From Scyliorhinus canicula (Eukaryota): a stretch of 64,000 bases of DNA. The notes beneath the pieces were generated by a model that saw only the letters and a program-made list of their open reading frames with translations, was not told where the DNA came from and made no database searches. A program made the translations under genes and the position numbers. Shown here piece by piece: positions 1-64,000 of the stretch. Numbering within the stretch: position 1 is the stretch's first letter; each line of letters starts with the position of its first letter. The stretch is from assembly GCF_902713615.1 (NCBI RefSeq), contig NC_052160.1:46032719-46096718 (forward strand), in the 5' to 3' direction.

Positions 1-558
1 CCCCTCCAGCACCTCCGCAAGGCCCAAGATCCTCAGATTTTTCCGCCTCATGCAGTGATCAAGCTCCTCGCAGCGGTCCTGCCACTTCTTGTGTAGTGCC
101 TCGTGCCCCTCCACCTTACCCACGTGGACCACGGCCGCCTCCTCTCGTTCAGTGGCCTGCGTCTGCAACGCCTTGATGGCAGCACCCTGGGTCGTCTGAA
201 TCTCCAAGAGCCTTTTGTTCGTTTCCTGCAGAGAGCTCAGTACCTCAGCCTTGAAATCTGCAAAACAGCGCAGGAGCTGCTTGCTGCTCCTGGGCCCACT
301 GCTTCCACTCCTCTGGTGCTCCGCCGGCCGCCATCTTGGATTCCTTCCCCCGTTTTTTCTGGGGAGCTGCTGCCGTTTTTTTCACCCTTTCCACAAGTTC
401 GAATCATGAAATGCAGAGAAAGTCGATCAGCACACCTTCTCCCACCGGGAGATGTCGAAAAAATTCCGTTTTGGGCTCTAAAAAGAGCCGAAAAGTCCGT
501 TTGAAACGGGAGCTCCCAAATGTGCGGCTTCCTAAGTCGTCGCCACCACCGGAAGTCA
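1..558 (-). mobile_element. 5' end (5'UTR plus ORF1 start) of an L1-clade element, continuing off the left edge
   Basis: Minus strand begins GACTTCCGGTGGTGGCG, the same 5' terminus as the element ending at 35005. It encodes ...HKKWQDRCEELDHCMRRKNLRILGLAEVLEG, an L1 ORF1 coiled-coil/RRM junction. Confidence 0.75.
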
Positions 559-1209
559 CTAATTAAACACCTGAACACCAGCATTAGGAGCAAGAGCAGA
601 CCATTCGGCCCCTCGCGTATGGTCTGACTTTCGATAAAATCATGGTTGATCTGAACTCCACTTCCCTGTCTGCAGCCCATAACCTTGCCACCAGGATCCA
701 CCCTGTCAAGCCTCCTCAGACTTTTTTTACGTGTTTCAGTAAGACCACCTCTCATTCTTCTGGACTCTCTTCACCTTCGGAATCAGTAATTTGAACTTTC
801 TCTGATCTCATTCAAATGGAATTATACCCTTTCTTAAGTAAGAAGACCAACACTGTACACAGAACTCCAGGTGTGGCCTCACCAATGCCCGTTACAACTG
901 CAGTATAACTTGCCTATTTTTATATTCCATTCCACAGTCCAAAGATGTACAAGTTAGATGGATTGACCATGCTAAATTGTCCCTTTGTGTCCAATGGTTA
1001 GATAGGGTGACAGGCTAATGGGGAGGGGACAGGGAGGGGATTGGGCCTAAGTAGGGTGCTCGGGTTGAGGCAGGTGGAAGGTTGGTGCAAGCCGAATGAC
1101 CTCCTTCGGCACTGAAGAGATTCTATAATTCCATTTGTCGTCTCAATCTCTTGCTCCACTGGCATATCAACTGTGATTCATGAACTAAGATACCCCAGTT
1201 TCTCCATAC

Positions 1210-4200
1210 CTCCCTCTTTCTCTTTCTCTCGCTCTCTTGCTCGCTCTCTCTCTCTGTCACTCTTTCTCTTTATTTCTCTCTCTCTATTTTTCTTTATTTT
1301 TCTCTCTCTCTATTTCTCTCTCTTTATTTCTCGCTCTCTCTCTTTATTTCTCTCTCTCTCTTTATTTCTCGCTCTCTCTCTATTTCTCGCACTCTCTCTA
1401 TTTCTCGCACTCTCTTTATTTCTCTCTCTCTTTATTTCTCTCTCTTTATTTCTCGCTCTCACTTTATTTCTCTCACTTTATTTCTCTCACTTTATTTCTC
1501 TCACTTTATTTCTCTCACTTTATTTCTCTCACTTTATTTCTCTCTCTCTCACTTTATTTCTCTCTCCCCTCTCTCTTTATTTCTCTCTCTCTCTCTTTAT
1601 TTCTCTCTCTCTATTATTCGCTCGCTCTCTATTTCTCGCTCTCTCTCTCTATTTCTCGCTTGCTCTCTCTTTATTTCTCGCTCTCTTTATTTCTCGCTCA
1701 CTCACTTTATTTCTCTCTCTCTTTATTTCTCTCTCTTTCTTTTATTTCTCTCTCTCTCTATTTCTCTCTTTTATTTCTCTCTCCCTCTTTATTTCTCTTT
1801 CTCTTTATTGCTCTCTCTTTATTGCTCTCTCTCTCTTTATTGCTCTCTCTCTCTCTTTATTTCTCTTTATTTCTCTCTCTATTTCTCTCACTCTCTTTAT
1901 TTCTCTTGCGCTCGCTCTCTATTTCTCGCTCTCTATTTCTCGCTCTCTATTTCTCGCTCTCTCTATTTCTCGCTCTCTCTCTATTTCTCGCTCTCTCTCT
2001 ATTTCTCGCTCTCTCTATTTCTCGCTCTCTCTATTTCTCGCTCTCTCTCTATTTCTCGCTCTCTCTCTCTATTTCTCGCTCTCTCTCTCTATTTCTCGCT
2101 CTCTCTCTCTATTTCTCGCTCTCTCTCTCTCTATTTCTCGCTCTCTCTCTATTTCTCGCTCTCTCTCTATTTCTCGCTCTCTCTCTCTATTTCTCGCTCT
2201 CTCTCTCTATTTCTCGCTCTCTCTCTCTATTTCTCGCTCTCTCTCTCTATTTCTCGCTCTCTCTCTCTATTTCTCGCTCTCTCTCTCTATTTCTCGCTCT
2301 CTCTCTCTATTTCTCGCTCTCTCTATTTCTCGCTCTCTCTCTCTATTTCTCTCTCTCTCTCTCTCTCTATTCTCGCTCTCGCTCTCTCTGTTTCTCGCTC
2401 TCTCTGTTTCTCGCTCTCTCTGTTTCTCGCTCTCTCTGTTTCTCGCTCTCTCTGTTTCTCGCTCTCTTTATTTATCTCGCTCTCTCTGTTTCTCGCTCTC
2501 TCTGTTTCTCGCTCTCTCTGTTTCTCGCTCTCTCTGTTTCTCGCTCTCTCTGTTTCTCGCTCTCTCTGTTTCTCGCTCTCTCTGTTTCTCGCTCTCTCTG
2601 TTTCTCGCTCTCTCTGTTTCTCGCTCTCTCTGTTTCTCGCTCTCTCTGTTGCTCTCGCTCTCCCTGTTGCTCTCGCTCTCCCTGTTGCTCTCGCTCTCCC
2701 TGTTGCTCTCGCTCTCTCTGTTGCTCTCGCTCTCTCTGTTGCTCTCGCTCTCTCTGTTGCTCTCGCTCTCTCTGTTGCTCTCGCTCTCTCTGTTGCTCTC
2801 GCTCTCTCTGTTGCTCTCGCTCTCTCTGTTGCTCTCGCTCTCTCTGTTGCTCTCGCTCTCTCTTTATTTCTCGCTCTCTCTTCATTTCTCTCGCTCTCTC
2901 TTCATTTCTCTCGCTCTCTCTTCATTTCTCTCGCTCTCTCTTCATTTCTCTCGCTCTCTCTTCATTTCTCTCGCTCTCTCTTCATTTCTCTCGCCCTCTC
3001 TCTTTATTTCTCTCGCCCTCTCTCTTTATTTCTCTCGCCCTCTCTCTTTATTTCTCTCGCCCTCTCTCTTTATTTCTCTCGCTCTGCCTCTCTATTTCTC
3101 GCTCTTCTTTATTTCTCGCTCGCTCTCCTTTATTTCTCGCTCTTTATTTATCACTCAATTTATTTCTCTCTCTCTCTCTCTCTCTATTTCTCTCGCTCTC
3201 TTTATTTCTCTCGCTCTCTTTATTTCTCTCACTCTCTCTTTGTTTCTCTCGCTCTCTCTTTATTTCTCGCTCTATTTCTCTCGCTCTCTCTCTTTATTTC
3301 TCTCTCTCTCTTTATTTCTCGCTCTCTCTTTATTTCTCTCGCTCTCCCTTTATTTCTCTCTCTCTATTTCTCTCACTCTTTTTATTTTTCTCTCTCTTTA
3401 TTTCTCTCTCGCTCTCTCTCTATTTCTCTCGCTCACTCTCTATTTCTCTCGCTCTCTCTATTTCTCTCGCTCTCGCTCTATTTCTCTCGCTCTCTTTATT
3501 TCTTGCTCTATTTCTCTCGCTCTCTTTATTTCTCTCTCTCTCGCGCTCTCTTTATTTCTCGCGCTCTCTTTATTTTCTCGCGCTCTCTTTATTTCTCGCG
3601 CTCTCTTTATTTCTCGCGCTTTCTTTATATCTCGCGCTCTCTTTATTTCTCGCGCTCTCTATTTCTCGCGCTCTCTTTATTTCTCGCGCTCTCTATTTCT
3701 CGCGCTCTCTTTATTTCTCGCGCTCTCTTTATTTCTCGCGCTCTCTTTATTTCTCGCGCTCTCTTTATTTCTCGCGCTCTCTTTATTTCTCGCGCTCTCT
3801 TTATTTCTCGCGCTCTTTATTTCTCGCGCTCTCTTTATTTCTCGCGCTCTCTTTATTTCTCGCGCTCTCTTTATTTCTCGCGCTCTCTTTATTTCTCGCG
3901 CTCTCTTTGTTTCTCGCGCTCTCTTTGTTTCTCTCGCTCTCTCTTTGTTTCTCTCGCTCTCTCTTTGTTTCTCTCGCTCTCTCTTTATTACTCGCTCTCT
4001 CTTATTTCTCGCTCTCCCTTTATTTCTCTCTCTCTATTTCTCTCACTCTTTTTATTTTTCTCTCTCTTTATTTCTCTCTCGCTCTCTCTCTATTTCTCTC
4101 GCTCACTCTCTATTTCTCTCGCTCTCTCTATTTCTCTCGCTCTCGCTCTTTCTCTCGCTCTCTTTATTTCTTACTCTATTTCTCTCGCTCTCTCTCTTTA

Positions 4201-5051
4201 TTTCTCTCTCTCGCGCTCTCTTTTCTCGCGCTCTCTTTATTTCTCGCGCTCTCTTTATTTCTCGCGCTCTCTTTATTTCTCGCGCTCTCTTTATTTCTCG
4301 CGCTCTCTTTATTTCTCGCGCTCTCTTTATTTCTCGCGCTTTCTTTATTACTCGCGCTTTCTTTATATCTCGCGCTTTCTTTATTTCTCGCGCTCTCTTT
4401 ATTTCTCGCGCTCTCTTTATTTCTCGCGCTCTCTTTATTTCTCGCGCTCTCTTTATTTCTCGCGCTCTCTTTATTTCTCGCGCTCTCTTTATTTCTCGTG
4501 TTCTCTTTATTTCTCGCGCTCTCTTTATTTCTCGCGCTCTCTTTATTTCTCGCGCTCTCTTTATTTCTCGCGCGCTCTTTATTTCTCGCGCTCTCTTTAT
4601 TTCTCGCGCTCTCTTTATTTCTCGCGCTCTCTTTATTTCTCGCGCTCTCTTTATTTCTCGCGCTCTCTTTATTTCTCGCGCTCTCTTTATTTCTCGCGCT
4701 CTCTTTATTTCTCGCGCTCTCTTTATTTCTCGCGCACTCTTTATTTCTCGCGCTCTCTTTATTTCTCGCGCTCTCTTTATTTCTCGCGCTCTCCCTTTAT
4801 TTCTCGCGCTCTCCCTTTATTTCTCGCGCTCTCCCTTTATTTCTCGCGCTCTCCCTTTATTTCTCGCGCTCTCCCTTTATTTCTCGCGCTCTCCCTTTAT
4901 TTCTCGCGCTCTCCCTTTATTTCTCGCGCTCTCCCTTTATTTCTCGCGCTCTCCCTTTATTTCTCGCGCTCTCCCTTTATTTCTCGCGCTCTCCCTTTAT
5001 TTCTCGCGCTCTCCCTTTATTTCTCGCGCTCTCCCTTTATTTCTCGCGCTC
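1210..5051. repeat. CT-rich compound micro/minisatellite (16-, 18- and 20-bp units such as TTTATTTCTCGCGCTCTC and TTCTCGCGCTCTCCCTTTAT)
   Basis: Directly visible; almost purely pyrimidine on the + strand; runs into an N gap. Confidence 0.98.
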
Positions 5052-5955
5052 NNNNNNNNNNNNNNNNNNNNNNNNNNNNNNNNNNNNNNNNNNNNNNNNN
5101 NNNNNNNNNNNNNNNNNNNNNNNNNNNNNNNNNNNNNNNNNNNNNNNNNNNNNNNNNNNNNNNNNNNNNNNNNNNNNNNNNNNNNNNNNNNNNNNNNNNN
5201 NNNNNNNNNNNNNNNNNNNNNNNNNNNNNNNNNNNNNNNNNNNNNNNNNNNNNNNNNNNNNNNNNNNNNNNNNNNNNNNNNNNNNNNNNNNNNNNNNNNN
5301 NNNNNNNNNNNNNNNNNNNNNNNNNNNNNNNNNNNNNNNNNNNNNNNNNNNNNNNNNNNNNNNNNNNNNNNNNNNNNNNNNNNNNNNNNNNNNNNNNNNN
5401 NNNNNNNNNNNNNNNNNNNNNNNNNNNNNNNNNNNNNNNNNCTCTTTCTCTTTATATTACTCTCTCTCTTTCNNNNNNNNNNNNNNNNNNNNNNNNNNNN
5501 NNNNNNNNNNNNNNNNNNNNNNNNNNNNNNNNNNNNNNNNNNNNNNNNNNNNNNNNNNNNNNNNNNNNNNNNNNNNNNNNNNNNNNNNNNNNNNNNNNNN
5601 NNNNNNNNNNNNNNNNNNNNNNNNNNNNNNNNNNNNNNNNNNNNNNNNNNNNNNNNNNNNNNNNNNNNNNNNNNNNNNNNNNNNNNNNNNNNNNNNNNNN
5701 NNNNNNNNNNNNNNNNNNNNNNNNNNNNNNNNNNNNNNNNNNNNNNNNNNNNNNNNNNNNNNNNNNNNNNNNNNNNNNNNNNNNNNNNNNNNNNNNNNNN
5801 NNNNNNNNNNNNNNNNNNNNNNNNNNNNNNNNNNNNNNNNNNNNNNNNNNNNNNNNNNNNNNNNNNNNNNNNNNNNNNNNNNNNNNNNNNNNNNNNNNNN
5901 NNNNNNNNNNNNNNNNNNNNNNNNNNNNNNNNNNNNNNNNNNNNNNNNNNNNNNN
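5052..5955. other. Two assembly gaps (N 5052-5441 and 5473-5955) separated by a 31-bp CT-rich island
   Basis: N runs in the sequence. Confidence 0.99.
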
Positions 5956-6342
5956 GTTTTTCCCATTCTGACAACTCTATCATTCCCATATTTGCCAGTT
6001 GCCGAACAGGCAAGGTATGCCCCAAGTGTGCAGTACTATGCTGTCTAAGCTGGGCTGTACCCAAGCTAGTGCTGGCCCCATTGCAAGGCGCACCATCAAC
6101 TATTTTGCAACAGGCATGCATTTTTGTGCCTTGAGGTTGCAGCCGCAGAAAATTGAGATGCAAGACTGGATACATCGCCTCTGGCTCATTAACTGTGGAA
6201 CACAGGGCCTAGACTTTATGCTGGGCTGTTTGAACGAGCAGAAATTTAACATGGGTCATAATGGGGAAATGTGCCATGACAATTATTATTCCTCTTTCTG
6301 TATGTTGGAAAGATTCTGATACATTGGTGTTTTCACTCCTAG

Positions 6343-6477
6343 GCTTGGGCTGATGCTTTCAGGAGTAGTCCAGATCTGACTGGAGTAGTTCATATTTATG
6401 AAGAGTTGAAGAGAAAAGGAATGGAGTTCCCAATGGCTGATCTGGATGCACTGTCTCCGATACACACACCAGGGAGA
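6343..6477 (+). CDS. TOM1L2: TOM1L2 internal coding exon (end of VHS domain), [45 protein letters not shown]
   Basis: ctcctAG acceptor at 6341-6342, GTaagc donor at 6478; 135 nt, phase 0/0. Translation is nearly identical to the vertebrate TOM1L2 VHS C-terminus as I recall it. Confidence 0.97.
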
Positions 6478-6649
6478 GTAAGCGTTGACATAGGCCCAAG
6501 TGCAAATGCAGTATTAACTTGCACAAAGACCACATTTTGATAAACACACATAAAATCAGTTGGTAAAGTTGAACATGCAGCCTTCAAATTATGAGAAGAT
6601 TGATATAAATGATTAGTGTATATTGTATCAACTCATTTTGCACTTTAAA

Positions 6650-6855
6650 AATTTTTTTCGAGTGCCCAATTAATTTTTTCCAATTAAGGGGCAATTTAGC
6701 GTGACCATTCCACCTACCCTGCACATCTTTGGGTTGTGGGGGCAAAACCCACGCAAACTGCAAACTCTACACTGACAGTGACCCAGAGCCGGGATCAAAC
6801 CTGGAGCCTCAGCGCGTGAGGCAGCAGTGCTAACCACTGCACCACAATGCTGCCA
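6650..6855 (-). mobile_element. tRNA-derived V-domain SINE, short A-tailed form
   Basis: Minus strand has the tRNA-like head (GCAGTGGTTAGCACTGCTGCCTCA), the V core CCAAAGATGTGCAGG..GCTAAATTGCCCCTTAATTGG and an A-rich end. Confidence 0.85.
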
Positions 6856-7765
6856 TTTACACACTTTTAATGAGAATGTTGGTCCATTAAAATTGCACAA
6901 GCTGCCTTTTTTTTTCATGGGATAGAAATTTAACTCCATTGCAGCCTATATGCATGTTAGTATGGTAATAAATGCCTTGTGGCGTGTTGAATAAATATTG
7001 CATTTATTTCAGAAAATTCAATCTGTTTTACTTTATGGAGGTAACTGTTCCCCATTTACCTCCACACTGATGCATTCAAAATAATGATAAATAACGTTAT
7101 TCTATATTATTGTTCTATCTGCATGCAGAATTCCTCCCTGGAACTGCAAATGATAATTTTGGTTTGTTTGTGTGAAAAGCTCGAGTCAATGATTACTTTT
7201 TGAAGTGAAGAGAATCTGCTTCCAGATTGGTTACTAAATTTTTAAGTTGTGCTTTTTAAAAAAAAATACAAACAATAAATACTGTTGCAGTACAATTGTT
7301 GCTCTTATCTTCAAGTGGGGAGAAGCCTTGGATCTTTAACATTTCTGAAATATGATAACTGATGTTATTTCTGTGCATTGTTTCGCTGTAGAGCCCCATT
7401 GTTATCTCTGCTTCATGGAGTTCCTGTGCACCTCCACGTTTGCCCAGGGACTCCTCCCGTTTCAATTTATGTGGACATCATTATAACTGATCTATTCTGT
7501 GCTTGTTTAACTCTAATGTTTAAAAGTTTGTTATTGAAACCATTTTTTAAAAGTCATTTTGAAAATGTACTGTGATTAAGCTGGATGAGCGAGCAAATCT
7601 TTATTTTCTTGCTGGGGTAAGGTAATTTCATTTGCTTTGTCAGAGGTTGGTAAATGATTATTAGCACTCATTCTGAACTCCACTGAAAATAAAAGCTATT
7701 GAATTTCCAAGCATTGTTTCCATGCACTGAATATATGAGGTCATGCATATTTTTTTCAATTGCAG

Positions 7766-7918
7766 TGTATTCCTGAGGTGGATCCTGCAATGAACAAACC
7801 AATGCCTCCGTCCCTACAGAAAAACACAAACAGCTTACCATCTGCACCATCTGCACTAACTGCTTATTCAGTCCCTCAAGGCCTCCCAACTGGACCAATC
7901 ACTGCAAATGTTGAACAG
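7766..7918 (+). CDS. TOM1L2: TOM1L2 exon (VHS-GAT linker), CIPEVDPAMNKPMPPSLQKNTNSLPSAPSALTAYSVPQGLPTGPITANVEQ
   Basis: ttgcAG acceptor at 7764-7765, GTgaaa donor at 7919; 153 nt, phase 0/0. PEVDPA and GPITANxEQ match TOM1L2 rather than TOM1. Confidence 0.93.
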
Positions 7919-8133
7919 GTGAAAAAGCAACTTGCATTTATATAGCCCATTTTAAGAACATATGAAATAGGTTCCAGGGTAGAACAAACAGTTCCTTGAG
8001 CCTACTCTGCCATTCATTATAATTATGGCTGATCTGTGCAACTCCACTTTCCCACCTGCTCCCCATATCCCTTGATCCCCTGCAAGACCAAAAATCTGTC
8101 TCAGCCTTGACTATAATTAATGATGGAGCATCC

Positions 8134-8252
8134 TTCTCCCCGTGTCTACGTGGACCTAACCCCCACAATCCAAAGATGTGCAGGATAGGTGGATTGGTTA
8201 CGCTAAATTGTCCCTTTAATTGGGAAAAAAAAACTTTAAACAATTTTTTAAA
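8134..8252 (+). mobile_element. 5'-truncated A-tailed V-SINE inserted in a decayed CR1 copy
   Basis: V core plus A-rich tail; 15-bp TSD AATGATG(G/T)AGCATCC at 8119-8133 and 8253-8267. Confidence 0.8.
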
Positions 8253-10286
8253 AATGATGTAGCATCCTCAACTCTCTGGGGGTTGAGAATTCCAAAGCTT
8301 CACAACTCTGAGTGAAAAAAATTATCTCCACCTCTATCCTAAATGATTGACCCCATATTCTAGATTCCCATGCCAGGGGAAACCACCATGTCAAACCCTC
8401 TCAGAATTGTTTATGTTTCCATGAGACCAACTGTCAACTTTGTAAACTCCAGAGAGTATTTTTTTTTTATTCATTCAAGTGATGTGGGCTTAGCCCAGCC
8501 AAAATTGCCCTTGAGAATGTGGTGGTCAGCTGCCTGCTTGAACTGCTGCAGTCCATATGGTGTAAGTACACCTACAGTGCTGTTAAGGAGGGAGTCCCAG
8601 GCAACAGTGAAGGAATGGCAATATAGTTCCAAGTCAGGATGGCGAGTGACTTGAAGGGGAACTTCCAGCTGGTGGTGTTGCTTTTGTTTTATAAATTTAG
8701 AGTATTGATTATTTTTTTCCATTAAGGGGCAATTTGGCGCGGCTAATCCACCTAGCCTGCACAAACACTGGGAGAATGTGCAAACTCCACACAGGCAGTG
8801 GCCGGGATCAAACTCTGGTCCTCGGCGCTGTGAGGGAGCACTGCTAACCTCTAGGCACCCTGCCACCCTAGCTGGTGATGTTCCTATGTATCTAATTTAC
8901 TCAACCTCTCATCATTAGACAACCCTCCCAGAAATGAAACTAGTGAACCTCCAGAACCTCCAAATATACCCTTCCTTTCGATATGGAGACAAAACCTGAT
9001 CCAGTTGTGGTTTCACCAAAACCCTACACAATATAAAGTAACTTTCTTGTTGATGTGCATTAGTTCCCTTGCAATAAAATGTCAACATAAAGGGTTGCTG
9101 TACCTTCATGTTAACTTTTTGTGATCCTTGTGTGTGTACCTTTGATAATAAACAGTTATGTGTTTCTTGTCTTTTTTTTAAATTTGCTTAGCTATCTGCT
9201 ATCTCGTTGCCCACTCACTTAACTTATTTACATCCCTTTGAATCCTTCTTGCAGCTTACATTCTCACCTTGCTTTGTATTGTCAATAAACGTAGATACAT
9301 TACTCTTGATTTCTTCAGAAAGAATTGTAAATAGCTGAGCCCCCAACACTTATCCTTGTGGAGCTCTGCTAATCAAAGCCTGCCAAATTGCAAATGTCCT
9401 GTCACCCCCATCCCCCCCCCTGCTTTTTTTTTGTGGGCAAATGGGAAAGCTTTTTTTTAATGTATTTTATTACAAACCTGTATCAAAACAGGTTACAGCA
9501 AATAAACACCCCGGGAAACATACTTCCCAGCAATCAACTCCCTCTGCTTCTGTCCATTAACCAATTCACCATGAATGCTAATATAACATTATAAAATGTC
9601 GGGGAGGATAGCTGAAAGCTTTGTCAAGAAAATAGCTTTTTTTAGTGTGCTTTAATGAAGGAAAAAGGGGCAGACAAATTACAGCGGGAGCTCCAAACTT
9701 GACTCCTAAGTAGCAGAAGGCACTGTGGTGGAGCAGTTGAATATGGGGTGTTCAAGAGGTCAGATTTGGGAGTGCCCAAATTTCAAAACGTTTGAGGGGC
9801 TGGAGGAGATTACATAGTGAAGATACAAAGTAATGTAAGGATTTGCAAACAAGGATGAGAATTGTAAATTCAAGCCATTTCCAAATGTTTGTACGACTGC
9901 AAGCTCCCCAACCACATAGAAAATAAGAATGGCAGAGTATTAACTATTTCAAATTCAGTGCAAATAATAAGATACTGTTTTGTCAGATAATGTATTGTAC
10001 ACCCTGCCTTGAGCACCAGTAGATTATACATACTTCTAATTGTTTCAAGCCCTCGAGGGTAGGCACTGCAGGGATTTAGAACATAGAACACTACAGCGCA
10101 GTACGGGCCCTTCGGCCCTCGTGTTTCAGTCGGACACTACAAATCATTTTTTCCTGCTAGCATTTGCAGCAGACATAGATATGATGCTGGACCAATTATG
10201 TTTGTTACAACGCAGTATTAGATAAATGGATTAACACTGAGATGGTGCAGTAGATTAGACAACCACCTCCTGGTTTTTCAAAATGT

Positions 10287-10465
10287 TTTTTTTATATCGC
10301 GTACCCAATTATTCTTTTCCAATTTGAGGCAAAATTTAGTGTGGCCAATCCACCTAACCTGTACATCTTTGGGTAGTGTGGGTGAAACCCACACAGACAT
10401 TGGGAGAATGTGCAAACTCCACACACAATGACCCGGGGCCGGCATCAAACCCGGGTCCTCAGCTG
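10287..10465 (-). mobile_element. 5'-truncated A-tailed V-SINE
   Basis: Identical 16-bp TSD TGGTTTTTCAAAATGT at 10271-10286 and 10466-10481. Confidence 0.88.
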
Positions 10466-10570
10466 TGGTTTTTCAAAATGTGAGTGGGTCTGTTTCTGTG
10501 CTTGCAATATTCTGTGTTGGCTAATCTAAGGGTTTACCCTTTGTTTTAAGTTGAGCCTTTTGTATGGCAG

Positions 10571-10687
10571 CTTGCCAGGTTGCGCAGCGAGCTGGATGTT
10601 GTCCGTGGAAATGCAAAAGTGATGTCAGAGATGTTAACCGAAACAGTCCCTGGGCAGGAAAATCAATCTGACTTTGAGCTGTTACAG
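10571..10687 (+). CDS. TOM1L2: TOM1L2 exon (GAT domain start), [39 protein letters not shown]
   Basis: ggcAG acceptor at 10569-10570, GTaaga donor at 10688; 117 nt, phase 0/0; GAT-domain sequence. Confidence 0.97.
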
Positions 10688-11454
10688 GTAAGAATATTGA
10701 AGCTGTTTACATTGCATTTTAACCTCTATGAATTACTATGTGGTAGCAAACCTCGGTAAAACAGGGTCCCACAAAGAGTTAATCTGGAGAGTAAAATTGC
10801 TGAATTTAAATTGCAAAATTTTAACAAGTTTAGGAGCAGTATCTACAGGTTCTAGAGCAAGATAACTTTGTTTTATCCGTTGTACATGTAGGCAGCCTTG
10901 TGACTTATTCAGGCGTTTCAGCCACCTTTTCATATTTTGAAACATACTATTGGAATAAGTGGCTGAAGTTATTGTTTCATTGAAGGGCGGCTATTTCGAA
11001 TGCATTGGGAAACTCAAGCAAGCTCCCACTGAAAGTCATAGAAAATAAAATGCGGACGGAAACTATTAGGTCTATCACTTGTCCTGATACACATGTGTAA
11101 ACCAGAACTATCTATTCTCATTCCATTGCCTAACCTTTTGCCAGTACTATTTACATTCATCCTTTACAAATGCTTATTCAATTAGGATAAATGTTGTTTG
11201 TACTGTTGAATGTTAGGATCCCACAAAAATTGAGTCTGAGTTAGTTTAACCTCTGAGCATAGTGTCTCATAATTCAGTACTGATTGCCATTAATTTTGGA
11301 AACCATGTGTGACTAATGTGAAAAATGAAAACAACATTCACACAATTGGCTGGAGTTGAGCATTTTAGTGAAATTTCTACTGTGTTTGATCTGTGCATTA
11401 CCCAACCTGGAAGAGCTAGATATACTAAGAGAACAAAAACAAAAAAGAAACATT

Positions 11455-11663
11455 GGGCGAGATTCCGTGGCCTCTCTGTAGTGTGTTTCTCGGCAGTGGG
11501 AGGCAGCCTGTTGTTATCCAGCCTGCCATTAACCGGTGGCAGGATCTTCTGTCACTGGAATTTCCTGCCACTGTCAAGGAAATTTCCCATTGAATCCATC
11601 CCATGCCACCGGGAAACCCATGGCGGGGGTGCGCCATCGGTGGGATCTTTTCAAGATCTCGCC
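11455..11663. mobile_element. Short MITE with Harbinger-like TIRs (GGGCGAGATT...GATCTCGCC)
   Basis: Imperfect terminal inverted repeats similar to the other GGGCGCGATT-type elements in the window. Confidence 0.55.
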
Positions 11664-11781
11664 AACTATTTTCAATTCTCTGTTGATCTTCATTCTTCAA
11701 AATTCTTCAAACAAGAATTCTGTTTGATTGTGCTTTTGGTGACATAGAACTGATTAACATGTCCTGTATTTTTAAAATAAG

Positions 11782-11915
11782 GAACTAAACCGTACATGTC
11801 GAGCAATGCAGCAACGAGTTGTTGAACTTCTCTCCAATGTAACCAACGAAGAGATCACAGAGGAACTTCTACATGTAAATGATGATCTTAATAATGTCTT
11901 TCTTCGGTATGAGAG
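11782..11915 (+). CDS. TOM1L2: TOM1L2 exon (GAT domain), [44 protein letters not shown](R)
   Basis: taAG acceptor at 11780-11781, GTgagt donor at 11916; 134 nt, phase 0/2; contains the GAT hallmark [17 protein letters not shown]. Confidence 0.97.
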
Positions 11916-11977
11916 GTGAGTGATTACCTTGCTGCGCTGATTTCTGCTAATTATTTTCCTCATCTGCGACAGGTTTA

Positions 11978-12295
11978 GCATAGAACATAGAACATACAGT
12001 GCAGAAGGAGGCCCTTTGGCCCATCAAGTCTGCACCAACCCACTTAAGCCCTCACTTCCACCCTATCCCAATAACCCCTCCTAAACGTTTTGGAGACTAA
12101 GGGCAATTTAGCATGGCCAAACCACCTAACCTGCACGTCTTTGGACTGTGGGAGGAAACCGGAGCACCCGGAGGAAACCCACGTAAACACGGGGAGAACG
12201 TGCAAACTCCGCACAGACAGTGACCCAGCGGGGAATCGAACCTGGGACCCTGGCGCTGTGAAGTCACAATGCTATCCACTGTGCTACCGTGCTGC
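11978..12295 (-). mobile_element. Full-length V-SINE (HE1-like) with CR1-type 3' tail
   Basis: tRNA head, V core and tail ...GGCCTCCTTCTGCACTGTATGTTCTATGTTCTAT; close copy at 56565-56890. Confidence 0.9.
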
Positions 12296-13559
12296 TAAAA
12301 TGTATGTTGCATTTGACGCTCGTAGTTTCTAAATGTCTCTGGCTAGTTCTGCCATGCAAACTGGATGATGGTTTGTAGCCTAGAACTGTCAAATTGTACT
12401 GTTTTAAGATAGTTACAGTTTTTCTTATCCAATGGGTAGAGAAGAACAAAAGATAATTTGAGGGGTTCTTAAATTATTGAAGGATTTCTGTATAGTGAAT
12501 AAGAAAATACTATTTCTTCTGGTTGGGGAGTTGCTGATGAGGGGTTCTCAATGTAAAATATTCACCGAGAGTTTAATAGAAATTGAGCTTGAAACAGTGT
12601 CACAGGATGTTGTTGAGGCAGAGGCGTTTGCATCCTTTAATAGATGGTGGATAAATATTTGCAAATGGGTAAATGCAAGGCTATGGGGGAACACCAGGGC
12701 AGTAGGATTACATTTTGATTAAAAATCTCCAGCAAAGAGCGTGCACAAAGCATGAAGCTAGGTACCCTTTTGCTGCGTTAGAATTGTCGTTTCAAATCAA
12801 TCTCCATTTATATTAATATTTGGAACTCTTGTGTGAAAAAGTTCAAACGCAGAAATAAAAATGAAAAATGCTGGAAATATTCAGCAGGTCTGACAGCATT
12901 ATTGAAGAGAGAAATAGTTAACATTTCAGTGACTTTTCATCAGAACTTCAAATGCAACATTAGTTATCAGCAGGGCAAGTGGTTTGTTGCTTCAAACTTT
13001 TGGGAAATCTGTATTTTCACTGGCTTCATATTTTTCATGCAACAGATGTTAGTTGGGCAACAATTCATGCGGCATACAGTAGATCATAGGGTGTGGGATG
13101 GGGGCACTATCTATGTAGAGAGGGGGAATGGAAATGTTAAATGTTCACATTTAAAACCGGTTACCTGATAACATATGAAGCCTCTGTCATGTTAATCTTC
13201 ACAGTGGGCCTGCCTGCACCCCCTGGGCATGGTGGTCCTAGATCAAACGCCGCCCAATGCAGACCCTGTTCAGAGGATGGGTGTGAGTGCACTGTCAGCA
13301 GAAAGACAGGAGTCAGACTTTGGCACAAACTGAGGAGCACCAGAGCTAACCTCACACAGTGAGTGATCATCACACTCCTGCCTTGTATATTGACCTGCCA
13401 ACAGAGTCAGGGTGATTTTACACAGACGCTTTGAAAGTGGAAAAGGGTAGTGGTCAGGGATGGGTGGGGTCTGGTGGGGAGGAAGGAAGGGAATGGTGGG
13501 AAGGAGGGATTGGGAGAAGAATATGGACAAAGTCTCATCCTACGAGAATCGGGCGAGGA

Positions 13560-14480
13560 TGATCATGGCCTCACTGGTCCTCCAAGCACTGCCTATCCCC
13601 CCTCTTCCAGCATGTCGCCCTGCTGCTTTGCCAGGGTGTGGAGGGTCCAGCAGACCACCACAAAGCGGAAGTCCCTCTGCGGGGTGTATTGCAGTGCACC
13701 ACCACAGCGTTCCAGGCATCAGAACTACATTTTGAGCAGTCCAATGCGCTGCTCAATGACAGCGCAGGTGGCAACAAGGAAATGTGCACACGTGCATAAT
13801 CCAGAGGCAGTGGTCACACACGAGTTGAACATTCAGGGAGTGGAACCCCTTCCTGTTACTGAAGGGCACTCCCTGGTGTGCGCAAGGTGACATGTGTGCC
13901 ATCAATTCCCCCTTGGACCTGGCATATCCTGGTGATGACAGAGAGTCCTGCAGCCCGGGTATCTTGGTGGGCCTGGACCATCTCAAAGTTGATTTGGTCT
14001 GATGCCCCGGCATACAGGGCACCCTTGACCTCATGGATGCACTTGTGGGCTGTAGCTTGGGTAACGCCACAGAACTCCTCACTCAAGCCCTGGAATGAAC
14101 CGGTTGCATAGAAGTTCAGGGCTACGGTGACCTTCATGGCCACTGGGAGCAGGTGTCCTCCTCCTCCACGGTGCCACACTGTCTATTTTGTGAGATGGAG
14201 TCTCCTGCGGCACATGCTGTCTGTCATCTCCTTGAAAGACCGATGATGTCTGTACACCCTGGGCTGTCGCTGACTTCCCCCTCTGGGTTCCTCCTTGGTC
14301 GGGTCTTCAGGGTTTGCAGTGGTCACCTGAATATCGGGTGCCACCTCCAGCCTGCACATCGCTGCTGCCGCCTTCTGCAGCGTCTGGCTGCCTGGGCTGC
14401 CACCAGGACCGTGAGAGACAGCCTCTGCGGGACCGAAAGTTATATTGTTATATCTGTAAGAATTGGAGGAGAGTGACTGA
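13560..14480 (-). pseudogene. Decayed PIF/Harbinger (HARBI1-like, DDE_Tnp_4) transposase
   Basis: Overlapping minus ORFs give VKVTVALNFYATGSFQ-like, VQGGIDGTHV and FSNRKGFHSLNVQLVCDH, all Harbinger nuclease motifs, broken by frameshifts. A matching TIR-like end AATCGCACCC sits at 16819-16828. Confidence 0.88.
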
Positions 14481-15944
14481 TGATCATTAGGGTTTCCACC
14501 CCGGGACCCACAAATCCCTCAAGTCTCCCCCACCCTTGCATGTCCCGCCTTCTGTCAGAGTGCCATCCACCGAGCCAGTTGTGCTACAACACCTTGCTCT
14601 ACACCCCCGGCTACAACAGGAGCCCCTCGACCCCAGACCCCTGCCAGGAACATTAGGGAGATTGTGCTTAGGCGCCCTTCCCTGATCTACACACTAACCC
14701 TATAGTCGCAAGGATCTTCCCAGTGCTGAAGCCCAGCTCTTCAGTGGTTGATTGTTGGCTGCTGCCTCTATGGTGCTGACGCTTCTAGAGTTCAGGCTTC
14801 AAAGTTTGATTAGAGTGCATTGCAATGCAATAATCACTATCTGAGACATACGAGAAGCCACATGAGTAATATTTTATTGACAAAAATGGTCAACATAACA
14901 AAGATTTGAAAATCTTTCACATTTCACACTAACCATTAATCACCAAGGACATGTCACTGTTCCATATTGATACCAATACAAAGCTATATCCAAACATGTG
15001 TAGGTTGGGTGGATTAGCCACGCTAAATTACTCCTTGGTATCCAAAAGGTTAGGTGGGGCTATGGGGATAGGGTGGAGGCCTGGGCTTAAGTCGGGTGCT
15101 CTTTCCAAGGGCCAGTGCAGGCTCGATGGGCCGAGTGGCCACCTTCTGCACTGTAGGGATTCTGTGATTCTATATCCGCTCATTTTCACAAAAAACAAAT
15201 ACATGATATCACCCCTTGCAGATTCCTCAACAGAAACAGAGGATAAGTCTGAGAAAGTACGATCATGCCCAGAACTTTGTTGTAGAAATGATCTGTCTAT
15301 CAATGTGTTACTTGTTCCACATGTCAGTGCCATTCTCCATCCAGGAGCCACAGCTGTGCAGGCCCTCCCACATAGCCCACTCCCATCAGAACCAAATCCA
15401 GGCATCCACATATTCCACTCGTGCTCTAGGTGCATTAAACATTATTGATTTCCAGGGTGTTTAACCTGCGGTGACATGCGAGTTACATGCCGCACTCGCC
15501 ACACCAGAAACAAAAACATCAGCAATCTGCAGCCACCAGCAGGAGCAAGCAGCAAACATAACCTGCAACTGTGAAGTGCTCTCACAACTAATGAGGCCAA
15601 TTCCTCATCAGCAATAGCCTTCAGCTGTGAAGCTAGTGGCTGCTAACAGTCAAAGGGAGTTGAAGTGGCCTTCAGCATAGAACCATGAGACATGAAAGCA
15701 GAATTAGGCCACTCAGCCCATCGAGTCTGCTCTGCCATTCAATCATGGCTGATATTTTTGCATCCCCATTCTCCAGTCTTCTCCCCATAACCCCTGATCC
15801 CCTTATTACTCCAGAGCAGGTCTCTGTCCTGGAATTTTTTGGTAGGTCAGACAGGCAGCAACTGAAGTTGCTCTGTTTTGGGTACACACAATATTAAAAG
15901 ATGGCTTGAAAGCCTCATGAACGAAAAGCCCCCCGGACACTTAT

Positions 15945-16630
15945 TTTTTTTTTTTAAATAATTTTTATTGAGAAATTTTGATTTTATACAACAATAACGC
16001 ACCTTAGTAAAATACCGAAAATAACAATAATATTAACAATCATATACATTCGCCCCATCCCCATGAACAACCCAGCATTTTAACCACAACGCAAATTAAC
16101 ACACTATAAAGTTACAGAATAAATACTACAATAATGCACCCCCCCCCCCCCCCCCCCCGGGTTGCTGCTGCTACTGACCCAGTTACCTATCTCTGAGCCA
16201 GGAAGTCCAGAAAAGGCTGCCATCGTTTATAGAACCCTTGTATTGATCCTCTCAGGGCAAATTTGACCTTTTCCAATTTTATAAATCCCGCCATGTCACT
16301 GATCCAGGTCTCCACGCTTGGGGGCCTTGCATCCTTCCATTGTAACAGAATCCTTCGACGGGCTACTAGGGACGCAAAGGCCAGGACACCGGCCTCTTTC
16401 GCCTCCTGCACTCCCGGCTCCACCCCAACCCCAAAAATCGCGAGTCCCCACCCTGGTTTGACCCTGGATCCAACCACCCTCGACACCATCCCTGCCACCC
16501 CCTTCCAGAATTCTTCCAGTGCTGGGCATGCCCAGAACATATGGGCGTGGTTCGCAGGACTCCCCGAACATCTGGTGCACCTGTCCTCACCCCCGAAGAA
16601 CCTACTCATCCTAGTCCCGGACATATGGGC
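15945..16630 (-). mobile_element. 5'-truncated L1-clade LINE (ORF2 C-terminus, 3'UTR, poly(A))
   Basis: ORF 16187-16642 has the CxxC..HMFWxC zinc motif of L1 ORF2; poly(T) on + at 15945; 16-bp TSD CCCCCCGGACACTTAT at 15929-15944 and 16631-16646. Confidence 0.92.
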
Positions 16631-17984
16631 CCCCCCGGACACTTATAACAAGCACAGCATTAACCCTCATTTGCATATTTGGGTGTGATCCAGAACCCGC
16701 CATTAGGAGCAGGTTAGAGAGCAAACTGATTCGTGCCTGGCATGAATCTTGATTTTGACTGTTCCCACTATTTTAACCGGCGCGCCCCAGATTCACGCCA
16801 GGTGCAAGACGTTGGTTAAATCGCACCCTATGTTTCTCTGCATGATATAGAATCACAGAATCGTTACAGTGTGGAAGGAGACCATTTGGCCCCTCATGTC
16901 TGCAGCAGTCTCTCCGAAATAAGCTTTTGTGCCATTCTCTTACTTTTACTCTGTAAGCTTACACATTGTTTCTATTCAAATAATTATCTAATGCCATCTT
17001 GAATGCCCCGATTGAACCTGCCTCCACCACACTTCCAGGAAGTCCATTCCAGACCTGAACCATCACATTTGCTTCTTTTGTAAATCACTTTCATTCTTGC
17101 ATTCTTTAAGAATGGGACAATTTCTCTCTATCTGCTCTGTCCAGACCCCTCATGATTTTGAACATCTCTATATAAAATCTCCTCTATGCCTTCTCCAAGA
17201 AGAACAGTCCCAACCTCTCCAATCTATCCTTGTAACTGAAGTTGCTCATCCCTGGAACCAATTTTGTAAATCTCCTTTTGGGCTCTCTCCAATGCATTTG
17301 CATCCTTCCTATAGTGTGACACCTAGAACTGTACAGAACACTCCAATCTAACTGGTATCTGATACAAGTTCAGCATATCCTCCTTGCTCTTGTATTCCAC
17401 GCTCCTATTAATAAAACCTTGTACTGTATCTATCCAATTCAGATACTTTCGACCAGTTCACTTAAAGTTTTACTTGGGTGTCTTTTAATAGCGAGAACAA
17501 AGGACAAACACAAGTATAAATTCAACAATCTTTAGTAAACACACACTCAATTAATCCATAATATATAATACGGAGAAATACCTAAGATTCGGTTATACTA
17601 CCCGCAAAGGTGGCTTGATTGAACTGTAGATCCAATTCTTGAGTCCCTCTGGTACGTCCTCACAAAGGTGAGCCTCTGCCTGGAGTCTTCGCTGCTGATG
17701 TGCCTCGGGTGCCTGTTTTCATTCCCCCCCCCCCCCCCCCTCTCCCTTCCTTCGTGCCCTTTTGCCACTTCATCTGGCTTTCTGCCAATGATGCCTCGGG
17801 AGTGGGACTCTGCACCCAATGGCCCGGTTGATGGCCGTTTGACAGGACACCCCAAGGTGTCCTATCTCTGGTGCTGTGGCCTGCACATAGCATGCTCCTA
17901 ACAGCAGAAACCCTGGGTGACCGAGAGTCTCTCTCGATCTGGGCTACTGACAATAGACCGGTGCATATTAATAGGGTTCAATGA

Positions 17985-18974
17985 CATGGAGCCCACTTAA
18001 CAAGAACTTGTATGAGTAGGTTCTTCCCAGAGGTGGGGGATAGATGTGAGTGAAGGGTGCCAAGAAGGCCTAGCCAACTACGCCCACATATTCTGGTCTT
18101 GCCCCAGACTTGTGGGGTACTGGACAGCCTTCTTCGAGGCAATGTCCAAAGTTGTGGGGATGAGGGTGGAGCCATGCCCGAAAGTGGCGGTCTTCGGGGT
18201 ATCAGACCAGCCAGATCTATTCCTGGGGAGCAGGACGGATGCCCTTGCCTTTGCCTCCCTGATTGCCCGTCGTAGAATCCTGTTCGGCTGGGGGTCAGCA
18301 GCACCACCCAACTGGCTGTCCGACCTCTCAGAATCTCTCCAAATGGAGAAAATCAAATTCGCTATCCGAGGGTCAGACCAGGGCTTCCACAGAACGTGGG
18401 AGCCATTCACTCAATTGTTCCAGGACCTGTTTGTGGCCAACAAACAAGCAGAAGAATAGCCAGGTAGCAAAGAATGAGGGGGAAGTAGCTGAGGCGGGGG
18501 AGGGAGGGGTAGACCGGAGGTGGGGGTAGGGGGGGGGGGGGAGAGAAGAGAGAAATGATAGCAGCTAAATCTAAGAGAAAAGAAAGGCAAACCACAAGAG
18601 AAGGGGGGCTGGGGAGGGGGTGGAAGAGGGAGGTGACAGGGAACAGTAGAGGGGAACCAGTGAGGTGGGGGAGATGGGGGGGGGGGGGGGGGGGGGAGGC
18701 AAGGGAATGACAGCCGGAAGGAGGGCACGGGAAACAGTAACAAACATGGCATCTACAGGAGCAGAGAACAAGGAAAATCCGGGCGAAAGACAGGATTAAT
18801 GGCTGAAGCGGAGGTGATTGCGAGACGACAACGGCAGCGAATACCGTCTAGGAGCAGCAAGCTACAACACCAACACCAGATCCATTTGCGTATTTCCCTC
18901 TGTAATTGTTCTGTATTTGTTTCCCTGGTGCCCAAATGTATATGTAGCTCCCCAGTTCCTCCTCTCCCCCCCCC

Positions 18975-19005
<31 letters not shown>

Positions 19006-19241
19006 ACACAGATGCCTACTTATGTGCCAAAAACAATACTGCCAGTTGTACAGAGCCGCTGTTGTTGAGTGAGCACATAATACCCTACCATTTATTTTAT
19101 TCTAACTTTTTTGTTGTTTTTGTGTTTTGTTTTTTGTGCGTGTTTCCTTCTCTTCTATGTATATAAACTATTGTATTTTGTGTACATAATGGTAAATATA
19201 CTTTATTCAAAAATAAAATAAAATAAATTTATTTTTTTAAA
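17985..19241 (+). mobile_element. 5'-truncated L1-clade LINE with long G/C-tract 3'UTR
   Basis: ORF 18046-18459 is an ORF2 C-terminus (HIFWSCP...W..F); AATAAA/A-rich end; 15-bp TSD AATAGGGT(T/A)CAATGA at 17970-17984 and 19242-19256. Confidence 0.9.
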
Positions 19242-19459
19242 AATAGGGTACAATGATCTCGTGATGGGTGATTGTAGGGTGTGTTCCAGACATGTTTCTG
19301 GCAATTGGTCTGCGTGTTGTGTATTTGACTTTAGTCAAGTCTGAATTCCCCACAGCCTGCCTGAGGTTTGACTGCAGTTTGATTTAAAGTTTGCAATTCT
19401 TTAATTTAAACTATCCAATTTAATCGGGCTCAAAACAAGGCCCTGACAGGTTACCACAG

Positions 19460-20380
19460 TGCCTCTTCTGGATCCACGTCCTTCTGGTAGTAGGCGGCCA
19501 GAATTTAACGTTATAAATAAGTGTAGCCTAACTAAGGCTCTATACAGCTGCAACATGACTTGCCAATTCTTATACTCGATGCCCTAGCCAATGAAGGCAA
19601 GCATGCCGTATGTCTTCTTGACTACCTTCTCCACATGTGTTGCTCCTTTCAGTGACCCATGGACCTGTACACCTAGATCTCTCTGACTTTCAATACTCTT
19701 GAGGGTTCTACCATTCACTGTATATTCCCTACCTGTATTAGACCTTCCAAAATGCATTACCTCACATTTGTCCGGATTAAACTCCATCTGCCACCTCTCC
19801 GCCCAAGTCTCCAGACAATCTAAATCCTGCTGTATCCTCTGACAGTCCTCATCGCTATCCGCAAATCCACCAACCTTTATGTTGTCTGCAAACTTACTAA
19901 TCAGACCAGTTACATTTTCCTCCAAATCATTTATATATACTACGAACAGCAACGGTCCCAGCACTGATCCCTGCGGAACACCACTAATCACAGCCCTCCA
20001 ATCAGAAAAGCACCCTTCCATTGCTACTCTCTACCTTCTATGACCTAGCCAGTTCTGTATCCATCTTGCCAGCTCACCTCTGATCCTGTGTGACTTCACC
20101 TTTTGTACCAGTCTACCATGAGGGACCTTGTCAAAGGCCTTACTGAAGTCCATATAGACAACATCCACTGCCCTACCTGCATCAATCATCTTTGTGACCT
20201 CTTCAAAAAACTCTATCAAGTTAGTGAGACATGACCTCCCCTTCACAACACCGTGCTTCCTCTCGTTAATATGCCCATTTGCTTCCAAATGGGAGTAGAT
20301 CCTGACTCGAAGAATTCTCTCCAGTAATTTCTCTACCACTGACGCAAGGCTCACTGGCCTGTAGTCCTCTGGATTATCCT
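19460..20380 (-). mobile_element. CR1 LINE reverse transcriptase fragment
   Basis: ORFs 19584-20021 and 20031-20354 contain YMDFSKAFDKVPH, GVPQGSVLGPLLF and KFADN. Confidence 0.93.
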
Positions 20381-21410
20381 TTTTTATATAAAAATGTTTT
20401 TATTCTCCATTTTCACATTTTCCTCCCAAATTTACACCCCACCCACAAACAGTAAACGGTAACAAATACAAAATCAATCTCCTTAACAATAACAACGATC
20501 CCATCCTTCCATCACCCGAAACAACGGCCTACCTGTGAAAATATGCATCCAATAAAACAAACCCTCCCACGGTGGAAACAAAAAACAAAGGGAAAAAAGG
20601 AGTCCGGACCCCCCCCCCCCCCCCCCCCCCCGCCACACACACGTTCAACGGCGTCCAACCTCTGAAAGAGTGCCGTACGTGATGCCCAAGTGTTGTAAAA
20701 CCGCCCCCCCCCCCCCCCCCCCAACTCCTCCCATCCACTGCCTCATGTAAAACTCCTTGGTTCCTTCCCCCCAACTTTCCACCCTAGCTAGACCACTCGG
20801 ACCCTGTTCTGCCAGGCTCCGATAGCCATAGCCCCTCCCCCCACCCCATCAGTTTAAACCGGCCAGTACGGAGGACCCGCCCGGGTTCCTTTCCCCTTGC
20901 CCGGCCCCAGGAAAGCCCAGAAATCCCCTTTTAGCGCGCACACACCCCGCATATCCACCTACACCCCAAAGAGCCCTCCCTTCGAGTGCAAGTCCCCCCA
21001 CTTCCCTTGCCCAAATATATACAACATTGGCTCCTTTAGCCCACACACCCGCACGCAGTGAAACAAAAAAGAAGAAAATACAGTCCTGAGGTTACATCGG
21101 CACATGGCCATTTCTCAATTTCTCAGTTCTGCCACAGTCCTTCTGCCTTCGTAAACTCCTCACTGCTTCCGCTGTTCCAAAATAAAAGTCTTTGAGCTTG
21201 TAGGTCACCTCAGCTTCGCTGGATATACAATGTTGCACTGCACCTTGCTAATGTTCAGTGCCCTCTTCACCCGGTTGAAAGCAGTCCGTCTCCTCGCCAG
21301 CTCCACCGTAAAGTCCTGGTATACACGTAAACCAGCTCCAGCCTCTGCACCACCCGCTTCTGCTTGGCCCAGGACAGGACCTTCTTCACACTGTACCTAC
21401 GGAAGCACAG
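20381..21410 (-). mobile_element. L1-derived element with ORF1 C-terminus followed directly by 3'UTR and A-tail (half-L1-like)
   Basis: Minus translation ...RVYQDFTVELARRRTAFNRVKRAL...VYPAKL..TYK..F.F with a stop near 21123, then about 740 nt of G-rich non-coding sequence, AATAAA and an A-rich end at 20381. Confidence 0.75.
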
Positions 21411-21419
21411 AGTCAGAGT

Positions 21420-21680
21420 CAATCACTCTCTGGCATTCGGCTCTTTTGTCAATGTTTGAACCAAGGCTGTAATGAGGTCAGAAGGTGAGTAACACTGGCG
21501 AAACCCAAACTGAGCATCCGTGAGCAGGCTATTGCTGAGTAAGTGCTGCTTGGTAGCACCGTTGATGACTCCTTGTATCACTTTGCTGGTAGAGCAGTAA
21601 TTGGCTGGGTTTGATTTGTCCTGTTTCTTGTGTACAGGACACACCTGGGCAATTTTCCACATTGCCGGGCAGATACCTCT
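21420..21680 (-). mobile_element. Fragment of a second CR1/L2-superclade LINE RT
   Basis: WKIAQVCPVHKKQDKSNPANY...QFGFRQ is the N-terminal region of a non-LTR RT. Confidence 0.8.
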
Positions 21681-21796
21681 TCAAAAAACACCATACATGT
21701 ACACATTATAAATAATTCAAATCGGGCAAAGACAGCAATAGACTTTGAGGTTCTTTTTTTGGAACATTGTGGGGAACTTGGTAACATAACCTAATT

Positions 21797-21877
21797 GAGG
21801 GGAGCAGAGCTAAAGGGAGATGTGAGGGGAGCAGAGCTAAAGGGAGATGTGAGGGGAGCAGAGCTAAAGGAAGATGT
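21797..21877. repeat. 3 x 27-bp tandem repeat GAGGGGAGCAGAGCTAAAGGGAGATGT
   Basis: Copies start at 21797, 21824 and 21851; one substitution in the third. Confidence 0.95.
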
Positions 21878-22108
21878 TGTGGGCAAAATGTGACATTGAT
21901 ATTGTAGTTCAGTTTCTGTACCTAGTTTTGTAAGGCTGAAATGTGAGGAATATCACTGCACACTGAAAGCTCCACAGTAACTAAACAAGCAGAAGAATTT
22001 GGATTTTTTAATTTGGTCGCATTTCCATGGGGCATGTTGGAGCCTTTAAAGCTAACAACTAATATGTAGCCATATAGCTTTTTCTGATTTCTCATCTCTC
22101 CTGGGCAG

Positions 22109-22157
22109 ATTTGAACGATGTAGATCAGGACGTGGAAATCAGGATGCAGAAGATGGA
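22109..22157 (+). CDS. TOM1L2: TOM1L2 exon, (R)FERCRSGRGNQDAEDG
   Basis: Pyrimidine tract plus gcAG at 22107-22108, GTaagt donor at 22158; 49 nt, phase 2/0, completing the split Arg codon of the previous exon. Confidence 0.93.
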
Positions 22158-22397
22158 GTAAGTATTGACTATGCATTTTTTAAACGCTTATATAGTTATC
22201 TACTGAATCATGGTTGTTGTGTAAACATCATATAATTTCTTCTTAGTCTGTTTGTGTTTCAGCAACCACAGGGAATTAATTTGAAAACATTCTTTTCTTG
22301 GATGTCTTCAATTCAATCTGAAAAATCTACGGCAGTTTTTGGCGACTGGAAGTTTTTAAAACATCACATTTTGTTCACTTCTGTCTTATTTCTTTAG

Positions 22398-22521
22398 GTA
22401 TTGAATGAAGTTACAGACACGGATAATCTGATAGACTTGGGCCCAGGTTCCCCTGCAGTTGTGAGCCCAATGGTTGGAAACATGACTGCTCCTTCTCTGT
22501 CCTCACAGCTCGCTGGGCTAG
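22398..22521 (+). CDS. TOM1L2: TOM1L2 exon, [41 protein letters not shown](D), containing the clathrin-box-like LIDL
   Basis: tcttttAG-type acceptor at 22396-22397, GTaaag donor at 22522; 124 nt, phase 0/1. [18 protein letters not shown] is TOM1L2-diagnostic. Confidence 0.96.
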
Positions 22522-22906
22522 GTAAAGAAGCTATTTCATTATCTTTCCAGATTATCTAACCTCAACAAGATTAACCAGAATGTTCTGATTCATGCTTGGA
22601 AACCAAGTAAATAAGTCATTAAAGTGTGATCACAATTGCCAAAGATAAAGAATTACTGTGAATTAATATTTGATATCTGATAGTGTCAGGATTGGTGACT
22701 CCTTATTTGGATTAACAAATAAACCTACTATGAGTTTATCATAATCTGACTGCATGACCTTTTTGATGCACGGTGGTGGGTGGTTGACATGTTGGATCTG
22801 ATTTCTGTTTTTTAAATAAATTTAGTGTACCCAATTCAATTTTTCCAATTAAGGGGCAATTTAGCATGACCAATCCACCTACCTTGCACATCTTTGAATC
22901 TTTGAA

Positions 22907-23032
22907 TCAATTGCGTGGTGAGCACCAGAGAGTGTCCCAAGAGCCTCTTCACTGATATGCCTGTTTCACCTCGGTTGGGCATATCAGTGAAGAGGCTCTT
23001 GGGACACACTCTGGTGCTCACCACGCAATTGA
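22907..23032. repeat. Inverted repeat with 55-bp arms (1 mismatch) and a 16-nt loop
   Basis: 22907-22961 is the reverse complement of 22978-23032. Confidence 0.95.
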
Positions 23033-23213
23033 CCCGGTACAACAGGTAGAGGTAGGAACACCCGAGGGGGCGGACGGTCGGAGGGCAGGCTGACCCGAGG
23101 AACTGGCTGCCTTCCAGGTGGGTCTCTAGCTTCTGGAATAGACAGTCCCATTCATAGTGGTGATGCAGTCGCAGAGCCAGGGACTACGAGGGGTTCTCGG
23201 CGAGCATCTAGCA

Positions 23214-23549
23214 TAGGGGTGGGCAAACTTTTCCGTGCAAGGGCCACATTCAGAAATTCACAATTTTAAAGGGCCGCATAGTATATTAAGTAAAATAATT
23301 ACTTCACCCGGTTATGATTCTGGGCGCCTCATATAGAACATAGAACAGTACAGCACAGAACAGGCCCTTCGGCCCTCGATGTTGTACTGAGCAATGATCA
23401 CCCTACTCAAGTCAACGTATCCACCCTATACCAGTAAGTAACCCAACAGCCCCCCCCCATTAACCTTTTATAAAAAAATTAATGACTTGACCTTGGTGGG
23501 CCGCATAAAGACCTTTGGCGGCCCGCGGGCCATAGTTTGCCCAATTCTG
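23214..23549. mobile_element. hAT (Charlie-type) MITE, itself carrying a CR1 3'-tail insertion
   Basis: TIRs TAGGGGTGGGCAAACT / AGTTTGCCCAATTCTG; 8-bp TSD ATCTAGCA at 23206-23213 and 23550-23557; CR1 tail (AGAACAT)n starts near 23333. Confidence 0.88.
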
Positions 23550-26277
23550 ATCTAGCAGGTGCAGTTGGAGGAGTCCAACCGAGTACAGTAGCAGGAGGTG
23601 GTGCTGATTATGTATGCCTCCCAGGCCAACACCTAGTGACATCTGCGGTGAAGGCATTGGGGGGGCGACAGTTTTGGCTATGGATCAGCATATCCAAGGC
23701 CTAGGGCATTATGTGCAGGCGCTGTCTGAGGCCCAGGACAGGTTTGCTGCCTCACAGGCGGCCATGTCCCAGAGCCACCTGGAAATTGCAGCAGCGCCTC
23801 TGAGCATGGCACAGTCACAGCAGGCCGTGGCTGGGAACATGGCGGCATTTCCCAGGTGCTGGCCAATTGAGGCGCAGTCACAGCGGGAGGTAGCGCAGTC
23901 CCAGAGAGAGATAGTGCAGTCACTGGCTGATGTGACACAGACCCAGAAGGTGGTGACATAGTCAATGGATAATGTGGTGCTGTCCCAGATGGCGAAGGTC
24001 CACACTCTGCTCCATGGCCATGAGCGTGCGGACCCTGGTCGAGATCAGAGCAGGTCTCCAGGTGACGGGGGCGTCTCAGGGCATGGCTCTCCTCGCACCC
24101 CCATGGAGTAGCCCAGGAGACATCGGGCACCCCGAGGCAGGAGGAGGTGATGGGGCCCATGTCGGTGACTTCCACAGGTGAGGTGCCAGAATACCACAGC
24201 ACCTCATCTGAAAGTGGGTGCTCCTGGTTCACCAGATTCTCGATGCCTATATCGAGCCCAGGTCACGAGATGTAGATCCTTGCAAGCATTTTCATCTTGG
24301 ATATCCAGGGTGTCCATTGTATAATTCTATCAGGATTTGGCGCCAACCTGGCTGGGGCTGACTACTCAGGCTTCCCATAGGATAATGCCATCTTCTACAC
24401 TCTGCTCTTGTCGTTTAGTGAGGAAGGGTTTCATGTCATCTGTGAGGTGTCCTCCGATTCCGTGACTGAAGATCATACGACACAGTTTTACCAGTGTGGG
24501 GCTCTTGTCAACGCTTGAATCTGCTTCGCAGACACTGGCAAAGTGTGCAGGAAGTTCATGGTCATGATTATTTCTTCCAGTGCCAGGAGCCAAGCTTATG
24601 GGCAGCGGGAGGCGACTCAGGGCATCCACGTTGGCAATATGTGAATCCATAGAATAGAATCCCTACAGTGCATAAGGAAGCCATTTGGCCCATCAAGTCT
24701 GCATCAACCCTCTGAAAGAGAGCCCAGTCCCTGTAACCCCACCTAACCTACACATCTTGAAAAGAGCACCCAGGTCCAATACCTATAATCCCACCTAACC
24801 TACACATCTCGGGTCACCAAGGACAATTTAGCATGGCCAGTCCACCTAACCTGCACATCTTTGGACTATAGGAGGAAACAGGAGCACCTGGAGGAAACCC
24901 ACACAAACACTGAGAGACCGTGCAAACTCCACACAGTCACCCAAGGTCGGAATCAAACCCATGCACAATGAGGTAGCAGTGCTAACCACTCTGCTACCAT
25001 GCGTCCCCCAAGGCGTTCCTGGGCAGTGCTCAAGAGAGCTTTTTAGGCTGCTAACAATAATGCCCAATGTTGGATCCAAGCCAAGGCTATGGGTGAAAAA
25101 GATCTGTCCATTTTGAAAAGGCCCAGCAGGGGTTTATGGTCTGTTACATTTGTGAAATATCGGCTGTAGACGTAAAGGTGGAATTTCTTTGCCCTCAAAA
25201 TAACAGCCAATCCTTACTTTTCAATCTGCGAATAGCGTCTTTTCGCATCCGCCAAGGTTCTGTCTGCATATGCTATTGGTCTCTCTGTGTCATCATCCTA
25301 TCGATGGGAAAGGATTGCCCCTACTCCATATGGAGAGGCAATACCTGTTAATATCGGTTCTCTCTTGAGGTCATAATGAGACAGGATGTTTGATGATAGT
25401 AACTGCTGCTTCACCTCCGCAAAGGCTTCATCCAGCAGCGCCTGCCATGACCACTCTGGTGTATTTGTAACTGAGGGCAGGGGTGACATCTGGTATATAT
25501 TTTTAACAGAGTGTGTGCAGGAGTAACATCAAAATGACCATGTTTGGTGTAAATGTCCCAGGTAGTTTCCGAGGCCAAGGAAAGATTTTGTAATTCGAAG
25601 TTGGTGCCTCTTTGACCTCCACTTTATCCTCCACTGGGTGTAAGCCTTATTCTATCGACTCTGTAACCCAGGTCGATCACTTTGTCTGCCTGGAACACAT
25701 TTTTCTCATTTGAGATGGGCACTGGCGTCAGAAAATCATCTCAAACCTCCTTCAGGTTTGCCAGGTTCTCTTTTTCTGCAGCACCTGTGATTTAGTACGT
25801 CCTTTAAATAAACTGCCACCACTGCACCGCCGTGCTGCCCTTAAAGGCTGATAGACTTGCAAGGCTCAGGCCTGAGGTGGCTTTGGCTTCCAGCCTGGAC
25901 GGCACACATACTGCTGATTTCTGGCAAACTTGCCTGGGTCATGCTCTCTCAGCAGCCTTGTGGCTAATGTAAATCTCTGGGGATGCTTCCCTGATCTTCT
26001 AGGGTCTTTTGATATAAATCTTCTATGTTTAGAAGATCGGTTACTGATCTAAGTATGAAGCTTTATGATCGTTAGTTTACAGTTCCAATAAAGACGGACT
26101 GACGTATAGGACTTGAGGACAGGGACTACTGGTACATCCCACTCTGCGAACTGCACTGGTCGTATTAAACCATACTTTCAGGGTTAGCCGGCCATGCTTT
26201 GATATATCAGAATATCCTGACAATGTAAAATTGGTAGTGGGTGAGCCACATGGGAGTCTTCATTGGGAATGCTGGGT

Positions 26278-26280
<3 letters not shown>

Positions 26281-26349
<69 letters not shown>
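26281..26349. repeat. (TC)n microsatellite
   Basis: Perfect dinucleotide run. Confidence 0.98.
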
Positions 26350-26354
<5 letters not shown>

Positions 26355-27149
26355 CCTCCCCCCGAATACTCGCAGTATTCAGCCAGCTTCATTAATAGAA
26401 TAGATTACCAAAAGTACAACAGGCCATTCGGCCCATCAAATCTTCACCGGCCCTCTGAGACAGCATCCTATCCCAGTAACCCCACCTCTTTTTGGACACT
26501 GGGGCAATTTGGCATGGCCAATCCTCCTGACCTGCACATCTTTGGACTGTGGGAGGAAACCAGAGCACCCAAAGGAAACCCACGCAGACATGGGGAGAAC
26601 ATGCAAACTCCACACAAACAGTGACCCAAGGCTGGAGTTAAACCTGGGTCCCTGGCATTGAGAGGCAGCAGTGCTAACCACTGTGCCGCACCCCATGTCA
26701 GGAATTCTGTCACTGGTTCCCCAGGGGTCCTCCCAGCTGTGTTAAATCAGTAACGGTGGAGGATTACAGATTGCTTTGGATCATAATGGTTCTTTACTAA
26801 ACCCACAAGCTCATTGAACATTGTGGTGTTAGTGCTGCAGGATTAGTTAAACTCTTAAAAACGCTGAACGTTGGGACCCTGCATGCTGCCAAAAGGATTA
26901 CTTCATGTCTGTCATCCCCCTTCTATACCATTGGAGTAGAAGAACTAGCTCATGTGTTTGGCATACTGGGGCCAGTCCTGCATGTTCTCATCATAAGGCT
27001 CGAGCTTCCCAAACCAGGGCATTTCAAAAAGGCATTGGGGAGTTTCAAAAAGGCTGTTCAGAATTCCATGCTTGATATTCGCCTGATCCTCATCGCCAAT
27101 GTAATAATTCCAGGAGGTGCGGAGTGAAAGACCAAACTGGTTTATTTTA

Positions 27150-27373
27150 TATTGTTTATAAAATAAATTTAGAGTACCCAATTTTCTTTTTCCAATTAAG
27201 GGGCAATTTAGTGTGGCCAATCTACCTATCCTGCACACCTTTGGGTTATGGGAATGAGACCCATGCAGTCACGAGGACAATGTGCAAACTCCACACTGTC
27301 ACTGACCCGGAGCCGGGATCGAACCCGGGTCCTCGGTGCCATGAGGCAGCAGTGCTAACCACTGTGCCACCCT
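27150..27373 (-). mobile_element. A-tailed V-SINE inserted in the Gypsy LTR
   Basis: Identical 16-bp TSD AAACTGGTTTATTTTA at 27134-27149 and 27374-27389. Confidence 0.9.
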
Positions 27374-27613
27374 AAACTGGTTTATTTTAAACTGAAAATA
27401 AAGCCCCTACTGCAGACACAAAACAAACGTCCCTGCCCAGGACGATTGGGAACTGCCAGTCCGGGTCTGTAAGCTATTTCAAATGTCCCGCTAATGAGCC
27501 CCAGCTCAGTGGGCTTCTCTCCATTCACTACGGGAACTTGTATTTTACTAAGCCCTTGGCGAGATAAATCAGTCATTCCCTGTTGACCACGTGAGGTTTT
27601 TCACAGAAGGGAA

Positions 27614-27940
27614 TGCAGTGGCGTGGTGGTATTATCACTTGACTAGCAAACCAGATACCCAAAGTAATGCATTGGGGACCCAGGTTCAGATCCAGCCACT
27701 GCAGATGGTGAAATTTGAATTCAATAAAAAAAAACCTGGAATTAAAAGTCTAATGATAACCATGAAACCATATTGATTGTTGTAAAAACCCATCTGGTTC
27801 ACTAATGTCCTTTAGGGAACGAAGTCTGCATCCTTACCTGGTCTGGCCTACATGTGACTCCAGACCCACAGCAACGTGGTTGACTTTTAACTGTCCCCTG
27901 AAGGTGCAATTGGGGATGGGTAATAAATGCTGGCACAGCC
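27614..27940 (+). mobile_element. Second tRNA-derived SINE family (core CCATCTGGTTCACTAATGTCCTTTAGGGAA; another copy at about 49915-50250)
   Basis: tRNA-like head with box B (GGTTCA.ATCC); shared core and tail GGGGATGG.TAATAAATGCTGG in two copies. Confidence 0.8.
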
Positions 27941-28254
27941 GGAGATCTATACTTCATCTACTTGGCAATGATCCCTTTTGTGCTACCATCATCTCCCACT
28001 TTCCCTGCCACAATGTTTGCTTTAAACCTGTCACATTGCTAATGTTTTCCTGTCATACTGAAAGGTCATTGACCTGAAATGATTCTCTCTCTGTTTCTCT
28101 CTCCATAGATCCTGCCAGATATCCTGCATTTTCAATTTTTATTGCAGATTTCCAGCACCAACTAGTATTTTATGCTTATGTATGGAATTGTTTGTTTTAT
28201 TAGCTACTCCTTTAATATTGGTCAAACTATTACTGAAGTATTTATTGTTTTCAG

Positions 28255-28384
28255 ACCTGGGCGCAGATAATGTCAGTGGTACCCTCAGCTCATTGACCAA
28301 CTGCAATCCAGATGCTCGAGATTCAGCTAACTTTGATATGTTTGCACAGACCAGAAGTAATTCTCTGGCTGATCAGCGCAAAAA
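28255..28384 (+). CDS. TOM1L2: TOM1L2 exon, (D)LGADNVSGTLSSLTNCNPDARDSANFDMFAQTRSNSLADQRK(N)
   Basis: tttcAG at 28253-28254, GTaagt at 28385; 130 nt, phase 1/2; FDMFAQTRxNSLA motif. Confidence 0.96.
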
Positions 28385-28499
28385 GTAAGTGTTCCCAAGT
28401 CTGAATAGAAATGTGTATGATACTAACATGTGAAGAGTTAACTTCCCGTTGCACATCTAGCTACAGCAAATATTTGAAATGTATATTTTTTCCTTGTAG

Positions 28500-28575
28500 T
28501 GTAACATATGAGGACTTGCAGTCAGTTGGAGGATTGGCAACTGCCATTGATGTTCGACAAAATAATGCAGCAGTG
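28500..28575 (+). CDS. TOM1L2: TOM1L2 exon, (N)VTYEDLQSVGGLATAIDVRQNNAAV
   Basis: ccttgtAG at 28498-28499, GTaaga at 28576; 76 nt, phase 2/0; VTYEDxQxVGGLA motif. Confidence 0.95.
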
Positions 28576-28809
28576 GTAAGAGCGCCAACTCTTTTTTTTT
28601 TATTGAATGAAAACATTATTTCCATGTAAATGTTTTAAGTTCTTTCACAATATTAGTATTTCAATTGAAAGATGGGTGATTAAACCAGTCATGCAAAATT
28701 TGCTTGTTACACCAAATTATAATGAACAATATAACTGAGGAATTTAATTTTCAAGAACACCCTCTATCTTTTATACTAGATTTGTTATATTTTGGTTCTA
28801 CTGTTTATT

Positions 28810-29695
28810 GTGCACGATTCTCCTGCCGCGTTGTGCTCTCGCTTCTTCAGTGCAACACCGGTCGGAGAATGCCGGGAGAGGTTTGCAGCAAGCCTCTTAA
28901 CAGACTCTGCGCCTCCTGGGATTCTCTGAAATCCTGTGAGATGTCAGATTCGAACCCCACTCCAAATAGGAGGACCCAATGACGCTCGCACAAGTAGTGT
29001 GTAAACCTACCTACCTGCGCGGGATCCACCGGCCTCCTTTGATTCTCCAGCCTCCCAGGCCAATCAATGCTGGTCCACAAAACGTGGAACAGGTGACGGC
29101 ACCCGAGGGGGTCTCCTGGGCCATCGGAGACCCCTGGGTGGTCAAGATAAGTACAAGGTGGCTCCCTGGCTCTCCCCTGGAATGCAGGCACCATGACACC
29201 TTGGCACTGCCAACCTGGCACTGTCAATGTGCCTGGATGGCACTGTCAAGCCAACAGGAGCACTGCCAGGGTGGCAGTGCCAAGGATCAGGAGGCGAGAG
29301 GTAGAATGCCCATGAAATGAGTGTGGAGGGGGCGGTTTGAAGTGTGGGGTAGTGCAGGGCAGCTAAGTAGGGGCCTCTGGGAGGTTGGGTGGGTGAGGGG
29401 GTGTGCCTGAAGAGGGGGTATCACTTAGTGTGGTATCCTCACTTGGGGGGAGGGGCGGATTGGTGCGTGTGGGGGACCATGGTTGTGGAACCCACAAGCT
29501 TGCTTAGAGATTGGGGTACCAGTGCAAAAAAAAACTTGTAAGTGTGGGCTAAACCAATGAGAAACTCCCCAGGACCCAAAGAAGTGACTAAGTGTCTTTG
29601 AATAGCAGTAGGGAACTCGTCGGCAGAGCCGGAAGGAAACTCCCTGAAGAACCCGCCACAAATTAACTTTGTTATTTTTTGGGAGAATCGCGCCC
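28810..29695. mobile_element. Non-autonomous Harbinger-like element
   Basis: TIRs GTGCACGATTCTCC / GGAGAATCGCGCCC; internal GGCACTGCCA repeats shared with 50735-51393 and 56498-57608. Confidence 0.7.
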
Positions 29696-30504
29696 ACTCT
29701 TTTGCATGTTGTGTTAACACCACAGATGGCTGCGTGGTTTGCTTTCATTTTAAACAACAGCCCCAAAGGTGCCACTAGATGATGTCATATTCATCTGCTC
29801 AATTATAAGGCTTGCGTTTAAAATATTTTGAGTGTTAAATAGCCATTGCACTTTAAAATACCTTCCCCCTTGTATTGCACTTGACCAGATACTACGAGGC
29901 TAGTGACCTGCTTTAAGACAATTCTCATTCCCTCCTGAAATTGGTTGCTAGTATCTAGAATGAATCAGCACAGGTTAAATGTCCCTTTATTGTACTTTTG
30001 GACTGATGCTTTTGCTTGACATTTACCCAATGTAATGGTTGAGATTCATGCATGGTTTGGAAAATGACCTGTAAGCTTAGCATTCAGTGACATGGCAAAT
30101 ACGTCACCAAAATATCAACCACTAGATGATTCGCCATTTCTAAAACACAAGCAATTTCTGTAATGTTAACACCTACAAAATCAAAGTGTATCCAATGGCT
30201 TGATCACATACTGCTGCTAAAGCACATACAGCTGCAGAAATATGTATTATGATTGTAGATTACAATACTGCAGATTTGAGTTGGTGATTCCCTGATTTTA
30301 TAACTCTCTTACTACAGAGAAGTTCAGAATACAGGCCATACAGCAAGGGAGAATAAAATGTTCTGTCCTCAGTTTATCCACACCTCCCAGTTAAAAATGA
30401 CAGCAGCAACATATCTTCCACTGAATTGAGCATCCCAAGGCACTTTACGTGTCAATATTGCACACTAAGCAGAAAGTAGGAGAGGGGAGGTTACTAAATG
30501 CACA

Positions 30505-30933
30505 GGGTGAGATTCTTCGCAAATGCGGAGAATCGTAAAGGCTGCCGTGGGGCAGGCCATCACCCACGGCAGCCTCCGCGCCCACTTCCGGGACCCGATT
30601 TCCCCCCCCCCCCCCCCCTTGTGACGTCAGCCGCGCATGCGCAGTTGCCGTCTTTTCCCTCAGCCGCCCCGCAAGACGTGGCGGCTTGATCTTGCCGGGT
30701 GGCGGAGGGAAAAGAGTGCGTCCGTTACGGACGCAAGGCCTGCGATCGGTGGGCACTAATCACGGGCCTGTGCCCCCCTTGGCACGGCCGTGGTACTGCC
30801 GTGCCAATTGGGCCCCTAGATGCCCCAAACGGACATCAGGCGCCCGTTTCACGACGGCAGCGACCAGGTGTGATTGCTGCCGTGTTGAAACGGGCGTGAA
30901 GGCTCGGCCCATCGGCCTCGGAGAATCGCAGTC
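30505..30933. mobile_element. GC-rich Harbinger-like MITE
   Basis: Ends GGGTGAGATTCT / AGAATCGCAGTC; CpG-rich island in AT-rich intron. Confidence 0.6.
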
Positions 30934-32509
30934 ATTGTATAAACTTTGAGGTGGCTTTTGAATGTATTGTGAGAAGATGAAGAGACTTCAGAAGATCACA
31001 GGGACATGCAGCAATGCTCTGCCATTTGAGTAAATGAAGAGGTTGTGTAATAGAGCTTCTCCCCCCACTTTCCACAGTCATTATCAAGTTTAGCTTGTAA
31101 TATATATAAGTAGGGGTGGCGTACTTAAGTCAATAAAGGGTTCTGGGTTTAAAATTACAGTCGGGTACAAAAGTGAACTTTCACTCCAAATTTAGTTTTC
31201 TCTAACTTTTATTCTGAATTGTATTAGCTGTAAGAGGGGTGGCACAGTGGTTAGCACTGCTGCTTCATGTCACTGAGGTCCCGGGTCACTGTGTGGAGTC
31301 TGCACATTCTCCCTGTGTTTGCGTGGGTCTCACCCCCCCACTACCCAAAGATGTTTAGGGTAGGTGAATTGGCCACACTAAATTGCCCCTTAATTGGGAA
31401 AATATAATTAAGTACTCCAAAAAAGTTTAAAAGCTATAATAGACTTGCACTGTAGGTGAAAATAAGAATTGTGCAATTTGCCATGATTTACTTAGTCGAA
31501 CTAAGTAAAGTGTGAAACTTCAGTTATCCTGAATGAGCAGATTTAGATTTGAATAATAAAATGGAATGATTACTGCAAATTCAAACTTTGTTTTTGTCAT
31601 CACTTGTACCAAACATTTACTCTTGGGAGGGGGGGGCTGCTATTGACTCTTGTACAGTATTCAGTCCACATTGCAGTTTTCAATTTAAAATCCTACGGGC
31701 ACCAGCCCTGTGACATCACAAGCGAACATCCGTGATAGTCTCTCCATTTTATGGAATCTTTATTTTCTTGAAATGTGTTTGGAATCCCAAAGTAATTGTA
31801 TGAAATTACAAAAGAAACTACAACTTCTCGAACTTTGTTTCTGGATAATTACTTATGTCCATGAGGATTATATACAATTTGCTTTTCTATGGTCCTTTGT
31901 GTTACTAATTGCTCCTCCCAACATTTTGTCTGTGTTTTACTAAATTTCAACAATTTAGTAATTGTCTAGGTTGCTGTTCAGTTGAGCTTAACTTCAACCC
32001 GTATTATTTGTCGTAGGGCCAACTGTAGTTATCTGTCGGTAGTTGTTGTGATTTGTCTTTTGTAGAGGCTTTTCCTTCTGGGCTTCATTCCTTTCATTTT
32101 ATATTCAAATTGCTGAAAAGGGTTATTTTACCAAATGGGTTAAGTGGAATGTTCAGACACAAGCGGAAATCACTTTTTGTATGTGTGCACATTTGATGAA
32201 ATTGCCACAGTCTTCCTAAACCAGCAAATATCAGTTTATTACTGTCATCTGGACTTTAAAGGCTGTTTCCAAATCTGTCTGAAAGGATTGGGCACGGAGG
32301 AGGCTGCAGGTGGTGTCTACGGGTAAGGCAGTGGAGCAGCTCAGAAAGGCGAGGGGTGCGGTATATGAATATGGAGAGGAAGCCAGCAGGATGCTGGCTC
32401 AGCAGCTCAAAGAGGGAGGCGGCTGGGGCAATAGGTAAAGTGGTGGATGGAGGCGGTAACTTGGTAGGGGATGCGGCAGGTGTGAACAATGTGATACTGA
32501 ACAGGTGTG

Positions 32510-35005
32510 ATATCGCCCCTTTTACCCTCCTCAGCTGCCCCTTTGCCTTACCTGTGGACAGGAGCCCAAATTCCATTTGACGTCTCTGACGCCCCTTCAG
32601 GAGCTCCTCATCCGGAGACTCCGCATATCTCCTGTCCACCTGTAAGATTTCACGTACCAGCCTGTTCAACTCCGCCCGTTCAGTCTTCTCCCTCTGGGCC
32701 CGAATCAAAATAAATTCCTTTCTGATAACTGCCTTCAATGCTTTCCAAACCACCCCTGTCATGGTCTCACCCGTGTTGTTGCTCTTTATGTATGGCCTCG
32801 AATGGCCTCCTTCACCTGCTCACAGACCTCATCCTCTGCTAGCAGCCCTACATCTAACATCCACTGCTGATGCTGGGTCTTTCCTGTGCACACCCATAGG
32901 TCTATCCAGTGTGGGGCGTGATCTGATACCACGATTGCTGAGTATTCTGAGCCCTCCACCTCTGCGAGCAGTGTTTTGTCAAGTACGAAAAAGTCTATCT
33001 TGGAATACACCTTGTGCACATGGGAGTAAAATGAATACTCCTTGCTCCTTGGCCTCCCGAATCTCCACAGATCCCCCCCCCCCCCCCCCCCCCCCACTTT
33101 CATGCTCTCCATGAACCCCCGCAGCTCATTTGCCATTGTGCGAGCCGAGGTCTGGAATCTTCCCCATCATCCTACTGACAAACGAGACATCATCCCAGTT
33201 TGGGACGTATATATTTACCAATACCACAGCCATTCCCTCCAGCATCCCACTGATCATAATCTACCTCTATCCTTCCCATCTCGAATGCCACCTTTTTATT
33301 AACCAGAATTCCCCCCCCCTTGTTTTAAAGTGCAATCCCGAATGAAACACCTGTTGCCTCAAGTGCGCGAACACATGGGCTCTTTTGACTGGCCCATTCA
33401 GTCCACGAACATTCCACGTGACCAGCCTGGTCGGGGGGCGCCCGTGCCCCACACCTCACCTGGCCCACCCCCGGGCAGCTACAATCATCCACTCTCTTCC
33501 TCCAGCACCTTAAAAGTCCCCTCCTCATCAGTAGTTTACCTCTTTCTCTTTTTCCTCCCCCCCACATTAATCTTCAGCTCACCCCCCACTTTGCTTCCAT
33601 GAACTAGTCCTCCCAGCTAGCCTGGCAGCTCCCGCCCCCTGGCGCCTAGCATCCTACCACCTGCTGGTCCCTCCCCCCCCCCTCACTCTTAGTACACGTT
33701 TCCAAAACAATGGCAAAAAGCACAAAAAAAACAAACAAACAGTCCCTCCCAAGGTCCAAGGACAAAGGCCCACCCCTCCTCCCTGAACAAAATCTCATCT
33801 AGTCAAACATCTTCAAACAGAACCAGATGGAACAGACCAAGGGAAAAAACGAAAAAGGAGCTATACATGCAGAAACTCAAACAACTTTTTGAACATCGCA
33901 AACTAAATTACAAAGTTAAAAGTTTTTACAAGGCAAAACATCACTTCTAACTCAGTTCTCCACAGTCAAGGTCCTTGTTTTTCCCATCGGGTTATTGCCC
34001 TTCATAAAGTCCGCCATGTCCTCCGGCGAGCCAAAATACAGCTTCCGACCCTCCTAGGTCACCCATAGGCGGACCTGGTAAAGCAGTCCAAACTTTATTT
34101 GCTTCTCATACAGGGATGTCTTGACTTTATTAAAGATCTCCCTCCTCTTTGCGAGTTCTGCTCTCAAGCCCTGGTATACCCGGATCTCAGCATCTTCCCA
34201 CATGCACTGTTTCGTCTGCCTGGCCCAATTCCTGATACGTTCCTTATCTCGGAACCGATGCAGTCGTACCAGCATCGCCCTCGGGGGCTCACACCCCTGG
34301 GGCTTATGCATAAGCGCTCTGTGGGCCCGGTCCACCTCCCAAAGGCTTGGGGAACGCACCCTCCCCTATCGGCTTCTCCAGCATCTTCCCCACATACACA
34401 CCGGCATCCAATCCTTCCTTCCCCTCAGGCAGACCAACAATCCAGATAGTCTGTCTCTGAGAATGATTCTCCAGGTCCTCCACTTTCTCCAGCATTCGTT
34501 TCTGTTGGTCCTGTAGCATAGCGATCTCTGCTGCCAGTGTGGTGGACTAACCTCTCGTTCCGCCGCCAGCTCCTCCAGCCTCTGGATCGCATGCCCCTGG
34601 GTCGTCAATCTCTCCTCCACACAATCGACCACTGTCCTAATCGAGTCCACCGCCCGGGCCAGGTCCTCCGCACACTCCTTGCGATGTTGAGTGAACTTCT
34701 CAGTAAAGAAGTTCACCAACTGGTCCATCGACTATTGAGCTGGTGAGGTCAGACCCTGTGTCCCTGCCATTTCCTCCTTCAAACTCTGGTCCTCACTTCC
34801 AACCCACTTCTGATTCCTCCCTTTTTCGATTTTTTTTCCTTGGGCTCAGCTCCATAAACTAGGGGTCACCTCCTTCTCATCTTGCTTTTGCACCTTTTTT
34901 TGGAAAAATTCCTGTGGAAATCCAGCTTAAAATCCACAAAAAGACCACCTAGAGCGGGAGCTGCCAAATGTGTGACCTTTCACTCCATGGCCGCCACCGG
35001 AAGTC
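32510..35005 (-). mobile_element. L1-clade LINE, 5' half (5'UTR, ORF1, inter-ORF, ORF2 endonuclease), degenerate
   Basis: 5' end GACTTCCGGTGGCGGCCATGG; ORF1 fragments (DLENHSQR..IVGLPEG, DRAHRAL); endonuclease motifs TWNVRGLN, YSKIDFF, SDHAP. Confidence 0.9.
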
Positions 35006-36128
35006 GTCCCACCTCTTCAATCAGAGCTGGGATCGTGGCAGCTTTGTTGCCTCTCAGTGACAATTCTCTACATGTGAGAAGTGTGTCCTTGCAGATTACT
35101 TGATTTGTGGAGGAGAGGGGAAATGCAGCCAAGTCCAACGCTGTCCTTCCAATAAAGGTCACCTAGATAGTGATAAGACTGGGGAAATGTGGCTTACTTC
35201 TCCCAAACCCAAGAATTCTGAGTACTTGGGCTCAGTGTTTGCAGCACTTCGCCCTGAGCAAGTTCACTCCAAGTCTGTGACCCTGGTCTAGGTAGATTAC
35301 ATGATGCACTTGACTACTGAATTTTGGGGGATGTGGATCATAGCAACATTGAGTATGTATGCACCGAGAAGTGGAATGGCAAAAAGCACGAAAAAAACAA
35401 ACAATCCCTCCCAAGGTCCAAGCACAAAGGCCCACCCCTCCTCCCTGAACAAATTAACCTTATTCAGGTCACAATTGTCTGAGTAAAGTGGCAACATGAA
35501 CACTTGGTGCAGAAATGCTGCCGCTGTAACCATCACGGATTAATGGGAGCATAGGACTGTGTTCAAGTATGACTTTTAATATCCTCGGCCTGAGATAAAC
35601 AAAACAGCTGCTTTGCTGAAGTGTGCAAGCATGATTTGGTAATGTGCTTCTTGGCTAAATACACTTTGATTGAAAGGACTTCCCGTTCAAGTGCACAAAT
35701 TTGAATTGTTTCTGGTGCTTACGTGTGTACATTTTGTGTCTGAATTTGTTATAGTTTGACCATGTAACCTGTTTATTATTCTAATCAGTTTATACTCTGA
35801 ATCTTGCCAAACGGATCATTTTGCCAGGGTATGTTATATAAATGATGGTGGAGGAATATTACTAAACAAATAAGTCCTTTATTTTTGGCCTCGTATCAAC
35901 TTCAAAGTAGAGAATAACCTTTCTCAATCCATTCATGACCATCCATTATTTTTATTATCTTCAAAGTAAAAATTATTACTTCTGTGCAAATATTTGTGTT
36001 TTTTTTGGTAAAAATTTTACCAGTGTGGTGAAGATATTCTACAGTAATCTGATGTGGATTTCTCTCTTCCTTCTTGGCTTTGTCCTTTTATTTTAAACTG
36101 CGGGGCCTGTGGGAATGTTCTGTAACAG

Positions 36129-36200
36129 ATGCAGCTGAACATTAGAACTGACAATCCAGACATCGAGCCTATAGACAAGTGGCTCATGACACAAGGAATG
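36129..36200 (+). CDS. TOM1L2: Probable alternative (cassette) TOM1L2 exon, MQLNIRTDNPDIEPIDKWLMTQGM
   Basis: aacAG at 36127-36128 after an AG-free stretch of about 82 nt, GTgagc donor at 36201; 72 nt, phase 0/0, open in the TOM1L2 frame, in TE-free intron. It lies between the VTYED exon and the IPVA exon. Confidence 0.8.
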
Positions 36201-38354
36201 GTGAGCTTTCACCACTTTGATCTACTGTACCCTGCTAAACAACCTGCAGTACCCCCGTAACAACACCCTTACTGATTCAACACTGCACAGTAAAAGACCA
36301 GACAGATGAGTGTATCTATACAGTACAGCATACATTATTCTAAGCCTATTTTATGTTGAAATTTGCACTGTATTGGAGAAGTATGTATATGATTGTATGT
36401 CTTCTATACTTACACGAACAAATACTGATTCTTCCAGTGGAAAATACAGCTTGTCCTGGTCTTGGAAAACACTCAGTGCCCTCGACTTCTTACAGTTTGT
36501 CACCCAGTGTCAACATTGAGCATTTCAAGGTTAAAGGTAGTGCAGCCAACTACCAAGTCACTTTTCCTTTACCTTACTCCAACAATGTGTCTTAGCACCA
36601 CCTGGTTAAATCTTTCCACTCCCCAACCTTGCAATCCTTGTGGTCTCGGGACAATAGTAGTGCCTGAAACAAAGCAGTGTGATATTCACTCATGTGCACT
36701 AAGCACTAGGTTGAACTACCCAAACTCCTTTCATGTAAAACCATAGAAACTGACAAACAAAGGCTCCTATCTGACTGTTTAGATATTTGGATAACCAAAT
36801 TAAAATCAACCATTCAGTGCACTGAACCAACAGAAAATGCAGAAAAGTGGTTCATTTTTCTGGTGGGGTGGCAGGGCAGTGGGGAGAAAAACATGTATTT
36901 TGTCAGACTTTGTGTTGGGCACCTGGGTGTCTCCATATTCTTTTTGTGTAGCAATCGTAGTCGTCCTCTTCTGATTTAAGCAACAAATAAATTGGTCTTT
37001 TACTATACAGTTTGGAATGTATTTTAACAAGATTCCTTTTAACTTAGTATTCATTAACTGTGTTGCACCTACTGATTGTCTAGGTCCTAGAAGCAAATAA
37101 ACAACTAATAATTTACGTTGTTAAAATAATAATTAAGACATTTTTCATTTTTGAAGAAAGATGTTATTTCTTATTGTATTTGATTGCAACCTGTTTGAGG
37201 TTTCTTACTTGCCCTGTATTAAATTCTACACCCTATGATTATGACCGAGTTTTTTACCTACTCTACACTCATCGTTAAATAACCCTCAACTTCTCTAGTT
37301 CTCAGCTCTTCCCTGCTCCTTATTCAATGACGCTGAATTCTGAGTTCTTCACAATTCAACAGTATAATTTAAATTGGACTTTGTTTTGTTTCCTTGCCGA
37401 ATGATCAATTTTCATAATCATCTGTAGATTGACACTGGGCCAATTCTCACATGCAAACAAAGACCTTGTACAGGAGAGATTGCAATGAACCTGAGGTGTA
37501 CTCTAATCTTATTCTCAATTTTGTTAGTGTAAATGCAACTGCTTCTGTTTTCCAAAGTTGTCCAATTAGAGTAACTGTGTGCATTTAGTGTTGGTTTTAT
37601 GCTGGGAAAAATTTAGAGGCAAAGCAATGTGAATATTAGCTGAAATGCTGATGAATCCGCTTCATAAAATTGGAATAATGGCATGGATAAAGTATATTTG
37701 TTGGTATGGACAGAGCCTTGTGTTGCATAGAAGCATATAGAAAATCACTGGAGGTTCTGGGACAGCATAAGTGGGTCAGGCCCATTCAAGTCCACAATTT
37801 TGAGTTAATTTAATGAGCCTCTTAAGGCAGTAGCAGGCTTAGTGTTGTGGTAGTAGGTAAACACAGTACTCTGTACCCTATACTATATGGACCAGGTGGT
37901 CCCAAGTTTGATTTCTGGTTTATGTCTTGGCTGGTCTCAGCTGAGATGGTAGTTGATGATGCCATAGTTTGCATGGCATCATTCAGCAAAGGAGAACCAA
38001 GAAATTGATTTAAAAATAGAAAATGGAATATGAGAGTAAACTTGTGAGGAACGTAAAAATGGACTGTAAAATCACAAGAATGTAAAAGGGAAAGGTTAGT
38101 GAAGAAAGCTATGAACCTACTACAGTCAGAGAATGGAGAATTTATAAGAAAATGGCAGAGAACGAACACATACTTTTTGTGTCTGTCTTCACAGAAGAAG
38201 ATACAAGAAACTGCCCTGAAATATTGGAGAACCAAAGGACTAGTGAAACTGAGGACCTGAAAAATTAGTATTAGTAAAAGAAATAATGCTGGATAAATTA
38301 ATGGGACTGAAAGTTGATGAATCTCCTGGACCTGAGTATTTACATCGCAGTGTT

Positions 38355-41300
38355 TTTGTTTAACAAACAATTTTGTTGAGGTATTTTTTGGCATTGAAAA
38401 CAGTTACAGATAACAGAAATATGCAAACATCAACGTAAAACCAATACTTCAATCAAACCATAATGCACATACTTGCTCCTCTCCTGTAAACACCACCCGC
38501 CTATTTATAAACTTGACATGTCCGAAAGCCAAAGTTCGGTCTTAGGGGGTTTTGAGTCCCTCCATGCCAGCAGTATTCGTCACCGGGCTATCAGGGAAGC
38601 AAAGGCCAGAACATCGGCCTCTTTCTCCCCCTGGACTCCCGGGTGTTCCGAAACCCCGAAAATTGCCACCCCTGGACTCATCACCACCTTTGTTTTCAGC
38701 ACCTTGGGCATGACTCCCGCAAATCCCTCCCAGTACCCCCTAAGCTTAGGGCATGTCCAAAACATGTGAACGTGGTTCGCTGGTCCTCCCGCGCATCTAG
38801 CGCACTTGTCCTTTACCCCAAAGAATTTGCTCATCCGAGCTACCGTCATGTGGGCCCGGTGAACGACCTTAAATTGAATCAGGCCGAGCCTGGCACGTGT
38901 TGCAGTTGGGTTTACCCTACTCGGGGCTTCCGCCCACAGCCCGTCCTCCATCTCCCCGCCAAGCTCCTCCTCCCATTTGAGTTTCAGTTCCTCTGTCTGG
39001 GACTCTTCCCCCTTCAGAAGATGGTAAAAGAGGGGGGAGTGTGGCATTGTTAATCAAGGAAAGTATTACGGCGGTAGAAAGGACGTTTGAGGATTCGTCT
39101 ACTGAGGTAGTATGGGCCGAGGTTAGGAACAGGAGAGGAGAGGTCACCCTGTTGGGAGTTGTCTATAGACCTCCGAATAGTTCCAGAGATGTAGAGGAAA
39201 AGATTGCAAAGATGATTCTCGACAGGAGCGAGAGTAACAGGGTAGTTGTTATGGGGGACTTTAACTTTCCAAATATTGACTGGAAATACTATAGTTTGAG
39301 TACTATAGATGGGTCAGTTTTTGTACAGTGTGTGCAGGAGGGTTTTCTGACACCGTATGTAGACAGGCCAACAAGGGGCGAGGCCACATTGGATTTGGTA
39401 CTGGGTAATGAACCCGGCCAATTGTTAGATTTACATGTAGGTGAGCACTTTGGTGATAGTGATCACAACTCGGTTATGTTTACTTTAGCAATGGGCAGGG
39501 ATAGGTATATACCGCAAGGCAAGAATTATAGCTGGGGGAAAGGCAATTATGATGCTATTCGGCAAGATTTAGGATGTAGAGGATGGGGAAGGAAACTGCA
39601 GGGGATGGGTACAATCGAAATGTGGAGCTTTTTCAAGGAACAGCTAGTGCATGTCCTTGATAAGTATGTACCTGTCAAGCAGGGAGGAAGTTGTCGAGCA
39701 AAGGAACCGTGGTTTACTAAGGAAGTTGAAGCACTTGTCAAGAGGAAGAAGAAGGCTTATGTTAGGATGAGACATGAAGGCTCAGTTAGGGCACTTGAGA
39801 GTTACAAGTTAGCCAGGAAGGACCTAAAGGGAGAGTTAAGAAGAGCGAGGAGAGGACACGAAAAGTCGTTGGCGGGTAGGATCAAGGAAAACCCTAAGGC
39901 TTTCTATAGGTATATCAAGAACAAAAGAATGACTAGAGTAAGATTAGGGCCAATCAAGGATAGTAGTGGAAAGTTGTGTGTGGAATCAGAGGAGATAGGG
40001 GAAGCGTTAAATGGATATTTTTTGTCAGTGTTTACACTGGAGAAAGACAATGTTGTCGAGGAGAATACTCTGGTTCAGTCGACCAGGCTAGATGGAATTG
40101 GGGTTCAAAAGGAGGAGGTGTTAGCAATTTTGGAAAATGTCAAAATAGATAAGTCCCCTGGGCCAGATGGGATTTATCCTAGGATTCTCTGGGAAGCCAG
40201 GGAGGAGATTGCAGAGCCTTTGTCCTTGATCTTTATGTCGTCTTTGTCGACAGGAATAGTGCCAGAAGACTGGAGGGTAGCAAATGTTGTCCCCTTGTTC
40301 AAGAAGGGGAATAGAGACAACCCTGGTAATTATAGACCTGTGAGCCTTACTTCGGTTGTGGGTAAAATGTTGGAAAAGGTTATAAGAGATAGGGTTTATA
40401 ATCATCTAGAAAAGAACAAGTTGATTAGCGATAGGCAACACGGTTTTGTGAAGGGTAGGTCATGCCTCACAAACCTTATTGAGTTTTTTGAGAAGGTGAC
40501 CAAACAGGTGGATGAGGGTAAAGCGGTTGATGTGGTGTATATGGATTTCAGTAAGGCGTTTGATAAGGTTCCCCACGGTAGGCTATTGCAGAAAATAAGG
40601 ATGTATGGGCTTGAAGGTGATTTAGCGGTTTGGATCAGTAATTGGCTAGCTGAAAGAAGACAGAGGGTGGTGGTTGATGGCAAATGTTCATCCTGGAGTT
40701 CAGTTACTAGTGGTGTACCGCAAGGATCTGTTTTGGGGCCACTGCTGTTTGTCATTTTTATAAATAACCTGGAAGAGGGTGTAGAAGGATGGATTAGTAA
40801 ATTTGCAGATGACACGAAGGTCGGTGGAGTTGTGGATAGTGCTGAAGGATGTTATAGGATACAGAGGGTCATAGATAAGCTGCAGAGCTGGGCTGAGAGG
40901 TGGCAGATGGAGTTTAATGCGGAAAAGTGTGAGGTGGTTCACTTTGGAAGGAGTAACAGGAATGCAGAGTACTGGGCTAATGGCAAGATTCTTGGTAGTG
41001 TAGATGAACAGAGAGATCTCGGCATCCAGGTACATAAATCCCTGAAAGTTGCCACCCAGGTTAATAGGGCTGTTAAGGCATATGGTGTGCTAGCCTTTAT
41101 CAGCAGGGGGATTGAGTTTTGGAGCCACAAGGTCATGCTGCAGCTGTATATAACTCTGGTGCGGCCGCACCTGGAGTACTGCGTGCAGTTCTGGTCACCA
41201 CATTATAGGAAGGATGTGGAAGCTTTGGAAAAGGTTCAGAGGAGATTTACTAGGATGTTGCCTGGTATGGAGGGACGGTCCTACGAGGAAAGGCTCAGGG

Positions 41301-44115
41301 ACTTGAAGTTGTTTTCGTTAGAGAGGAGAAGGCTGAGAGGTGACTTAATAGAGACATATAAGATAGTCAGAGGGTTAGATAGGGTGGACAGTGAAAGTCT
41401 TTTTCCTCGGATGGTGATGACCAACACGAGGGGACATAGCTTTAAATTGAGGGGTGGTAGATATAGGACAGATATCAGAGGCAGTTTCTTTACTCAGAGA
41501 GTAGTAGGGGTGTGGAACGCCCTGCCTGCAACAGTAGTAGACTCGCCAACTTTAAGGGCATTTAAGTGGTCACTGGATAGACATATGGATGAAAATGGAA
41601 TAGTGTAGGTCAGATAGGCTTCAGATGGTTTCACAGGTCGGCGCAACATCGAGGGCCGAAGGGCCCATACTGCGCTGTAATGTTCTATGTTCTATGAGCA
41701 CCTTGTAAATATCCGAGACTCTACCCTCTCCTCCTTCTCCTCTATAGACTATTCTGTCCTGGATCCCTATTGGCGGGAGGCGTGGGAAGGATGGGACCTG
41801 TCTGTGTACAAAGTCCCACATCTGTAAGTCCCTAAAGTCATTTCCCCTTACCAGCCCAAATTTCTCCTCCAAACTCCTCAGACCCGCAAAGCTCCCCTCC
41901 AGGAACATATCGCTCACCCCTGCCCGCCGCCATGTTCGAAACCCTCCATCCATGTTCCCGGGGGTGAATCGATGGTTATCACATTGCAGCCCAGACAGAC
42001 GCACCCATCTCCCCTACATGCCTCCTCTACTGGCCCCATATCCGCAGGGCCGCCCCCACTACCGGGCTGGTGGAGTACCTGGCCGCCGAAAGCGGTAGGG
42101 GAGCCGTGGCCAGGGCTGCCAAACTGGTGCCCCTGCACGAAGTCGCCTCCACTCGCTCCCAGATAGACCCCGTACCACCTTCCACTTCCTTATCATGGCT
42201 ATGTTAGCCGCTCAGTTGTAGTTGATCAGACTCAGCAATGCCAGTCCTCCCTCGCTGCGGCTCCTTTCAAGCATTGCCTTCTTCACCCGCGGGGATTTTC
42301 CCGCCCAGACAAAGCTCATGATGATTTTGCCAGTCCTTTTCAAGAAGGACCGTGGGATAATGATCGGGAGGCACTGGAAGATGAACCGGAATCTAGGGAG
42401 GATCGTCATCTTTACAGTCTGCACCCTCCCCGCCAGTGACAGCGGGAGTGCATCCCATCTCCGAAACTCCCTCTGCATTTGTTCCACCACTCTAGTCAAA
42501 TTTAGCTTATGCAACCTGCCCCAGTCTCGTGCCACCTGTATCCCCAAGTACCGGAAACTTTCCCCAACCAGCCTAATTGCAGCTCCTTCAGTCTATTCTC
42601 CTGGCCCCTTGCCTGCACCACAAACATCCCACTCTTGGCCATATTTAATTTGTACCCTGAGAACCGGCTGAACTTCCTTAATGTTTCCAGTATATTTTCC
42701 ATCCCGGCCAGTGGGTCCGATACGGACTGGAGCAGGTCGTCCACCTAGAGAGAGACCCTGTGTTCCACCCCCCCCTTGTCATTTCATTCCACCCCTCCCC
42801 TTGTCATTTCATTCCACCCCTTTGCAGCTCTCAATGCAATCGCCAACGGCTCTATGGCCAGCGCGAACAGCAACGAGGAGAGTGGGCATCCCTGTCTGGT
42901 CCTGCAATGTAGTCTGAAATAATCTGACATTATCTTGTTCGTCCTAACGCTAGCTTTTGGGGCCTGGTCTGACCCTATTAACCAGTCCTTCCTGAACCCA
43001 AACTGTCCAAGCACCTCCCACAAATAGCCCCACTCCACCCGGTCGAAGGCCTTCTCAGCGTCCATTGCCACCACTACCTCCACCTCCTTGCCCGTCGGGG
43101 GCATCATGATCACATTAAGCAATCTTCTCAAGTTAGCTGTCAGCTGCCTGCCTTTCACAAACCCTGCCTGATCGACCCCAATCACCTCCGGTATGCAGTC
43201 CTCGATTCTAATCGCCAGGAGCGTGGCATCCACATTGATCAGGGAGATTGGCCTATATGACCCGCAGGATTCCGGGTCCTTGTCCCGCTTCAATATCAGC
43301 GAGATGGTGGCTTGCGACATCGGCGGCGGCAGGGTCCCTCTGTCCCTTGCCTCATTTAAAAACCCTAGTCAGGACCAGTCCCACTATCTCCGAGAACTTC
43401 TTGTAAAACTCTACTGGGTATCCATCTGGCCCCGGGGCTTTCCCTGACTGCATGGCCTTTAGGCCCCCCAATACCTCCTCCGCTCTAATCGGGGGCCCCC
43501 AGCCCGTCCGCTAGTCCCCCGCCTACTTTTGGGAAAGTTAGTCCGTCCAGGAACCTTTTCATCTCCTCCGGCTCTTCCGGGGGTTCTTAAGGGTACAGCT
43601 TACTATAGAAGTCCTGAAATACCTTATTCAGTCCTGCCGGGTCCTCCACTCTGCTCCCCTCCCCATCAACCACTCTACTTATTTCCCTGGCCGCCTCCCT
43701 CTTCCTGAGTTGCTGCGCCAGCAATCTGCTGGCCTTCTCCCCATGCTCATACACCACTCCCCTTGCCTTCCTAAATTGTTCCACGGCCCTACTCGTGGAT
43801 AGCACCCCCAGTTCCGCCTGCACTCTCCGTCTCTCCCTGAGTAGGTCCTCCCCTGGGGACCCCACATGCTCCTCTATCCGGTAAATCTCCCTAACCAATC
43901 TGTCCATTTCTGCTCTATCCGCCCTGACCCTGTGAGCCCGAATTGAGATCAGCTCCCCCCTCGCTACTGCCTTCAGCGTCTCCCACAGGGTCGCTGATGA
44001 AACCTCCCCCGTATCATTCACCTGCATGTAAATTTGCATACACTTCCGCAGTCTCTCACAAATCCCCTCCTCCGACAACAATCCTATGTCTAACCTCCAT
44101 TGCGGGCGTTGGTAA

Positions 44116-44151
<36 letters not shown>

Positions 44152-44220
44152 ACCTGCAGGTCCACCCAATGCGGGGCATGGTCCGAGATAGTGATTGCCG
44201 AGTATTCAGTATTCTTTACC
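38355..44220 (-). mobile_element. L1-clade LINE (ORF2 EN end, RT, C-terminus) interrupted by a younger CR1 and inserted in an older CR1
   Basis: ORF2 fragments (YRPISLIN, MDAEKAFDRVEW, RQGCPLS, HMFWTCP); 14-bp TSD TACATC(G/C)CAGTGTT at 38341-38354 and 44221-44234; old CR1 sequence resumes on both sides. Confidence 0.88.
39015..41695 (+). mobile_element. Young 5'-truncated CR1 LINE with an uninterrupted 855-aa ORF2 segment (39041-41608)
   Basis: APE motifs VYRPPN, GDFNFP and SDH; RT motifs DFSKAFDKVPH, GVPQGSVLGP and FADD; 3' tail (ATGTTCT)n. Confidence 0.97.
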
Positions 44221-46331
44221 TACATCCCAGTGTTGACTGAGGTGGCAATATAGATAGTGGATGCATTGATCATCTTTCAAAATTCTATAGATTCTGGAAC
44301 AGTGTCCACTGATTAGAAGGTAGCAAATACCTTCTATTTAAGAAAGGAAGGAGGAGAACTGCAGATTTGTTAGTCTGACATCAGTAGTCGGGAATATGCT
44401 AGAATCTGTTATAAAGGATGTGATAACGGGCACTCTGAAAATAATGGTGTGATTGGGCAGAGTCGGCATGGATTTATGAAAGGGAAATTCTGATTCACAA
44501 ACATGTTGGGAGTTTTGAAAGATGTTACGAGCAGGATAGATAAGGGAGAACCAGTGGATATGGTGTGTTTGGATTTTCAGGAAGCTTTGAATAAGGTCCC
44601 ACATAAATGATTTGTAGGCAAAATTAGAGTACATGGGAATAGAGGTAGTATACTGGCAGGGATTGAGGATTGGATAATGGACAAAAAACGAGAGTAGGAA
44701 TAAATTGGTAATTTTCAGGTTGGCAGGCTGTGATTGGTGGGGTGCTGCAAGGATTAGTGCTTCGGCTCCAGCCATTCACAATCTATACCAATGATTTGGT
44801 TATGGGGACCAAATTTAATCATTTCAAGTTTGTTGATGACACAAAACTTGGCGGGAATATGGGTTGTGAAGACCTTTCTTGGATCTTTTGAATCTTTTAT
44901 CTGGTGCTGTCTTTTGATTTTATATACGCTAGGTGAATGCCACACATGCAATAACATATTACTGTTTGCCCAGTTTGAACGTGTTGCTGCTCATAGTTAA
45001 TTATGGGGTTTTTTCTCCCTCTGGCTGAAGCCACCAATTGAATGGAAACTAAAGTATCCCTTTTTTTTACAGGTTGATTTTTCAGTGTTTACAAATTCAC
45101 TCAATGGGGGTGAAATTGGCCTGCCCAAATTGAATTGGCCGCCCATTTTAATAAAAATCTTGAAACTACGCACACTTCAGTGTACAGTTATCCAGGAAAT
45201 AGGACAAAATTACCTTTTATTGGAATTTTTCAATAATACAGGAAAACAAATGAAATGGTGGAAAAGGCAACTTTTTGCACCGCTTTATTAAGCTGTTTTT
45301 AAGATGATGCGAGTAAAGTTCTGGAATTTGATCTGGGCATATTCATTGTAGTTCAACACAAAAGTCTGTTTCTTGAATTGATGCTTATCTCTAAGAAGCA
45401 GATTACAAAAATCTTTGGAACAAAATCTATATAATTTTCTATACATTGACCGTGGCTACCTGAAGCTACAGTAATGTTCAACAATTCCATAATTTTTTAT
45501 GGCTTAATATTTGCAAAAAACCTCTGTATAACCCACCTCACATGAGAGAATTCATACTTTGCTCACTTTTATAAAACAGAAGTGCACTATTTCTGTGAGG
45601 AAGTGCCTTACTGCTCCATCATGCCTTGCCTAACATCATGGCTCACATTGGAAACTCAGTGTATGGGGATCTGAGAGTGCATGCTATATAATCTCTGGCA
45701 TGATGTTTGAGCCCTAAAATGCTGCATCAATCACAATTTATTTAGAAAAGCATCTCTAAGTAACCTTATAACACAGACTCTATCTGTAGAGTATCAGATA
45801 GCCACAAACGCATACCAAAGCTATGCCCTGGAATAAAGATACAAGCTAACACAAAACAATGATACAACTCTACAAAGCCCATCATCACGAAGAAGGCAGG
45901 AGACTCAACATCCCCAACATAGCTAAACCCCATGGACTAAAAAAAACTATTCCCCCCCCCCAATTCGATGCACTGCTTCCAATATGATGGTGAACATATA
46001 AATACTGAGTAGTTTTTCAAAATAAACGTACCATTCTCTTTTGTTTTGAAGAATTTTTAAAGTGACAATGTAAAATGTTTTCTCCAGTGTATGCCTCATT
46101 GAGGGTCATCTTTGTTTCCAAAAGATGCCCTCAGCTGGTTCATGTACTCATTTTAATTTTTGAATCATTGTTGAAACTTGGTGTGTTTTTATTATGAATT
46201 CTTTTATTGTGTTTTTATATTTTGGTGAATTGTCTTTTTTATGGATCTTCATTCCCATTCTAAGTTTTGTTTTTTCTTTTTTTCTTTTAATGTTATGTTT
46301 ACTTTGGTTTGGTTTTCCCATTGCTGTGTAG

Positions 46332-46388
46332 ATTCCTGTCGCAAAGTCTATCATGGACGATGTTGAAGAATGGCTCAGCACTGATGTG
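46332..46388 (+). CDS. TOM1L2: TOM1L2 exon, IPVAKSIMDDVEEWLSTDV (myosin VI-binding region)
   Basis: Long T-rich tract plus gtgtAG at 46330-46331, GTatgg donor at 46389; 57 nt, phase 0/0. Corresponds to IPVAQPSVMDDIEVWLRTDL of mammalian TOM1L2. Confidence 0.93.
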
Positions 46389-48344
46389 GTATGGGGCTTT
46401 TGCTTTTTTTTTTTTTGCTTTGAATAGAAGTTCTCTCAGTACCACTTTTTTCTCTTTTTTTTCACTCCCATCTCCCGCACCCACCAAATGATTGCCTCAG
46501 GAATGATTACATGGTGCTCCTACCTAACTAAATAAAATCTAAAACACACCAGAATGTGAAATACACAGACTTGTGGTTTGAATTACATTCTGTTCTTTAA
46601 GTATTGGCTTGCAAAGGAATATCCAGCCACTTGTTATCAATAGGGGGAGGGGATTCTGCCTGTTTGCGTGTGTATATTCTTACACGTGCACAAGCTGCTT
46701 TGATAGAATTCTACATTCCAAAACCATTCATGAGTCTTGCTGTATAGCTCATAGACCTTAATACTGACTCTGACATAAATTGAAAATGCTGTCACTGTGA
46801 GAGACCGGAAGAGATTACAACATACTCACTCCAAACTGAGATCCAGGTAAAAATCTTTTTCTTCTCATTGCATCAACTATTCACAGACTGACATTGACTA
46901 AGACTAGATAAATTAGGCCAATGTTCTAAAACTACTGGCAGAGTGTTTATAACACATTGGCAGCATTTTCCGTTGCAGAGTTTAAGTGGAAATTTGGGAC
47001 TGGTCCTCACTGGCATTGGGAGCAGCGCCCAAGTGCGAATCACAGTCCTTTGGCATGCAAATATGTGCAGGGCGGCAAGTGCATTGGATTCCCATCACTT
47101 TCTGACTCAGGCCGCCGTTCGGAAAAGTCGTCCAGATACAAATCCTGTGACAGGCCCCACCTCCCGCACAGCAGAAGTGTCAACCACCACAGAAATAATG
47201 GGTAAACCACCCCCACACCTCACTACGTAAGAGTGACCACACTCGCCAGTACCCCTGCCCTTCAACCACCCTTCAGTCCCTGCCCCCGGCATTGCCACCA
47301 ATGCACTGACACATGGTACTGACACTCTGGCAGTGACACCCTAGCCAAGCATGATGGACTCGAGGGGGAGGGTCAAACTAAGTGCTGTGGTTACAAATTA
47401 GGAAATGATGTGGTCAGGAGCTGTTAATCATGGGTATTTATAAACAGTGTGGTTAGGATCAATGGAGGGTACTTGACATGCATTCAAGCGTGAAAGGAAA
47501 GATAAATAAACAACCTCCCAGCGGCTGTATCTGATAAGTTGTCAATCTCAGGCTAGTAAAAGGTACTGCTCTATGAAATCGAATGGATACTTAGCATTCC
47601 AAAGAATCGCACGGGACCTCCAGCCTTTTCAAGTGTTAAAGGCTTTCTAGGAAGGCTCTGACACTTCAAAAATCTGCAGGGTGCAATCCTCCGGCCACGT
47701 TATGCTGGAGAAGCAGCTTGCCGTGGCGCAGCATGGCAGGTGAAAGCCGGGAGACCCTGCACCCGGGATCTACCCTGTTCGCAACATCTTGCGAGATTCA
47801 ACACAATCTGTGAGACGTTGCAAGTGGAATCCCGCACATATTGGGCGGGATCACCTTTTAGCAAATCTGCACATTAGAGCGAGGCAGTAAGCCATTGCTT
47901 CTAGAATAAACCCAACTACTTCATTTTTATGTTATATCTTCAGTTGCTGCATGATTCATGGATAGATAAGCTAAAATCATCAGTATAGTTCATACTACAC
48001 TTTGTTTTTTGTCCAAGGCAATGCATACTGAAATATTAATTCTCATCAGATTTTTATTAAATATTAATTCTAATCAAAAAATTATATCTCTGTTTAAATT
48101 GGTTACACACTTACGGGCAGGAGAGAAAGTTGAAGTGCAAGAGCCTTTTTGCAACCTTATCCAAGGGAGTAATGATTCATAGATGGCTCTCACGTGATAT
48201 GTCAGAAAGAAAGTATCCTCTAATTACTTTTGAAGTACACATGTATTTTGTTTAAGTCCACAGCCCATTATCTAAGGAAAGATAAATTGGCATTGGAGAC
48301 GGTCCAAGAAGATTCACTGGGTTGATCCTGGATCTAAAATAGAT

Positions 48345-48530
48345 GGGGCCTGTACTCTGGTTTAGCTCACTGAGCTAAATCGCTGGCTTTTAAAGCAGAC
48401 CAAGCAGGCCAACAGCACGGTTCGAATCCCGTACCAGCCTCCCCGGACAGGTGCCGGAATGTGGCGACTAGGGGCTTTTCACAGTAACTTAATTAAAGCC
48501 TACTCGTGACAATAAGCGATTTTCATTTCA
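48345..48530 (+). mobile_element. Third short tRNA-derived SINE (tail GGCTTTTCACAGTAACTT...(ATTTC)n; tail fragment also at about 50889-50960)
   Basis: Box A/B-like TTAGCTCA..G and GGTTCGAATCCC; repeated tail. Confidence 0.7.
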
Positions 48531-49404
48531 CTGGAGATTAGAAAAATGAGAAGTGGGCGGCAAAGCGGTTCGCACTGCTGCCTCATGGCGCTGAGGACCC
48601 GGGTTCGATCCCGGGCCCGGGCCACTGTCCGTGTGGAGTTTATACATTCTCCCGTGTTTACATGGCTTTCACTCCCACAACCCAAAAGATGTGCAGGCTA
48701 GGTGGAGTGGCTATACTAAATTGCCCCTTAATTTGGGAAAAAAATTAATTGTATATTCTAAATTTATTTATTTTTTAAATGAGAGGCAACCTTATTGCGA
48801 CATACAGAATTCTCGGGGGCTTGACCAGGTAGATCCTGAGGAGTTGTTTTTCCCCCCCTTAGGAGAGTCCAGGACAAGTCATAACCTCCAAGTAAGGGGT
48901 CACCCATTTAAGACCGAGATGAAGAGTAACTTCTTCTGAGGGTTGCGAATTTGTGGAAGTCTTAACTGCAGAGAGCTGTAGAGGCTGGGTCATTGAGTAT
49001 GTCCAAGGGTGAGATACAGATTTCTAATCAGTATGGGAATCTAGGGTTATTGAGATAAGGCAGGAAAGCGGAGTTGAACCAAATAGTTAGCACTGCTGCC
49101 TTACAGGGACCCGGGTTTGATTCCGCCCCTGGGCGACTGTCTGGTGGTAACAAGTTCTCCCCATGCCTGTGTGGGTTTCCTCCGAGTGATTGGGTTCCTG
49201 CCACAGTCCAAAGATGTGCAGGTGAGGTGGATTGGCTATGCTAAATTGCCCCTTAGTGTTCAATAGCTATGTGGAGTTGCAGATTAGGCCACGGTAGGGC
49301 ACTATTTTGGAGAGTCTGTACAGATGTAATGGCTGAATGGCCTCCTTCTGCACCGTAGAGATTCTATGATTATCATTTTAGATCAGTCATGTCTTTGAAT
49401 GGAA

Positions 49405-52400
49405 GCAAATTTCTGGTAGGGGACAAGGTGGCTCCCACTAGAATGCTACACTTTTAGCCCTTTCCTTTTTAGCTCCAGTCGGTATTTTCTTTTGAAAACC
49501 CACATATTTAATAGGATAAGGATCGTATATAAGTGAAATGCCCAGAAAGGTTGGAGGAAAAAGGCAGAATTGGCCTCTCTGGGCTCGTTAGCGGAAAAGA
49601 TGGTGGAGGCAGCCTCTAGGGCACCGGCCACTCCACAAATGGCAGAGATGCTTACGATTGCCACAGAATTTGACAAACACTGCCGGTTGTGTCTGGGGAC
49701 CTTCCTTTGCAAATCGATGGAAGAGACCTTGGCTCCCATCCGAATGGCTTTGGAGAGGATCAATAAAAAGGTGAAGACCCATGGCCTGGAGGTGGCCCCT
49801 CCGAAGCTTAGAGACCAGAATGCCTCACTGGAAGCGAGGGATATCTCAGGGGACCAAAACAAATACATTTCTGAAGGCCCTGGTGAATGATTTGGAGAAT
49901 TGTTCCAGGGAGGTGGGGGCGCAGTGGCATTGTCACTGGACTAATAAAGCAGAGACCCAGAGTAATGATCTGGGGACCCAGGTTCAAATCCTGCCACTGC
50001 AGATGGTGAAATTTTAATTCCATAAAGATTTGGAATTAAAAATGTCAATTGTCAGGAAAAACTCATCTGGTTCACTAATGTCCTTTAGGGAAGGAAATCT
50101 GCCGTCCTTACCTGGTCTGGCCTACACATGACTCCAGATCCACAGCAATGTGGTTGCCTCTTAACTGCCCCCTCAAGATAAATTGGGGATGGATAATAAA
50201 TGCTGGCTCAGCCAGCGATGCCCATGTCCCATGAACAATTTAAAAATAAAATAAATTGTGGGGTAGCTGGAGGGAATGGAAGGCTCGACTCCGACGGAGT
50301 ATTTTGCGGAGATGTTCGGGAAGATGGTGAGGGAGAGTGGATCCACGTACGCTTCTGGGTTGGATCAAGCCCACCGTACACTACGGCAGAAGCCTCGCCC
50401 TGAGGAACCACCATGTGTGGTAATTGTGAAGTTTCATGGCTTCAAAGAAAAGGAGCAGATCCTGAGATGGGTGAGGGAGCATCAAGGCTAAAAATGGGAA
50501 AGCCACACCATCGGGTTCTACCAGGACGTGATAGCAGAGCTGGTGACGTAAAGGGCTTTGTCTAACAAGCCAAGGCTGCCCTGTGCAAAAGTGGAGCCCA
50601 TGTGGGATGGTGTGCTGGGTGCAGCTAAGAGTGACTTTTCAGGGAAAGGATTATCATTTTGTTGCGGCAAAAGATGTGGACTCCTTTGTAAAGAAACAGG
50701 TTAGGCACGGTATGATTGAGCACTGAGACACACCATGTTATTCGGGTAGATACGGGGCCTCCGTGGGGAATGCCCAGACGAGGCCACACTTAGTCCTGTT
50801 CTCTGCACTGAGGAGCTCCTCTTGACCCTGCAGAGTGACCCCCAAACTCTCAAAAAGGGGGTCCTTGGGTCCCCACCTCACCCATGCCGGCTTTTCACAG
50901 TAACTTCATTGCAGTGTTAACGTAAGCCTACTTGTGACACAAATAAAGATTGTTATTACTCTCCAGGCCTGATCCACAGTGAGAGGAAAATGCCAGCATG
51001 GCACCTTGGCAGTGCCCTGCCAGCTGGCAGTGCCAAGCACCTGGGGGCCTCCAATCCCCTGGGAGACCATCCAGTGCCGTTCCTTCTTGCTCCCATTTGT
51101 GGAAACCAGCACTGAATGGCACTTGCCCAAGATCACCAAGGCAAAATCATCATCCTATCGCCTTGGGTAGATTGTGGAAGTGCATAATAGAGTAAGCTTA
51201 GTGGTCTCACTCTAATATGCAGATTTGCCAAAGCGTGTCTGCCCACAATGGGCAGATTCATCTCGCGAAATCACGTCAGATCTTGCGAGGCATGTTGAGC
51301 CAGATAGATTCCGGAAGAAGGACCTCTTGGCATCTACTGCCCGTGTTGCGCCAAGCTGCCTTTCGGGCGTAACGCAGCCAGTAGATCGCACCCTTCACTT
51401 TTATTCACTCTTAGAAGTAGCCACTCTGCTAACCGAAGAGCTTGCTAATGGTTGACTGCAGCGCATTATAGTAGTTCTGTTTGGGATAATAAGCTTAGTG
51501 TTCTTGTTTGGTTTAGGTTTATTAGAAGATGGATGTAGCAGTGTAGGAGGAAGAGGGGGGTGGGAGTGGGGGTAGTTTGCTGATGGTGACTGCAGGTTTT
51601 TCTTTGTTTAGTCTTGTGAGTGGGTTTGGTGCCCATCTTGGATGGACCTAGTTGCTGTACCTTCTATGTATCTGCTGGATAATCCCTCTTTGTGGAAATG
51701 GCTGATTCTGGATTTGGCGGGGTGAAGGATGTCAGGGGGTTGGATGGCCCAGTGGAAAGGTAGAGGGCATTTGCTCACCTTAAAATTTAAACTCCGACTT
51801 GGTATTTCTGCAAAGGCTCACTTGCTGGTCAGAGACCAGACAAGGTTGCGGAAGAACTGGGTGGGACACATTTTTCATTTTCGCTTTCATTCTCTCAGGG
51901 CTCTGGGTGTAGCAATATTAATCAATAAAAGGGTTAAATTTTCTGTGGCTAAGATCTTGGCTGACCCCAATGGTAGGCAAGTTATTGTCTGTGGCTCTTT
52001 GGCAGGAACCTTGGTGGTTCTAGTTAATATCTATGCTCCAAATTGGGATGATCCGGATTTTATTAATATGCTTCTAACCTCCCTCATTCCCCAATTTGGA
52101 TTCACATCCGCTTGTTTTGGGTGGTGACTTAAATTGTTAAATTGTGTTTTTGATCCCAGTCTGGATTAGTCTAAACCCAAATCCCTGACTCCATCAGGGA
52201 TGGCCAGAGCGTTGTTGCTTTTCATGGAACAGATGGGGGGCAGATCCTGGTGCTTTTTGCACCCAGTTGATAAAGAATTTCCGAGTCTTCTCCCAAGTGC
52301 AGCAGGTATACTCGCATATCGACTTTTTTTGTGGTGAATAAGTCTCTCCTCCCTTTGGTTGCGGCGCTGGGTTACTCAGTGATTTATGATTTCGGAGCAT

Positions 52401-54625
52401 GTCCCATACTTTGTTGATTTGGTACTAGAAAGCAGTCCCTCCCAGCGACCGCCATGGAGGTTGGATATGACATCATTAGTGGTCAAGAGATTTTGTGAAG
52501 CTTGTCCCTCACTATTGGGGAATGTGAGTCTTCCTACGTATAGAAAGTCTTGAAGGTGGTTATCCGGTGGGGGGAGATAATTTCCTACAACGTGCACATG
52601 GTAAAGACAGCAAGGGCGGAGCAGCGGAGGCTGGTGAAATCCATTCTTGCGGTGAACCACCAGTACTCGCTTAGCCCAACACCGGAGTTGTTGCAAGTTT
52701 GAAAAAGCTGCAGACACAATTTGAACGATTGTCAATGGATGGGACAGTGGGCCAGTTGCGATGCTCGAGGGTACGTTTTATGACTATGGGGAGAAGACCA
52801 GTCGCCTTGTTACTCATTAGCTGAGGCAACAGAAGGCTTCCGGGAGATCGTACAGGTACATGACAAGTGGCAGCCTGGTTCTCTCCCGCCGCCGACCACG
52901 ACGACCTGCCTTTGGGCGATCAACGAGGCGAAGGTTACAACATCGCCCTCCGCACCCGTGTCCAACCCTGGCTAGTCCGACACCCCGAATATGGCCTCCC
53001 AGGGGCCCGGGTCCAGTTTCACATGCACCACTTTAGAAATTACCCTAAAAACCTCCTTCCAGTAATCCTCCAGCTTTGGACAGGACCAAAACATATGAAT
53101 GTTATTAGAGGGCCCCTCCCCCACCCACAACATTCACACACATCTCCTACTCCTTCAAAGAATCGGCTCATCCTCACCCTCGTGAGATGTGCTCTGTATA
53201 CCACCTTCAGCTGTATCAGCCCCAATCCTGCGCACAAGGTGGAGGCATTCACTCTCCGGAGCACCTCACACCAGAACCCATCCTCCATGTCCTCTCCCAA
53301 CTCTTCCTCTCACTTTGCCTTGATCCCTTCTAGCGGCGCCTTCTCCTCCTCCAAAATAGACTCGTAAACCGCCATTACTACCCCCTTCTCCAGTCCCCCT
53401 GTCATCAGCTCCTCCTCCAGCAATGTGGAGGCTGATTCCTCCGGGAAGCTCTGTATCTCCTTTTTGGAAAAATCTCGAACCTGCATGTATCTAAACATTT
53501 CCCCCTGTTCCAGCCCATACTTCGCTTACAGCTCCTTCAATCCTGCAAACCCACCCCGAAGAAACAAATAGTGTCTTAATCCCCTTCTCCTCCCATTTCC
53601 GAAAATTTCCATCCCATCTCCCTGGCTCATGTCTGTGGTTCCCCCGAATCAGCATTTCCCTTGACCCTGTCCCCATCCCGAAGTGCTGGCGAAACTGCCT
53701 CCAAATTCTCAATGAAGCTATTATTACCGGACTCCCTGAGTACTTCCCCGGGGCTATCGGAAGCGGCGCTGTTGCTACTACTTTCAATCCCGACCCCCTG
53801 CACAAATTCTCCTTCATTCTGACCCACTGGGAATCAACCCCTCTTACCCAGCTCCGCACCTTCTCCATATTTGCCGCCCAATAGTAATACATCAGGTTAC
53901 TCTAGGCATGTTTAATGATTCATTATCCTGGTGTTCGTTGCCCTCTACCCTTGCACAGACTTCTATCTCCTTGATCCTAAAGAAAGACAAAGACCCAACT
54001 GAGTGTAGGTTGTTTCGACCTATTTCACTTTTAAATGGAGATGTTAAGCTCCTTGCGAAAGTACTGGCACTGCGGCTGGAGCCCTGCCCTCCAGAGGTGA
54101 TCTCTGAAGACCAGACAAGTTTTGTTAAGGGTTGGCAATTGTCGGCCAGTATTCATCGTCTTCTAAATGTTGTCCTTTCCCCCTCTTCGGTGCCCGAACC
54201 AGAGGTGATTGTTTCCCTAGATGCCGAAAAGCATTTGACAGAGTGGAGTGGGAATATCTCTTTGAGATTCCTGTGAGGTTTGGATTTAGACAAAAGTTTA
54301 TATCCTAGATTAATTTACTGTATAGGCTCCGGTCTACTAATGTTCACACGAATGCTTTGAATTCTGTTTACATCCTGCTGAATAGGGGTACAAGGCAGGC
54401 ATGCGCATTGCCTCTGCTCCTGTTTGCTTTGGCTCTCGAACCATTTGCCATAGCACTGAGATCTTCTGTTCAATGGAGGGGGATAAATCGTGAAAGAGTG
54501 GAGCGTAGGGTGTCCCTGTATGCAGATTACCTGCTTTTTTACAATATGGACCCAGCAAGCACTATGGATGAGATGATGAAGTTGTTTGGTCGTTTTGCCT
54601 CCTTTTCTGAGTACAAGTTGAATGG
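49405..54625 (+). mobile_element. Old L1-clade LINE (ORF1, EN, RT remnants) with nested SINE, MITE and an antisense L1 fragment (about 52878-53898)
   Basis: ORF1 LDQAHRTL; EN LVNIYAPN; RT FRPISLLN, SLDAEK, RGTRQ, LYADY. Confidence 0.85.
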
Positions 54626-56497
54626 CGGAGCAGACTCGATGGACCAAATGGCTGGCTTCTCTTGCATCTTTCTTTTTTTGCACTGCCATGCGTGTATGCT
54701 AACTTAATGGAGTTGAATTGTGTGGGAACTTTCAGGTTGCTGAGATGGAACGTTGATCATAATAATTAGAGATTACGTCCCTGATCGTGAGGCCATTAAG
54801 ATGGTGAGTTGTAGATTCTTCTCTTTTTTTTTCTATCATTCATTCTGGACTAACACCATCCTCCACTGAGATCCAGAGTCCAGACGAGCTTTTGTTGCGG
54901 AATCTTTCATGGGGATTGGGCACACCACTATTGGGGGTTGGCATGTTGGGAGAGAGAAGGGAAAATTTTGGGACAGTTTCCTGATGAGACGGCTCTTGCA
55001 TTTGTCTCTAGCGGCATCCCCCAAATATTTCACCCCATTGGAATTATCCAGTGATGAGGGATTACGTTTATGCGGATGGTCTGAAGAGCTGGCATGGTTC
55101 TCCAAGCAGAGAAGTCTAAAGGGAGACTTCATGGAGCTGCTGAAAATCGTAAAGTGTTTAGATAAAGGAAATAAGGAAAAACTTTCCAATGTTTGAAGGG
55201 TCAATGACTGATCAGCAAAAGAACCAGTGGCAATGTGAGGAAAGAAACATTTTTACACAGTGGTTAGGATTTGGAGTGCATTGCTTGATGTGGGTGGTTG
55301 GTACAGATTCAGTAGCAGCCTTAAAAAGGTATTTGGATAGATACTTGAAGGAGAACAAATTGCAAAGGTATGGAGAAAGAGCAGCACAGTGGGAATAACT
55401 GAATTGCTTTATGAAAGCATTGGCATAGAATCAACGGGCCAAATGATTCGACTCTCTTCGGCTGATGATGGATTATAGCTGTGATTATGCTGAAGACTTA
55501 AAACTGACCTGGGAATGGGCTTCCTGTCTGCTTTCTTGCCAACAGGAACTATTTGGCTTGGGAGGAAACTTTTTTTAAGGGAACAAAGAAAGGCAATATG
55601 CCCACCAATTTTAGACCTGTGGGAAATAATTAAGGACTGAACTAAACATTGAAATTGAAATTTAAGTTGATAAAACACTATTAGTGTTGAATCAGTTTTG
55701 TTTCTGGAATATCTTGCTCATTCTTGTATTTCTCCACTAAATGCAGCGCTTTATGTACCTCAATGTGGTTTGCTAGTTCCCATTGGTGCCCAAGATTTAT
55801 TTGCATCCCGATTTCCTTTTTCATTTAATTCACACTCTCCACTTTATGGCTACTATTTTGTTTTTTCAATAAATCATTCCAGTCTTATCACTCCCATATG
55901 GTATGATTCAAAAAACATCAATGAGTATTGCTGTGTACCCCCTAGATTTCAATAATGACGGTGATATGAATTGTATTTGACATCATTTTCTGTGTGTGAG
56001 GAAAATATTAGGAGCACCTCAAACTGATATCCAAGTGTAAATCTCTTTTTCCTTGGTATATCAGTTGTTCGCAGCTGATGGTGATTAAACATTGACATAA
56101 TTAGACTGATGTCCTAAAACTATTGCCAAGGTATTCAATTTTGTTGAAAGTTTTGAATATCAAAGGGATGTATTGATTTTCTTTTCAGTGAGGGCTGGTG
56201 GAAAAGAAAGATTCCTGAGAGACACAATGTGTGAGGCCCAGAAACAGCCTACGTTGCTGCTTGGTACCCCACTGTCACAGAGCACAAATAGTAGAGTGGA
56301 AGAAGTTATTTAGAATGATATATGTGCAGTTTGGTTTAAAACTGAGTTCTCAATATAAATCTGAACAAAATACCACATTTAACTGAATTTCTGATCTTGC
56401 CTCACTCATGGAAATATCAGGAATGAGATTTCTCTAATCTTCACAGGTTTGGCTTCATGCTCTTATTCAATGGGGGATTGTGCAGGACTGTAATATA

Positions 56498-57608
56498 GGA
56501 TGTGGTCTACCGGCCATGCTGCGCCCGAAAAGCAGCACGCCGCAGTGCAACATGGCCGGTAAATGGGTAGCACGGTTGCACAAGTGGATAGCACTGTGGC
56601 TTCACAGCGCCAGGGTCCCAGGTTCGATTCCCCGCTGGGTCACTGTCTGTGCGGAGTCTGCACATTCTCCCCGTATCTGTGTGGGTTTCTTCCGGGTGCT
56701 CCGGTTTCCTCCCACAGTCCAAAGACGTGCAGGTTCGGTGGATTGGCCATGATAATTTGCCCTTAATGACCAAAAAGGTTAGGATGGGTTAGTGGGTTAC
56801 ATGGATAGGGTGGAAGTGAGGGCTTAAGTAGGTCGGTGCAGACTCGATGGGCCGAATGGCCTCCTTCTATACTGTATGTTCTATGTTCTAAACGCTGGGA
56901 GACCCCACTCCCGGGATCTACTTGGCTCGCCACGCCTTATGAGATCTAACACAATCTCGCGAGACATTGAGATGTGAAGCCTGTCCATTGTGGGCAGGAT
57001 CACTTTTTGTCAAATCTGCATATTTGTCTCGCTCTAATATGCAGTTCCCTGAGGTAACCCAGGCGTTGAGATCTATGCCCTTTGCCTTGGAGGCATCAGG
57101 CGAGCCCCGCTCAGTAGTCTCCACAAACAGGAACCAGACTGAACAATACTCGTGGGAGTCTCCTAGGAGATCCCCCGGTGCTTGCCCTCTGGCAGGGTGG
57201 CACCCTGGCACTGCTGGTGCCAGCTTGGCATTGCCATGGTGCCCAGGTGGCAGTGCCAGCTGGCAGCACCAAACAGGCTTTTCTGTGCAGCGGGAGTGGA
57301 CCACGGTGTTGCCCTGCACGGGAAGGGGGGGGGGGGGGGTTGGTGGGGGTTCGGGGGTCGAGTGGGGGGGCTCCTGATATCGGAGTCATTTAAAAACAAC
57401 GTCCCGATCTCTCCCTGCACTGAGGATTTAGGTGAGCAGGGCTCCTCGGTGCAGAGAATGGGACTAAGTGCGGCCTCAGCCCGCTGAGGCCCCATACCTA
57501 ACCGGAGTCGCGTTAGATAGAGTTATGTTTCTCGGCACTGCAAATGCTGGAAAACACGCAGCTAAACGTGCTCACTATGGGATAGTTCCCATTTGTTCTA
57601 TCACACCC
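56498..57608. mobile_element. Non-autonomous Harbinger-like element with a nested V-SINE (56565-56890, + strand, CR1-type tail); relatives at 47678-47890 and 50735-51393
   Basis: Degenerate GGGTG.GAT-type termini and shared subterminal sequence (GGGATCTAC...AATCTCGCGAGA...GTGGGC.GGATCAC). Confidence 0.7.
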
Positions 57609-57859
57609 ATGGACTGTCTTCCAGCAATGTTGCCTTTTCCTTGTGGTCGGGAGAAAATAACAGATTACATTCAGATTTACCCTCTGGTTTTGAAAGGCAG
57701 AAGCTTTCAACTTTTCAACACTTTTTTTAAAGTGGCAACAAATTTATGTCTTATCTAATCTCTCAAATCTGCTTGCATTGACGTGCAGGGTGAGTTGTTT
57801 TAAATCTCATGGTATTAAATTGTTTTGTTACATATTCTCAAAATAATCAGGTTGGGTGG

Positions 57860-59258
57860 ATTTCCAGTGACTTTGTGTGAGCGGAGGTTGCGTGTGGGGA
57901 AGCTCCTACCCAAAGGTTTTTCAATATTTATAGCCCGTTCCCAGGGGCATTTTTTGTATTAATCGGTTTCGGAAGACTGTACTTCGGTATGCGATGTCCA
58001 AATCCCAGAAGAAGAACGGTGGTAAGAAGGGGGCGACCGATAATTTGTTGCCGGGTGAGTGGACGTGTTAGGCTGAAAAAAGATGGCGGGGGGCTGAAAA
58101 AAAGATGGCGGGGGAAGGAGCACAACATGACTCTGCTCATCTCGGGGTGGATTCTTTGATTGAAGTGATGTCTGGTGAATTTGAAAGGCTGTACACCAGA
58201 CATATGGAGATTACGTGAGGAGAAATGATGGCTGTGATGAGAATATGGAGGAGGCAATGGCTCCGGTAAAGCCAGCTGTGTCAGAAAATGCGGCTGAAAT
58301 AAGTGAACATTGAGATATGTTGAAAGAGATGGAGGAGGCTACATCGCAGCACAGTGACCAGATTATTTCGATGGGCAGGGAGTTGTGGAGTATGGCAGAC
58401 GTGAATAAAGGACTCAAAGCTAAGGTGGAGGACCTGGAGAACAGATCAAGGAGGTAAAACCTTTGAATCATGGGTCCGCTCGAGGCCGACTGAATACTTT
58501 GCAAGAATATTGGTGGAGTTAATGGGGAAATGTGATCTGGATTTAGGGGAAAGAGTCTGGGCTTAATCTTAGATTTTTATAGGGTTTTACATTTCTGTAC
58601 TGGGTAGTGGGGAAGTCGGGGTCTTGGGATTGGTTGAATGTGTGAGGGTAGTCTGGTTGTGTTGAGAGTTTGTTATAATTATTTTGGATTGGGGGGGGAT
58701 ATGTGCACTAAGTTTGGGGGGGTCGTTGAGCAAGTTTTGATGGGCTTGGGGGGGCGTGAAAGGGAGAAGGAGCAAAGTAATGGGGGTGGTTGAGCAGGTT
58801 TTGATGGGCTTGGGGGCGTGAAAGGGAGGGGTATTGGGGGGTAGATGGGGTTTTTTGGGGGGGGGTTCTATGGTTAAAAAAAGATGGGGCGGGTTAGGCC
58901 TGAGAGGCAGGACCCGGAGATATGATGGTGGTGGATAAGAAGGGTGGTGGGGATTAGAGTTTCCCCACCCCCTCCCCCCTCCTTCAAGTCAGAATAGTAA
59001 CGTGAGTGGGTTAGGGGGACCGGTGGAAAGATCACATTTGAAGGGCTTAGAGGCTGATGTAGTGATACTGCAAGAGACACATCTGCAGTTGTGAATCATT
59101 GGCTGGGCTTAGCGGGGAGCTAGGAGCGGTAGATCCACGGAGGTTCCTACATCCAGAGGTGCGGGAGTATTCTTTTTTTCTTCCCGGTGCACAAGATGTA
59201 CTCAAGAATTGACTTCTTCATAGTGGGAAAGATCCAATTGGCTGAGATTCAGAGATCT
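57860..59258 (+). mobile_element. Decayed L1-clade LINE 5' portion
   Basis: ORF1 KVEDLENRSRR; EN ILQETHL and HKMYSRIDFF. Confidence 0.75.
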
Positions 59259-59410
59259 GGGGCGGAATTCTCTGAATTCCCGGGGGGTCGGAGAATCTCC
59301 CGGGGCCGGCGTCAATCCCGCCTCGGCCATGTCCCGAATTCTCCACCCCCCGAGATTCGGCGGGGCGTGAATCACGCCACGCCGGTCGGCGCATTGGTTG
59401 GCGGGCCCCC

Positions 59411-62400
59411 TGATGCACCATCAATTGGACTCGAGTCGTAGTGAAGTTCCAAACAACAGGCTTTAATACGCTAGATGTGAGCCCGGCAGTGGTCATACAG
59501 AGAAAGGCCGACTGCCAGCCAGTATGAGCTCTTATACCCCGTCTTGTAGGCGGAGCTACCAACCTCAGCCAATCGGCGGGGAGTCACATGACCAGCCACA
59601 ACCAATTGGCAGAGAGGCTCATGACTTGCCTGGGCCAAAGAGCAACGAGGCTGCTGTACCAATGGCAGCTTTGTTCTCCGGTAATATATCTCTAGCCATA
59701 CTACCACATTCACCCCTTTTTGAGAAAGAAGCGGGGAGGAGTGGTGTGGGGGGGGGGTGTGGCCCATAAAACCGGTAGTATGACTAGAGACCTTCTCGGG
59801 TAGGTAACTATGGCTGCCCACTGGCCCGCGACGAACGTGTAAGAAAACCAAGCTATACAGTGTACAAGAGAAAAAAAACAACAATAACCATATTAGGAAT
59901 AATAATAAAAAACACAGGCAAGGAACATGTGCAGAACATGAAAGTCCATAAGGTCCATCAAATTGACTCGATAAGCCGGATGGGTGCCTTCGGTGTCCTG
60001 CCGGACCTGCGCAGTGACGCCGGTGACGTTGGAGCGGTGGTCGTCTGTGACTCCGGGAGCTGCGGTCCTGTGTCCGTACCCCTGGTCGCAGTTGGTGGTA
60101 GCCGGGCCGGGGGAAGGGGTTCCTATGCGCTGGGTTGCGGGGGCGCTGGGGGCGGTCGGAGTTGGGGGCTGTGGCCGCACTCTGGCAGGTGCCAGGTCCC
60201 GAAGGAAGACCGTGTCCTGTCGTCCGTCGGGATACTCCACGTACGCGTACTGCGGGTTTGCGTGGAGTAACTGGACTCTTTCAACCAACGGGTCGGACCT
60301 GTGCACCCGCACATGCTTCCGGAGCAGGATGGGCCCGGGGGTGGTCAGCCAGGTCGGGAGCGGGGTCCCAGAGGAAGACTTCCTGGGGAAAACAAGAAGA
60401 CGTTCATGAGGTGTTTGATTCGTGGCAGTACAAAGGAGAGACCGAATAGAGTGGAGGGCGTCTGGGAGAACCTCTTGCCAGTGGGAGACTGGGAGACACC
60501 TGGACCGCAGGGCCAGTAGGACGGTCTTCCAGACCGTACCATTTCCCCCTCTCGACCTGACCGTTACCCTGGGGGTTATAACTGGTCGTCCTGCTAGAGG
60601 CGATGCCCCTGCTGAGCAGGAATTGACGCAGTTCGTCACTCATAAAGGAGGACCCCCGGTCGCTGTGAATGTACGCGGGGTAACCGAACAGGGAGAAAAT
60701 GGAGTGCAGGGCTTTGATGATAGTTGAAGTGGTCATGTCGGGGCAGGGGATGGCGAACGGGAAGCGGAAGTACTCGTCAATCACATTCAAGAAATATGTG
60801 TTGCAGTTTTTGGAGGGGAGGGGAGGGGACCCTTGAAGTCCATGCTAAGTCGTTTGAAAGGGCAAGAAGCCTTTATCAGATGCGCCTGCTCGGGGCGGTA
60901 GAAGTGCGGCTTGCACTCCGCGCAAATGTGACATTCCCTGGTTACAGTTCTGACCTCCTCGATGGAGTAGGGCAGGTTGCGGGTCTTGATAAAATGAAAA
61001 AAACGGGTGACCCCTGGATGGCAGAGGTCCGCGTGGAGGGAGCGGAGGCGGTCCACCTGTGCGTTGGCGCAGGTACTGCGGGACAGGGCATCAGGAGGCT
61101 CGTTGAGCTTCCCAGGACGATACAAGATATCGTAGTTGTACGTGGACAACTCGATCCGCCACCACAAGATCTTGTCGTTCTTGATCTTGCCCCTCTATGC
61201 ATTATCGAACATGAAGGCTACTGACCGTTAGTCTGTGACGAGGGTAAACCTCCTGCTGGTCAGATAGTGCCTCCAATGTCGCACAGCTTCGACAATGGCC
61301 TGTGCGTGGAGGGTCCGGGAGAAAAAGGCCACGGGTCTGCCCGCTTGGTTGAGGGTGGCCGCCAGAGCTACATCAGACACGTCGCTCTCGACCTGGAATG
61401 GGAGGGACTCGTCGACAGCGCGCATTGTGGCCTTCGCAATGTCAGTTTTGATGCGGCTAAAGGCCTGGCGGGCCTCCATCGACAGGGGGAACGTGTTGGA
61501 TTGGATGAGGAGGCGGGCTAGGTCGGTTTAGTTAGGGACCCACTGGGCATAATAAGAAAAGAAACCCAGACAGCGTTTGAGGGCTTTGAGGGAGTTGGGA
61601 AGGGGGAATTCAATTAGGGGGCACATGCGTTCGGGATCGGGGCCTATCACTCCGTTACGCACTACATAGCCGAGGATGGCTAGACAGTCGGTGCTAAACA
61701 CGCACTTATCCTTATTATACGTGAGGTTAAGGAGTTTTGCGGTTCGGAGGAATTTGCGGAGGTTGGTGTCGTGGTTCTGCTGGTCATGGCCGCAGATGGT
61801 GACATTGTCAAGATACGGGAAGGTGGCTCGTAAATCATGTTGGTCAACCATTCGGTTCATCTCCCTTTGGAAGACCGAAACCCCATTCGCGACACCAAAA
61901 GGAACCCTTAAAAAGTGGTAGAGTCGCCCATCCGCTTTGAACGCAGTGTACTTTCGGTCACTCGTGCGGATGGGGAGCTGGTGGTAGGCGGACTTGAGGT
62001 CCACCGTGGAAAAGACTTTGTACTGCGCGATCCTGTTAACCAGGTCGGAGATACGGGGGAGAGGATACGCGTCCAGTTGCGTAAACCTGTTGATGGTCTG
62101 ACTGTAATCGATGACCATATGGTTTTTCTCCCCAGTCTTAACCACCAGCACTTGTGCTCACCAGGGACTGTTGCTAGCCTCTATTACCCCCTCCTTCAGA
62201 AGCCTTTGGGCCTCGGACCTGATGAAGGTCCGGTCCTGGGCACTGTACCGTCTGCTCCTGGTGGCGACGGGTTTGCAATCTGGGGTGAGGTTTGCAAACA
62301 AGGAAGGGGGGTCGACCTTGAGGGACGAGAGGCTGCAGACAGTAAGGGGGGGAATAGGGTCGCCGAATTTATAAGTTACGCTCTGCAGGTTGCACTGGAA

Positions 62401-63505
62401 ATCCATCCCAAGAAGTGCCGGTGCGCAGAGGCGGGGAAGGATGAGGAATTTATAGTTTTTTAAAACCCTCCCCTGGACCGTGAGGTCCGCCACGTAGCAC
62501 CCGGTGATTTGGACTGAGTGCGAACCAGATGCCAGAGCGATTTTGTGCTTTACTGGGTGAACGGGGAGCACGCAGCGTCTTACCGTGTCGGGGTGGATGA
62601 AGCTCTCTGTGCTCCCGGAGTCCAGTTGGCAACTCGTCTCGCGACCGTTGAGGTGGATCTGTGTGGTCGCCGTGGAAAGCGTGCGGGGCCGTGACTGATC
62701 CAGTGTCACCGAGGCGAGTCGTGGCAGGAACACGGAGTCGTCATCCAATACGGAGTAATCGCTTGCGGGGTCCTCCGTGCCGATCCAAAATGGCGGCACC
62801 CGAGGGCCGCACGTGGTGGGGAATGAACAAAATGGCGGCGCCCTGGGGTCACACGTGGAGTCGGAGGCCCAAAATGGCGGCGCCCGTGGGCCGCACGTGG
62901 CATCGGGGGCCCAAGATGGCGGCGTCCAGGGATCACTCGTAGCGGTGGGGGGTGGAGGCAGCGAGGTCTGCGGGCCGCACGGGGCCCTAGAGGAGTGCAG
63001 GGGGGGGGGAGCAGCGACCGACTTGGAGAAGCAGATGGCCGCGAAATGGCCCTTTTTGCCGCAGCTCTTGCAGACTGCGGTGCGGGCCGGGCAGCGCGGG
63101 CGGGGGTGCTTGGCCTGCCCGCAGAAATAGCAGCGGGGGCTTGCCTGGACGTCCTGCAGCGCAGGTCTGGGGGTCTGAGTCGGTAGGGGCGAGTGGGGTG
63201 TGCCACGCTGCCCACGGGGCGGCCGGAGGCATATGCGCGCGCATTGCGGTCAGCGACCTCCATGGAGGATGCAAGGGTCCATGCCTCAGTGTCGCTAAAA
63301 GTCGTATTTGGGGTGACTGCATGCCTGCCACGAAGGCGTCCCTGATCAAGAGTTTGGTGTGCTCCGCAGCAGTGACCTGCGGGCAGGCGCAATTTCTCCC
63401 CAGGACAATGAGGGCCCGATAGAATTCGTCGAGAGACTCACCGGGGAATTGTTGCCTTGTTGCCGCGCGTAGACCTGGTTTACTGGCCTGATGAAGTGTC
63501 CTTTT
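59411..63505 (-). mobile_element. Gypsy LTR retrotransposon: gag (two CCHC knuckles)-PR-RT-RH-IN with frameshifts/stops, PPT and 3' LTR 59411-59708
   Basis: CYFCGQAKHPRPRC and CKSCGKKGHFAAIC; LDSGS; VDLKSAYHQ..YLDN; VESDVS; H..CHPG..CHIC; HSDRG; PQGNGQVER. PPT AAAAAGGGGTGAA precedes a TG...CA LTR. Confidence 0.95.
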
Positions 63506-64000
63506 ATTTTTTTTTTAATTTTTATTCAAATTTTTCAACGACAAATTTTCTCCCAACAGTTAAAGTAAATAAGGTGTAAAACTAAACGGAAACAGAAATC
63601 CCCCCAATACAAAGTAATAAATTAATAACTAATAACAATACAAGAGAAAAATAGCAAACACACCGTCGCAAAATCAAACCCCCTTAACCCATCCCGTGCG
63701 CAAGAAGAGGACGAGTTCACCCTCCCCAGGGCATCCGCCCACGTCCCATCGTCAATCTCTTCCCCTAGCTCCTCCTCCCACTTCGCTTTCAGCTCCTCCA
63801 CCGAAGCCTCCTCCTCTTCCTGCATCATCTGATAAATCGCCGAGATCCTCCCCTCACCAACCCACGTCCCCGAGAGCACCCTATCCTGCACCCTCCTAGG
63901 CGGCAGCAGCAGGAACTCCGCCACCTGCCGCTTAACAAACGCCCTAATCTGCATATACCTGAAAGCATTCCCAGGGGGGAGGCCCCACTTCCCCTCCAAC
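63506..64000 (-). mobile_element. L1-clade 3' fragment with poly(A), inserted in the Gypsy gag; ORF2 C-terminus joined to 3'UTR by internal deletion
   Basis: FRYMQIR..KWEEELG..W similar to the other L1 copies; poly(T) on + at 63506. Confidence 0.85.

What the first reader, a model, noticed from the sequence alone, without database searches (positions are those of the whole stretch)
36045..36206. Extra 72-nt TOM1L2 exon encoding a second I-x-x-W-L motif upstream of the canonical myosin VI-binding exon
Seen: a phase-0/0 exon with good splice sites translating MQLNIRTDNPDIEPIDKWLMTQGM. Its core (D)IEPIDKWL aligns with IMDDVEEWL of the exon at 46332 (acidic residues, hydrophobic residue, two spacers, WL). 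Known: TOM1/TOM1L2 bind the myosin VI cargo-binding domain through a C-terminal IWL motif, and this exon is not in the canonical human isoform as I recall it. Inference: an ancient exon duplication gave two independently skippable in-frame cassettes, so isoforms could carry 0, 1 or 2 myosin VI sites, changing avidity or motor clustering. Here the canonical exon has V at the I position while the extra exon keeps I. I vaguely recall similar 'EPIDxWL.TQGM' peptides in other vertebrate isoform predictions, so the exon may already be annotated while the duplicated-motif reading may not be.
Basis: partly seen in the sequence, partly recalled or inferred. Interest (0 to 1): 0.72.

Follow-up and report, generated by a model that had tools for sequence, protein, structure and literature searches.

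The report
Conserved extra TOM1L2 exon, second WL motif
The 72-base exon is real, is spliced into TOM1L2 mRNA exactly as predicted and is conserved in a distant vertebrate, but the W-L motif it duplicates is the published BBSome (cilia) binding motif, not the myosin VI site.

Summary
Observation confirmed. Window 36129-36200 is an in-frame 72-nt exon (AG/GT) encoding MQLNIRTDNPDIEPIDKWLMTQGM. A 338-nt contig of a public run (X1, 100% identical) joins exon end 28575 to 36129 and 36200 to 46332, so it is spliced into mRNA. A degenerate-pattern scan found the same exon (RRGKGGNSDMEPIDKWLITQGM, 66 nt) 7.3 kb upstream of the canonical WL exon in a TOM1L2 locus of an unidentified, non-human vertebrate (metagenome contig L003). 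The exon core is the only nucleotide-level match between the two loci (88% over 59 nt).

Interpretation only partly holds. Hu 2019 (PMC6673701) showed that the IExWL motif does not contact myosin VI; the binding helix lies further downstream ([10 protein letters not shown]...; PDB 6J56). Shinde et al. (10.1101/2022.09.23.509287) mapped (E)VWLR as the BBSome-binding motif and found MYO6 binding unaffected by its mutation. The extra exon is therefore best read as a second BBSome-type WL motif, 20 residues upstream of the first. Exon duplication is not demonstrable (shuffle p about 0.02, driven by W-L). Not tested: exon skipping in this species, tissue pattern, and any binding. No full-length isoform could be retrieved, so I could not check whether the exon is already annotated.

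The parts
36129..36200 (+). Extra 72-nt coding exon (24 aa, phase 0/0) of the TOM1L2-like gene
   Evidence: sequence and translation; the spliced contig of run X1 covers it with both junctions.
36153..36200 (+). Conserved core NPDIEPIDKWLMTQGM, containing the I-D-K-W-L motif
   Evidence: No differences at 36152-36200 in relatives C and D, against about 7-9 changes per 100 nt in the adjacent intron. 88% identity over 59 nt to L003 586-644, the only blastn hit between the loci.
36127..36134 (+). Tandem acceptors: AG at 36127-8 (used in X1) and AG at 36133-4, 6 nt downstream and in frame
   Evidence: the X1 contig starts at 36128/9. Relatives X13 and X14 have 36127 A>T, which leaves only the downstream AG and would give a 66-nt exon, the same length as in L003.
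36201..36206 (+). Donor site GTGAGC
   Evidence: GTGAG is identical in L003.
28500..28575 (+). Upstream constitutive exon (..VTYEDLQSVGGLATAIDVRQNNAAV), joined to 36129
28255..28384 (+). Preceding exon (..[43 protein letters not shown])
   Evidence: It lies within the 210-nt upstream part of the X1 contig; only the last 30 of those letters were seen.
46332..46388 (+). Canonical WL exon IPVAKSIMDDVEEWLSTDV, the counterpart of the published BBSome-binding motif exon, joined to 36200
   Evidence: motif assignment from Shinde et al..
11782..11916 (+). GAT-domain exon of the host gene (approximate borders)
   Evidence: Pfam GAT 50 bits, E 3.6e-13. PDB Target of Myb protein 1 GAT, E 4e-17.
6343..6477 (+). 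Exon holding the C-terminal end of the VHS domain (approximate borders)
   Evidence: Pfam VHS positions 116-141 of 141, 16 bits, a partial domain below the cut-off; splice context.

Best explanation
A real, deeply conserved, in-frame exon of the VHS-GAT adaptor gene TOM1L2. When included, it inserts 24 residues (22 in other species) between ..RQNNAAV and IPVAKS... Its conserved 16-residue core, N-x-D-[IM]-E-P-I-D-K-W-L-[MI]-T-Q-G-M, carries a second copy of the I-[DE]-x-W-L motif, with its W 20 residues upstream of the W of the constitutive copy.

The constitutive copy is the experimentally mapped BBSome-binding motif of TOM1L2, and the myosin VI-binding helix lies in a later exon. The most likely effect of inclusion is therefore a TOM1L2 isoform with two BBSome-type W-L motifs and an unchanged MYO6 site. 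That would change avidity or geometry of BBSome (or other W-L reader) engagement rather than motor binding.

Shown: the exon, its splicing, its conservation and the motif. Inferred: that the second W-L motif binds the BBSome. My odds: exon real and spliced about 0.97; conserved beyond the shark lineage about 0.9; acts as a second BBSome-type site about 0.35-0.4.
For: Splicing: the X1 contig joins 28575^36129 and 36200^46332 with no mismatch. Runs X1, X4-X8 and X10-X12 hold the exon words but are not among the holders of the adjacent 1-kb intron.

Constraint: there is no change in the 3' 49 nt of the exon in two relatives that are about 92% identical in the flanks. The same exon, in the same position relative to the canonical WL exon and the [10 protein letters not shown] exon, is present in L003. 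Its core is the only nucleotide-level match between the 13-kb and 64-kb loci (E 2e-13). Synonymous differences are 3 in 16 codons in the core against 10 in 19 in the canonical exon.

Motif function: Shinde et al. mapped 389-VWLR-392 as the minimal BBSome-binding motif, noted QWLS in TOM1, proposed a W-L dipeptide as the common determinant, and found MYO6 binding unaffected.

Host gene: GAT and VHS hits.
Against: No binding was or could be tested here. The similarity between the two exons is at motif level only (p about 0.02). The residue after W-L is M or I rather than the R or S of the mapped motifs. The strict conservation of EP..TQGM, which has no counterpart in the canonical motif, hints at a different or additional reader. 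Skipping of the exon in this species was not shown. A 2025 preprint questions how central the TOM1L2-BBSome route is in cilia.
Confidence: 0.45

Rival explanations
1. One reading: the exon adds a second myosin VI cargo-binding-domain site, so isoforms carry 0, 1 or 2 MYO6 sites.
For: An earlier report (ref 45 of Hu et al., seen only through) implicated the IExWL motif in MYO6 binding. The motif resemblance itself is real.
Against: Hu 2019: the W423 side-chain signal is unchanged on titration, Tom1 392-437 does not bind, and 437-463 suffices. The 6J56 peptide matches the last exon only and matches neither WL exon. Shinde et al.: mutating or deleting the motif leaves MYO6 binding intact.
Confidence: 0.07
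2. The conserved exon serves a different reader or role. Its core, D[IM]EPIDKWL[MI]TQGM, would be a short linear motif for some other partner, or a regulated spacer that changes access to the neighbouring BBSome and MYO6 sites. The W-L match to the next exon would then be coincidental or convergent.
For: Conserved residues extend beyond the I-[DE]-x-W-L pattern (E-P before it, T-Q-G-M after it) and have no counterpart in the canonical exon. The duplication signal is weak. The N-terminal third of the exon is free to vary.
Against: No candidate partner emerged. The peptide has no match in PDB other than a designed helix bundle, and no paper holds the peptide.
Confidence: 0.4
3. A pseudo-exon or splicing noise with no function.
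For: The stretch between the putative branch point and the AG is G-rich and a weak polypyrimidine tract. Only one spliced contig was seen.
Against: The contig depth is 14.4. The exon keeps frame, motif, donor and position in a locus that otherwise shares no alignable DNA, and its core is invariant in two relatives.
Confidence: 0.03

Closest known systems
BBSome-binding motif (BBM) of TOM1L2, 388-EVWLR-392 / minimal VWLR; QWLS in TOM1 (Shinde et al., bioRxiv 10.1101/2022.09.23.509287)
   Same: An acidic residue, one spacer, then a W-L dipeptide preceded by an aliphatic residue (IDKWL against IEVWL), in the same disordered C-terminal region of the same protein, 20 residues away.
   Different: It lies in a separate, apparently optional exon. 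It is followed by M or I and T-Q-G-M rather than R or S and T-D. It is preceded by a proline. No binding data exist.
Myosin VI-binding motif of Tom1 (residues 437-463; PDB 6J56; Hu et al. 2019, PMC6673701)
   Same: It is also a short helical motif in the TOM1-family C-terminal tail.
   Different: The key residues F444, F447, L448, A452..L458, P459, L461 ([12 protein letters not shown]..LPNL) have no counterpart in the extra exon. In L003 that motif lies in the last exon. It is not in this window.
Conserved alternative cassette exons that add or remove short linear motifs in disordered regions
   Same: Short, length a multiple of three, in a disordered tail, and with nucleotide conservation higher than the neighbouring constitutive exon, including at synonymous sites.
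   Different: Skipping and tissue regulation were not shown here. No RBFOX-type GCAUG was found within 400 nt.

Membership tests
TOM1 family (VHS-GAT adaptor) gene, TOM1L2 orthologue | GAT domain | tested here: met
   PF03127, 50 bits against a cut-off of 31. TOM1 GAT structures, E about 4e-17.
TOM1 family (VHS-GAT adaptor) gene, TOM1L2 orthologue | VHS domain | tested here: inconclusive
   only the last 26 profile positions lie in the window (16 bits, below the cut-off). The N-terminal exons are outside the window.
TOM1 family (VHS-GAT adaptor) gene, TOM1L2 orthologue | TOM1L2 rather than TOM1 or TOM1L1 | not testable with these tools
   No full-length reference could be retrieved. The assignment rests on my recollection of TOM1L2-specific stretches ([31 protein letters not shown]).
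Expressed, conserved cassette exon | In-frame exon with AG/GT that is joined to both neighbouring exons in mRNA | tested here: met
Expressed, conserved cassette exon | Conserved in other species at the same position in the gene | tested here: met
   L003, an unidentified non-human vertebrate; two close relatives.
Expressed, conserved cassette exon | A skipping isoform (28575^46332) coexists | not tested
   The single read-laying run covered 35121-37280 only. The human isoforms used by Shinde et al. are numbered without such an insert, which suggests skipping or absence there.
BBSome-binding motif (Shinde et al.) | x-W-L-x core with a preceding acidic and an aliphatic residue | tested here: met
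   I-D-K-W-L-M/I.
BBSome-binding motif (Shinde et al.) | W/L-dependent capture of the BBSome | not testable with these tools
Myosin VI-binding motif (Hu et al. 2019) | Helix carrying the F444/F447/L448/A452...L458/P459/L461 equivalents | tested here: not met
   no such residues and no match to 6J56_C. The last exon of L003 does match it.
Tandem exon duplication | Significant sequence similarity between the two exons | tested here: inconclusive
   BLOSUM62 local score 27, shuffle p 0.021, with random pseudo-exons reaching 24. The DNA match is 7 nt only. Both exons are phase 0/0.

The most novel reading that the evidence does not exclude
Alternative inclusion of a roughly 450-million-year-old exon switches TOM1L2 between a monovalent and a bivalent BBSome adaptor (two W-L motifs 20 residues apart). 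This would tune retrieval of ubiquitinated GPCRs from cilia in particular tissues, independently of myosin VI binding.
Probability: 0.25. Interest if true: 0.7.

Novelty: new member of a known kind. Interest (0 to 1): 0.5.

Why it matters
TOM1L2 is the proposed adaptor between K63-ubiquitinated ciliary receptors and the BBSome, and its single W-L motif is the only mapped contact. An optional second W-L motif, conserved at nucleotide level between a cartilaginous fish and another vertebrate, would give a simple isoform-level control of that contact. It is directly testable with the published GST-capture assay. The result also corrects an outdated premise: the IExWL motif is not the MYO6 site, so work on this exon should be aimed at cilia and the BBSome, not at motor clustering. 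I found no paper that mentions the exon or its peptide. Whether genome annotations already list it could not be checked.

Tried and rejected
1. The search of protein representatives with the exon plus 7 intron-encoded residues gave one hit, P0001, a 1441-aa tandem-repeat protein. This hit is spurious. TOM1L2 orthologues collapse into a few 50% clusters, so the blank says little.

2. The search for homologous proteins with spliced 54-aa and 68-aa queries found no candidates in the 30-119 aa length window. With the 101-aa open frame around exon 28255-28384 it found two Logan fragments, P0002 and P0003. Their contigs, L001 and L002, stop before the relevant exons. No full-length TOM1L2 isoform was obtained, so annotation status in other species is unknown.

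3. I built alignment A1, with a long unrelated scaffold row, to get past the length window. I abandoned it because MAFFT broke the exons into pieces.

4. PDB searches with both WL peptides matched only a de novo designed helix bundle.

5. Paper searches for the peptide and for TOM1L2 cassette exons found nothing relevant. Tumbarello 2012 is not held.

6. A genome-contig scan for the pattern gave 0 hits, as expected for prokaryotes.

7. The splicing-regulator motif scan found no GCAUG within 400 nt and only generic CU-rich tracts upstream.

8. The taxon of L003 could not be determined. Rfam, tandem-repeat and ORF scans were uninformative. It is not human TOM1L2 or TOM1, because its motif reads EEWLS rather than the human VWLR or QWLS quoted.

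Full report
**1. What is in the sequence**

Window 36129-36200 is a 72-nt open stretch. It is preceded by ..ctgtaacAG and followed by GTGAGC, and it translates to MQLNIRTDNPDIEPIDKWLMTQGM. The upstream exon ends in phase 0 at 28575 (..VTYEDLQSVGGLATAIDVRQNNAAV). The next exon, 46332-46388, reads IPVAKSIMDDVEEWLSTDV.

The host gene is a VHS-GAT adaptor. One exon at 11782-11916 hits Pfam GAT at 50 bits and matches TOM1 GAT structures at E about 4e-17. The exon at 6343-6477 holds the last 26 positions of VHS. I call it TOM1L2 from memory of TOM1L2-specific stretches, because no reference protein could be fetched. Interspersed repeats suggest a cartilaginous fish; this is my guess and was not tested.

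**2. Is it more than chance?**

The 17.7-kb intron between 28575 and 46332 holds 826 open AG..GT phase-0/0 pseudo-exons of 45-150 nt. Only this locus carries [IVLM][DE]xWL. Across all three + frames of the 64-kb window the motif occurs three times, and two of those are in these two exons.

**3. Expression**

The exon words are held by 18 runs from 9 studies. I laid four runs on 35121-37280.

- **Run X1** (organism A, no mismatch) has a 338-nt contig of depth 14.4 whose piece 36128-36200 is flanked by loose ends. These ends occur exactly once in the window, at 28545-28574 and at 46332-46361. The G at 36128 is shared with 28575.
- **Run X2** (organism B) shows only unspliced contigs, which could be pre-mRNA or DNA.
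- **Intron control:** the adjacent intron 36230-37280 is held by large DNA-sized runs of organism B and partly by a few small runs. X1, X4-X8 and X10-X12 hold all the exon words but are not among the intron holders. This fits spliced RNA in three further studies, but I could not lay them.
- **Not tested:** skipping (28575^46332).

**4. Conservation**

*Close relatives.* Organisms C and D (runs X13 and X14, about 92% identity in the flanks) differ in the exon only at 36138, 36147 and 36151. All three changes are non-synonymous (N>D, T>A, D>G) and lie in the first third of the exon. There is no change at 36152-36200, against about 7-9 substitutions plus indels in the next 100 nt of intron. Both relatives have 36127 A>T, which destroys the upstream AG. 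An in-frame AG 6 nt downstream (36133-4) would give a 66-nt exon.

*A distant vertebrate.* A degenerate DNA pattern for E-P-I-D-x-W-L-x-T-Q-G-M plus GT (about 50 bits) found one contig in the JGI metagenome collection, Ga0065711_1002003, held as L003. It carries the following:

- a 66-nt exon at 564-629, RRGKGGNSDMEPIDKWLITQGM, with ..caacacAG and GTGAGG;
- the canonical exon at 7900-7959, IPVAQSSVMDDIEEWLSTDL, 7.3 kb downstream;
- a last exon ..[23 protein letters not shown]...SEDALFAL*.

L003 is a vertebrate TOM1L2-type locus. It is not human, because human TOM1L2 reads VWLR and human TOM1 reads QWLS.

A blastn of L003 against the window gives a single hit, the core of the extra exon plus its donor (88% over 59 nt, E 2e-13). 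The canonical exon is found only by tblastx. Synonymous differences number 3 in 16 codons in the core against 10 in 19 codons in the canonical exon. That is the pattern expected of an old, regulated exon, and the near-saturation in the canonical exon argues for a very deep split. The species of L003 remains unknown.

**5. What the motif is**

- **Hu et al. [quoted passage not shown] The W423 signal does not move on titration, Tom1 392-437 does not bind, and 437-463 is sufficient. The contacts are F444, F447, L448, A452, A454, A455, L458, P459 and L461.
- **PDB check:** the crystallised 27-residue peptide (6J56_C) aligns to the last exon of L003 ([20 protein letters not shown]). It matches neither WL exon. 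That exon is not in this window.
- **Shinde et al.** (bioRxiv 10.1101/2022.09.23.509287) mapped the BBSome-interacting region of TOM1L2 to residues 384-413 and, by alanine scan, to 388-EVWLR-392, with VWLR as the minimal motif. They noted QWLS in TOM1 and proposed the W-L dipeptide as the common BBSome-binding determinant. Mutating or deleting it did not affect MYO6 binding.

Hence 46332-46388 is the BBSome-motif exon. The extra exon duplicates that motif class (IDKWL), with its W 20 residues upstream of the canonical W.

**6. Exon duplication?**

The best local peptide alignment is IEPIDKWLMT against MDDVEEWLST, with a score of 27 and shuffle p 0.021. Unrelated pseudo-exons reach 24, and the DNA shares only TGGCTCA. 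The shared phase and motif are compatible with an old duplication, but the sequences cannot show it.

**7. Most likely mechanism**

- **Shown:** a conserved exon inserts 22-24 residues just upstream of the BBSome-interacting region, leaving that region and the MYO6 helix intact.
- **Inferred:** the conserved core acts as a second W-L docking motif and gives a bivalent isoform. My odds are about 0.35-0.4.
- **Rival of about equal weight:** the core is read by another partner, or modulates access to the neighbouring sites. The strictly conserved E-P and T-Q-G-M have no counterpart in the canonical motif.
- **Other rivals:** a second MYO6 site is unlikely (about 0.07) and splicing noise is very unlikely (about 0.03).
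- **Caveat:** a 2025 preprint argues that TOM1L2 may act downstream of a CFAP36 route rather than on IFT trains. That affects where a bivalent isoform would matter, not whether the motif binds.

**8. Novelty and limits**

I found no paper that mentions the exon or its peptide. The reading as a second BBSome-type motif appears new. I rate it a new member of a known kind, of moderate interest.

Noticed in passing
window 1116-6131: A stretch of about 5 kb of CT-rich, microsatellite-like low-complexity DNA that is open in all three + frames. It encloses two N runs (5052-5441 and 5473-5955), which were left untouched.
   Followed up: no
window about 10222, 12075, 24789, 26404, 27076 (+ strand frames): Several copies of an interspersed repeat whose translation reads ..NLAWP.HLTCTSLDCGRKPEHPEETH..CKLHT.. 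There are also reverse-transcriptase-like open frames, for example at 53740-54273. These are the basis for my untested guess that the genome is a cartilaginous fish.
   Followed up: no
window 36127-36134: Tandem in-frame acceptors lie 6 nt apart. The two related organisms have lost the upstream AG (36127 A>T), which predicts a 66-nt exon there, the same length as in L003.
   Followed up: partly
window about 7766-7940: An exon encoding ..IPEVDPAMNKPMPPSLQKNTNSLPSAPSALTAYSVPQGLPTGPITANVEQ.. From memory, it corresponds to the roughly 50-residue segment that separates the long and short human TOM1L2 isoforms, so it would be another optional exon of the same gene.
   Followed up: no
L003 (Ga0065711_1002003) 1-13170: A 41.7-kb contig in a JGI metagenome is vertebrate nuclear DNA holding the 3' half of a TOM1L2 gene. 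It is host or contaminant DNA, repeat-poor, with GC 48.6% and CpG o/e 0.49. The species is unknown.
   Followed up: partly
window 35121-35248, 36010-36289, 36383-36556: Run X2, which is transcriptome-sized, has low-depth unspliced contigs over intron sequence around the exon. These could be pre-mRNA or DNA carry-over. The runs of study P9 hold much of the intron too.
   Followed up: no
window 46389-64000: The exon with the myosin VI-binding helix ([10 protein letters not shown]) was not found in the 17.6 kb downstream of the canonical WL exon, so the next intron probably runs beyond the window. In L003 it is only 3.2 kb away.
   Followed up: partly
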